A stretch of 59,522 bases of DNA, counting the filler, from Dirinaria sp. TL-2023a (taxonomy: Eukaryota), in the NCBI GenBank assembly GCA_051941275.1. It is 3 parts of 3 records of this genome, joined end to end, with 100 filler letters (N's around TTAATTAATTAA, not from the genome) between each part and the next. Parts side by side here need not be neighbours in the genome. Positions count along the whole stretch, not along the records: positions 1 to 19,796 come from JAVEBF010000313.1; 2 more parts are not named here. One strand, 5' to 3'. Made by a program: the position numbers and the translations under genes. Numbering within the stretch: position 1 is the stretch's first letter; each line of letters begins with the position of its first letter. This document shows, one piece after another, positions 1 to 59,522 of this stretch. The notes under the pieces were generated by a model that was given only the letters and a program-made list of their open reading frames with translations, did no database searches and had not been told where the DNA came from.

Positions 1-3000
1 GCATCTCGGGCCACGACTGCCGCACGGGGTTCTCGAGGTGGTAGACGGTGGACGTCGGAGGGGAGTGGGGCTGGAAGAGGATCTCGATGAGGCTGGACGC
101 GGCGACGTCGAGCGGGATCCAGGATAGTGTCTGCTCCGATTCTCAGCCACGGCGATTTACGGTTCTTGGGGCGGATTTGTTCGTGATGGGGGGAAAGAAA
201 AGAGAGTAGAAAAAAAAGAAGAAGAAGAAGAAGCAACAACTCACCCCCTGCAAATCAGGCAAAGCCCCCAATACCTGCGCGCTCCGAAACACGCTCGGCA
301 AATGCTCCGTCGCAGCCCAGCTCGCCGCGCCCGTCGAGCCCGTCAGCTGTCCCACACGCACGACGACGGGCTCGAACCGCTGCGTCGCCGCCGCCGCCTT
401 GAGCAGGATCTGCTCGCACACCCACTTTGCCTCGGGGTAGCCGAAGGGCGCCGTTACCTCGGGGTCGTCCATGGGGATCTCAGGGACCAGCGGCTGCGAG
501 GTTTTGGACGGGTAGTGCGCCACGCTGGCGATGGAGGAGGTGAACAGGATGCGTGGCGGCGCGGGACCGGTGCTGCGGATGGCGAGCTGGATGATGGAGG
601 ACAGGTACGTGAATTGGGCTTCGAAGGACGCGCATGCCCGGTTGAAGTCCATGGGCCAGGCGTTGTGGATGATGTACGAGGCCTGCTGGAGCCGGGTGTA
701 GAGTTCCGGGGATAGACCGAGGTTGGGTGATGAAGGTTTGGCTTCCAGGGGGTGCAGTTTGGGCCAGAGGTGGGAAGGGAGGCAGATCCCGGCTTTGGCA
801 AAGGCGCGATGTTGGCGGGAGGTCTGGTCTGTGGGTGTAGGTGAGGGCCGGTTGAGGCAGTAGATGTGCGAGACGGAAGGGTCTTGGGCGAGGATGGAGA
901 GGAGGCTGGAACCCAGGTTCCCCGTGGAGCCGGTGAGGATGACGATTTTGCCGTCTGGGCTATCGAGGTCGTGGAAGTCTCCCTTCATGGGCTCGGTGCT
1001 CATTGCTGCGATGGTGTTGCAGTGCCTTTGGACTGCCTCGTGCATGATTTCGGTCCTGGAAGGTTCAACTCCGTTGGTCACTCCATGGTCGCTGGCCAGA
1101 GATGACAAAGCTTTGCGCTGAGACAAGATTGTTGGATGTGAGTAGACAAAGCCTTTGGTCATGACAGACGAGGCCCTTTTGTCAAGGCCACTCTTTTGCA
1201 GTGCTGACGTTAGCATATTGTGCAGTCGAGTCGCTTGCAATGAGTTCATGCCTAGCTCGAAGATGTCCTCGTCAATACTCATAGGTGCCTCTTCCTGGCT
1301 AAGACCAAGGATGTTGGTAATAGCCTTCCGCAAATAGTGGTCAATCTCTTGCGTATTTTGCAGTTCGGGCAAGGGCTCGATGTTGGCGGTTTCGGCCTTG
1401 GAATATGCAGCGTCAATCTCTGCTGCAAACGAGTCATAGATCTCTTTCCTTGCAAGAGAGCCTTTAGCGGTTCGTTGCAGCGGTCGATCTACCGCACTTG
1501 CTTCAATGACCATGTCTTTGCTCACAGCAACATGGCTGTCGCTCTCCTTATTTCCTTTCTCCACTAACGGCCAGATGGCTTCGCGGAGAGAGTCGGCCTG
1601 ATTGTTGTTAGAGCAGTCAAGCTCAACATCTGGAGCAGCCTCCACAATAAGGCCGAGATGGTCGCGACCCTCCCCAAAAGCTATGGCGTCTGTGATTTTT
1701 GGGTCACTAGCGACAATCGCTTCGAGTCCTGTCGTACGAGCCTTTTCTCCATTTGCTAGAACAATCAGATCATCCGCCCGACCGAGAAATCGGAATTGCG
1801 TCGTTGAAGCCTTGGGATTTGGCTCAAGGAAGTCTTGCACTATGAAGTCCTCGTCCCACCCAGGAGCTCGGCCCACCAGCTTTACACAGCCGGCCTTTTC
1901 CGGACACTCCTCCAAGCGTAGGTTGAGATCGTTTCGAAGAACAAAGTAATGCCAATCATAGTCGGGTTTTGGGTTGAAGACTGGAGCAAGAGCACCAATC
2001 TCCGTGGCACCGCAGTGATTTAGCAGGCAAACCCCATTGGATGAAAGCTCCTCTGCAACAGCACTCTTCATTGGGCCACCACCACAAGCGACGAAATCAA
2101 GAGGCCGAAGTGCCTTGATGCCTGCTTGATCAGGAGCGTGACAGATGTCCTCCAGTATCATAGGAACAGTCACTAGCGAAGTAGACGCTGATTTCTGCAG
2201 CAGTCTTATGGTAGACTCTGCATTTGGTACCGTTGAAGCAGACGGCAGAGCGAACGTCTTTCCGATGGATAATGCTAGCGCAGGCGGTAGCATTCCGAAC
2301 CCCTGAAATTCGTACTAGCTTAGAGCACGCTCTTCATTTTCGGAAATCAGTAGACTTACGTGAAATAAAGGCAGAGTTGATGTACACACACGCGTTGTGT
2401 CTTCCCCAGGCTCAAACCGATGGCACGTGGCGTAATTGAGAAGATACCTGTGTGCATGATATATCGGTTTCGGCAGACCTGTAGACCCAGAAGAGTGCAG
2501 GATAATAGCATTTCTGTCGAGCTTTTTGATCGCCGGAGCTTGAGGTGGAACGCAGTCGCTTGATGGTTGCTCATCATTAACAAATGCTTCAAATGGGGCG
2601 CTTTCGATTAACGAAACCAATGCTAAACCTTTCTTTTCGACGATATCCGAGGCCTCTTTGGCTGAGCGGCTGGTATGAGTGGTGACTATCATACTTTTGA
2701 CCCCAATCTTCTCAACGAGATGGGCAATGGCGGCAGGACTTAGACGCGCAGAGAATAGCGCTACCTGTTAATAGTCAGGGATTCAACCAATTACCAATTA
2801 GATTAAGGTATATACTGGAATATCCAATCTCATCAGAGCCAACAGATAGATGAATAAGGTAACGTCACTAGCCATGAGCAGTGCAACTGCATCAGGCTTC
2901 TGATTTGCATTCCGGCCTTGATCAACAATCTCATCCATAAGCCGGAAAGTACATTTTCCCACAGCATCAGCTAAATCCTTGCATGTCAATCCATGAAGAT

Positions 3001-3199
3001 CGTTTTTGTTCTTGAGTTCCTGAAGACAGAAGACATGATCAGGATTGTTGACGGCATTGAAGTCAACCAAGTCCAGCAGGGTATGAATGGTGGAATTGTT
3101 TGTCTTAGCGCCCTTCCGACTGTCTATGCTTTCTTCTGCATCAAGTGGAGGTCTGATGAATGTATACACCTTGCTGTCTTCTATCGGTAAGCTGCCCAT
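1..3199 (-). CDS. NRPS-like adenylate-forming carboxylic acid reductase (A-T-R), 3' end truncated at the window/contig edge
   Basis: Inferred exons are 3199-2816, 2764-2360, 2302-245 and 130-1, separated by GT-AG introns. A-domain motifs [31 protein letters not shown] and GRADD; carrier-domain motif ELGMNSLQA; reductase motifs [19 protein letters not shown] and YPEAK (YxxxK). The last exon reads [11 protein letters not shown]...[15 protein letters not shown] and runs off the edge. Confidence 0.93.
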
Positions 3200-4239
3200 A
3201 ATGGCTCTTGAAATGACACTCTCAACTAAAACTTTAGAAGTGGAGGGGTGAGATTGTTCTGTCTACCTGATCCGACTGATCCAGGATGTCTTTTTCATTA
3301 GGAAGTGCGAGTGGTACACTCAAGCCAGGCTAGTACACAAGTAGTCGCATGAAGCGAACAGGCCAGACAGAAGCTATGAATACTTACTCATGGCGTTCGG
3401 GCCTCATAGTATAGCTTGACGAAGGAAGCTGATGCTCTCAGGCATCCTGACCCCACCATCATCGGACAGAGGCCCCAATGGCGACATAAGCCGTCGTCTC
3501 CATACCGCCCAACCAAGGCGGACCATGACACGATGCTAGTCCAGAGTCTCACCACAGTAATCGCCATGGTCCGCATCGCAGCTCAATCTTCACAAGAATC
3601 CTTTTATATGGTCCACTGTTCCAAAAAGAGAAAGCTGAGGAAGGCCGGGCACATGAGGCTGAAGAAGCAGCAAATTGGTCTTTACTGCGGTATCAGGACT
3701 TACTCTGGTCTTATTTACTCGGCCAAGAGCCCGTAGTCGCGGATGTTCGGCGATATTTATGCAGACAAGGGGCAGAATGCAAGCTCCGGGATAGTCGCAA
3801 TCTACGAAGTATTGCGTCGCAGGATTTGATCAGGTTAAGCTAGCTGCAGAAATTGGCTGGAACATATGCAGTCAGCTTCAAGCCACATCGTTGGCCTTAC
3901 GAGTTTCGTCTAAGCTCATGATCTTGGCATCTTTTTGGCCCCATCCATTGAAATTCCTTCATTCTCCCAACTTTGTGTTGGTTCATCGTCAGTCCACCAC
4001 ACCACCATGCGCATGCTGCACCGTTTCAACCATGTTGCTGTTTCCAACGCCCAATCACGGCGGGCAGTAAAGATGTCGAAATTGTCATGTGGTTACACCC
4101 CCTCGACCCTTTCCATGTCGCAATGTACCCTGTCTTATTCCTGAAGGAAGCGGATAGCTGCCGCCCGATTTCTGCTAGGCTACGATATCTCCAATGACTG
4201 AGCTCTATTCCAAATCTGTTGATAGCAAGATGTCTGGTC

Positions 4240-5766
4240 TTAATTGGGCTTGTCAACACTAGGGCAAACTGAGAAGCTCACAGAGCCTAAGGTGTCGCTG
4301 ACCATCTCCATCAGTCTACCGAGTTTCGTTGCTGGGCATGTGGTTGTGATGACGACGTGTCTGATCTCCTCTTGAGACGGCCCTGGGCTTTTTGGCGAAG
4401 GACAGCGCTGACTCGATGTGATAGTAAAATTGATGTACTGCAGCTCCTCCGCAGTTGTCTGCATGAGTTGCCGTATCTCTGCGCGCGAGCATGTGGCTGT
4501 GATGGTGACTGTTTTCTTTGCGTTTTGATCATCTGTCGCTTCTCTGGTTGTTGATGGGAGATCAGCATTGCTGGGCGCGACGAGATTAGGAAATATAGCT
4601 TGCGGTATCTGGAAGGAGTCGTGAGGCTATTTGAGTTAGCGAAGCTTTTCCACGGCTTAAGTGTACCATACCGGAGCCAAGTAGCCGTCAGAGAACGGCG
4701 CGTTGTGGAACATTTGATGATCACTCTCTGTGTACGTGGCTTGATTTGGAAAGGTTTGATCCAAAGATGGAAATTGAGGAAGGGAGTTTGAAGATGCAGC
4801 CGGCCAGAACGAATCGATATCCATGGTAGACATTGATGGAGACCCCGGAGAGCTCTCCATTAAATCATTGAACTCGACCTCCTTGACATGGCTGCTTGGT
4901 AATGACTTGTTCTCCGGCGGCCAGTCCTCATCGCCGTCGTCGTCGTCGCTCAAACTGTCGTTGAGATAATCTGACTCATTCCCTTCGCTCTGTGGAACAG
5001 TCTCGCTCGAGGTCTGTGCTGAACTACTAAGACTCGGTCTTCCAGATTGCGTACTCGTACTCGAGCGGGTCCTTGCTTGCGAGGAGTTGGAGGAATGTAG
5101 AGAGCTTGGTGTTGATGATTGCCTATTGACTCCAGGTCGTCGGCACATGTAATTGTACTGATTCCTTGCTGACAGAGCAGTACGGCCAGGGAAATGGTCG
5201 GCGACGATGGAACTCCAGTTGTGGCCCTGTTGCTCCACGCACCGTAATAGTGTTTTGGTCTAGAACGATAGAATGCCAAGACTCAGCCTTAACTGATCTG
5301 AACATGTATACACCGACCCAGTACAAATGGATTGAACAGAGCCAGACTTACATCTCGTGGACTCCAAGGGCTCTGGTCAATAGCTGGATCTAACGTATTG
5401 TTCCATCGCTTGGAGCACTGGTCACCACTTCTCGTCCCAACTTCGGCGGCAACTCTCGTCCATCGCAGTCCATACTTCTGGACAGCGGCGCGAAGTCTAT
5501 CGTCTTCAACCTTCGTCCATGTCCCCTTGTTGACCGTTGCCGAAACTTTGTAATAATAGCGTTTTCGACAATCTTTGTTGGTTCTGCCTGGCACGTTCGC
5601 AGCAATTGTGCTCCACTGAATACTTTGCAAGTCGCTGCCGGCTAGGTAGTCAAGATTAGGCTGAGACAGAGACCAGGTGACGAGAAAATAAATGAGCACC
5701 TTGTTCTACCGCTCGCTCCAGTAGCTCGTCCTCTCTTGCCGTCCAGTTTCGTCGCTCCCGTGCCAT
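4240..5766 (-). CDS. Three-repeat Myb-like transcription factor (probable cluster regulator)
   Basis: Inferred exons are 5766-5700, 5641-5352, 5259-4672 and 4626-4240. Myb repeats: RRNWTAREDELL...WSTIAANVPGRTNKDCRKRY, KGTWTKVEDDRL...WTRVAAEVGTRSGDQCSKRW and SPWSPRDTKTLL...NWSSIVADHFPGRTALSARNQY, followed by a Ser/acidic linker. The last exon depends on a 45-nt intron (4627-4671); without it the stop is at 4657. Confidence 0.88.
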
Positions 5767-6593
5767 TTGTATTTCCAGGTGAGGGCAAGATCTTGCAATC
5801 GGTAGCCAGGAAGCGAGATCAGCAGAGATAAAAATGCACTGTTACTCCCGAAGAGAGGCCAAATAAAAGCCGGAGCAACAGGCCAGATTCGTACTACGGT
5901 CGGCCTCAATCGCTCCGAATATCCCAGGATGCTCGAACACAGGCTTTAAGAATAGCCATCCTTTAATATTGAGGTTGCAGTGCGTTTACGGCGGATCGGT
6001 TTCTGCACCACTATTCAATGGCAGCGGTGAGCAGCTGCATTTGGGCCCGGACCACATCAGCCTTGCTCGGTGGGTACGAGTACCTTAGTGAGACACGCCA
6101 TCTAACTAGTTGTGTAATGGGATTCATGTCGGGGGGGAATGCTGGCTACCAAGTGGTGTGGCTTACTGCGAAGTTGCCCGCATGTCCATGAAAGAGATCT
6201 AAGGAGGATTCTGGCTTGCGACAAAGCGGGGCTTACTTACTGCTTACATACATTACTGGCATGCTGCAAAGATTGCCTGCTAAAGCTGAGAGGAGAAACA
6301 GGGAGTCCCCCTTCGTCACGCTCCCCATCCTTCGGACCATATCTACATACACGATACAGCTGAGAGAGAACGTTTGGAAGGCCCATGTGCGCATAACGGT
6401 ATGTGTGGATGCGCACCAAAGCGCTGTGCAGAGACAGATAGTTCTACTTGATTCGTTTTGCCTTACGATACATGCGTTATGCCCCCAATGTGGCTTATGC
6501 CCGGTTCCGAGATTAGGGCCGGGCCACCCAGTCGCGCCCCATACACAACCGCCGGGTGGGTGCAGCCTGAAAGGCACCCACGGTGTCTAGACT

Positions 6594-8266
6594 CTAGACC
6601 TTGCGCCTCTCCACACGCACCTGAAAACCCGACTGCACCACAAACCAACAATTCTCCACATGCCATTCTAGATCAGGTTCTGCAAGCGTGAGCTAGCGGG
6701 CGCCAAGTCAGTCTTTATTCACGAAGATTCTCGCGTGCTCCTCGAGAAGGACCATGGGATACATACATTGTATCTTCTCAGCAACGTTGGGATCAGCTTG
6801 TAAACTTCCAGTTGCGAGATATTCTTTCCAATGCAGGAACGATGGCCGGCACCAAACTGTGTCGTAGGCAATCGAGTCAGCCATGCACGAGACAGCGGAG
6901 TATAAGCTCATCTTACAGTCAAAAGAGACCGCTCCATCAATTTTCGCTGGTCCTCGTTGCCGCATAGCCATCTATTAGGATCCCATACCGCTGCGTTGGG
7001 TCCGAAGACTGACTCCTCTCGATGTGCTACCCAAGCATTGATGCCAACAATGGTACCAGGCTTGAAAGACTTGCCACAGATCGTTGCACCCTCGGAAGGG
7101 ACAATTCGTTCCAACTGCAAACCAAAGGGAGGATGTAAACGGCCCGCTTCTTTGATGCATGCATCTAAGAATGGGAGATCTTTCGCTTCACTCCACGCAA
7201 CAGCGTCGGCGGACAATTTCTCTTGATCAGCCGCCTGCTGCAGTTCTTCTTGAAGTCGATGCATCGTCGCAGGATATTTCAGGAGGTTATACAAGATGGT
7301 TCGCAGGAGGATTGCTGTCGTGTCGCTGCCAGCCAAAACATTGGATGTTGTCCAAGCAGTGAGGGCCCAGTCAGGAACCTTGTCATCCTTCGATTTAGCT
7401 TCGATGAAGCGGGACAAAAAATCTCGAGTATTCAACTCGATGTCCTCTGTCGGAGACTTGTTTTTCCTTTCGTCCGCTCGCTCGATGGCAAACCGGACGA
7501 TGGGCGAAGTGGGAGGGGGCCACAACCACGCCAGTGCTCTGTTCTTGTTCCAGAACTTGTCAAGCCAGGATACTTGACCGACCGGAGCAGCTTTCTCGAA
7601 ATGATGCCAGATAGAGTGCATGATACCATCGACGTCTTGTGCGCCTTCAAGGAACCCAAGACGACGTGAGAAGGTGATCTCGCCAATCACATCGAATGCA
7701 AATCGCTGGAGCCAGACGCCAAGATCACAGACATCGCCTGTGTTGGCAAACCTCGAATCCAGTTCTTTGCAGAAGACAGACATTGTCGAATCGACATACG
7801 GTTCAAAGCTGACCAAATTGGTCATCGAATATATGCTAGCAATTGGCTTCTTCATGATTCGATGGAGATCCTCGTCTTGGGTATTGAACAGTCCCGGCAT
7901 GGCAGCACCTTTGGCATGAGGCTGCAGTACCGGGTAGAACCCTGACTTGATAAAGTGGCCCGTCAAACCGTAAATTTGTTGTATCTCTGCCGGATCACCC
8001 ACGGAAACGGTGTTTGGCCCAATCCTGACCAGCGGTCCATATTTCTTATGGAGGTCGATGTGAATTTGGTGCGCTTTCCTCGTCAGGACCCATCGTAGAC
8101 GGAGAAGATTGGTGAACGATGCCAGAAACGGGCCGGGTACATGGCTCAATCGAGCATAGGTGACAACAAGGTACATCAAAGCGAGTATCAGGGAGAGCAC
8201 GCCGAGAATGGTCGCGTTGGCCTTCGCCAAGTCGATGGCAGCAGCCAAGGTCGCCGACAAAGCCAT
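6594..8266 (-). CDS. Cytochrome P450 monooxygenase (pisatin-demethylase-like type)
   Basis: N-terminal TM anchor, VPGPFLA, I-helix AGSDTT, K-helix EAGR, and heme motif FGAGHRSCIG in exon 2 (6856-6767). Exon 3 (6692-6594) ends ...VERRKV*. Introns 6857-6916 and 6693-6766. Confidence 0.95.
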
Positions 8267-8695
8267 AGTGTTGATCAGTTTCCCTTTGTCCACCAAAAAG
8301 GAACCAGCTATTGAAGCAATACATACTCGTTCGAGTATTGAGCGCACCACACTCTTTTGATTGTGGAAAGGCAATTACCGTGTCGCATCTCCATGCATAA
8401 GGTAGCATAAGGTACCTTAGCCAAGAGTTACGCTGGCACGTGACACTACCTACCCTCAGTACAGCCGCAACGGTTTCTCGGTTCTCCTATCAGACCCTGC
8501 ATGGACCCCGAGTACGGTCCAGAGTTAGTTCGCCTCGGCCCAGACCGTAGGATTTCCTGCCATGCCACATTGAGCCGCCAAGTGCCTGACTCATCATGCT
8601 CTCATCAGCCTTTGGTGTGAGGCATCCTGTCTAAGGGTCAAGAGGCAGGTCATGGACGACCATTTGTCCTGGCCAGGCAGCCGGCGATAGGTTGG

Positions 8696-8731
8696 CTTGA
8701 ATCCCACCTTGAATCCCACCTTGAATCCCAC
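8696..8731. repeat. Perfect 12-bp tandem repeat (CTTGAATCCCAC)x3 in the divergent P450/MFS promoter
   Basis: Units at 8696-8707, 8708-8719 and 8720-8731, read directly. Confidence 0.9.
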
Positions 8732-8940
8732 ACATGCAACATTGGCAGTGCACGTGTTTCCTTCCTCGGTCGGCTTCCCATTCCTCGTCGGTGCCTCTGA
8801 TTCGCCCACCAGCTTTGCCATGGGCTCTGCTACACATAAACGCCAAGGTCTCTGACTTCTAGCACCCGACCTTGTTGCTGGCTCATTCTGTACATCAATC
8901 CTTTGCTGCATACACTGTCGAAGCTGGAATCTTAGTCGCC

Positions 8941-10628
8941 ATGGCGCAAACATTCAAGACCGGAAGGCCGAACCTGTTGCAGCGCAAGAGCCATATGAAA
9001 TACGGCGACGAAAAAGAGTCGACGACGTTTGCCTTCCCACCAAGAACTGCACCAAAACCAAGCATCAGCAGCGACCGAACCTTTTCTTTCTCCTCATTCC
9101 GGACCCCATCATTCTCCCCATTCCAGGAAAGTGAAATCGAGCTAAATAAGAAAGCACAAACTGTACCAGACCCGGGGCCGGCACCAGACGGAGGGCTCAC
9201 AGCCTGGCTGCAGGTCTTGGGCGCATTCTTTCTGAACTTCAATACTTGGTGAAATCGCCCTGTAAGTGAACAAAATAGCGGCAACACTGACTCGCGGCGA
9301 TTTAGGGGCCTTGTCAATACTTATGGTGTCTTCCAATCATATTATGCTGGCGGCAGTCTCTTCACGGCGTCCCAGTCGGCCATCGCCTGGCTAGGTTCCA
9401 TTCAAGGCTTCCTGATGCTCACGATAGGGGTACTCTGTGGACGCGCCATCGACGCAGGGTATCTTCGCATCAACTTGGCGGCGGGTATAGTGACGATGAT
9501 TTTTGGTATGATGATGGTGTCGATCTGCCACGATTACTGGCAGTTTGTCTTGGCCCAAGGGGTCGTGGCTGGACTCGGTTCTGGTGCAACCTTCATACCT
9601 AGCGTGACTGTGGTAGGAACGTATTTCTCGGCTCATCGGTCGCTCGCCATTGGTATAGCAACAACTGGTAGCAGCGTTGGTATGTTCGCGTTCCTCAAAG
9701 TCATTCACGCAACTCACTCATAGGATCATGGCGTCTTCTAGGTGGCATCATATACCCTATCGTCTTGCGAAGACTGATAGCGGAGATCGGCTTTGGTTGG
9801 GCTGTCCGCGTGATGGCATTCATCATGCTCACGACTCTATTACTGTCGCTATCCGTGATGAGGTCTCGCCTGCCACCAAGGAAGTCAGGGCCTATCGTGG
9901 ACTTTAGCGCTTTCCGAGACCCAGGGTACTCCATATTTCTCGCCTGTGAGTTTAACCATCCGATCGTGAAATTTGTGGGCTGGCTTAACTTGGAAACCAG
10001 CTGTCTTCATCACATACACCGGTCTATATGTGCCTTTCTTCTATGTCGAGTCCTATGCAACCAACATAGGGATCAACGAGGACATGGCCTTCTACATGCT
10101 GATCATGATGAACGCAGCAAGCGTGTTGGGAAGAATTTTGCCGCCGTTTGTCGCAGACAGGTGAATGTTCCATAGCACCTTTTTGCAACCGGCGTCTTTC
10201 CATACTAACGTATGCTACATTGCAGCACGGGCAACCTGGCCATACTCATACCATGCAGCTTTTTCTCCGCACTCATACTGCTCTCCTGGATCCGGGTCAA
10301 CTCGCAAGAGGGAATCATTGCGATATCAGTCATGTACGGTTTCATCAGCGGAAGCATACAGGCGGTGGTACCTGCAACGGTAGCCTTTCTATGCCCGGAC
10401 CTATCGAAGTATGGGACCAGACTCGGTATGGTGCTCGCAATCGGTGGCGGCTTTGGTGTATTGCTTGGGGCTCCACTTGCCGGCGCAATCCTGGACAGCC
10501 AGTCTTCAGCCGATCAACAGGAGTATTGGGGACTCCTTGTCTTCTCTGGCATCCTGGTTTTTGCAGGCGCGGTGCTCCAGCTCGTTGTAAGAACTCTCAA
10601 GGTTGGATGGAGCTTGCAAAAAGCCTGA
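8941..10628 (+). CDS. MFS transporter, monocarboxylate-permease-like (probable cluster efflux pump)
   Basis: [36 protein letters not shown] signature and multiple TM helices. Introns 9249-9305, 9680-9741, 9946-10000 and 10161-10225 restore the frame. The start could alternatively be 8995. Confidence 0.92.
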
Positions 10629-13061
10629 GTATGGAGAATCTAGGGTGCCAAAGGCTTCTTGTTTGGCACAAATCCATCTCTGATCCACCGCAATCTTATT
10701 TATTTTCGCAGCATCGGTTAAAGCTTTACCCTCACAGTTGCACCTTGGTATGTTCCAGTAGAAAGGTTGGAAGGCTGCTAGTCGTTGAGACGGGTACAAA
10801 GACATTGGAGAGGAGAAATCGCATGGAAGGCGTTCCAGCAATTGAGCGTGGCGGCTTAGGAGACAACTTCTTCATCTTGGTACCTTAGTCTGTGCTCTCT
10901 GATGAAGACTGAACTCAACGGTGGTCATGGAGAAGCAATAGATAAGAAAGTGCCGAGGGTGCTTACGCAACCAGGTCAAGCGTAACTTAAAGCAGACCAT
11001 TACGTCATCTTACAGACCTACTTGAGCCCTAAGGCTTGCTTACCTTCCATATTTATGTTACCTGACCTGTACATTACCTTGCTCTCCAGTCTCTTATGGT
11101 GTCTGTTCTTGTCGACCCTCCCTCGCATAGCCACAGCATCAAGACTTGCAGTCACAACTCTGAGCACTCCCTAGCTGTAATGCCGACCACAAGAATTGGA
11201 ATAGGTCCGGAACAGTTTGATCCTCCGCCGGATGTTCCAGCTCCTCGTTCGTATGCCAGCGGAAGCAGCCACTCGAAATTCATTGTAGCTCACTTGCTAT
11301 CTGGCGCTAGAGGCCGATCGTATGTCAATATCTACGCTCGTATCATATTAATCTGAAAGACAACAGCTCGGATCTAGCTACTTCTATCCTTTAAGATGTT
11401 CACTACGCCGGAGATACAACAGGTACTCACCTAAGTCCACCTAGTGCGTGAAATCTGCTGAGGATCCATAGGAACACGATTCCAGAGTATGTGCTCAAGT
11501 CCGCGGAAAATACGGCGCTGAATTGTTCTGCACTGCCAAAGCATGCTCAGCGTCGATAATCAACCTCCTGACCACTGTATGCCACTTGGTCTAAGAGTCC
11601 CCGTTTCATCCACCAACGTCGCACATTTGTAAGAGCTTGGAGCGTACGGCATGACGCAACAACTATATGCAAAAGTCTCGGGCGGAGGAGCAGCCATGTG
11701 GATGGAAATCCCGGGCCATCCGTACAAACCATACCGTAGGGCTGCTGCGCGGCGGGAGCCATGCTGTCGGAGACGATGCATCAAGCCACGATCCGAACAT
11801 GATGACTGGCGTAAGCTTACCGCGACAAGCGATGTGAAGAGCAGGGGTACAATGCTATACCCCGTGGCCGGGGAACTTGCCAGGGACTCTCGCCACTACC
11901 TCGCCCCATAAGCTTTCTGATTTGATGGACAACCGTCCGCAACCCGTATCATCGTTTGGCCCTCTGCCAAGCTGTCACTCATCATCCTGAAATCGGAGCT
12001 TTTGAACCTCGTTTGATCTTTATGCACAAAGGCTATCTTTTGTTTAGTCCTGCTATTTACTCGCCCTATTTACTCACCCATGTTCTCTGATTATGTGCTG
12101 CAAAGATGTTTTCAAGGTTCGCCATACTCGCCCCTTTCGGGAGATTGCCGCAGTGTTTTCCCATCATGTACAGATTTTCTCCAGAGTAATCATGCCTCTA
12201 GAGAATCATAATCGAAGATCTCAGCCAACGTTACAGTTCAGCTTATTTCACTTCGCGCTCAAGGCGGGGTCCATTAAGTCTGCAGTCTTAACCGTGTGCG
12301 AAGCATACTCAATACTGAATAAATCGGTCGCATGTGCTGCAATGAAAGGTAGGTCATCGTAAGTCCCGCCGAAATCGTACTCAGTAGAAAAATTTTGGCA
12401 GTTTTAATCCCTTTTCAAGGTGTCTTTACTCGGATAGATTGGAGATCTATTCGGCTTTTGCTAATTATACGTGGGATGTCCCTACCGTGGTTCCAATGGA
12501 TGGAACACCCATCACAATCACTCTGCCAATTTCGTGCAATGGCTCTGGGTAGCTTCACCTTTCAAAGAAGAAGAGGATGTTGGGTGCGAGTATCAAGGTC
12601 CGTGGTGTCGGCTATCTGGTCCTGGACGACATGGCCAGTTGGGACTCGAAGCGCACGCGACTCTGCGTCCCTCTTATGGACAGAGTAAAATCAGCTCGAC
12701 TTTGAAGACGCTCTCAAAGTTGAAGCGCAAGCCTCAATACTCCAGTAACGATGTTTGTAGGCCTTAGAGGCTGACCGCTTAAGCGACTTTTACTCGGGGC
12801 TGGACTTTCTCCTAACTTGGCACATGGTGATTTTGGTCCCTTGGCGCCGGATTGATCCCTGGATCACCTTGGATCAGGTTACCCTGGATTACTCCTTACG
12901 AGACATACCTGATCTAGGCTGAACGGATTGGTTGAGTGTAAGGGCTGACCGCTTCGTCTTGTCTGGGGTCCTTGAATATTGAATCCAGCACAGCTTGGCA
13001 TTATATCACTGATAACTCGGAAGTGCCTCCCCATTTGTCCAATATGCCACTCGGGTAGACG

Positions 13062-16000
13062 ATGGCAATACGTGTTTCCGTTTTTGCTGGGCTCGGCTCT
13101 CCTGCCCTTTTCTCCTCGTCTACCCAGGCAACTGCAGTAGCCGATGCCGCCCTCCCGGAAGCTCAAGCTCTACTCAATGCTTGCCACAAGATATTCTTGA
13201 CCGAATTCTCCCCTCACTCTAAAAAGCACGGCAATGTCGGCTTGGCTGTCGCTGTGAAAGATTTCCCAAACCCGAAGGATCTGCTGGTTCCACCAGAGAG
13301 ATATCACAAGAATGCCGTCATCCAGAATACAACTTTGTGCTTGGTGCAAATGCTTCGGTACCTTGCCTACAGCGCTAAACATGCTGACGGCGATATGCGC
13401 TGGACCTCTGGGACAGCCGGGGTGTGCTCTGGACTACTCACTGCCACGGCCGTTGCAGCCTGTTCCGATATGGTCACTTTTCTTTCGTATGGGCAGAGAT
13501 CCTTCCACCTAGCACTCTTGCTTGGTAGGCGAATAGAAGAACATGTGAAACATGTACTGTGGTCTACGGGTAGTAATAGAGAGCTCCCTTGGAGCGTGAT
13601 CATCGATGGCCTTACGAAACATCAAGCTGAGGAGTTAATCTTGAAACACAAGCAAGCAGTATGTAATGGCACGGTCACTACTCTATACCCCAGGCCAAGC
13701 TCACGTCTTCTAAGAATCCAGATATACACATCTATGTCAGCACGAAAAGTACAGATCAATGCCTTACGTTGAGTGGTCGAGGAGACCAAATTCAAGATTT
13801 CGTCCAAAACACTCTTCCCAAAAATTGTCGTTCCAGGCCAACAAATCTATATTCTCCGTATCACGACCGTCGCACCCTTGTCTCCGTTAAAGCACAAGTT
13901 CTATCCGATGCCGCTGAGCGTGGGCTTACATATCCTTCTCTGGCGGAACTGAAAGTTCCAATATATATGGGAGATCCGGTACCGTCGTCAATGAATCCTG
14001 CCACCATGCAGCAGAGTATGCTGCATATGATACTCGATCGCATTCTGACATGCCCAGTCGACTGGCTGTCCGCGCAAGAACAGATCTACACAGATCCTGC
14101 AATTGCCAGAGCGGATGGAACTCTGAATAGAGAGGTGCTCAACTTTGGGCCGGGCTATGGTGTCGTCAAGTCCGAAGCACAACGTAGATCTAATGTTCGA
14201 GTGTTGGATGTGTCTTCCGAAGCAAGTCATGATGGTCGCTCCGAAGCGCCACCCATAACCTCGGACGAGGACATCGCTATTATTGGCATGGCTGTTGACC
14301 TTCCTGGTGCGCCAGACTCCGAGAGCTTATGGAAAGCTCTGATGGACGAGATCAATACAGTTGAACAGGTATACGCTACTAAAGTCAGCTCATTCCATAT
14401 ACTGCAGCCACTGATCCCCGCAGATTCCAGAATCCCGTTTCCACGTTGAAGACTTTTATGACTCTTCGAAATCTAAGGCGAGCAAGCCGAAGAGGTCGTT
14501 GGGCACAAAGTTCGGGAACTTTATGGACGACCCGTTCAGATTTGATCATTCCTTCTTCGGAGTCTCTCCTAGGGAGGCCAAATCTGTTGATCCACAGCAG
14601 CGCGTTTTGTTACAAACTACCTACAAAGCGTTGGAAGATGCCGGTTACGTGCCTGACTCGACTCTATCCTTTGCACGAGACACCTTTGGCTGCTATATCG
14701 GCAATGCGACTTTGGACTACCCTGATAATTTAAAAGACGAGATTGATGTCTATTACAGCCCAGGCAAGAAGAGAACCCCGGTGATCTTTATCGGAATAGA
14801 CACTGACCATCCTCAGGAACCCTACGCGCCTTCCTCAGCGGCCGTGTATCTTATGTGTTTGGTTTCAGTGGACCGTGTATGACAATTGACACAGCATGCT
14901 CATCTTCGATGGTCTCAATTTTCCACGCCTGTCGGGCGTTGGTCGCTGGGGACTGCCGAGCAGCTGTGGCTGGTGGTGTCAATGTCATTACCAGTCCAGA
15001 CGTGAGTGATTGCGCCCTAAATTAATAATGAGCAAGCTTACAGTGTTTAGATGTATCTTGGTCTAGACCGTGCCCATTTTCTCAGCCCGACGGGCCAGTG
15101 CAAAGCGTTTGATGCCTCTGCAGACGGCTATTGTCGTTCTGAGGGCTGCGGGATCTTTGTCCTGAAACGCCTGAGCGATGCGTTCAACGATTCCGATAAC
15201 ATTCTTGGAGTCATAAAAGGCGTAGAGATCAACCAAAGTGGTAATGCAGATTCTATAACTCATCCTCACGCGCCGACTCAAGAGCAATTATTTCAGAAGC
15301 TGTTTAGCAAAGCCGACATAGACCCCCTTCGGGTCTCTGTTGTCGAGGCACACGGCACAGGAACGCAGGCTGGCGATCCCCAGGAAGCTACAAGCATACG
15401 TAATGTTTTATCCAAGGGCCGAGATGAGTCAAACCCGTTGTATCTCACTTCAATCAAGGCAAATATTGGCCACTGTGAAGCTGCATCCGGGGCCGCTGCA
15501 TTGGCCAAATTACTGCTTATGACCGAGCACGCCAGCATTCCCAAACAGGTCTCCCTGAACAACCTCAATCCTCGCATAGCTCCTCTGGGTGTCGACGGTA
15601 CGATGATTGCTCGAGACCGAACGGAGTGGACTCCAGCTGCGGGACAGCCCCGGATAGCCATGCTCAACAATTTCGGCGCAGCTGGGTCCAATGGAGCCCT
15701 TCTACTGCAAGAACCTCCCCAGCATAGCCGAAGCAATGCTTTTACGAAGCTCGAGCAACGCCAAACTCACGTGTTTGGATTTTCTGCTAAGAGCGCAAGC
15801 TCGCTATCTGCGTATCGAAAGATTCTGATTCCTTTCTTGAAAGGCAATTCCGATAATCTGGATCTGTGCGATATATGTTACACAAGTACCGCTCGTCGCC
15901 AGATATACAATTTCCGTACTGCTACTCACGCAAACTCTGTCCTTGAGCTGGCGGAGAAGCTGGAGAAGGCCGAGCATGCGGAAGCCAAGAAGGATGTTGT

Positions 16001-19000
16001 TCCACGAGTCATCTTCGTCTTCTCCGGTCAAGGAAGCCAGTATGTCTCCATGGGTCACGAACTCTTCACTACCTCGAAGATATTCCGGGAGACCGTGCTA
16101 GACTGCGAGTCCTGGCTACAGAATGAGGGCTTTCCAAGCTGTTTACGCATAATCAATTACGACGATGAAGCTGGTGAGGATTTGAAAGCAGAAGAGGAAC
16201 TACAGGCTATGCAAACGGCTATCTTCGTGGTTGAGGTTGGGCTAGCTAGAATGTGGTGCAGTTGGGGTGTGCAGCCTGCCATGGTTACAGGGCATAGGTA
16301 CGTGGTGATGTACGAAGCTTGCTAAATGGGACTGACTGTCTTTAGCATCGGGCAATATGCCGCGCTTGTCATTGCGGGAACACTGGACCTGATCGATGCG
16401 CTGAAGATTGTGGCGTCTAGAGCGCGGCTTATGATCGAGAAGTGCCCGCGTGCCGCCACGGGTATGTTGGCAGTCAACCGGAGCACGAGTGAAATCGAGC
16501 GTTACATATCCAGTTCATCCACTTACAAAGACCTGTCGATTGCGTGCTGCAACAGTCCTCATGATTGCGTAGTTGGTGGTCCTTTGGGGCCCCTAGAAGC
16601 GCTGAGAGTCGATCTGAAAGAGAACCACAAATTCAAGGCTGCGATGCTGGGTAATCCTATGGCGTACCATACTAAAGCCATGGAGCCCGTTCTGCCAGAG
16701 TTAACCAGCATATCGGCTTCCGTCAAGTGGTCCCCTCCACAGATCCCTGTTATCTGCAATGTTCTCGGTCGTGTGGTCGAGCAAAATGAAACCACGTTCA
16801 CCCCAGACTTTCCATCACGACACTGCCGACAGACTGTCAAGTTCGAGCAAGGTATTGATGATGCCCTTTCTGGATACTTTGGAGAAGGCGGAGAGCCAAT
16901 CAGCTGGGTCGAAATCGGACCCCATCCTTCAATCATACCCATGATCAAATCCCAGGTCTCCGACAAGGATCACGCTTTCATCACGTCGATGCGCAAGTCT
17001 ACACCCCCCTGGCAGACGCTCTGTGAAGCTCAAAGTCAGCTTTACCGTTCCAATGTTCCAGTCAATTGGCTCAGCATTTTCTCCGAACCTTTGACGCCAA
17101 AGTGCACGAGTCTTCCTAGCTATCAGTTTGACTACAGCAAATTCGTTGTTGAGTATCCTCATGAGGCCGCCAAGGACTCAGCTACCACCCAACCACCATC
17201 TACCGGCTATGGTTTTCTCACCTGCCAGAAAGAGTCCTCTTCAGCTTCGGGTTCAAAGGAGATAGTCTTCGAGACTCCCATACAACACTTGGCAGAGTAT
17301 ATTACTGGCCATATGGTGTGCGGTTTCGCGCTTTGCCCAGCATCAGTGTATCATGAAATGGCCCTAGCAGCTGCCGAGATTTGCGACAAACACGAAGGAT
17401 CAGAAAGCGACGGCTCAACTCCAGCTACCAATACGCTTACTCAGATATCGTACCTAAACCCTCTGATCTATGTCGAAGGTGCTGCGCGAAACATCAGGAT
17501 TACGATCCGCTTGATAAATGAGAAACCAGAAGCCACCAAAAGCTTTACGGTCTCATCATGCGACCCGTCGGATAGCAAGAAAATCATTCACCACTGCCAA
17601 GGACACGTTAAATGTCAACCGCTGCCAGCGGTAGAGGCAAAGTTCAGAATGCTTCATGCGCAGCTCCAAAAGCCAGTGTCATTGTTTGATGACGCGGAGT
17701 CTACCGAAATTTTTCGAACGAGAGCTATATACGAGAAATTGTTTCCACGTGTGGTGACATACTCTAAGATGTATCAAGCAGTCCAGTCGATGAGCATCTC
17801 AGCCGATGGAGCCGAAGCACTCGCGACGGTTCGTATACCGAGCGCTTCTGCAACATCCGAGAAATTCGCTGTCAACCCAATTTTCATGGACGTTATCCTG
17901 CACGTAGCGGGCTTCGTCGCCAATCTTGCAGCTGAGGACGCAGATGCCTTCATATGCAAAGAGGTCAAATCGGCGAAGGTCATGATGGCTCCCACAGACC
18001 TTCAGCAACCTATCCAAGTCTACTGCAGCAATATAACTGTTGCAGAAGGCAATTCTACCATTGGCAACGGCTACGCGATGGGGCCCAAGGGCCGTGTTCT
18101 TGCCGTCTTCAAGGGGATGCACTTTACACGGGTCAAGCTCTCGAAGATAGCAGCAGGATTCCGGCACGCGTCAGGCAAGTCAGATAAAAAGACAGAAAAA
18201 GCCAAGGTTGAAGCAAACAAGAGAGAATCGAGTGAGAGCAAGCAGCTGTCGATAGGTTCTCCTGCGAGACAATCTGACGACACCGCTCGCCCAGCTAAGC
18301 CCTCGCTGATGGTAGATGCCAAACAGATCATTGCTGAGGTTTGTGGCGTTGAGATAACAACCATCACATCTGACAGCGAACTTGAAGCCCTAGGTATTGA
18401 TTCTCTAATGATACATGAACTTGGCTCCCGGATCCAGGAGGCAGCAGATGCCACGTTCACTAACGATGAATTGACTGCTTGCTCAACGGTGAAAGATATT
18501 GAGACTCTGCTAGCATCTAAGGGTGAAAGACCGCTGGAGAAGAAAGCAAGCCGCGCACCATCAGAGTCGCCCGTGCTAGGGCACTCCTCTAGCATTAGTC
18601 AAGAAGTCGATACAGCAAGTTCCTCCGGCCCGTCCGCTATTCCAATAATAGTGGAAATTTGTGGTGTTGAGGCAAGCACCATCACTGCCCAAACCGAGCT
18701 TGAGAGCCTTGGTATCGACTCACTCATGATCTTCGAGCTCGAAGACAAGCTGAAAGAGTCGATCTCAACAGACTTGGATGGAGCAGAGCTTGGATCCTGC
18801 AAGACCGTTGGAGAGATCAACGACCTGCTTCGCAAGACCACGGGAACTGAAGAGCCGCAGCCTTCCCAGGCCGAAAACCAAATAGTGCGCCCACAACTTC
18901 AGTCCTATAGCTCATCGTCATCTGGGTCTAGCATGGCCACTTCCAAGCTAGCCTCTCCTGCGTCCACCCAGCTATCTACCCCTCCAACACGGCCATCCTC

Positions 19001-19796
19001 TACGTCGCCGCGTCCCGGAGTAGATCCAGATATGTTACAGAAACGTTTGCCAAAGGTTCTAGAATCCAAGCTCTCCCATGAATCCCCCACCCGCCCCTCA
19101 TGTGATTCGCCTCATTCAGAGACACCAAAGATCCTTCTTGATGGCCCTCCAAAGCATTTAGGTCTTGAAAACCCGTTAACACTCATCCAACCCGGCAAAG
19201 CAGGAAGCCTTTCTCAACCACTGGTCCTCATCCACGACGGCAGCGGCGTAAATCTCAAATACCGCAACATCCAGCAGCTGAACCGTCAACTCTTCGGCAT
19301 GTCCAATCCCAAAGCCTTCAGCACAGAGACCTGGACCGACCTAGCAAACATGGCTCAATCCTACGCAACCAAAATATCCGCGACCATCGACGGCCCAGTG
19401 ATTCTCGGAGGTCAGTCCCCTGTCACTCACCAAACACACGATAGAAATACACAAAGCTAACCTTATCTTTCCCCCCATCTAGGCTGGTCGTTCGGCGGTG
19501 TGGTCGCCTTCCACGCCGCGCATCTCCTGCTTAAAGACAAATATCCCATCTCCGGCGTTCTGCTCATCGACTCCCCCGCCCCTCTCAACCACCAGCCCCT
19601 TCCCAAAGCTATCATCGAGTCCGTCTCCAAGACCTCGAAATCTACTACCGCCACGAACGCCATAAACGCCGCCGTTGCCCGCCAGTTCGAGCTCAACACT
19701 GCCTTGCTCCAGAAATTCACGCCAAGCTCCAAAGGCCCGTTCCCGGAGATGCTGCTGTTGAGGAGTTGCGAGGGATACGATGCCGAGGGTAGGGGC
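13062..19796 (+). CDS. Non-reducing polyketide synthase SAT-KS-AT-PT-ACP-ACP-TE (orsellinic-acid-synthase-like), 3' end truncated at the contig edge
   Basis: SAT (VFAGLGS, GVCSG); KS (DPQQR, DTACSSS, EAHGTGT, KANIGH); AT (FSGQGSQ, GHS across an intron); PT ([19 protein letters not shown]); two ACPs (both LGIDSLM); TE (IHDGSG, GGWSFGG, LIDSP). No methyltransferase, KR or ER motifs were seen. Introns 13659-13714, 14369-14423, 14764-14816 (GC-AG), 15002-15050, 16298-16345 and 19411-19481. Confidence 0.96.
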
Positions 19797-19896
19797 NNNN
19801 NNNNNNNNNNNNNNNNNNNNNNNNNNNNNNNNNNNNNNNNTTAATTAATTAANNNNNNNNNNNNNNNNNNNNNNNNNNNNNNNNNNNNNNNNNNNN
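19797..19896. other. Artificial contig-joining spacer (N44-TTAATTAATTAA-N44)
   Basis: Exactly 100 bp. The 12-mer places stop codons in all six frames, and genes are cut on both sides. Confidence 0.98.
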
Positions 19897-20303
19897 CTCC
19901 CTCTCCCTCCACGCGCCCACCCCGCCCCACCTCGCAACCCTCTCCCTCGCATCGCGAAACACCTCCTCGGCCGCATCCCGGCTCACACCCTTCCACTTCC
20001 GACACAGGGTCTCCAATTCCCGATCCCTGTTTCTCGCGATCTCAGTCTCGAGTTTTGAAGCCTGCGATGTGAGGTCCAGGGTGTGCCGGAGGGTGGATAG
20101 GGTGCTGAGGAGGTGGGCGTGACGCTTTCGGAGGGCGGAGAGAGAAGATGAGGTGGGGAGAGGTTTTTGTTGGTGGTGGTGGTGGTGGTTGTGGGGATTG
20201 CAGGCGGAGAAGTTGGTCGGGCGGTTTTGAGAGGTGAGACGAAGGGTTTGGAGAGTGAGGAGTTGGTGCTTTCGATGCGGCGCCGTTTTGTTGGGTGAGA
20301 CAT
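19897..20303 (-). CDS. SFR1: Sfr1/Mei5-like recombination protein, partial, with an apparent frameshift
   Basis: The N-terminus MSHPTKRRR...LSKPFVSPLK is in one frame. The conserved core LDLTSQA...LETLCRKWKGVSRDAAEEVF...RVARWGGVGAW is in another frame and is cut by the spacer. Confidence 0.75.
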
Positions 20304-20759
20304 GGTCAGAGTGGGACATTTGGGTTATGGTCTAGGGAAGGAGGTTGAGGGGCCATGCGAGAGGGAAAGCAATAGATTGAGGTGTAGAGAGGTGAGGTTG
20401 AATGATTCGACTTAAGCGAGCTAGGGCTGCGCTAGGTCCTCTGGTTTGACAATTGGGGCGTGATGCGCTGCTTTGGTAAAACGAAGTCGTAAGGTAAGTC
20501 TCAGCTTATCTAATATTTTACTTCTTTCTCGTCACAGGAGAGGATGGATTGTTAATGAGCAGCACTTTTTGCATCCATACTAGATACTGTTGCCGTGACT
20601 ACAATAAGAGCAAAGTGTGCAAAAGCACTGAAGAGGATCTCATGTCAAAGCTCTGAGCAACGTGCTCTACTTCCATAATGGGTTTGACGCTGCAATTCTT
20701 ACAGCCAGTTCCGCCTCATAAGTCATCCATCGTCGAACATTGTCAGTATCGACAATGCA

Positions 20760-21459
20760 TTACTTCTTTTCCACCGCTCCAGCCAAGTCAGCCAGCGCTT
20801 CTTTCCTCTTGAACCTCGCGTCTTCGATTACCCCTAAATTTACGTATCAGCATTTACCTTCTAGAACTTTGGCTTGTATTGAGGGATAATGCGGACCAGC
20901 GTCGGCATCACTCGAGAAGTTCCCCGTCCACTGCACATATGTGCTCGCCTCATGTTTCCCAGATGTTACGGCATAGCATCGAACCGTGGACACGACACTT
21001 GTGTAGGAGAGCGCAGGGTTCGAGGCGATAACCGAGTAGGTTATGTAATGGTCGATAGTCTGCCGTAGACAAGCTGTCAGCGTTCAATCTCCCTCACATG
21101 CCAATAGCATCATAATTTCCCATCAAATCCACCTGAGCACCCAACACCTCCAACAACCAGACGCTATTCGCTGTCCTCCACACGTTGTTGGACATCTTCC
21201 GTAGCACAGATCCCACTCAATTGAGAATCAAACTCACGCTATGCTCCTCCTGTTTCACTTCTAGAACAGTCCCATCCTTGAACGTCCAACGCACAATATC
21301 GGTCTCCGGTGAGACACCCTTCACATAGTCGCTCTTGTCTAGCTTGCTCCAGAACTTGTGGAAGTCTTGCAATTTTATCATGTGCCAGACTTGTGTGAGG
21401 GGTGCGTTGATGACGGCGGATTCGGAGACTGAAGTCGACGTTGGAATTGCGCCAGACAT
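20760..21459 (-). CDS. Bet v1-like / SRPBCC (START-fold) small protein
   Basis: Three exons read MSGAIPTSTSVSESAVINAPLTQVWHMIK...VKQEEHS / TIDHYITYSVIASNPALSYTSVVSTVRC...GNFSSDADAG / VIEDARFKRKEALADLAGAVEKK*, with GT-AG introns. Confidence 0.85.
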
Positions 21460-22083
21460 TGTGGAAATTGCAGAATTGGGCGTGGAGATGAAGAGATAGT
21501 CAGGGCGACGGCTGGTCGATTGTGATACCTATTGCGTGGTTGCGGGGAATGCACATATGCTGGTGGGCAGAAATGTATCAACGGAAGGTACCTGCCTTAC
21601 CTTAGGCATGTTGACGCAGGTACGACGTACTCGTACCTTTCCTTACGTCATAGTGACCCAAACCCTAGAGCTAGTTGGATTTGGACTAGCTGCTGGGATC
21701 GGAGCTGGCCAGAAAAGTTCGTTATTTGATTATCCCTTCGATCGCAGTTAACACCGACTTAGGAAAACTTATCATTCATAGTAGACACAGTTTGATCATC
21801 TATCTAGCAACTTTTTCAGGCCACACGTGCAGTAATAGTATTGTGTGCTTAGCCACCTAGCGCTATGGCTTGTTGAACATTTCCTTCGTTATCAACCATG
21901 TGCTCCGACAAAGGCAAGCATGTACAAGAAAATCAAACGGTTGTCAGTACACGAAGAGATTCGGACCACGTGAAGCATGTCCTAGCGATTGAATCGCCTC
22001 CAATATTAATCACCAAGCTACCATCCACTTGTCAGCATAGTATATGCAGCTCGCAATATGCATATATCTTGGCTTTTCCTGGT

Positions 22084-25000
22084 TCAACCCATTCTTGATA
22101 CCTCATCCTTCCATTCTTCCACCATACGACTCACATCTCCACAAGTCTTTTTGCACATTGCGTAAGCGACCTCTGCCTTACGCGCCGCCTGTTTGGCCTC
22201 CTCCATAGCCTTTTCAGCGTCTCTGGCCTGAGTAAGAGCGTCGACCATGATTTTCCCAAGTTCCAGCAGTCGCTCCTTTTTGGGACTAGACCGCTCTTTG
22301 CGCGCCGATTCCAGAATCTGCATCGCCAAAGTCGTGGTAGTGGATACCTCTGTTGGCATTGGAGATTGCAAAGGCGGAGTTCGACCGACCGAATTGGAGA
22401 AATCTGGTAGTGGCGAACGCAAAGCTTTGTCATTCGTATGAGCAGCACGACGCATGGAAGCCAACGTCGGACGATGAACTGGGTGGATCTCAGAAATGGG
22501 TGGGAAGGGGCTACCATTCCCACTAACAGACACCTTTTGTTTATTTTTCTTGGCCGTTTTAAGAACCGAGTCGTCCGAGTTACGCTTGTGGAAGAGCCCA
22601 CTGACTTTGGACAGCATGCCCTTGGATACGGAACTATGAGACTTGTTACTTTCACGTGCCATCGAGTTGGCTACCGAACTGCGGTTTGAGGTCGGCTTTG
22701 TATTGTCGATCTGAGATGTTGCGTAGCCGCCAATGCTACCGAGGCGGTTTTGCCGCGCTGTAAACTCTTCGGGTACATTTTCTTTATTACCTGGCGGGGA
22801 GGTTGGTGACTTATTACTGATGAAGTCTGGATGCACGGTACGAGACGAGCTCCTAGGTGGCAAGGGGCTAGACCCACCTTTCGGATTTGCTTGCTGTGGA
22901 GTGGACGTTGCAGGCTCGGAGAATTTGAGAGAAGTGTCTCTGCGGTCCTCGGAAGGTTTTTGAGGAAGGCCAGGTTCCCCGTGGGCTATGCTTGGAAGCT
23001 GATTAGGCTTTCTCGTGGTCTCAGGTTCCTGTACGGTGCCTTCTTGGGTCATCACGGACTGAACATCAGCGGGCGTAAGTAAAGCGTCGCTGTCCGCGGT
23101 CAAGCCTAAATGCTTTTGCACAGGCTCGATCCATGAACTGCTTTCGGGAAGGTTGTTGTAAAGTTTGATGAGTGAGTCTTTATCGGTCTCCGTAAATGCT
23201 GTATTATGTGAGAGTCTCTTGTCGAGAGAAGAATGTGCGTCGAAAAATGGATCATCTCTGGTAGAAGTGCCTGTGCTCTTCCGGCTAGATTTGGGCGTCT
23301 CAATAGCCGAAAGTCGTCCTAGGTGCTCAACACCTAGAGTGGAGACTAAGTCGGCACTCTTGACCTTCTTCGCACGTGTATCGTCATCCATCATTTTGGT
23401 ACGGGAGGCTGACAGAGGAAGACCCTGGCTACTGGAGGGACGACGACTGGTGAGCCGACTGCTAGATGACCGTAACGGTGCTCTATCTTTATTCGACTGG
23501 TGACGGAGGTCACTGGCCGCAAGTAAGCGACCGACGTCTTTACTCTTCTTGACGACTGGTTCATTTTCTTTGTCCGAGGTGCTACCCATGATGATGCGAT
23601 CAGCTGATGGTGAAATTTTCAGCGTAGGGCCATGCTCAGGCGAGCTCACTGAGAGCCGCTTGATCTTGTATGGTGACTCCTGAATAGCTGCTAGAGAGGA
23701 CGCGTGGGCATTGTCTTTATCCTCAAAGATACCAAAGTCTGCAGAAGCTCGTGCTTCGTTATTTGCCGAGGCTTCTGGGCCTTTGAAGTCATTGGGTGGA
23801 AGCTTGCTGTCAGCTTGTGTAACCACGCTCGACACTGTCGACCGAAACACCGGAATCGAGCTTTTGCGCGGTACAACTTCAGGCTCCTTGACCTCGGCGG
23901 CGCTTTTCTTCTGCGCAACAACCTGACCTTTTGTCGGTAGCGGTGGTGCCGGCCTACTGGGCGGCTGACCTTGGGTGGAGTGAGATGAAGCCCGAGATTC
24001 ACTACGTAGACTACCACGACTGGGTGGACGACGACTACCAGCCACAAATTGTGCTGGAGCAGCACGCCGATTACCATGAAGTGACTCCTTGGACGGCTTA
24101 TGGCTGAGCGGATATGCTCCTGGGGGCACTGGAGTTGGTAAATCCATCACATCATTCTTGGCATTTGACGCTTCTTTGGCCACAGTGGATTTGGCGAGGC
24201 CGAGCAGTTTTTTGTTGTTACTGCTAGCTGTATTGTCCTTGGTGGCCTGACCAGCAGAGAGGCGAGCTCTGAGCGACGAGGTCCGAGTCTGACGGGGCTC
24301 GACGGTAGCTCTTGTTGGGGATTTCTCTGCAGCTGTAGTGCCGGTTGATGGCATGTTGGTTCGAGACGGTGACTTTGAAGGCGACCCACCCTTTCGCTGA
24401 TTGGTAGACGCTGTGGAAGCTCTAGGTGGGGTTGCCTTCGATTTAGCATTTTCTTTCCCAGTATGATACTGTCCGGCTTTCTTTGCATCTTTCGGAGGAG
24501 TCAAAGGCTTCTGCTCGACCGACTGTGCGGAAGCATTGTTTTCAGCACCCTTATAAGTCATGTCGATTAACTGATCATAGTTGGCGCTTGGTAGGAGCGG
24601 ATAGCGCTCCTTTAGTTGTGCCGGTTCGGTGGAGCTAATAACAGGATTCCCAGGTTCAGCTGCCATGTTTCGAAGTGTATTAGGTGTGGTGGGCCTATTC
24701 GGGAACAGGACTGGCCATTCCTCATGCTCCCACGGTTTTCCTGGCGGAGAGCGCTTCAATGGTTTCTCGCTTGCATCGATAAGGCTGCGGTTTTGTTTTG
24801 CTGGACTGTCAGTACCCATTTGAGCAATGGGAGGATCTGGGAGTGGCTTGTCTCTCAACACAGTTTTATCGACCTTGGAGGACGAAGTGCTCGAGTGAGG
24901 GGAAACGTGGACAGTGCTGTTCGATGGTGTGGCGAGCTGTCAGATGTGTCAGTCTTCGATTGCAATATCTTGACGGAACGTGGAGCTAATGCTGCCGAAA

Positions 25001-25457
25001 AGTTGTAGAGCCATGGCTCGATGACTTCCAACAACAACGGCAGCATTATGAGTGCCTCAGGATGTTGTTCGTATTTTGGGCTTTTAGAATGCACAGGCGA
25101 CAGACTTACCTTGTCAGGGAAGATAACAGACTTGCTCTGCTTCCCTTCTTTCTTGCCCTTGGGAGTCCCTTCCCCAACCTTACTGAAGCCTACGCGCTTA
25201 GCAGCGGACGACACCCAATTGCCGTTGGTCCTCGCTTTCAAAGAAGACGGAGGAGTTGGAATGTGCTCAGGGCTTTTGGAAGATTTGGGTATTGCTTGTT
25301 TGGAGGAAGAGACAGTGGGAGACATGAAGTGTGGTGGCTTCTTGCCAAGGTTCTCGCCTGGTGCAACATCGCTAAGGGTTTCATAACGCATTGAGGATGT
25401 TGACCGGCGTTTGATAGCATTACTTGCATTGTTGGTGATGTCTGTGAGTGTCCCCAT
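22084..25457 (-). CDS. Large Ser/Pro-rich, probably disordered hypothetical protein with a C-terminal coiled coil
   Basis: Exon 1 is 25457-25110 (GTAAGT donor). A CTGAC branch and CAG acceptor give exon 2, 24936-22084, which contains the 925-aa ORF. The C-terminus is a helical ARDAEKAMEEAKQAARKAE segment. Confidence 0.8.
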
Positions 25458-26380
25458 CTTGAATGCTCAAGAAGCGGACCTCTCCCTCAAGAAGAGGTGG
25501 GGATGTTGAGGTTGTGGGTAAGGGAGGAGGGAAAGTTGTTGTTCGCGGAGATGGCAATAAATATTGGCCAGGTCAAATGGGAAATGACGCGCCGTGCAGT
25601 CAACACTGGCAAGCGGAGAGCAAACCAAGGAGCGCGTCTCTGCATTAGGCCAACACAAATAATCCTCTTAGATCTAAGAAACGCCGATAATAGGCTGGAG
25701 CCGGCTACAAGTAAAGCACAGGGCCCAGCAAAAGAATGATGACAATTGAAATTGGCTCTTTCACCATGACTCTCTCTGGCAGATCTTACACAGACACTTA
25801 CAGTGCCATGCTATTTGATTTTTCGTGCAGCTGCATCGTACACTCATCAAAGTAATCAATCCGACAATATCGTGACTAGACAGCTTGATGCTGGGCAGAA
25901 CTTTAACATCATTGTTTCGCCAAATCGTAGAAGACTCCGATAGACGCAGAGATCGTAGTAAGACGGTCTTTGTACTCGGTTGTGTGAGAGAGCTGATTTC
26001 CCACGCAGAATCAGATTGTAATACTCTATGTGTCATCCCATACAGCTGCAGATCAGTCTATTTACGCTCTTGATATCTTCGCTCGTGATTGCAGAGCCGC
26101 GTGCTGGCCTCTACTCTTGATCTAGGATCCTTCTGCTCTGTCCTGAAAATGGAAACAAGTTCAAAGAAGCCAAGTTTATGAAAACAGGTGAGGCCAAATG
26201 CTAGCACCGTAAAAACAAGGGGAGCTGCCTCCCAATATCTTTGGCTTTACCATCAAGATGAGAATGCAACTTAGCTATGCTGATCATATTGTACGCATTT
26301 AGACGACTGACGAGCAATCTCTTTCACAAAATCGATGACCCCCTCTTCAAGCGCTTGACTTCACAGGCGAATGTGCTTCT

Positions 26381-27151
26381 CTACTCGCGCATGTGTATGT
26401 CATCGCCCTCTTCTTCCCTCACGATATGGCTAATTTTCCTCTTCGCTGTGCTCGAGACCACGCCGTCTCCATCATCACCTCCAATCTCCACTACCTCCCA
26501 CTCCACCTTACTCCTTCCATCAGCACTCGTCTCCCCTCCTCTCCTGCGCTTGATTCGACCCATTTCACTTCCCTGAACCATCTCTTCAAACCACGGGACC
26601 CCTCTGCTCTCTCTACCATCTGGCCTCGTCATTGCACTATCAAGATTTGCCGATTCGTGCGCACGCGAATTGCTTTCCGGATCTTCCTCGTCCTCAGCTG
26701 GTGTTGCGAGGAGACCGGCTTCCTCTAATCGTTCTACACTTTCATTCCTCAAGCTGCCAAAATTGACACAGATCCATTCGGCTTCTTCACGGCTTTCCTC
26801 GCTCCAGTGCGAGAGTTGCGTACCGCAAAAGCCGCAGAAGTGGCGCTTAGTGTGAGGAGCATCATAAGGTGTGAAGACACGACGGATGGAGTGGGGCATT
26901 TCATCCTCGTAGTATGCGCGTGTCATGCTGTGAAGTAGGGGTAGAGGAACACGTAGTGAAAGGGTATGGCCTTCCCGTACGATAAAGTCAGCGGAAAGAT
27001 TCAGCAATAAATTCAGACATCGACGCTTACCACTGGAGCCCAGGTTGTCGAACAGGACTTGAAGATGCTGGGTTGCGGAGGGCGAGGTGTATATGAGGTA
27101 TTGGTTCCGGCCACACGAGCAGCCTCCTCTTAGAGGATTTGCTGGATCCAT
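26381..27151 (-). CDS. GFA/Mss4-like (CENP-V-type) zinc-binding domain protein
   Basis: LRGGCSCGRNQY and KRHFCGFCGTQL Zn-ligand motifs. One probable short intron near 26975-27029. The ATG at 27151 is preferred over the longer TTG start. Confidence 0.8.
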   Translation of the reverse strand: MDPANPLRGGCSCGRNQYLIYTSPSATQHLQVLFDNLGSSGKRRCLNLLLNLSADFIVREGHTLSLRVPLPLLHSMTRAYYEDEMPHSIRRVFTPYDAPHTKRHFCGFCGTQLSHWSEESREEAEWICVNFGSLRNESVERLEEAGLLATPAEDEEDPESNSRAHESANLDSAMTRPDGRESRGVPWFEEMVQGSEMGRIKRRRGGETSADGRSKVEWEVVEIGGDDGDGVVSSTAKRKISHIVREEEGDDIHMRE

Positions 27152-27432
27152 AGTGCCAGGTGCGAGTGGTAAAGGTGGACGTGGGCATGGACTTTCTTGA
27201 TCAACCTTGATTGAGGTTCGCTGGAATGACGTTTGAGGTGTGGTCGCAGGGTCCGCCAATCCGGTGTTTTGCCGACAAGCCCTAAATCTCCAAGCAAGAG
27301 CTCAACAAGTCTTTAGTCAGCATCTTCAGATGCTTCACAGCTCACCATCTTGCTAACAATACTTAGATGTACTGGCATTACTCCTCAACGGATGGACTAA
27401 ATGAAAGAGCACGCTCTTAGCCGTGTCCCGCC

Positions 27433-28981
27433 ATGGTACAGAGCTACAAAACACTAAAGGAGAACTTCGTGTCAAACCTTTCTGGTGGGGGTATCTGGGA
27501 GATCAATTATGTGACAGCTGTGGCCCCTGTGAGTGAGATTTGTCTAAAGGGCATTCGAGGTACTAATATTCACGTTCTAGGCAGCCTACCTACTATGGTC
27601 GGCTCTTCAGTCCCGTCAGTCGCTTTTCGTCAACCCAGGACCAACTGCTGTGCTTATAGACTTCCTCCTCAACGTCGTTGGAATCTTACTCGCCACTACA
27701 CTATACGCACCTTCCCCTTTTCTGCTTAATGCTCTGCTTATATTGCCTGCGCTGGCGCTCTGCGCCTTTCCCAAAGCGCCAAGGACACAGCGGAAGCCTA
27801 CTAAGCCACCTACAGCAAATGGAAGTCGTTCGAACGCCGACGCGGAAGGAAAACTCGATTCTCTTCCGAAAAGGCCTTTCATAACAGCATATAGAGGTGG
27901 CATGCTTGTGGTCACTTGCCTCGCGATCCTCGCTGTGGACTTTAAGGTGTTCCCCCGACGCTTCGCGAAGGTCGAGAACTGGGGAACATCCCTTATGGAC
28001 ATGGGAGTAGGATCCTTCGTATTCACCGCAGGACTGGTCTCTGTTAGGCCGCTGCTAAAAGCAAAGGCGAACCGAAAAGCTGTGGGACTACTGCAAAGTC
28101 TTTCCGCCTCGATGAAGCATGCGTTGCCTCTGGTGGTTTTGGGATTGATTAGGCTGTACAGCGTTAAAGGTCTTGCTTACGCAGAACATGTTACTGAATA
28201 CGGCGTTCACTGGAACTTCTTCTTCACTCTTGCGCTCTTGCCGCCATTCGGGATAGTGACTGAACAGTTGTTGTCCCTGAATCCCCGGACCCTTACATTT
28301 TGCGCACTACTTATTGCGAGCGTCTACGAAGTGCTATTGGAGACTACAAGTCTAAAGGCATACATACTCACAGCTCCTCGAATCGATTTTCTCAGCAAGA
28401 ATCGAGAAGGCGTTTTTTCTTTTGTGGGATACTTGGCGATTTTTCTTGCAGGACAAGCAATCGGCCTACAGGTCCTGCCGCGACACTCTCGTAGCGGTTC
28501 AGCATCACCCAAGTTCCGAACCGAGAGAGTAAGGCTTCTGGTGCATTTAATGTTATGGTCAAGTCTTTGGAGTTTGGCCTTCTTCATCTCAACATCGTAC
28601 AAATATGGACTAGGGCTGCAGGTATCGAGACGCCTCGCTAACCTTCCGTACGTACAGTGGGTTGCGGCATTCAATTGTGCCCAGATAACCCTTTACTGTT
28701 TGGTCGAGACCTTAATATTCCCAGGTGTGTACAAAGCCGTGGATCACATAACCGAGAAAAATGAAGTTGAACGAGCAACTAGCTGGGTACTAGAAGCTTT
28801 CAATAGGAATGGGTTGGCCATCTTTCTTGTATCAAACCTCCTCACTGGGTTAATCAACCTAACTGTGGATACTCTGAACATGGGACAGATGCATTCTATG
28901 GGTCTGCTGCTGGTGTACGCAGGCATCATTAGCACGCTTGCATTAGCTCTCGATTTTTTGAATATCTCGATTAAGTTATGA
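27433..28981 (+). CDS. GWT1: GPI inositol acyltransferase (GPI-anchored wall transfer protein 1, PIG-W orthologue)
   Basis: YKTLKENFVSNLSGG, AILAVDF..FPRRFAKVENWGTSLMDMGVGSFVF, EHVTEYGVHWNFFFTL, NREG, VSRRLANLPY and NRNGLAIFLVSNLLTG. Intron 27529-27580. Confidence 0.97.
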
Positions 28982-29165
28982 AATGGCTCACATCCTATGG
29001 ATTCCAATGACATAAGACTTATAAAAAAGTACCGGTACAATGTTGGAGTGAATGGCTCTGCTTCCGGCATCCAGGCCGGCTTTCGCAAGCGCTGTGGATC
29101 TCGCACTAGCCTGCTACCCCTGCGCAATGACCGACGGTGTGAAAACGATGATCAATGATCGTATG

Positions 29166-29438
29166 TCACCGCTCCTCGGCACCGCCCGATTGAGGTACTG
29201 TAGCCAGTGGCAGGAATTGGCGTCGCTCTCCTTCGTTGCTGGATGCTACGCTGGACATGGTGCTGGTACTGCTGGATCTGCGCTTGGACAAGATTTCTGC
29301 GACTTCTTTGGCATTGGCTACACCAGTATCGGCATTGAAGGCGTTCCGGTCACGCCTGGCTTGCTCTTCTGGCCTGACGTAGGCTTTTGCCGGGAGAAGT
29401 TCAAGGAAGGATGAGGGCGACCTTATTGGCGATGCCAT
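29166..29438 (-). CDS. Small hypothetical protein (90 aa)
   Basis: ATG-started ORF convergent with GWT1, with an RRSSS motif and plausible composition. No family recognised. Confidence 0.45.
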   Translation of the reverse strand: MASPIRSPSSFLELLPAKAYVRPEEQARRDRNAFNADTGVANAKEVAEILSKRRSSSTSTMSSVASSNEGERRQFLPLATVPQSGGAEER

Positions 29439-31941
29439 TGTCCACCAACTAGGAAAAATTGTGGGAAACTTTGACGGTCTAGGGATGCTGAATCAAATAA
29501 TACACTGTTGGTGATATTCGTGAAGGTGGAGCTGTTCAAGAAGGGAGAGTGACGATATCAGGAATTATCTCGTGGGAACTTTGAAATTGGGATCACTCTT
29601 CAAGCAGGAAGCTACAGATTTTAAGCCAAATGATGGGGATGCGATAACGAAGGAGCAAGTTATGTGTTCTCCAACAGGTATTCTGACATCTGGCGTGGCT
29701 GTGACGCCTCTGAAACTTGTCTCAGGCCTCACTGAGGAAACCAACGGTGATACAACTTTGCCAATATAACGTCCAGCAGTACTCTTCCCTTTTTAGACTT
29801 TTTAAGAGAATCTCTACATTACCTTATCATTATGACGCTTTAAGTAACGAGGTGGTCTCGAACCGCCACAGGAGCATTTCCAACCTCCGAGTACCGGCAG
29901 TAGAGCAGCCGTACCAGCCGTACTCCGTACTCCGCACCGTGGCTTGCCTTGCTTACCTAATGGAGGTACCTTACCGCAGATTACATACTACAGAGTACAG
30001 TAGAACTTCATGCTTCCAACTCCAACGCGACCGCAGTATTCAACATGTTGCAATCCCACGTCATCGCTTGCCCCATTTTATAATATTTGTTCCAGTGAAC
30101 GAGGACGAAGTGTCTTACGAACACTCTCTACGATGACATCAACATCGAACGTCTCTTCTGGCACGGCCGCAGTCGCAATCGGTCGCTGGTCGCAAGCATG
30201 GTCAGCGTTGTGGCCGAGTCTGCAGCCTCAGCTGCAACTCTACTGCAGGTCACCGATTACACTGCGCGCATCTCTCGATCATCATGCACGACATACCTGT
30301 TGACTATCGGAGCGCCCCTGGACGAAAGGCCACGGTCCGAGTCTCATATCCTGCCGCTAGCACGGCACTCACGGTAGCACACCGCTTACTCAAGACCTTC
30401 GATGGTGATACGACACCGGGTGTTGGTTTCGAAAAGACTGAGAACAATTTCGAAGTTCGATTGTGCTCGACGACACTACTTGAAGACTTTCGAATTTCTT
30501 TTCGACGATTTACTGCATGCGTGTGGGAGGAGTGGGCTGGGGCTGAACCCCACATCAATCACTCGCATATCATATAGGTATGGAGTACTCCATATTATGA
30601 TAGAAGTAGACAACCCACTAGCATCCGAAGCATCCGTCGCCAAGCGCAAAATCTCGGGAGCCAAAAATGCTCCCCCCGCTGCAGACTAATTATAATGTAT
30701 CTCAGATGTACTGGCACAATACTAAGCTCAGAGCGACAGGAGGCAAATAATGCGGACCGAATACTGAGCAACTGACGAATTGACGACTTATGGTGAAGGC
30801 CAGATGGCTAGAAAAGCACCTCTCTATACTGCGAGTCTGCAACCGAGAGTAAGCGTGAAAATTCGATCAAGGTAGATACACAAGATCTGTAACAACACAT
30901 TTTATTCAAGCAGAGTAATCGAATAAAATTCATGCGATGCCATTTGCCGGACACCAAGCGCCGACACCCATTAGTGTTCGAATGGAAGATGACATCGAAT
31001 ACATAGCACCCTCGGCCGAGGAAGCGACTTTTCCATTGCTTCTTGTACACACAGGATGCCACCAAACAATCCCACGCTGCTGCAGCCTTCGCGTGGCTAT
31101 ACAGACTGCCTATCACGTGGCTGAATAAAATTAAATTATGTGACCTCCACTTACGTGGGGTTTCAAAGAAATCATCAATAGTCCTAGTAAGACGAATTTT
31201 CAAACATCGAAGAAACCGCAACGGCAACGTCGTCCAGGAATCTCTGCTGCTCCACGACTGGGCTGTTGATTCACCAAGCTTCGCTTCGCTACAGCACGAA
31301 GGATGATAGTTACATCGGCCGCCTTCTCGTCTACGCAGGACACGAAAATACTCTAAAAAAGACACCGTCATTTACATTTAATATTAATAAGGCTCGCTTA
31401 CCCCTGCGGTTCAATGCAGGTTGATTCTGCAAGTACGCCAAGCTTTGCATCCGCAACGCAAGGATGCATCCTTGCGACAGAAAAAAAAAACCAGAAAAGC
31501 ATGGGGGGGTCAATTCAGCACAAGAATGACAATTGACTGTAAAAAGATTAGATCTGTCATATGAGCTGCTCATATATGCGTCTCCCAGTCTCCCCCCCAA
31601 TCTCCTATCTCTTCTTTCCATCCCCCGACCTGAATGCACAGCGCTCTTGGGATTTTTAGTCCAATGGGTCCTCCCAGCGATCTCACATCATTTCAATCCT
31701 GTGGGAATTGGTCGTATCTCAAGCATACTCGGTCGTCTGTGCTACCTCGTGTACAATAAATGACGAGCGCTCTTCGTTGTAAGACATTTTTTGTCATCCC
31801 TCGCACATGTCAGATACCACCTTATTTTCCCACTCCCATCGGGCTATTGCAGCGCTACTTTTCTTTTCCTTCCGCCTCCTTTGGTCATTAAGTGCCCTTC
31901 GGCCGAGCCTTGTGCCAACAGGCTGGGTCGATTAATTCTTC

Positions 31942-31949
31942 TATATAAA
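31942..31949 (+). promoter_or_regulatory. Putative TATA box (TATATAAA) upstream of the small Cys-rich ORF
   Basis: Canonical TATA sequence about 210 bp upstream of the ATG at 32152, preceded by a pyrimidine-rich tract. Confidence 0.5.
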
Positions 31950-32151
31950 CACACGGCCCTCATTGGAATACTATCCTCAATTCCAGGCAATCAAACACTG
32001 CGTAGATCCAGACTTCGACACAAGCACACTTCTGTAGGTCGTCCGTTAGCATTCGCCAGGGTGGCTATTGAAGGTTATCACAGAGAAGCTAAACACTATT
32101 CGCGCCTTTGGGTCCTCTCGAAACTACAGTCTTCTGGGCGGCGTGGACATT

Positions 32152-32298
32152 ATGTGTGTCAAAATTACACACGAGTATAGCTGCGGCCACAAAGAGATTC
32201 AGACAGCACAATGCGCGCATTCCAAAGCCGGTGGTTGTTCGGGCGAATCGAAGAAGACGGTCAAGCATTCGGAGAAGTGTCCCGGCAAGTGTCGCTGA
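32152..32298 (+). CDS. 48-aa Cys/His-rich microprotein (MCVKITHEYSCGHKEIQTAQCAHSKAGGCSGESKKTVKHSEKCPGKCR)
   Basis: 6 Cys and 4 His in 48 aa, with an MC...YxCGH pattern. It has an upstream TATA box and a consensus intron (GTAAGT at 32301, CTGAC branch, TAG at 32348) immediately after the stop. Confidence 0.65.
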   Translation: MCVKITHEYSCGHKEIQTAQCAHSKAGGCSGESKKTVKHSEKCPGKCR

Positions 32299-34457
32299 CG
32301 GTAAGTCTCGTGTGCCTTTTGAAGCCCAAATCGCGACCCTGACAATAGAGAAGGACACTCGAAGACCACCTCCGCATTCCAGCCTTCGTCCGCTCTGCCG
32401 TGATCCTTGTCCTTGATCACGAGCTTCTTTGGGTCCTCATCATCCTCGACGGGCGATGGTTATTGAGTTCACTTCTTTTTTATTACCGGCATACAGCACG
32501 ACTTGCGCAAGCATTCTTGGGCGCTGGACTCTAGATACCCCTGGGCTCGCAATGAGTCCATGTTCGGTGGCATAAAGAAAGACATACGAAAGGAACCAGG
32601 CTTGTTGGATCGCGGGCGATGTATTTTCTTGGCACGCAATGACTGAATGGAAGGGGTTGTGCTATAATGCTATTAGGCAGTCATTACAGAAATTCGGACA
32701 TGGAAAGCTTCGATGAGCGAGGACTTTCTCAGATGTAACCAAAGATCGCAAGGTTTCTAGCCTAAGGCAGGCAATGGTCCAAGGTCGTCTCATATCCGCA
32801 CCGTTTTCATCCATTGAATTGAAGTGTAGTTTTGTCTGGTCAGAAGGATCTCGGGAAGACTTGCTTCTCACGTTCCACCCCGCCTCGGCACCCAAACCTA
32901 TCTTCTAGCGTATTACAAGATCTTTTATGCAATGCAATGCACGTCTCTGCGCTACCTGGACCTGGTCGACGGGGTTTCGTCCATGCGTTACCAACGACTA
33001 AAGCAAGCCTACAGTAGATGGACGAAGTAGTGGACATAGTACGGAGATCGATGGGCTGAGGTCTGAAGACGATACCGCGCCAATCACTACACCACATCCT
33101 CAAGGTCCGCAAGTGGCGAATATCGTGTAGAGTCTCAGATCCCCCACAAGCAAACATCGCCGACAGATATCGGATCACCAGCCGAGATGGAGCAACCCGT
33201 CGGCGTCGATCATCGACGCCGAACCGCACTGTACGGTGTGGCTTCTTGCAGCGGATCTCGGTCGCTCCCGCCAGGTGAACCATGGGGAAGCAGACTCAAC
33301 GGCGCGGCAATACGCAGACACTAGAGCGAGGCTCAACACCACATGCAAAGAGGTCTGTGTGCCGGGTTATCTTTGCTGCTGTGGGCAAGTAAAGTCACAC
33401 ACAGGATGCTTGGCGAAGGACGGAGCACCGTCGACGCTCTACCATTGCTTGCCAGCTCATCATTCTAAGGTACGAGTACCCCGAGCGCATCGCGGCAGCA
33501 TGGAAAACTTATCCGCTTCAAGGTACGATGACGCCCTTCATCCGACGCGTTTCCTCGGGCGAGATGAATTTTCCCGGGATTTTATCATCACCAGGTCGAT
33601 CGGAGGAGTCGTATACGGGTCGACGTACGTACCTACCCCTATCTTTGTGACTGCTGTTCTACCTAAGCATATACCAAGTACAATGCTGCAGTCGCTGAGA
33701 AGTGACTGCGCTCATACATGGTCCACAAAAGGGTTGGTATACATGGTCTTGGATATGCTCATGTTCAGCACAGTAGTCGTCATACTATCGAAGTAATCGA
33801 TGATTCCCTTGGTAAGATCTCACAGTGAATTTCTCTTCAGAAAGGCCAGCAAAACTGTCTCATTGGTGTCCTTCCCTAAGATCGCTTCAATGAATGTGTG
33901 CAGTGTTGCAATCATTTTGGCTTCTGTTGCTTGGCACGACTTTGATGTCAATGTTTCAGCATGACTCTGAAAGATGGGTTCCAAAACCATACTGGAAGGT
34001 GATTTCACCCGCACATGGGCGTTCACCGCCCATTTTATCGTTCGCTACTTGCGGGAATGATGCCAAGATGCCAGTGTTCTTATTGGAACAGTTGTTGGAC
34101 TCGCAGATGAACCAGATAGTGATCCACATACGATGGATAATTTTCAACACAAAATGGTGACGAAGAAGATCGCCGCGACTTTAACCGTTACATGCCTTCA
34201 AACACGGAGAATATGTCAAGTTTGGAGATCAGAATCAATTATCTCAAAGTCAGTCATCGGTTTTCAGCCGCCGCCAAAGAACAAAGCCATTGTCTCGTGG
34301 ATGAAGAGGCTTGATAAACCTTTTGTAAGTCAACAAAGAAACCAAAGCCAAGCTCCATCCCCTATTTCTTCTCTTGGCCCTCCCGGTCAATGCTCGTTCT
34401 GATACCCTTTTCTCACAAATTGGCAGCTGGTCTGTTCATCACGTGCTTAATCTCAGC

Positions 34458-35366
34458 ATGCGTCTTTGGAATCTGTGTATGCTCGCGCAGCTGGCTGCTC
34501 TGGCCCTGGCTCATCTCAACAAAACCAGACTAGCTAAGAACCTCGACTACCTGAAAGAAGGGTTGGATACGCATTTGCCTCCCGTTAACAGTACCGTCTA
34601 CAAATGGAACTCTGGATGGATCCCCGAGGACTGCAAGCGCCACGTCGAAAAGAGGAACCTCTCAGCAGCGAATTTCGAAATCTTTGACATTTATTATGAC
34701 GACTGCAGCATTCCTTGGACAGTCTGCAAACAAAACAATAGCCAGCAGTCACTCTATGATCTTGTCCAGAACTTCGGCCGTGTGCCCGCGAAGGCGAGAT
34801 CGTGGGTCAGGCACGTAATCGACTTCTCCGATCCGAGGTCACACGTAAACTCTGCAGCCACTGACAATGGCACTATTATGTTGTTCAACCACGTCGATAA
34901 GGGAGTCACGGTCTATATACACGAAACAGGACATGCGCTGGACGGGGCAGCTTACAGTCAAAAGGATCTCCATCTATCGAAATTATGGAGTGACAGCTAC
35001 AACAATGACTCAATGGTGCCAGACGGTTATGCAGGGACCAATTTCAACGAGGACGTCGCGCAGGTGACCGTCGTAGCTACGTACAACTTGAACGTTCCTG
35101 GCGGGTTCCAAAGTGTAGAACCAAATTGGCGCAACATCTACCACCAACAAACAACCCTGGAGACCGAACAGAGGCTCGCGGGTAATCTGCTGATTCGAGG
35201 TGGTCGATGCATGCAGCGTGTGCCCGCCAGCAAACCCGTACCTACAATGGGAGGTCTCAGCACCACTTCCCTACATAATACAACAGTAACGAGGAAAACC
35301 AAAGGCAACGGAAGGGCGGTATCGAATTCGCGTCTGGTGGATGATCTGAAATATGTTGCCTCTTGA
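34458..35366 (+). CDS. Secreted conidiation-specific protein 13 (con-13)-like protein with an HExxH motif
   Basis: Signal-peptide-like MRLWNLCMLAQLAALALA; GWIPEDC, YDDCSIPWTVC, FGRVP, IHETGHALD and DSMVPDGYAGTNFNEDVAQ. No introns. Confidence 0.8.
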   Translation: MRLWNLCMLAQLAALALAHLNKTRLAKNLDYLKEGLDTHLPPVNSTVYKWNSGWIPEDCKRHVEKRNLSAANFEIFDIYYDDCSIPWTVCKQNNSQQSLYDLVQNFGRVPAKARSWVRHVIDFSDPRSHVNSAATDNGTIMLFNHVDKGVTVYIHETGHALDGAAYSQKDLHLSKLWSDSYNNDSMVPDGYAGTNFNEDVAQVTVVATYNLNVPGGFQSVEPNWRNIYHQQTTLETEQRLAGNLLIRGGRCMQRVPASKPVPTMGGLSTTSLHNTTVTRKTKGNGRAVSNSRLVDDLKYVAS

Positions 35367-35635
35367 GATGGATAGTGTATACCTTATAGAGGGGTTTTGT
35401 CGAGTATGTATTAAATGAGAGGCGATGTACGAGTACTATTGGCGCATGCATGGGAAAAAGGGGTCAGGGTGGTAAGGGAAACCTCGGATATAGCCGGAGT
35501 TTACACTGTATGACTAATCCAATTCTATCTACCTTACATACTGTACCTTAGATACTACTTCCATTTGGAAGAACTTGATGTGTGCAAGCACTTAAGGGAA
35601 GAGTATCTTACTTCCTTTTGCGCCTTAAAAATGTA

Positions 35636-36886
35636 ATGTCAATTGAAATCGACTGGGAGGGTCTCAGCACCGGTGCCGAGGGTTCTGAGCTCGCAGAGTC
35701 CATCCGGAGTTTCATCGACGATAAATTCCAGCAGGTGCATCTGCCGGGCTTCATTCGCTCCGTCCGTGTCCATTCATTCCATTTCGGAAAGGAGTGCCCT
35801 GTGGTGGAGCTGAAGGATATCAGTGACCCGCTACCAGAATTCTACGAAGATGAAGACAGTAGTGAGGATGACGGCGGAGTCGCGGAAGACATCGAGCCCC
35901 CTCCTGAGCCTTCTCGCCATTCTCGAGCAGGCGCCATGAAGGACGGCGCAACTCACGATGCATTCAAGCGTCCAGCGCTTATTGATACTCGCCTACACGG
36001 TCACAAACCAAATGTTCTGGCCTCGGAGCACATAGCAACCCCTTTGCTTCCCCGCTCTGGCACTCCTGGCATCCCCGGCGGTACCTCTAATCTAAGCTAC
36101 TTCCACCTGCCCCTCAGCGCCGGCCTGTCCGGTTCACAAACACCCCTGGCAGCAGTAGCAGGAGGCTCGCCCTTTTCCACTTGGCCCGACCACCATTTCC
36201 CGCCTCCCCCTCTCCAATCACGGTCCCATTCTCCACAACGCAACGTCGAGCTCTCCGCTGACCCATCATCTCGCCCGTCGACCTCGGACTCCTACCGTCA
36301 TGCTCTCCCTTCTGCGGACTCAGCCGGCAGGACCGAGCCCCCAACCCAGAACACTGCACGATCCGAGCCTTCCCCACTTGACACGCAGATTACCCTTCAT
36401 ATCACCTATACTGGTTCCGTCTCCCTGACACTCACGGCGTCGCTGCTGCTCGACTACCCGATGTCTTCATTCGCGTCCATCCCGCTCAAGCTCTCAATCA
36501 CGGGTCTTAGCTTCGACGGTGTTGCCCTTCTCGCTTATTTGCGGAAGAGAGCCCATTTCTGCTTTCTGGGCAGGGAGGATGCAGAGGTCCTAGTAGGTGC
36601 CGATGGTACGGGTAATATTATCGGCAGCAGTGGTGATGGTGGCAGCGCGAGGAAGGAGAATGCGACTGGTGGAAGAAGAGGTGTGGTTAATAAGGGAAAC
36701 ATTGATAATAACAAGCTTGGAGGCCTGATCCGGGAGATCCGTGTGGAAAGCGAGATCGGGAAGCGCGAAGGCGCGAAACAGAGTTTGAAGAACGTGGGCA
36801 AAGTGGAGAAATTCGTCGTGGAACAGGTCCGACGTATATTTGAGGAGGAATTCGTGTGGCCAAGTTGGTGGACCTTTTTGGTGTAA
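35636..36886 (+). CDS. MDM12: Mitochondrial distribution and morphology protein 12 (ERMES subunit)
   Basis: MSIEIDWE...FIDDKFQQVHLPGFIRSVRVHSFHFG, LKDISDPLPEFYE, LDYPMSSF and LKNVGKVEKFVVEQVRRIFEEEFVWPSWWTFLV*. Confidence 0.96.
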   Translation: MSIEIDWEGLSTGAEGSELAESIRSFIDDKFQQVHLPGFIRSVRVHSFHFGKECPVVELKDISDPLPEFYEDEDSSEDDGGVAEDIEPPPEPSRHSRAGAMKDGATHDAFKRPALIDTRLHGHKPNVLASEHIATPLLPRSGTPGIPGGTSNLSYFHLPLSAGLSGSQTPLAAVAGGSPFSTWPDHHFPPPPLQSRSHSPQRNVELSADPSSRPSTSDSYRHALPSADSAGRTEPPTQNTARSEPSPLDTQITLHITYTGSVSLTLTASLLLDYPMSSFASIPLKLSITGLSFDGVALLAYLRKRAHFCFLGREDAEVLVGADGTGNIIGSSGDGGSARKENATGGRRGVVNKGNIDNNKLGGLIREIRVESEIGKREGAKQSLKNVGKVEKFVVEQVRRIFEEEFVWPSWWTFLV

Positions 36887-37172
36887 ATTTTGCGAGAATG
36901 AAGGGTCACAGTGCTGAATCAGATAATGGCAGCTGTCCCTGTCAACTTCTACTCACAAGGAAGCGTCGCATGGTAGCGCCTGTGACTCATCAAGCCAAAG
37001 CAACATTTCGAGGGTCTATGAAGCTTTCCTATAGCTTGTTCCTTGTCGGCGGTGGGCTATTGCGGTCTAACTTGACCAATTTGAATAATACTGCTTGGAG
37101 CGAGGAACGGCTTTCTAGGGCCTTGTGCTTTACGAACTCCCCTCATCGTGGAACACTTTAAGCTTTTGGGTA

Positions 37173-37970
37173 TCATGTCTCGTCCTTGTTTACCTTGGAG
37201 GTGTTCGTGGTCCTGGTAAGCTCAATCTTCCTCTCTGTTTTTGTTGCTGGCTTGCGGCTATCTTTTTCTTTCTGCACCGTGGTGCTTGTGACCTCAAACT
37301 TCCCATCCGCTCTTCCAGAAGGCTTCTTCTGCACATTGTCGTCTTCCTTCTTGGCCTCATTCGGCTCTTCGAGAAATTTCCTCTCCAGACTTACATTCAA
37401 TATCCTGCTGTTGCCGACGTCTCCGACCTTGCCATTATCATCCTCCCATCTCAATTCCCATCCTTCGCCCGTTTCCACCGCTACCGCGCCCTCGACCTTA
37501 TCATACGTTATCCCACCAGCGCCGCCTTCTTCGCCAGCTTCGAAACCCCACGGCCCGACATGATGGTCTATGCTCGCAGTACGATTGCCATACTTGAGCT
37601 CCCGCGTAGCTTTGTCCACATAGATCCAGTTCAACGCGGGAGGATTATCGGATATGAAGGACACTAGGCCGAGTGGAGCTGGTGTACGGGCAGGGTCGGG
37701 GTATGAGATATAAAAGCCGGTGAATGGAAAAGAGGATGGAGGATGGGGTGGCTTGGAAATGTACAGCTTCTCGTTCCTCAATACTACATGGCCACCGTGG
37801 ATCTCACCACGCTTTCGACTCGGCGCGTCGCAATAGCATTCGAGCGCAAATTTGCGCATGAGCTCTTCATCATTGGCGGGGGACGCTTTCTCCTTGTCCC
37901 GCGAGGAGATGCCTTCTGCGACGCCGATCGTGGTGGGGATGGCAGCTATCGTGAGGAGACCAAGTACCAT
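37173..37970 (-). CDS. Conserved-looking fungal hypothetical protein
   Basis: 265-aa ATG ORF with a hydrophobic N-terminus (MVLGLLTIAAIPTTIGVAEGIS) and the segment GLVSFISDNPPALNWIYVDKATRELKYGNR. Confidence 0.75.
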   Translation of the reverse strand: MVLGLLTIAAIPTTIGVAEGISSRDKEKASPANDEELMRKFALECYCDAPSRKRGEIHGGHVVLRNEKLYISKPPHPPSSFPFTGFYISYPDPARTPAPLGLVSFISDNPPALNWIYVDKATRELKYGNRTASIDHHVGPWGFEAGEEGGAGGITYDKVEGAVAVETGEGWELRWEDDNGKVGDVGNSRILNVSLERKFLEEPNEAKKEDDNVQKKPSGRADGKFEVTSTTVQKEKDSRKPATKTERKIELTRTTNTSKVNKDET

Positions 37971-38220
37971 GTTGACTAAGATTGGAGATAGGAACTACAA
38001 CTAGATTACAAGATATGTACAGAAATAGGTATAGTACAGTATCGTATAAAGTAATCGCCTCAGACTCGGCTGATCAATGAGGGGATGATGGCAAGTAATG
38101 GGACAGACACAGTGAGAGACGTAAGCTACGTAACTGCAGCCATAGGGCTGACACACAGTGTGGGGGATCGACGGCCATATCAAGCTTCCTCCACCACCCC
38201 TCGACCCATCGCAATCAGTG

Positions 38221-39429
38221 ATGGATGACTTCAGCAAACAGAAGACTGAGCAAATCATTCTCCACGGTACGTCCCTACGACTTCTCATCGTCTCAGAGCT
38301 TTCAGAACTGACACTAAGGCAAGTGTTTGCTCTTCAGTCTTCGACCTCCCACAACTCTATCAACGACCCAAAGCCTCCGACCTATTATCCACCCTCGGGC
38401 GGCTGAAGACCAAACCTACAACATGGGGAGGTCACGTTCATACAAAGCTACCCAACTCGGGCGTCGAAAATTCTCAGATCAGTGAAGACGGCATCCCAAA
38501 CTATCTAACCAGCGTAATCTCCTCATCGCTACAATGGATCGATGATGAAGAAACCCGGGAAGAAATTTGGGAAGCTGCCAGCGCACGAATAGCAGAGAGA
38601 TCCGGAAGAACAGGTGGGAGCGCTCACAAGAATGTACAATGTACTGAACCGACTGACAGTTCCAGCGCAACCAACACTTAGCCGAATCTTCTCCATCCCC
38701 CGCCCCTCCTCTTCTGAAGATCCCATACAGATCAGCCTACGGGAGCCCTCACTGACGGCTGACAATCTTGGCCACAAAACATGGCTTGCATCCTATCTTT
38801 TAGCCTGCCGCTTACCGTCTCTCAAATCGCTTCTCTCTCCTCTATCAGATGCTCCAGCCAAATCCTATAAAGCTTCGACCATTGGATGCCACATCCTGGC
38901 TGATCCGGTGCGAGTACTTGAACTCGGCTCTGGAACTGGGCTCCTCGGCATCGCTGCCGCCTCACTGTTTCCAACCTGGCAATTGCGATTGACTGATCTG
39001 GAGGCCATTGTTCCGAATCTCGAAGCCAATGTCGACGCCAACCGCGCGCTCTTTAAATGCGATAATCCGCCCGAGGTCGATGAGCTGGATTGGTCCCTAA
39101 CGCCTGCTCCTCTTGCAAAAGCGTACGAGAGCTACAATACCATCCTTGCCTCTGATCCTCTGTACTCGCCCTCGCATCCGGAATGGTTGTTCAACACGAT
39201 TCATAGTTATCTTCTTCAACACCACACGTCGCGAGTCGCGGTTGAGCTACCTCTGCGGAATGCATACAGGCCCGAGGTAGAGGAATTTAAGACGCGGATG
39301 GTAGACGGAGATTTCTCGCTCCTCGACAGTGGTGAGGAGACAGGGACCGAAGACTGGGGTGACGATACAGGGCACGGGAGCCGGGAAGTGGAGTGTTGGT
39401 GGGGCGTTTGGGGCTGGTCATCGCTGTAG
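38221..39429 (+). CDS. Rrg1-like SAM-dependent (putative protein-lysine) methyltransferase, family 16
   Basis: The spliced product reads VFDLPQLYQRP...IWEAASARIAERSGRT-AQP...LREPSLTADNLGHKTW, with SAM motif VLELGSGTGLLG, LTDL and ILASDPLY. Introns near 38267-38337 and 38614-38664. Confidence 0.88.
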
Positions 39430-39668
39430 CTTTTTTGTATGTATATATTTGATGCCAAGCCTAAAACCCTTCGACTGCCGAATACCTGCTAATTCTGCTT
39501 TTAAGATATACCTGACTGCAATGAAGAGCATGCTCACTACTACCTTATCCTGCTCATTGATAGCAGGAACAAAGCATTCTCGATCTCAACCCAACCCAAC
39601 AAGAACAAGAAAATCGTGAACCCCAACAAAGATCCACACACAATATCTACACCCGCGCAAACCCTCCC

Positions 39669-39768
39669 NNNNNNNNNNNNNNNNNNNNNNNNNNNNNNNN
39701 NNNNNNNNNNNNTTAATTAATTAANNNNNNNNNNNNNNNNNNNNNNNNNNNNNNNNNNNNNNNNNNNN
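39669..39768. other. Artificial contig-joining spacer (N44-TTAATTAATTAA-N44)
   Basis: Same design as the spacer at 19797-19896. Confidence 0.98.
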
Positions 39769-40666
39769 GGGATAATGAGAAGGCAAGGGAAAGCAAGGTG
39801 CGGCAATTACCTTGAAGACGTCGAGCAAAATCACCGCCCGCGCGCCCTGTACCCGTTTCTTGCCCATCCGCTGCAATAATGGTTCGAATCCCGGCTGGTC
39901 ATACTCCACCACGCTTCCCGTGCAGAAGAAACGCATGATTCGTGGGCTCAGCGCGAAACTGCAGAACATGATCGTCACGCGGCTGGCTCGGATATCATAT
40001 TGGGTCTCATCAGCAAATAGTACCTTGTTCAAAAAAGTATGGTCTCTGGTTGCAGAAAGCTTTAGGAGTTTTTAGAACAGTGATAGGACAGTTTTGGTGG
40101 TGGTGGTGGTGGTGTGTGTGTGTGGGCGAGGGAGAGGAGGGAAAGTTACCCATTTTCGTATATGTGACTGATGGTCTCGCAGCCGGACCCGGTCGCGTCG
40201 ATGTACGCGCAAGAATTCGGACTGAAGATTGTGAATGTGCTGGAGGGGAGGCCTTTGGGTGAGATGTTGACTATAGAGATGGGGATGTTAGATGGGCGGC
40301 AAGCAGGGGATTATAGAGGGAATTGGAAGGACATGGCAGGAAGAGGCGGGACGATAGAAACATGGAACGATCATGTTATATAGGGATATCTCGAATGAGA
40401 GATTCCCCAATATTTATAAGAATAACACTCCCAATCTGGTAGGGAATTATCGGAAAAGCAAGAGAGAAGATCACATACCATGTTTGCCGCTCAAGGGCGC
40501 CGAGGCCGTGAAGAAGAGCGATTGTTCGAGAGCCTTGGGGAATGAATCTTAGAATTTTTTACTTCGTCGATTGCAAAGCATTCCAGGATAACATGAATAG
40601 GAGGAATTGATGGGCACTAACCCAGTCTCTGAGAGTGTCGGGTATATGGTCGTAGAATTTCGGCAT
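39769..40666 (-). CDS. Pyridoxamine 5'-phosphate oxidase-like (FMN-binding split-barrel) protein, 3' truncated
   Basis: Short exons splice to MPKFYDHIPDTLRDW-ALEQSLFFTASAPLSGKH-VNISPKGLPSSTFTIFSPNSCAYIDATGSGCETISHIYENG-RVTIMFCSFALSPRIMRFFCTG...ARAVILLDVFK. Confidence 0.85.
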
Positions 40667-41136
40667 GCTGACGATTCGTTTGATCTTCGACGGACAGATC
40701 GGATATACTGACTAGCAGGAGTGATTTTATATAACACAAATAAAATAAGTTATATCAATGAATGACAGGGAGGAGGTTAGGAAATCACCATAGATCTTGA
40801 ATGAGTCAAATGGTTAGGTCAGGTAGGTAAGCATCGCATATTGTAGCTCAGACCGAGGCACGCTACTACTGCAAGTATTATGGGCCGATTTCGCACTACT
40901 GTGTTCAGCATGCCATGTACAAGGAAGGGGAGCGCAGGGTGCGGAGATGCACGGATCTGAAAACCGTCTAGAAACTGAGTCCCGAAATTGATTTAGAAAG
41001 TCTAGCTAATGCCGATATCGGAGCATGTCAAGTCCAACATCCTGCATTGAACAATCATCATACCACTTTTCTCTACCGTTCATTGTATCTCGTCCAATCG
41101 TCAAGTTTCATTAAATCATGGCACACATCACTCCCA

Positions 41137-43884
41137 TCACTCCCATCTCTTCCACTCCTCCACTAGCCGCCCCACTTCCCTCGCCCTCTCCTCTTCCGGC
41201 CATCTCTGGGCTTCCACGTTCTTCGCCTGTAGGTCCTTTTCGATTTGATATCTGTGAAGCGCGATGCTTTTCAACATCTGCATGTCGGCTGTCTGACAGG
41301 CGTCTTGGAAAACCTTCCTCATCCGCGGGGAGTACAGCTGACAACTTACGCCGACATGTGACGGGGCAACGGCCCGCGGATGCCGCTTGAAGTCCGTCGC
41401 TACGGGGGCGTCTTTCTTGATGGCTGGCCAAATGATTTCGTCGTAGCAGTCCTCGCAAACGGTGAATTCCGGAAGGTGGGGAATAATGTACCATTCCTGT
41501 GCTCGAAGCATGTCGTCACGAGAGCATTCGGGAATGCCAGCAATGCGGTGAGCGAGGCTGACAAAGCGCAACATGTTGGGTGGACGACGGTGCTCGTCCG
41601 CTTGCTTTGCTGCGTCTTGCAGTAGACTGATATACGTGTTGAAGCGCTTGCTGTCGGCCTGCAGGCTGCAAGCCCGTTCTTGATTCCGGTGATGCCCGTG
41701 GGCTTTATGGAATACGCCACTGAGGTTTGGGTGCAAGGTCTCTAGGCTATGAACACATTGCTGACAGACTTGGAAATCATGGACGCTCTTGCCATTTTCT
41801 GGATCAGTCAACCGATACCATTCTCGGCTCTCTTCCTTATTTCCAGTACACGGTGCGACGTGGACCGTGGTCTCAGCCAATGCATATATGAGATCAATGT
41901 TCCCGCCCGGAGTTTTTAGTATTTCGGTGCAAGCCATTCGGAACCAAGGACTACTGAAGTCACATTTGACCTTGTCAAACTCGGCTGTTTTCCGAGACTT
42001 GGGCTTGAAATAGCGTTCGTATCCGGCCAAGAACATGGCATCCCGACAGCTTGGGCATACGGAGAACGTAGAAGGCCCACCAGCTAAAGTATACCAGTCG
42101 TCGTAGCCTGCGACGGGGTGTGAGCGTGGACAAGGGGGTAATGCGAATGGCCTAGCGCCAACTGAAACGGCACGTCCTGACATTGAAGGTCTCCGTGGGC
42201 GTGATAATGAACGCGGTGCCTGGTTCAGATCTGGAGGCGCAAGGTTATCGGCAATTTTTGGACGGTAATCAGCGCTCGATGAAGCCCTTCGGCGTTGCCC
42301 AAGTTGTGGTGGGTGCAAGGATGAAGGCTGCGAGTCAAAAGGTGTCAATGAAACATGCCTGTTGCCGTTGTACAGGGTTTCGTTGGTGCCATGAGAGAAT
42401 GACTTTTGATGATTTGCTGGGGAAGGCGATCTGATATCTATCTGCGGGCCAAGATTTGCTGCCGGTGCTGGCGAGGGGAGCGGTGACGTTCTACGAGACT
42501 TCGGTGCGTATCTTCGGGAAGGCCTTTCGTGTTCGCTATCTGAAAAGAGAAAGCCTGGAGTCTGGGGGGATTGCAGAAAGGTCGGGGTTAAAGGTGAAGG
42601 AGGAGTTTGCTTCTGGGAAGCATTTTTCGAGCGAGCTCCGGCTTCCACTCGATAAACTCTTTCGGACGGAGGCGTTCTAGGAGGCGAGGCGAACGGTGAA
42701 TGGGTTGGTGACCCAGCTGGCGACCCTGCTGGTGAGGTCCGAGGCGAAGCTCTCCGCGAGACTCCATTTTTAACATTCTGAAGCAGAACATTGGCGGTTT
42801 GTAGGCCCGTTCCAGGAGGCACTGGAAATCGCGGCGATGGTGGCGCCCTATCGTCTATAGCGGACTTGCTTCGAGGTGGTGAGGCTGGCCTTAGTTCTCT
42901 ACTAAATCTTTTTTCTCGTTTATGGGCAATATCGTTATTCAATGGCAAAGTAGGTTTTCGAGCTGACTCTGGAGAGGATGGCATTGAAGGAGGCGTACAA
43001 TGGGCTGTAGAAGGCTTGCGTCGATTGTCATCAGATTCATCCGAGTTAGAGTGATAAGTACTAGACCTCATTGCGGTGTTTAAAGATGTTGTTGGTTGGC
43101 CTGGATAGGCGGCCGCAGATACATGTCGGCCTATCTGTGGCCTCGGAGGCCGTTGTGGTTCCTTTTGAGAGCCTCTGATGGGCAATGTTGGTCCACGGCT
43201 CTGTTCTCGGTTCGGGGTTTCGAAGAAGCGCTGACTGGAGCCAATCGTTTCGGGGGATAGTAGATTTTCTCCTGTGAACTGAGCGTCATTCTTCTTCGGC
43301 TTCGGTACGAATGCGTAGGGCGATGGTGCCCTTTCTCGACGTGGTAGATCTGTCTGCAAAGAATTCTCTAGTTCAGCACCTGTGCGTAACCTTGGAATAT
43401 CCCTCCTGCCGCGACCAGGTCCAGCAGCACCTAAGCTGGATGTCGTCCCAGTGTACTTCGGTTCTCTCGCTTCATCATAAGTCAGAGGGATCTCAATTCC
43501 CTCTTTCGGTATATACACATAACGCTGATCGCAATTATGATTGACCGTCTCTGCAGGAGTCGAAGGTCCAGAGCTCTCGCTGGAGGTGTCGGAGTCGCTA
43601 CCACTTAGATCGTCCGGTGATTGGGCAAGTTTCCCAGACGGAGGCAAAACAACGTCAATGATGATGGGTTGTTGATCGATAGCCCCACGAGACTGGGCTT
43701 CTTCGTAGGTTGTGTCCGACCACACGGGCTTGTGCTCCCGAGATAGAGACGTTCTTTCGTCTTCTGCTTTTGGGGAGGGTGGCCAAGGTTTTCTTGTGCG
43801 GTGGGAAGGCTGGGATCGAGGAATGGTTTGGGGGTACTGCTGCCTCACATCATGCTCATAGTAGCAGTCATAAGGGCCTGGCAT
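41137..43884 (-). CDS. Ser/Pro/Arg-rich protein with a C-terminal Cys-rich (putative Zn-binding) domain
   Basis: 915-aa intronless ORF. The low-complexity N-terminal two-thirds are followed by three repeats of W(Y)x...FxVCxxC (DWYTL...FSVCPSC, EWYRL...FQVCQQC, EWYII...FTVCEDC). Confidence 0.85.
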   Translation of the reverse strand: MPGPYDCYYEHDVRQQYPQTIPRSQPSHRTRKPWPPSPKAEDERTSLSREHKPVWSDTTYEEAQSRGAIDQQPIIIDVVLPPSGKLAQSPDDLSGSDSDTSSESSGPSTPAETVNHNCDQRYVYIPKEGIEIPLTYDEAREPKYTGTTSSLGAAGPGRGRRDIPRLRTGAELENSLQTDLPRRERAPSPYAFVPKPKKNDAQFTGENLLSPETIGSSQRFFETPNREQSRGPTLPIRGSQKEPQRPPRPQIGRHVSAAAYPGQPTTSLNTAMRSSTYHSNSDESDDNRRKPSTAHCTPPSMPSSPESARKPTLPLNNDIAHKREKRFSRELRPASPPRSKSAIDDRAPPSPRFPVPPGTGLQTANVLLQNVKNGVSRRASPRTSPAGSPAGSPTHSPFASPPRTPPSERVYRVEAGARSKNASQKQTPPSPLTPTFLQSPQTPGFLFSDSEHERPSRRYAPKSRRTSPLPSPAPAANLGPQIDIRSPSPANHQKSFSHGTNETLYNGNRHVSLTPFDSQPSSLHPPQLGQRRRASSSADYRPKIADNLAPPDLNQAPRSLSRPRRPSMSGRAVSVGARPFALPPCPRSHPVAGYDDWYTLAGGPSTFSVCPSCRDAMFLAGYERYFKPKSRKTAEFDKVKCDFSSPWFRMACTEILKTPGGNIDLIYALAETTVHVAPCTGNKEESREWYRLTDPENGKSVHDFQVCQQCVHSLETLHPNLSGVFHKAHGHHRNQERACSLQADSKRFNTYISLLQDAAKQADEHRRPPNMLRFVSLAHRIAGIPECSRDDMLRAQEWYIIPHLPEFTVCEDCYDEIIWPAIKKDAPVATDFKRHPRAVAPSHVGVSCQLYSPRMRKVFQDACQTADMQMLKSIALHRYQIEKDLQAKNVEAQRWPEEERAREVGRLVEEWKRWE

Positions 43885-44774
43885 CTTGTCGTCATAATGG
43901 TAACTACTGGTAGTCCGTGAGCAAAGTGTTCGCAGTGCAGTGTCTGGGTAAGTAGCTACCCAGGACTAGTCCACCTCGGCCGTGAATGCTGATAGTGATC
44001 ACGAGGATTGTATGAAGGCATCTTGCATGTCGAAACTATCGGTCGGCTCAGTGAACCTAGTAATGCAAAACCAGTGGATGAACGGCAGTGGCATAGGAAA
44101 ATATTAGGTTGTCATTGTCGTATTACTGTGGTATTGTTTAAAATTCGTATTAGGAGAAAAGGGAATAGGGAATAGGATAAATCAAGGCCAAGGCTCGAGG
44201 GACTGCTGAATGCTGAATGACGAGACTCGTCAGGGAAACAGGGAGCGGTTTCGACCAATGCACGACATCCGGCAAGCGTCCCCCCACCAAAAACCACTTT
44301 GGCCAGTTCCCCGCCCTTCTCTGCGGGCGTGAATTGATCGGGTTGTGCAGAGGCAGAAAAAGGCGGTGGAAGAAAAGTGTGGACTTCCAGCTAGATTTTA
44401 TCGCCTAAATTCAATGCTCGCAGTTTGACTTTGGGGGCCAAGTCGGAGCGGACTGACCGACTACTGCAGCTTTGGTCAGGGGATTCCTGCAACGGCGGCC
44501 CAGAGTGCCCACTGATTGGGGGGCCTGATTTTCTATGCCGACCGCCGATGCGCTGGCTCCCCCCACCTCACCCGCCTGGAAAACGTCCGAATGGTTGCCA
44601 GCATTGGTGGCCAGCAGTAATGCGAACCAGAAATAGTCGACTCCCAGAACGATCTCGTATCGAGGTACAAAGTACTTGTACCTCCGTATCAGCTTTGTCT
44701 CGTCCAGCAACTCTGCATGATTCCATTCCCAAGACGCTTTGCAGAAAATCGTCAACAGAATAGCGAACTCTCGT

Positions 44775-45200
44775 CTATTTGATCACCTTCCTCAGGAACT
44801 CCTCGATTTCCTTATCTGAATCCGCTTCCGCTCCTGTGGCAGGCCTGTCCTTACCCTCCAGAATGTCCTGCAGTGGTTGGTGTCGCCTTCGCGCCCTTCT
44901 CTCTTCATCATCATTTGTATCGCTGTTGCCGGTCTTTGAAAGATCAATGGTGTCGTCCGAGGCGCTGGGTGCCTCTGTTGCCGCCGAGCCCTCCCTTCCC
45001 TCCTTCAGCAGCTTCTCGTAATCCTGCCCCTGTTTCAAACCCGCGCCCTTGAGCAGTAAAGGGCGTAGTAAGCAGTAGACGCCGATAATGACGAGGAGCC
45101 GTATGGTGTTTCGTGAAGGGAGCCTGACGATGTGCTCTTCGATGTAACTGTGGGCATCCCGCAGCCAGGTCTGGAGCTTTTCGAGCGTGGAGTAATCCAT
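44775..45200 (-). CDS. PGA2: Pga2-like ER trafficking protein
   Basis: Small protein with a single TM segment IRLLVIIGVYCLLRP, a basic RRARRR motif and an acidic C-terminus DSDKEIEEFL, as recalled for the Pga2 family. Confidence 0.7.
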   Translation of the reverse strand: MDYSTLEKLQTWLRDAHSYIEEHIVRLPSRNTIRLLVIIGVYCLLRPLLLKGAGLKQGQDYEKLLKEGREGSAATEAPSASDDTIDLSKTGNSDTNDDEERRARRRHQPLQDILEGKDRPATGAEADSDKEIEEFLRKVIK

Positions 45201-45367
45201 GTGACTGGCTCCTGCTGGGGGCCTGAAGGAGTCAGTCTCGTAGCAGCGCAACCTTGGAGGCTGAGCTCAAAAACTCGAGAAGCACAGTCAGATTCTGGAA
45301 GGCTGGGGAGTTCTCTGCTCTTATGGTGGCAGAAAAAGAAAAATCTCTCATCCCGAACTCGGAGACA

Positions 45368-45430
45368 TCTTGGCGTCGGGCCGAGATCAGCCGGTGGTTC
45401 TGAGGACATTGTGCAATTGCCCACATCTAT
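45368..45430 (+). repeat. 63-bp direct repeat, copy 1
   Basis: TCTTGGCGTCGGGCCGAGATCAGCCGGTGGTTCTGAGGACATTGTGCAATTGCCCACATCTAT; 59 of 63 bases identical to 50883-50945 by manual alignment. Confidence 0.93.
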
Positions 45431-46891
45431 TAAAAGGTAAATATTGCCTAGCATTTCAGTAGCAGATGTTAGAAACAAACAGAATGGAAATCTTCATGAA
45501 TTTCCACCCAGGACGATGCCACTACAAGTGGAGGATGACTATTTGTGCCTTGTAAACTTATTGTGTTTGCGGAGGCACTGCCTAGTCGAGCTAGATTACG
45601 CCGCACATACTTATATCCTTCTTTGTATCCTAGGAACCTCTTGATTCCAAAGCTTTATTTCATAACATTTACCCATCACATCATGTGCATGACCACCTAT
45701 GACTTGGTTCCTAACAGCAATTGTGAAAAGCAAAAAAGATATCGAGAAAGTAATATATACTCGTCCAAACATATCGTCAAACACACCGCCGAGCATACTG
45801 CGAAGATCTCATTCTCATGTCGCTATGTTAGGATTTTTCCTGGGATTTTAGCACCAGGCCTTTTGACTAGCATTCTGGTGACTAGCATTTTGGCTCGGCC
45901 CTAGTGTTTTCCCTTTTCTATGGCCTTGCACCTTGCACCTAGCGCAAATCTCCTCTCACAAGCACCCCGGGTCATGGCGCCATGCAATGGGCCAACCATG
46001 GTGTATTTAGCAGGCGTCCTACATATCCCACGGCATCGCCATTCTACATAGAATATTTGAACACTTACCTTATAGGTTTTGTCATTATACTGGGGCCCAA
46101 TATCTGGTTCATAACACGCTGACTGCATCAGAAAAAACTCGTATTTGCTGTTGAATGCGCCGAGAAGAATCTATGCTTGTATGCTCTAGATCAGGTGACT
46201 GCATAAAATGATCACATATCTATCAAATGCGCACTCGAGATGACACCAATGATCTTTATTAGATAATATCGCGGACATAAAAATAACATGGTAGACAGGG
46301 AGGCACTTTCTAGTCTCGCTAGACACTACTAAGTCGATGAGCGAGTTTTCGTCGATGATGCGATTGTGCGGCGAAGATGCTGCTCAAATGACTCCAGACC
46401 TATCTCTAGACCAAATTGGGGGCTTGAAGCGGAAGCACAGTCTGACCAAGCGCGTCTCTGGCTTTATCTACCTTACTGCAGACAAAACCAATTGCTCGGA
46501 GCGCTAATGTGCGAAAGAGCAAGCAGAAGCAAACTCAGGCTCATTCGCTGCCACTATTGGAACACTTCGAGCATGAATTGTGGAAGGTGCGGACGCCGAT
46601 CGAGAGCAGGCGATGAGCTTGCGGGAGTAATGCCAGATGATCTTCCATAGATTATATTGATGATATGCTCGGAGTGCAGCGATGTCAAATGATGATTGAG
46701 CAGAGTGAATTATAAATTGGTGTCAGTCGATCGAGTAGATAGCGCAGAAATGAATTGACTTCTTGCCATTTCTATAATCACTTAGGAGTCAAAGACCTGT
46801 GTCTAGAGTACATCATGGCCACAAAAGCATCGACAGTCTTGACTGAAGACTATTGATGGATGTTTGATGAAAGAATGTTCTCATTGTTCAA

Positions 46892-49025
46892 TCACTGGGA
46901 ACTGGTCTTTGCACCCATTTTGATCATATCAGCTGCCTTTTCCCCTATCCCATAGACAGCCATTTGTGGATGACCACACATGAGGCTTGGCATGATACTC
47001 GCATCTGTGATACGTAGGTTGGACACACCACGAACGAAGAGCCTTTCGTCAAGTACAGCCATTGGATCGTCGCTTCTGCCCATTTTACAAGTGCCAGCAG
47101 GATGATAGCCTAGGTCAAGGGATCAGTAAGACACATCAGCCCACCATGTAGGGTTCTATTAGAGCATACATGTATCGGCGCCCTCTTGGATAACGGACTC
47201 CCACTGCTTACGAGTCGTATAGGTATGGTGTGTGAGATGCGATGGCCAAGAGCCTTTGACAATGTCTTTGGTCCCCTTTCCCGCCACCACTATTTCATTC
47301 GCTAGGCGGCAACCTTCGCTAAAGACAAGCAGGTCGAGGGGATCACTCAGATAGTTGTGATCCACGACGGGATTGTCTGTGGGATCTCTGGACTTGAGAG
47401 TCACACTTCCACGTGACTTAGGTGCTAAAAGCGTTGTTGCAATGGCAAAAGCATGTTTGTCGTCGCTAGGAAAATCACGATACAGATACTTCGGGCTATA
47501 ACACTCAGTGTTCCAGAATTCAACATGTGGCTGACTGGGTGAAAGGCCCATAGGATCATGACCATCTATACGAGGTGCGCTCTGCCATTCATGGGAATCC
47601 GTCAGCCTGTCGTCTAGGCGAGCGTAAGCGAATGTACCAAACGGAAACTGGGAGAAAAATCCTGTATGATCTGTCTGCCATTGCGTAAGGGATTTCTCTT
47701 TAGCGTCACCGTGCCAAATTAAATAGTCGTTTGTGAGCTGCGGCTTTGCCACTTCGTAAAATGACAGTAGGACCTCAATATTCTTATCAGATCAATGTTT
47801 CTTGTATTAAAGATAATGAAAGAAAAAGAAAAAATCGCAAGAGAGAAAATGTAGACCTGGGGAGCCGGGGGCTTGTAAGGAGTTAGACTCACCAAATGAT
47901 CCATAAGATTCTTTCCAACTCCAGGAAGATGAACTAAGCTTTTGATTCCATGCTGTTCGACATCGAGCCGATCTCCGATTCCTGAGCGAAGCATGATGGC
48001 TGGACTGCCATATACACCTGCAGTCAAGATAACCTCCTGGCGTGTTACAACAGAAGTGTTCCTGCCTGTTGATTCTCGAAGGTCCACACCAACCGCACGT
48101 GTCCCGTTGCCATCATCGCGCAGTATAACTTTGTCGACATATACATTCGTCCTGATCTCAAGGTTGTTGTGGCCGCTCTTCTCTTTCAAAAAATCGGCCG
48201 CAGTGCTCCGAATACCTTGATAAATGGTCCTGACAACATGGCCGCATCCGTGAGAACTCTCGCCGGTCGTAAACATATCTGGGATATATGGGAGACCATG
48301 GGACTGATAAGAAAGCAAGACTTGGCTGGATATTGGAGCTGGATCATGTGGTGCAGTAGCCACCCGTCCGTCGAGACCGTGAGCTTTCTCATTGGCCTGG
48401 AACCAGGCCTTTTGATGGTAGTTCTCGGCCTCCAAAACACAGTCAGCTCAGAGTCCAGAAAGCAGATAGTTACGGTACCTTTGACATATATGCGTGCATT
48501 TCTTTTCCGCTCCACCCTTTGAGGTCCCACTTGTCATAATCCTCTTGACTGCCACGAATACACAACGTGCCATTGCACCCACTCGTTCCTCCAAGAAACC
48601 TACGACAACTTTCAGAATCGCCATTCGGAGGAGAGTAAACGGGAGATAGATATACTTTCCTCTTCCTAAATGCAGCTTTCGATCTTTCAAATTCGGACAT
48701 GGTTCACTTTGGATGTTCCAATCAGCATCGGTTCCCAGAATTTGTGCAACACTGTCATAGAAATCAGTCATGCTCTGATCGGTGTGGTGTAGTTACTGTT
48801 ACGCTGCCGGAATAGCGGAAGCTGGTACGGAAGACGCTGGAGACCCTGCTTCGATCAGGAGGACGGTGCAGTTGGGATCCTCGGCAAGACGGCTGGCAAT
48901 AACACATCCAGCTGTACCACCACTATCATCGATGTGTGAGCATACTGCAACCAGTCTATCAAGTCACAGTCATACCCGCAGATAATATAGTCATATTCAG
49001 TCTGTTCTTGGGCAGCGTGCGACAT
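46892..49025 (-). CDS. GMC (glucose-methanol-choline) oxidoreductase
   Basis: Seven inferred exons. FAD motif [19 protein letters not shown], then [43 protein letters not shown] and [14 protein letters not shown]...[10 protein letters not shown]. Confidence 0.93.
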
Positions 49026-49656
49026 TTTGTCCCAAGTGAATATCTTGAGAGTCAAGGCGGTTTTGGTGCCAGTAAACCATGACTGAGGAGAGCTACCTTA
49101 ACAGTCAAAGAGCGAGGCAGCTTCTGCATGTGACTTACGTCGTCAACAATGTGATGCAAGGATCCAATGGACCGGTCCCCAATCGAAGGAGTAGACCTTG
49201 ATGCTCCGTACGACAGTGGAGACGAACCTCGGATCCGGGAAACATGATTGCAGTCGGGTTTTACTACTACCAATGGACCAAACCCTACACTACACTCTAG
49301 CGCGACTTGGCATGTTTATCTATACTCCGTACAGCGGCACCTGAGCAAGATACCTTATGTACGCAACGTACATGCAGGTAGGATTTTTGTGGTCCGCCTT
49401 GTGTGCATCCCAGCCGACTTGGTGCAACCACAGCCTACGTCTATGCCAAATAAATGGTAAAGTAACAAACCATGTAAAATTACGTCAATCTCGTGGTGTG
49501 GTGACACAGTTGCTGAACCTTTGTCGCCTTATCGTCGAGAATTGAAACAGATAGGCCTCCGTTCCTGCTTCAAATAAGCTACATGTTTCTCATCTTTGCT
49601 CCCCTCTACCTAGCTCCTCCATTCGCAATCCCGCTCTGGTAATGTGATCTATCGGA

Positions 49657-50606
49657 ATGGCGCTTTCACCCACAAAAGCGGCTTTACCTCCACCCCCTGG
49701 AGTCAATCCAAACGTAAGCAATCCGAAGAATCATCTGCGAACGACATGGCTTGCTGGCAATATCGTCTGCTTGATTGTGCCCGTAATGATGGTCCCTTTA
49801 CGATTATGTGTGAAAAGATTTATTATGAAGGATGTTGGATGGATAGACTGTGCGTATTGGTGACAAACCCCAAATAGCAAGCTTCATATTGAGCCGTCCA
49901 GATCTATGTCTTTTAGCATGGGTAAGAGCCTATATCCCTGAGACACCAGCAGCTAAAATGTTGAGTAGGCTTGTTTTATCACACTTTCTGCGTTGGCTTT
50001 CTCTCTAGTCAACTACGGCGTTGGTGTCCATGGATGGGATGTGACCGTGGGCGCTTACTCCAAATTCGCAGAGGTATGTCTGAAGAACAGTGCTGCATGT
50101 GCACCTGAAGTTGACGACAAGTTAGATTATCAACATTCAACAAATCGCGTACATGCCTTCAATCCTGTTCACCAAAGTCTCCATTTTACTTCAGATACTT
50201 CAACTATTTGTTCCTGTGAAACGCAACTATCGATGGTATACTCTTTTGACATTGATCGGACTGAACGCGGTCTTTTTCACGATTCTATTCTTTCTCGAGA
50301 TATTTCAATGCATGCCGCGAGCCAAAATCTGGACTCCTACGCTTTCCGGAAAATGTATCAATATCTCGAAGACCTTCATTGCAACAGCTGTGATCAACGT
50401 TTGTGACGATTTCACCATCTTGACATTACCTCTTTTCTGGATATGGAAATTGAAGACCTCCACACGGAAGAAAGTTGGCATTTCTCTGGTATTCGCAACC
50501 GGGCTTTTGTGATTCTTAGTTCAAATTTCTCTCTGTATGATTGCTAATGCGTCATAGCGCCTGCAACTCCGTAATTACGGAATGGCTGCGAGCCGCTCCT
50601 CCGTGA
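49657..50606 (+). pseudogene. PTH11-like / fungal rhodopsin-domain integral membrane protein, apparently C-terminally truncated
   Basis: PPPPGVNPN, GWID, YGVGVHGWDV, TKVSILLQ, FQCMP...KC and DFTILTLPLFWIWKL...KKVGISLVFATG are present. After the next intron the frame reads FACNSVITEWLRAAPP* and the final helices expected for the family are missing. Confidence 0.65.
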
Positions 50607-50882
50607 AGTGGCTCGAACTGGTGTTGTGCATTTGCAACGGCTCGAACGAAACTGGAGCCCATTGATCGACTGGCCAATCATGTGGATTAGGTTCGATTGT
50701 AGAAGTGTGGTAATTTAAGAAAAGGTAACCACTACCGCCACACCACCCTACTTTGCTGCCACACCACCCTGCCAACTAAACCTACCTATCTAGGTAGGAT
50801 CTAGACCTCCATAATCGCGCGACAGTAGGACGGCCCGCACTCTAGGTCTTAAGAGGGGTGAGGCCGGGGCAGAATTCCGTCT

Positions 50883-50945
50883 TCTTGGCCTCGGGCCGAG
50901 ATCAGCCGGTGGTTCTGAGGACATTGTTGAGTTGCCCACATCTAT
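50883..50945 (+). repeat. 63-bp direct repeat, copy 2 (just upstream of MHF1)
   Basis: TCTTGGCCTCGGGCCGAGATCAGCCGGTGGTTCTGAGGACATTGTTGAGTTGCCCACATCTAT; ends 28 bp before the MHF1 ATG. Confidence 0.93.
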
Positions 50946-50973
50946 CACCGCACGTACAGATAAACATCCAACG

Positions 50974-51455
50974 ATGGCAGAAGAAGAGGAAGGTGTTCTG
51001 GAAGAGGTACGTTGTGTCACTGCTAATCACTGCAGCTGCCAATATCTCTAGCGTCTCAAAGCCGCTCTCTGGTTCTCCATTGGGAAGATCGTCGATGAAG
51101 AAACCTTGAAACTTGGAGTCAATGCTACACCACAGTTCATTGGAGCTCTGACGGAGATGGTATGGGCGCAGATCGGTGAGCGTTCAGCCTGTGCGTCATG
51201 GTCGAGATCGCATCACTAACGAAATACCTCGTCCAGAGAATGTGAGCCAGGATCTTGAGAGCTTCTCCAAGTACGCATAGGACGAGCACTTACCTTCTTC
51301 CCTCACTCACAAGTACCAGGCATGCTGGACGCTCCACAATATCCGTCGACGATGTGATGCTGCTTTGCCGACGTAACGAGGGTCTTGAGGCCATCCTACG
51401 AAACTGTCTAGAAAGGAATACAGCTGCAAAGGGCAAGCCTGGCAAGAAAAGATGA
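50974..51455 (+). CDS. MHF1: Histone-fold protein MHF1 / CENP-S
   Basis: Four exons splice to MAEEEEGVLEE-RLKAALWFSIGKIVDEETLKLGVNATPQFIGALTEMVWAQI-ENVSQDLESFSK-HAGRSTISVDDVMLLCRRNEGL. Confidence 0.93.
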
Positions 51456-52014
51456 GACTCATGAGTCAGGAACTCAAGTTATAGCGGACTCGCATCACAT
51501 ATTCAGAAACGTTGGCTTCCCCGTCGTAGCGTGAAATGCAAGCGCCTGACGTGCCAAAAATCAGTCAACGAAGATCCGTGGATGAAAGTACCCTCAGGTG
51601 TCACCCTACAGCGGCTCATGGACACTGCAGGAACTGTCGCCGTGTCCTCTCGGAATTAGATGAGGATCATCGAAGATACTTAGTAGGCATCATTAAACGG
51701 TATCTAGCAAAATCCCCGAGGTATACGCCGTCAGACAACCTAGAGTCCTTAATGAGATCATGTCGAGAAGTTCAAACGCGCTCGTGACTTTAGCACATTC
51801 AGGTGCAATCTGAGCCTACCTTTGCAGTGGAACTGACAATATTGAGTATAACAAAAGACCAAGCGCCGTATTGCATAAGTGCTTAGCACGTGACGCTTCA
51901 ATATCAACATCATATCGGAGTATCTCAGCTCTATAATGCAGATTACACAATTTTTCAAAGCTATACCAAGAACATGGGCAGCTTATCGCATCCTTCCAAG
52001 GCAAAGATAATAGC

Positions 52015-53395
52015 TTATGCATTGACATCAACCAGAATTTTGACTTGGTTGTCTTTGTCGTGGATCAGTCTCTTGAAACCGTCTTCCTCAATGTGGTCCA
52101 TCTTGATCTTCGATGTGATCATCGATCCTGGATTTAGACGACCTAAGACATCTTATTTCAGATATTTCTCGCTTACTACAGTGAGTCCTGCTTACCGGAA
52201 CTAATAGCATCGATTACTTCTTGGAAATCCCCTTCCAGATACGTCGCGATTCCCATGTACTTCCGCTCCCTGAAGTTCATGTGATTGGGAATGAAGGTTG
52301 CTCTCTTTTCCCAGACTGCAATGTTGACAATGGTACCTCTTGCGCGTACGGACGAAATAGCTTGGTCAAACCCAATTTGAACGCCAGCAGCATCATACGC
52401 TATGTGTGCACCCTTATTGTCACATATCTCACGAACCCTGGCTGGTATATCCTCTTTCGTGGGATCAAGCACATAATCAGCACCGAATCGCTTCGCGAAT
52501 TCCCTCCGACGGGAGGCAATCTCTGATACGATGATTGTACCGGCTTCCATGACTTTGAGCGTTTGGATCACAGCAAGGCCAATAGGACCGCCTCCTAAGA
52601 TCAGCACGGCATCACCTTTCTCGAAAGGGCTGACTTTGACAGCATGCCAGGCCACAGCCAATGGTTCTACGAGGGCTTGCAGGGCAAGTTAGTCCAGCCA
52701 AACAAGTCCGAGACTTGACAAACCTCCGACTTCCATGGATACATTTTCTGGGATATGGTAGATTGCGTGGCGAGGGACCACGACATGTTCCGAAAGCCCG
52801 CCGCCCCATCCTGCCCAAATCATTCAGCGAGGTTCTGCGGAACTGACAGGGATGCCCTACCACTTAGCCCGACGAAACCTGTTCCTCATTAGCCTATTTC
52901 AGGAACGAAAAAAGTAGCATGGTATTGGGAATACGCTTTACCGTTTCCATCGCAGCAATTGATGTAACCTTCCTGACATGCGCCGCAGGTTCCGTCGTAG
53001 ATGATGGGCTGGATGACGACGCGGTCCCCGGGCTTCACGTCCAAGATCTCACTTCCCACTTCCTCGACGATGCCGCTAAACTCGTGTCCCATAGTCAGGG
53101 GCACTTGCTCTCCAGTGATGGCATGTGGTGTCGTCGGCATGATGCTGGCCCCTCCGAGATATTCGTTGAGATCTAAGGTGCTTAGCGAGGCCCCAATAGC
53201 GCCGGCCAGGAGAAATACCTGTTCCGCAGATACCCACAAACGCTGGCTTGACCTTGTTGGAGCTCAGCCAGATCTTTGCGCGACAGAACGATGGAGGGCC
53301 ATTCCTACCTTGATCTGCGCCTTTCCGCATTTTGGGACCTCAATCTCCTCCAGACGGATGTCTTTCTGTCCATGGAATCTTAGAGCTTTCATCAT
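52015..53395 (-). CDS. Zn-dependent MDR dehydrogenase, (R,R)-butanediol dehydrogenase-like
   Basis: MKALRFHGQKDIRLEE, VKPAFVGICGT-DLNEYLGG, GHEFSG, CGACQEGYINCC, EPLAVAWHAV, GGGPIG, and C-terminal KDNQVKILVDVNA*. Multiple short introns. Confidence 0.9.
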
Positions 53396-54339
53396 CTTGC
53401 CTGTCCGTCTTCGGTCCAAAGTGTCAAGAGCGATGAAGCAAGCAGGTGAGAGCAATAGTGTCTTTCTCTAGCACGATCTGTTCATTTCAGAGGCCTGTCG
53501 AAGCCCCACTGTTCCCGTGCTCCAGATCGGGTTCTTTCGGTATCACTTTCCTACGGTATCGGTCAATGGAACTGCTTCCCTCCCATTATCTCTGCATATT
53601 TATACTGTATATCTACCTTATCTCCTTATGTATGTACTTCTTGTGAGGATACTTTACCTTTACACGCTTGCTTGGCATGTCGTCAAATTGTTCCGCGTTT
53701 CGCCGGCCTTGAGCCCCACTTTCATCATGGCGGGGTAACTGGGCGATTGGCGGTTGGAAGATCTCCAGTTGGATCTCTTTGGGTCCTTGCAAGAAGACGG
53801 CAACAATAAGAACCAAGAACCAATTTGTTTTTCTCGACATCGCAATCTGCGTTCAATCGCTGAAGCAACCCTTGAACTCCCCTTTTTCTTTTTTTCTTTT
53901 TTTTTGGCTTTGGCTTTGAAATTGGCTGCCTTACCTAAGTAATACTCGTCGACGTTTCCGTTGATTATGCCCATGTTTCTCTTGCTCCACTCTATGCACC
54001 AGCGGGTCAAAACGAAGACCAATGCGCGATTCGTAAGTTTCGGCGATCTCGGCTCGAATGACTTATGCAGAGCGACCTAGTAGGTAGGATAGAAGTCGAC
54101 CAAGTCGCAGACAATGACGTCGGTAGAATGCAGCCGGACTGGAAAGTAGTGACATAATCCCTAGAAAAATCCAACTAAGGAAATATTTACTTCCTCACTC
54201 ATGTATTCTCTGAATCTCCGTCCCTCTCACCTGACTCCGTTGCGTTCTGAATTTTGGAAATCGAACTGACCCGTTAATTCTTCGTTCAATTCCTTTTGGA
54301 GAAAGCAAAAGCTACACAATACCCTGAACCACAGTCAGC

Positions 54340-55602
54340 ATGCCTTACCCGGATCATTTCGAAGGCTTCATGATCCAGTCCCAAGACAAATGGACGGACT
54401 TTAAAAAACAGGAAGTGAGCTGAATACCTCAACCATCTTGTCCAAGCTAATTCGACTCTCCTAGTTCAAAGTAAAGCCTTTTGGCCCTCGTGATGTCGAC
54501 ATCAAAATCGATGCATGCGGTGTTTGTGGATCCGACGTTCATACCATCAACGGCGGCTGGGGTGACGCTCCCATGCCCCTCTGTGTAGGGCATGAGGTTA
54601 TCGGCAAGGCCATCAAAGTCGGCGAAAAGGTGTCTACTGTCAAAGTGGGCGACCGCGTAGGCGTTGGTGCCCAGATAGGTTCTTGCCTTGAGTGCAAAAA
54701 CTGTAACTCGGACAACGAAAATTACTGCCCTCACCAAGTTGGTATGTTTCATCTGTCGAGTCGGTGGGGACCTTCGTCATGGCATTGCTCATTCTTCTTT
54801 TCTTTTCCAGACACGTACGGCGCGCCTTGGCCTGACAGCGGAGTCCTTTCACAAGGCGGCTACTCGAGCCACATTAGAGCTCATGAGTATTTCACCTTCC
54901 CAATCCCGAATGCCATCTCGACTGAAGAGGCTGCGCCGATGATGTGTGCCGGCCTCACGACCTACAGTCCGTTGCTGCGCGCTGGCACCGGCCCGGGCAA
55001 GAAGGTTGCAATAGTGGGAGTGTAAGTTCCCCAAATGTTGCTCCCTCGTGCTTTGATGCTGATACCTATCTGTCAGCGGTGGACTCGGCCACTTCGGTAT
55101 TCTCTGGGCCGCGGCCATGGGCGCTGAAGTGTACGCTATATCCCATTCCCCCAACAAGAAAAATGACGCTCTCGCCCTTGGCGCGAAAGAGTTCATTAGC
55201 TCGGGAGAAAAGGATTGGGCAAAGCCATGGGCCTTCACTTTTAACTTTATCCTCAACTGCGCCGACATGACACACCATTTTAATGTGGGTGAATACATGA
55301 GCACTCTCGCTGTCAATGGCACGTTTCACAACGTCGGAGTACCGGACGGGCCATTGCCGCAGTTGACGGTAAACGATTATATGGCAAATGGATGCTCAAC
55401 AGCGGCCAGCCATATCGGATCTAGACCGGAGATGCTGAAGATGTTGAAGTTGGCTGTCGACAAGAATCTACATCCCATCGTTGAGACGCTACCTATTGGC
55501 GAGAAGGGATGCGCCGAGGCTGTACAGCGCGTTGACAAAAACCAAGTCCGCTATCGGTTCACGTTGACCGACTACGACAAGGCCTTCCCTGACCGGAAGT
55601 GA
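54340..55602 (+). CDS. NADP-dependent alcohol dehydrogenase (ADH6/ADH7, cinnamyl-alcohol-dehydrogenase-like MDR)
   Basis: ACGVCGSDVH, GHEVIG, GDRVGVG, CLECKNC...NYC, AAPMMCAGLTTYSPL, GGLGHFG and VRYRFTL. Three GT-AG introns. Confidence 0.93.
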
Positions 55603-55932
55603 ACACATGAGAAGACGGAGAATATCCAGCTGGGCATTGGTGCAAGGATGAGTCCAAGCCCGGAATGCGAAATTTATCGTGTCGAAAGAAATAGATGATA
55701 CCTCCAGTACCATTGTACCGAGAAAACACGGCATGATTTAAAACCTAATTGCTATGTCTGCAATACTAGTTCAAGTTCGGATTTCTCGGGTGCGTTGTTT
55801 TGGACCATCCGGAATGCCAGCATTCCTCGCAAGAGCCCAATTTCCCACGTTTTTATTACAAGACTACAGTACCTTCGGTACTACGCTGTTCCTTTTTCCT
55901 GTCTCCATTCGTCACGAATCCAACTTCACGTC

Positions 55933-56553
55933 ATGAAGCCCACGCTCTTGCTCTCAATCTCCTTGCCTCCCGTTTTCGGCCTCGCACCACCAGTATACCC
56001 AGCATACTCCCCCTCCGTTGCACCCTATCCCTATCTCAACTCGACCGCCGCCTTCCCAACTGCCAGCAGACCAAGCAGCGGCTTTCCCTTCCCAACTTCT
56101 TCGCCGGGGAACACCACGGTCAATCATACCGTTGCCGTCACTCTCACTCATACTGTGATCCCCGTCCCATTCTTATCAACCGGTTCTCAGCCAGGCTTCA
56201 CTTCGCCATCACGCCCGCATCCATCTTTCCCAATACTCCCAGCAAATGGCACAACAGGATGTATACCTAACATGATCGAGTGCACAAGCAACACCACCTG
56301 GTCACTCTGCGCACCGATATCGAGCACACGGAACGCGTATGTTGGCATGGGCGACGTTGCGCCTGGCACGACATGTCAGGGGGGAAAGATCGTAAGGAAG
56401 ACGAACGGTGACTGTGCACCGGATGGGGCGCTCATTTGCGGCGACGGCGGCAAGACTTTCGCTGTGTGTGTTGAGGGGGGATTGGTCAGCTCGGGCAGTG
56501 TGGTGAATGGCACACGATGTGTGGATGGGCAGATTGAATATGCGGGTGTTTAA
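55933..56553 (+). CDS. Secreted Pro/Ser/Thr-rich protein with two C-terminal Cys-rich repeats (CBM19-like)
   Basis: Signal-like MKPTLLLSISLPPVFG and a mucin-like stalk, followed by two units: C...IEC...WSLC...MGDVAPGTTC and C...LIC...FAVC...GSVVNGTRC. Confidence 0.75.
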   Translation: MKPTLLLSISLPPVFGLAPPVYPAYSPSVAPYPYLNSTAAFPTASRPSSGFPFPTSSPGNTTVNHTVAVTLTHTVIPVPFLSTGSQPGFTSPSRPHPSFPILPANGTTGCIPNMIECTSNTTWSLCAPISSTRNAYVGMGDVAPGTTCQGGKIVRKTNGDCAPDGALICGDGGKTFAVCVEGGLVSSGSVVNGTRCVDGQIEYAGV

Positions 56554-57001
56554 GGAAAGTCACGGGCATAGGGAAAGTTGGTTTGTACTGGGAATAGATA
56601 TGGGAGGACGAGCGAGATGTGCTAAAGGGATGGAATAATGACGCATGAGCATACTCGGGATACATCGCTTTACGGTGCTGCTTGAATGGGAGGGAGGCAT
56701 TGGATCGTTGTATGCATTGTAATGTAGAGGCTAGATGAGGTTATGAACCACCTGAATTTGATGCCTGCAATTCCTGGCCTGGGCTGGCTCGCTGCTTTCT
56801 ATCGACATCAGACTCCAGATTTGGTATAGGACCTCTCATCTGTTATGTCCGAAGAGGGAATCAATGACGTCGAGGCACATAGTGTGACTGCCCTGATGCA
56901 TCGGCGCCAAGACCTCGTCCCAGATTGGCGAAACCAGATCGCGATTTCGCAGTCTTGGTCAAAGTGCAAGACGCGACCGTCGCTACAATATCAATATCTG
57001 C

Positions 57002-59479
57002 ATGCTTTCATCTCGTTGCGGCATCAAGTCGTGCATCGCAAGATCACGAATAGGACCTACCTACCCAATCTTCCGTTATCCAAACCCGTTACCTATCTCA
57101 CAAGTACATACGTTCTCACCGCGGCAGATCCAGCACTTGAACGAGCTGAAGAAGCCTTCCTTGCGCGCAATGGGTAAAAGGAAGAGCGCAACATTAGCAC
57201 AAGAGAGCTCGTTCGCAAAGGGGGAATCCATACCACCGCCGTCTCTTGACAACGAAGCGCGTCCTGCGAAACGCAGAGCAAGCCAGCGACAGCCTTCCCA
57301 AGCCAAGGCGAAGAAGCCACTGTCGACCAACCCAGACGAAAACGCGAACGTGCTCGACGCTCCTGGGCCGCTGCGGGCGTCGCCAGATGCGGACGAGAAC
57401 GATGAGCGAATGGATCTGGCACAGGCCGGCATGGACGTCGAGAACCAAATCAAGAACGAAAAGGACGATGAACCGCTTGCCAACGGGGATGAATCTGACT
57501 CGCCACTATCCGAGCTGGAATCTCCAGTACAGCCAGAAAAGGCCAAAAAACCGGGTCAAGCTGCTACGAAAGTGGATCAAAAGCAAGTGAAATCTGAGTC
57601 CAAGCCTTCAGGGGCCACAAAAACGAAGAATAATGAGCCGGCCAAGGATTCACAGTTTCTGGACCCCGAGGCCGACGATGTAGAAGAGGCGGACGAGGAG
57701 GAGATTCAGGCGGCTTTATTACGGCCACCCCCTGTGAACAGCGACTACCTTCCTTTACCGTGGAAGGGTAGGATAGGATACGTGAGTACAACTCGACATG
57801 TAAAATGATGATGCATGCGCTAAGAGTCAGATTAGGCATGCCTATGCACTTACCTCCGCTTCTCTAACCCTCCCGTGTTCACCTCACGCACATGTCGCAT
57901 CGCTTCCATACTCGAAAACCGCCACCCGTTGAAGGATCCCAATGCACCACCGCACGCGACGAAGAACAGGCCCGACAAAGAACAACCAGCCAGCATCGAA
58001 CGCGGGCAACAGTTCGTGGAGAGCTTAGGCCTAGCCAACGCGCGCGATATTGTCAAAATGCTTCGGTGGAACGACCGTTACGGCATCAAGTTCATGCGGC
58101 TCAGTAGTGAAATGTTTCCCTTCGCAAGTCATCCTGAATACGGCTACAAACTCGCTCCATTCGCTGCAGAAGCCTTAGCCGAGGCCGGGAAAGTCGCCGC
58201 AGAGCTTGGCCACCGGTTGACTACGCATCCTGGGCAATTCACCCAGCTAGGCTCGCCGCGCAAGCAAGTCATCGACAACGCCTTCCGTGATCTGGAGTAC
58301 CACGCAGAGCTACTCGATCTCCTCAAACTACCCCCGCAACAAGATCGTGACGCCGTCATGATCCTGCACATGGGCGGCATCTTCGGCGATAAACCCGCCA
58401 CGCTGGACCGGTTCCGGGAAAACTACGCCAAACTGCCGCCGAACGTCAAGAAGCGGCTCGTGCTCGAGAACGACGACGTCTGCTACTCGGTGCACGATCT
58501 GCTGCCCGTATGCGAGGAGCTGAACATCCCCCTCGTGCTCGACTTCCACCACCACAACATCGTCTTCGACGCCGACCAGATCCGCGAGGGGACCAGGGAC
58601 ATCATGGACCTGTTCCCGCGCATCCTCGCGACGTGGAAACGAAAAAACATCGCGCCGAAAATGCACTACTCGGAACCGACGCCGGCGGCGATCACGGGGC
58701 GGCAGAGGCGGAAACACAGCGCGCGGGTCGCGACCCTGCCGCCCTGCCCGCCGGACATGGATCTGATGATCGAAGCCAAGGACAAGGAGCAGGCGGTGTT
58801 CGAGCTGATGCGCATCTTCAAGCTGCCCGGCTTCGATTCCTTCAACGACATCGTCCCGCATGTGCGGCAGGACGATAATAAACCCGTCAAGACCCCGAAG
58901 AAGAAGAAAAAGACTCCTACTAAGAAAACCCCAAGAGCGGCCGAAGAAGAACCTCTCGACGAAGATGGAGATTCCCAACAGCAGCAGCAGCAGGCAATCA
59001 TCGAGGACGCCGACATCGGCATGGGCGGGCCCGAAGGCCGCGTCTACTGGCCGCCCGGCATGGAGGAATGGTTGCGCCCCGTGAAACGCGTCGTCAAGCC
59101 CAAAGACCCGGATGCGAAACCTACCCCTGCGCCTGCAAAAAAAGGGAAAAAAGCTGCCGCTGCCGCTGCAGAAGCAAAGCTAGAGGAGGAGGTCAAACCC
59201 GAAGTGCAAGAAGGTGCGACGCCAGCGCAGAAAGGCAAGAAAGCAGCAGCAGCAGCAGCGGCGGCGGCAGCGAAGAATAAGAAGAAAAAGAAAATTGAGA
59301 GTGTGCCCACGCCGTCGACGTCGGATCATGAGGTTGAGGCTGATGAAGGATATATGACGGAGAAGAAGAAGAAGGAGAGAAAGAAACGCGCCCCAGCGCC
59401 TAGGCGGCAGAGCAGAGGGAAGAAAATTGATTATAAGGAGCAGCTGGATGAGGATGAGGAGGAGGAGGGGGGGGAGTGA
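57002..59479 (+). CDS. UVE1: UV-damage endonuclease (UvsE/UVDE, mus-18 orthologue)
   Basis: LPLPWKGRIGY-ACLCTYLR, FTSRTCRI, IKFMRLSSEMFPFASH, RLTTHPGQF, ILHMGG, RLVLENDD, LDFHHH, KMHYSE and MIEAKDKEQ. Intron 57782-57836; Lys/Ala/Glu-rich tail. Confidence 0.97.
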
Positions 59480-59522
59480 AATGGATTGTTGAAAGTGGAT
59501 ATGGATCAGGCTAGTTATACTC

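What the first reader, a model, noticed from the sequence alone, without database searches (positions are those of the whole stretch)
1..19796. Compact cluster of NR-PKS, aryl-acid reductase, Myb regulator, P450 and MFS transporter: a candidate uncharacterised orsellinaldehyde-derived pathway
Seen: five consecutive genes are all biosynthetic, regulatory or transport genes. The PKS has SAT-KS-AT-PT-ACP-ACP-TE with no C-MeT, and the A-T-R enzyme has intact adenylation, phosphopantetheine-Ser and YxxxK reductase motifs. Established: NR-PKS/A-T-R pairs release an aryl acid and reduce it to the aldehyde (StbA/StbB for LL-Z1272beta, AscC/AscB for ascochlorin, ATEG_03629/ATEG_03630). From recall, the A. 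nidulans cichorine cluster also combines an A-T-R reductase, a P450 and a Myb factor, but with a methylating PKS. Inference: orsellinic acid is reduced to orsellinaldehyde, and the P450 oxidises the ring methyl towards a phthalaldehyde, phthalide or isoindolinone, or couples rings. Both ends are cut, so prenyl-, methyl- or halogen-transferase genes may lie on adjacent contigs.
Basis: partly seen in the sequence, partly recalled or inferred. Interest (0 to 1): 0.8.

Follow-up and report, generated by a model that had tools for sequence, protein, structure and literature searches.

The report
Lichen orsellinic-type aldehyde gene cluster
A lichen fungus carries a real, transcribed gene cluster that most likely builds a small aromatic acid, reduces it to an aldehyde and hydroxylates it; it is an uncharacterised member of a cluster type already known from moulds and mushrooms.

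Summary
Positions 1-19796 are one whole 19,796-base contig; the window is three contigs joined by N linkers. It carries an A-T-R aryl-acid reductase, a Myb factor, a P450, an MFS transporter and a non-reducing PKS (SAT-KS-AT-PT-ACP-ACP-TE, no C-methyltransferase). All catalytic motifs are present. Both core genes are cut by the contig ends.

New here:
- One search lists the window's own reductase under a Dirinaria sp. (lichen) name.
- PKS, P450 and reductase also share one 98.5-kb Squamulea contig.
- The P450 is 52% identical to ATEG_03631, the P450 of azasperpyranone cluster A in A. terreus.
- The reductase has the His-355-type substrate residues of reductases that take free orsellinic-type acids.
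- In a tree the PKS lies between two characterised orsellinic acid synthases.
- RNA contigs of one lichen sample, about 95% alike, cover all genes and confirm 9 introns.
- They also show an unannotated spliced transcript at 11167-12217.

The pathway logic is supported by homology only; the product is unknown. PKS-reductase and reductase-P450 pairs recur in other fungi, and the cichorine cluster adds a Myb factor. This is a new member of a known kind, of moderate interest.

The parts
2..3199 (-). A-T-R aryl-acid (carboxylate) reductase, partial. Exons 3199-2813, 2761-2360, 2302-245 and 130-2 give 992 aa in the contig; the C-terminal end of the R domain runs off base 1.
   Evidence: Pfam AMP-binding, AMP-binding_C_3, PP-binding and NAD_binding_4. 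Database protein P0121 maps exactly to the first three exons. Motifs. Pocket residues G264 L268 T308 L328 L356 H359. The RNA joint 2761>2813 confirms intron 1.
4243..5766 (-). Myb transcription factor with three N-terminal Myb repeats, about 443 aa. Introns 5699-5642 (predicted), 5351-5260 and 4671-4627.
   Evidence: Pfam Myb_DNA-binding and Myb_DNA-bind_6. Frames, model. RNA joints 5259>5352 and 4626>4672.
6594..8266 (-). Cytochrome P450, 512 aa. Exons 8266-6917, 6856-6767 and 6692-6594; haem motif FGAGHRSCIG.
   Evidence: Pfam p450, E 2.9e-52. Model. RNA joints 6856>6918 and 6692>6767 appear in all 4 runs. It is 79% identical to the Squamulea protein Q9209_006734 and 52% to ATEG_03631.
8267..8940 (.). 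Shared divergent promoter region between the P450 and the MFS gene (674 bases).
   Evidence: Follows from the start codons at 8266 (-) and 8941 (+). A regulatory role is inferred.
8941..10628 (+). MFS transporter, about 482 aa, five exons. Predicted introns at about 9249-9305, 9680-9741, 9946-10000 and 10161-10225.
   Evidence: Pfam MFS_1. Four GT-AG introns restore an open frame. These introns are not spliced in the RNA contigs that cover them.
11167..12217 (+). Unannotated spliced transcript between the MFS gene and the PKS. Introns at about 11251-11310 and 11421-11469 (GT..AG). The longest ORF is 86 aa and matches no family.
   Evidence: RNA contigs with joints 11243>11311 and 11420>11470 in X1 and X2. 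Sequence. Pfam gives nothing up to E 1 except two chance-level hits.
13062..19796 (+). Non-reducing PKS, SAT-KS-AT-PT-ACP-ACP-TE, 2134 aa in the contig; the last ~60 aa of the TE are missing. Introns 13659-13714, 14369-14423, 14764-14816 (GC-AG), 15002-15050, 16298-16345 and 19411-19482.
   Evidence: Pfam. Model and motifs. RNA joints of the same lengths appear at 4 of the 6 introns. Global identity is 66% to Squamulea P0001, 43% to the OpS1 cluster and 41% to the PKS63787 cluster. Tree.
19797..19896 (.). Artificial linker (N44, TTAATTAATTAA, N44) that ends this contig. What follows is an unrelated contig.

Best explanation
This is the core of a secondary-metabolite cluster of a lichen-forming fungus. 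Every enzymatic step below is inferred from homology; none was assayed.

1. The non-reducing PKS builds a small C2-C7-cyclised aromatic acid, most likely orsellinic acid, and its thioesterase releases it as the free acid.
2. The A-T-R enzyme adenylates that acid, loads it on its phosphopantetheine arm and reduces the thioester with NADPH to the aryl aldehyde (orsellinaldehyde).
3. The P450, a relative of ATEG_03631, then hydroxylates the aldehyde or a close derivative. The most likely site is the methyl group ortho to the aldehyde, as the cichorine/zinnimidine-type enzyme ZinA does. That would give a 2-(hydroxymethyl)benzaldehyde, which can close to a phthalide-type ring or act as a reactive building block.
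4. The Myb protein is the pathway-specific activator, as CicD is.
5. The MFS protein exports the product.

Further tailoring genes may lie beyond both contig ends.
For: Shown here:
- Domain order and all catalytic motifs, with no C-methyltransferase.
- Tree of 40 rows. The window's PKS groups with Squamulea (support 100), then Letrouitia (100), then Sarcosagium (94). This clade is sister to a 20-row clade that holds OpS1, named 'Orsellinic acid synthase'. The other 16-row clade holds PKS63787 and an Armillaria PKS.
- The six reductase pocket positions named in PMC9605436 (passages) map 6 of 6 onto P0172 with an offset of 4. In the window they read G, L, T, L, L, H, which is the His type.
- The P450 is 52% identical to ATEG_03631.
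- In Squamulea, PKS 006732, P450 006734 and reductase 006737 all show contig length 98508.
- RNA contigs of one lichen sample cover 29 of 30 bins in the best run. Spliced joints confirm P450 2 of 2 introns, PKS 4 of 6, Myb 2 of 3 and reductase 1 of 3. The spacers 3301-3960 and 12541-13200 have almost no cover.

From papers (passages read):
- The ATEG_03629/03630 pair gives the aldehyde, and ATEG_03631 oxidises a later intermediate (PMC8948627).
- ZinF reduces the acid and ZinA hydroxylates the ortho methyl (PMC12268544).
- Deleting cicD abolishes cichorine (PMC8395729).
Against: - No enzyme assay or metabolite links the cluster to a product.
- The nearest non-lichen PKS relatives (Aspergillus and Penicillium, 46% global identity) are uncharacterised. 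The tree holds no PKS of other product classes and no outgroup, so it cannot exclude another chain length or starter unit.
- I could not obtain CicH or ZinA sequences, so their kinship to this P450 was not tested.
- The review passage does not say which site ATEG_03631 oxidises.
- The MFS introns are unspliced in the RNA contigs, so sense expression of the transporter is not shown.
- The RNA comes from a relative 90-99% alike, from one sample of one study, and contigs give no expression levels.
- Same-contig calls rest on equal contig lengths and locus tags, not on coordinates.
Confidence: 0.6

Rival explanations
1. Same logic, different polyketide. The PKS makes another small aromatic acid, for example a 6-alkyl-resorcylic acid from a longer starter or a product of different chain length. 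The reductase and P450 then act on that acid.
For: Only 41-43% global identity to the characterised orsellinic acid synthases. The closer Aspergillus and Penicillium relatives (46%) are uncharacterised. The lichen clade stands alone in the tree.
Against: Characterised orsellinic acid synthases sit on both sides of the window's clade. The SAT has the usual GxCxG cysteine. No fatty-acid synthase or reducing PKS that could supply a starter lies on the contig, though both ends are cut.
Confidence: 0.2
2. Depside or depsidone cluster of the lichen type. The PKS joins two orsellinate units into a depside. The P450 makes the ether bond or hydroxylates, as in the PKS16/grayanic acid or atranorin clusters. 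The reductase trims the free carboxyl.
For: The host is a lichen fungus (name). NR-PKS plus P450 is the known depsidone pattern (abstract of PMC8533459; passages of PMC13062703). Relatives in groups I and VIII can cross-link orsellinate (passages of PMC8262933).
Against: None of the 120 listed PKS hits is from Cladonia, Parmeliaceae or Umbilicaria, where PKS16 is described. This is weak evidence, because only 7997 candidates were scored. The P450's nearest named relative is ATEG_03631, from a monomer-aldehyde pathway. No O-methyltransferase is on the contig. The reductase pocket is of the free-monomer His type.
Confidence: 0.08
3. Meroterpenoid cluster of the LL-Z1272beta/ascochlorin type. Orsellinic acid is prenylated first, and the reductase acts on the prenylated acid. 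The prenyltransferase gene lies beyond a contig end.
For: StbA/StbB and AscC/AscB are PKS-reductase pairs of this kind (passages of PMC9605436). Both contig ends are cut.
Against: StbB and AscB carry Phe at position 355, while the window's enzyme has His. No prenyltransferase was found in 19.8 kb.
Confidence: 0.07

Closest known systems
Azasperpyranone cluster A of Aspergillus terreus (ATEG_03629 NR-PKS, ATEG_03630 A-T-R reductase 'AtCAR', ATEG_03631 P450)
   Same: It has the same trio of NR-PKS, A-T-R reductase and P450. The P450s are 52% identical. The reductase has the same His-type pocket. The pathway is aryl acid, then aldehyde, then oxidation (PMC8948627).
   Different: ATEG_03629 makes 5-methylorsellinic acid, whereas the window's PKS has no C-methyltransferase. 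The A. terreus cluster also needs an FAD monooxygenase (ATEG_03635) and ATEG_03636, and neither was seen on this contig. Its product is joined to an azaphilone made by a second cluster.
Cichorine (cic) cluster of A. nidulans and zinnimidine (zin) cluster of Alternaria
   Same: Both combine an NR-PKS, an A-T-R reductase (CicB/ZinF) and a P450 (CicH/ZinA). The cic cluster also has a Myb-like activator (CicD).
   Different: PkbA and ZinH make 3-methylorsellinic acid. Those clusters also hold an O-methyltransferase and oxidoreductases (CicE, CicC; ZinB, ZinE, ZinD) that this contig lacks. CicD is listed with 2 Myb repeats and 341 aa; the window's factor has 3 repeats and about 443 aa. Sequence identity to the Cic and Zin proteins was not tested, because no sequences were at hand.
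Orsellinic acid synthase plus reductase pairs: Ustilago Pks5 system, StbA/StbB, AscC/AscB, Hericium HerA/HerB
   Same: A non-methylating PKS is paired with an A-T-R reductase that gives an aryl aldehyde (titles and abstracts).
   Different: StbB and AscB act after prenylation and carry Phe-355. The mushroom pathways lead to meroterpenoids. None of these is described with this P450, Myb and MFS set.
Squamulea sp. 1 locus Q9209_006732-006737 (uncharacterised)
   Same: The PKS is 66% identical (global), the P450 79% and the reductase 66%. All three show contig length 98508, and the locus-tag order fits the window's gene order.
   Different: It is a different order of lichen fungi. The tags allow one more gene between the P450 and the reductase than the window has. 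I could not read that contig.

Membership tests
Non-reducing PKS of the orsellinic acid synthase type | Domain order SAT-KS-AT-PT-ACP(-ACP)-TE without C-methyltransferase or reductase domain | tested here: met
   Pfam on all exons; nothing but a Ser/Pro-rich linker lies between ACP2 and the TE.
Non-reducing PKS of the orsellinic acid synthase type | Catalytic residues of every domain present | tested here: met
   Motifs. The TE Asp and His lie beyond or near the contig end and were not seen.
Non-reducing PKS of the orsellinic acid synthase type | Groups with characterised orsellinic acid synthases in a tree | tested here: inconclusive
   The window's clade lies between the OpS1 and PKS63787 clades. 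The tree has no PKS of other product classes and no outgroup. It used 37 of the 120 listed hits plus 2 cluster members.
Non-reducing PKS of the orsellinic acid synthase type | Product is orsellinic acid | not testable with these tools
   Needs heterologous expression.
Fungal carboxylate reductases of clade VI (NR-PKS-linked aryl-acid reductases; PMC9605436) | A-T-R architecture with adenylation motifs, a phosphopantetheine Ser, and the NADPH site and YxxxK of the R domain | tested here: met
Fungal carboxylate reductases of clade VI (NR-PKS-linked aryl-acid reductases; PMC9605436) | Pocket residues G260, V264, T304, L324, L352 and H355 | tested here: met
   5 of 6 are identical; V264 is Leu, as in 11 of the 12 other rows that have a residue there (2 of the 15 rows are gapped). 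H355 is present. The numbering was transferred through P0172, an inferred AtCAR orthologue.
Fungal carboxylate reductases of clade VI (NR-PKS-linked aryl-acid reductases; PMC9605436) | Encoded beside an NR-PKS | tested here: met
   Both lie on the same 19.8-kb contig.
Fungal carboxylate reductases of clade VI (NR-PKS-linked aryl-acid reductases; PMC9605436) | Falls in clade VI in a tree with the named members | not tested
   Sequences of StbB, AscB, CicB, Esp4, AtCAR and Pks5 were not available.
ATEG_03631 / CicH / ZinA-type P450 | Intact P450 with a haem-binding Cys | tested here: met
   FGAGHRSCIG lies in exon 2, which RNA joints confirm as spliced.
ATEG_03631 / CicH / ZinA-type P450 | Sequence kinship to the characterised members | tested here: inconclusive
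   52% identical to ATEG_03631; CicH and ZinA were not available.
ATEG_03631 / CicH / ZinA-type P450 | Hydroxylates the methyl group ortho to the aldehyde or alcohol | not testable with these tools
   Needs an assay.
Cichorine/zinnimidine-type isoindolinone-phthalide cluster | C-methylating NR-PKS that makes 3-methylorsellinic acid | tested here: not met
   No methyltransferase domain.
Cichorine/zinnimidine-type isoindolinone-phthalide cluster | O-methyltransferase and alcohol/aldehyde oxidoreductase genes in the cluster | tested here: not met
   None is on the contig. They could lie beyond the cut ends.
Lichen depside/depsidone (PKS16-type) cluster | PKS orthologous to PKS16, with an adjacent O-methyltransferase | tested here: inconclusive
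   No Cladonia, Parmeliaceae or Umbilicaria PKS is among the 120 listed hits and no O-methyltransferase is on the contig. No PKS16 sequence was available for a direct test.
LL-Z1272beta/ascochlorin-type meroterpenoid cluster | Prenyltransferase in the cluster and a Phe-355 reductase | tested here: not met
   His at the position. No prenyltransferase on the contig.

The most novel reading that the evidence does not exclude
The cluster is the conserved core of a pathway shared by two lichen orders, the Dirinaria/Heterodermia group and the Squamulea/Wetmoreana/Letrouitia group. It is transcribed in thalli and makes an orsellinaldehyde-derived metabolite not yet recorded in lichen chemistry, such as a dihydroxyphthalide or a reactive hydroxymethyl-benzaldehyde building block. 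Its transporter and P450 pair may be controlled by a long antisense or leader RNA, and a spliced non-coding RNA may sit inside the cluster.
Probability: 0.3. Interest if true: 0.55.

Novelty: new member of a known kind. Interest (0 to 1): 0.35.

Why it matters
Very few lichen gene clusters have been linked to a compound. Those that have are depside, depsidone, usnic acid and anthraquinone clusters.

This cluster is compact and has relatives in many records. One search lists 26 relatives of the reductase at 52-77% identity, 4 of them named lichens (Heterodermia, Wetmoreana, Squamulea at 66%, and the window's own). One search lists 11 relatives of the P450 at 73-86%. RNA contigs show the cluster transcribed in a lichen sample.

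That makes it a practical target for heterologous expression, and it could add an aldehyde-based branch to lichen chemistry. It would not change how such pathways are understood, because the same enzyme combinations have been worked out in Aspergillus and Alternaria.

Tried and rejected
- Whole-genome search: no genome is held for this window.
- Earlier notes of this scan: none by place or by sequence.
- Scan of metagenome contigs with P450 exon 1, to read the flanks of orthologous clusters: only 2 loci at 30-34% identity, useless for synteny. I could therefore not see what lies beyond the PKS and the reductase in Squamulea or other lichens.
- Pfam on the small ORFs of the 11.2-12.2 kb transcript and on Myb exon 4: nothing up to E 1 except two chance-level hits at E 0.07-0.08.
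- My first automatic splice search for the PKS skipped a small exon, and the second found no solution. The reason is that intron 3 has a GC donor; I solved it by reading the sequence.
- The cichorine paper PMC3826659 is not held, so I could not check whether that cluster has a transporter.
- Print searches for this cluster:
  - 'Dirinaria' with gene-cluster terms gave nothing relevant.
  - The main text of PMC9907504 holds none of Dirinaria, NRPS-like, orsellinic, azasperpyranone or cichorine.
  - PMC12711211 holds none of NRPS-like, orsellin, azasperpyranone, cichorine or Myb.
  - PMC13062703 mentions NRPS-like only in a figure legend and a reference.
  - Supplements were not read and may list such clusters.
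- DNA contamination of the RNA library as the source of cover: unlikely, because introns are spliced out and two spacers have almost no cover. No separate silent stretch could be laid, since the one call was used.
- I did not scan the promoters for Myb-site motifs, because the motif is too short to have any power.
Full report
**What the window is.** The 59,522-base window is not one stretch of genome. It is three contigs of 19,796, 19,772 and 19,754 bases joined by artificial linkers (N44, TTAATTAATTAA, N44) at 19797-19896 and 39669-39768. The finding therefore covers exactly one whole contig. One search returns the window's own reductase (100% identity) with a contig length of 19,796 and the NCBI name 'MAG: hypothetical protein Q9191_002897, partial [Dirinaria sp. 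TL-2023a]'. The host is thus a lichen-forming fungus, and the genes after 19896 are not neighbours. No whole genome is held for it.

**The observation.** Stop-to-stop ORFs and Pfam confirm five genes.
- The PKS carries SAT, KS, AT, PT (PS-DH and PKS_DH_N), two PP-binding domains and a thioesterase. It has no methyltransferase domain.
- The reductase carries AMP-binding, AMP-binding_C_3, PP-binding and NAD_binding_4.
- The other three genes carry Myb, p450 and MFS_1 domains.

**Gene models.** I built models by aligning relatives and reading the sequence.
- PKS (+): starts at 13062 and has six introns, one of them GC-AG at 14764-14816. The contig holds 2134 aa, and about 60 aa of the TE are missing. 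All catalytic motifs are present.
- Reductase (-): exons 3199-2813, 2761-2360, 2302-245 and 130-2, giving 992 aa with the C-terminus cut. Adenylation motifs, the carrier Ser, TGSTGNLG and YPEAK are all present.
- P450 (-): 512 aa in three exons. The database protein P0241 (452 aa, 100% identical over the first exon) stops at the first intron and lacks the haem exon.
- Myb (-): runs from 5766 to about 4243, about 443 aa, with three N-terminal repeats.
- MFS (+): runs from 8941 to 10628. Four GT-AG introns restore an open frame of about 482 aa.

**Relatives of the PKS.** The PKS query was the 1044-aa exon (959 proteins at E <= 0.001 among 7997 scored, 120 listed). The best hits are lichen fungi: Squamulea at 55% (66% over the whole model), Letrouitia and Sarcosagium. 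After them come Aspergillus, Penicillium and Xylariales at about 35%, Beauveria, and many mushrooms.

**Relatives of the reductase.** One search gives 201 proteins, 120 listed. Besides the window's own protein there are 26 hits at 52-77% identity. Most are unnamed; three carry lichen names (Heterodermia, Wetmoreana and Squamulea).

**Relatives of the P450.** One search gives 1422 proteins, 120 listed. Eleven hits lie at 73-86%, and after them identity falls to 58% and below. One named hit stands out: 'Cytochrome P450 monooxygenase ATEG_03631' at 52%. One search shows this is the Swiss-Prot entry with the alternative name 'Azasperpyranone A ...'.

**Conserved linkage.** In Squamulea the PKS (Q9209_006732), P450 (006734) and reductase (006737) all show contig length 98508. 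The tag order matches the window's gene order.
- PKS and reductase share a contig length in six organisms: Squamulea, Rhizina, Cytidiella, Botryobasidium, Heliocybe and Gloeophyllum.
- P450 and reductase share one in eight: Squamulea, three unnamed records (44015, 52398, 49214), A. multicolor (tags 186129 and 186131), A. mulundensis (DSM5745_00507 and 00508), Madurella fahalii (06823 and 06826) and A. floccosus (218927).

These matches rest on contig lengths and tags, not on coordinates. They show that these pairings are widespread in fungi and not peculiar to this genome.

**What the PKS makes.** One search shows that the Beauveria hit clusters at 90% identity with 'Orsellinic acid synthase' (OpS1), and the Taiwanofungus hit with 'polyketide synthase 63787'. 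Passages of PMC8262933 cite the latter among orsellinic-acid-linked mushroom enzymes.

I made a quick maximum-likelihood tree of 40 rows. The rows were the window's model, 37 of the 120 listed hits chosen by hand to span the taxa, and 2 cluster members; the other 83 listed hits were left out.
- The window groups with Squamulea (100), then Letrouitia (100), then Sarcosagium (94).
- This clade is sister to a 20-row clade that holds OpS1.
- The other 16-row clade holds PKS63787 and Armillaria.

Characterised orsellinic acid synthases thus sit on both sides of the window's clade. The tree has no outgroup and no PKS of other product classes, so it supports orsellinic acid without proving it.

[quoted passage not shown] It names pocket residues G260, V264, T304, L324 and L352 and a variable position 355. 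That position is His in six enzymes, Phe in StbB and AscB (which take prenylated grifolic acid) and Gln in PnlA.

The A. floccosus reductase P0172 shares contig length 218927 with a P450 that falls in the 90%-identity cluster of ATEG_03631. P0172 shows exactly this residue pattern, 6 of 6, at an offset of 4. Through it, the window's enzyme reads G264, L268, T308, L328, L356 and H359. All 15 aligned sequences have the His. This favours a free, unprenylated orsellinic-type acid as the substrate.

**What the P450 and the Myb do.**
- A review passage (PMC8948627) says that ATEG_03629/03630 give 5-methylorsellinic aldehyde. An FAD monooxygenase then hydroxylates it, and ATEG_03631 oxidises it further.
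- PMC12268544 (passages) shows that ZinF (A-T-R) reduces the PKS acid. The P450 ZinA, a homologue of CicH, then hydroxylates the methyl group next to the former carboxyl carbon, which leads to phthalides and isoindolinones.
- CicD is a Myb-like protein (PMC11199622), and its deletion abolishes cichorine (PMC8395729).

I could not obtain CicH or ZinA sequences, so their kinship to this P450 remains an inference.

**Transcription.** Four RNA runs of one sample and one study, labelled 'lichen metagenome', hold 7-14% of the sampled words of bases 1-10000. I laid them on the contig at 90% likeness or more.
- Contigs laid: 28, 25, 22 and 14. None is 99% alike or better; 54 are 95-99% alike and 35 are 90-95% alike. 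They therefore come from a relative, not the same individual.
- Cover: 29, 26, 24 and 10 of 30 bins.
- Spliced joints match my introns in length and lie within 3 bases of them. They confirm the P450's 2 of 2 introns (all four runs), 4 of 6 in the PKS, 2 of 3 in the Myb and 1 of 3 in the reductase.
- Not confirmed: PKS introns 3 (GC-AG) and 4, which lie in a bin with almost no cover, two reductase introns and the first Myb intron.
- The spacers 3301-3960 and 12541-13200 have almost no cover, which argues against plain DNA carry-over.
- All five genes are therefore represented in RNA of one lichen sample. Contigs cannot give levels or strands.

**Two unexpected things in the RNA.**
- Contigs with two GT..AG joints (about 11251-11310 and 11421-11469) show a spliced plus-strand transcript at about 11167-12217, between the MFS gene and the PKS. 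Its longest ORF is 86 aa, and no Pfam family matches it. It differs more from the window than the coding parts do: about 9% against about 4-6% counting changed letters and gaps (table 8).
- A 4.1-4.2-kb contig in three runs joins the spliced P450 message to the whole MFS gene. It has no joint at any of the four predicted MFS introns, and a separate contig of run X4 (9890-10360) also crosses two of them unspliced. A long minus-strand RNA that runs antisense through the MFS gene into the P450 would explain this. Intron retention or an assembly merge would explain it too. I cannot decide between these.

**Comparison and verdict.** The cluster works like azasperpyranone cluster A and the cichorine and zinnimidine clusters. 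It is not a member of the cichorine type, because its PKS does not methylate and the contig holds no O-methyltransferase or oxidoreductase. It is not of the LL-Z1272beta type, because the reductase has His rather than Phe and there is no prenyltransferase.

My searches found no paper that describes it (main texts only, supplements not read). It is a real, conserved and transcribed lichen cluster, and an uncharacterised one. It is a new member of a known kind, its product is unknown, and the interest is moderate.

Noticed in passing
window 19797-19896 and 39669-39768: The window is three contigs (19,796, 19,772 and 19,754 bases) joined by N44-TTAATTAATTAA-N44 linkers. Genes on either side of a linker are not neighbours in the genome.
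   Followed up: yes
window 11167-12217 (+): A spliced transcript with two GT..AG introns lies between the MFS gene and the PKS. It has no ORF over 86 aa and no family match. It diverges more from the related RNA than the coding genes do. It may be a non-coding RNA or a small-protein gene inside the cluster.
   Followed up: partly
window 6918-10788: RNA contigs of 4.1-4.2 kb in three runs join the spliced P450 message to the whole MFS gene, and none of the four predicted MFS introns is removed. This could be a long antisense or leader RNA, intron retention or an assembly merge.
   Followed up: partly
window 14764-14816: PKS intron 3 has a GC donor (GCAAGA...CCTCAG). A GT donor gives no open frame that keeps the conserved KS sequence. 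No RNA contig covers this spot.
   Followed up: partly
window 6594-6916: The database protein for the P450 (P0241, 452 aa) ends at the first intron and lacks the haem-binding exon. RNA joints show that two more exons are spliced on.
   Followed up: yes
window 19795: RNA contigs of all four runs run on for 26-39 letters beyond the contig end, so the PKS message continues and the assembly simply breaks there.
   Followed up: no
It may belong to a paralogous cluster.
   Followed up: no
window 27581-28981, 35579-36886, 38593-39429: The second contig carries housekeeping-type genes: GWT1 (E 1.5e-148), an MMM1-like protein and a Methyltransf_16 lysine methyltransferase. A 951-aa ORF at 22084-24939 matches no family.
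   Followed up: no
window 47159-48447, 52176-52688, 54465-55602, 57836-59479: The third contig carries a GMC oxidoreductase, two zinc-type alcohol dehydrogenases and a UvdE UV endonuclease (E 2.4e-101). A 942-aa ORF at 41137-43965 matches no family.
   Followed up: no
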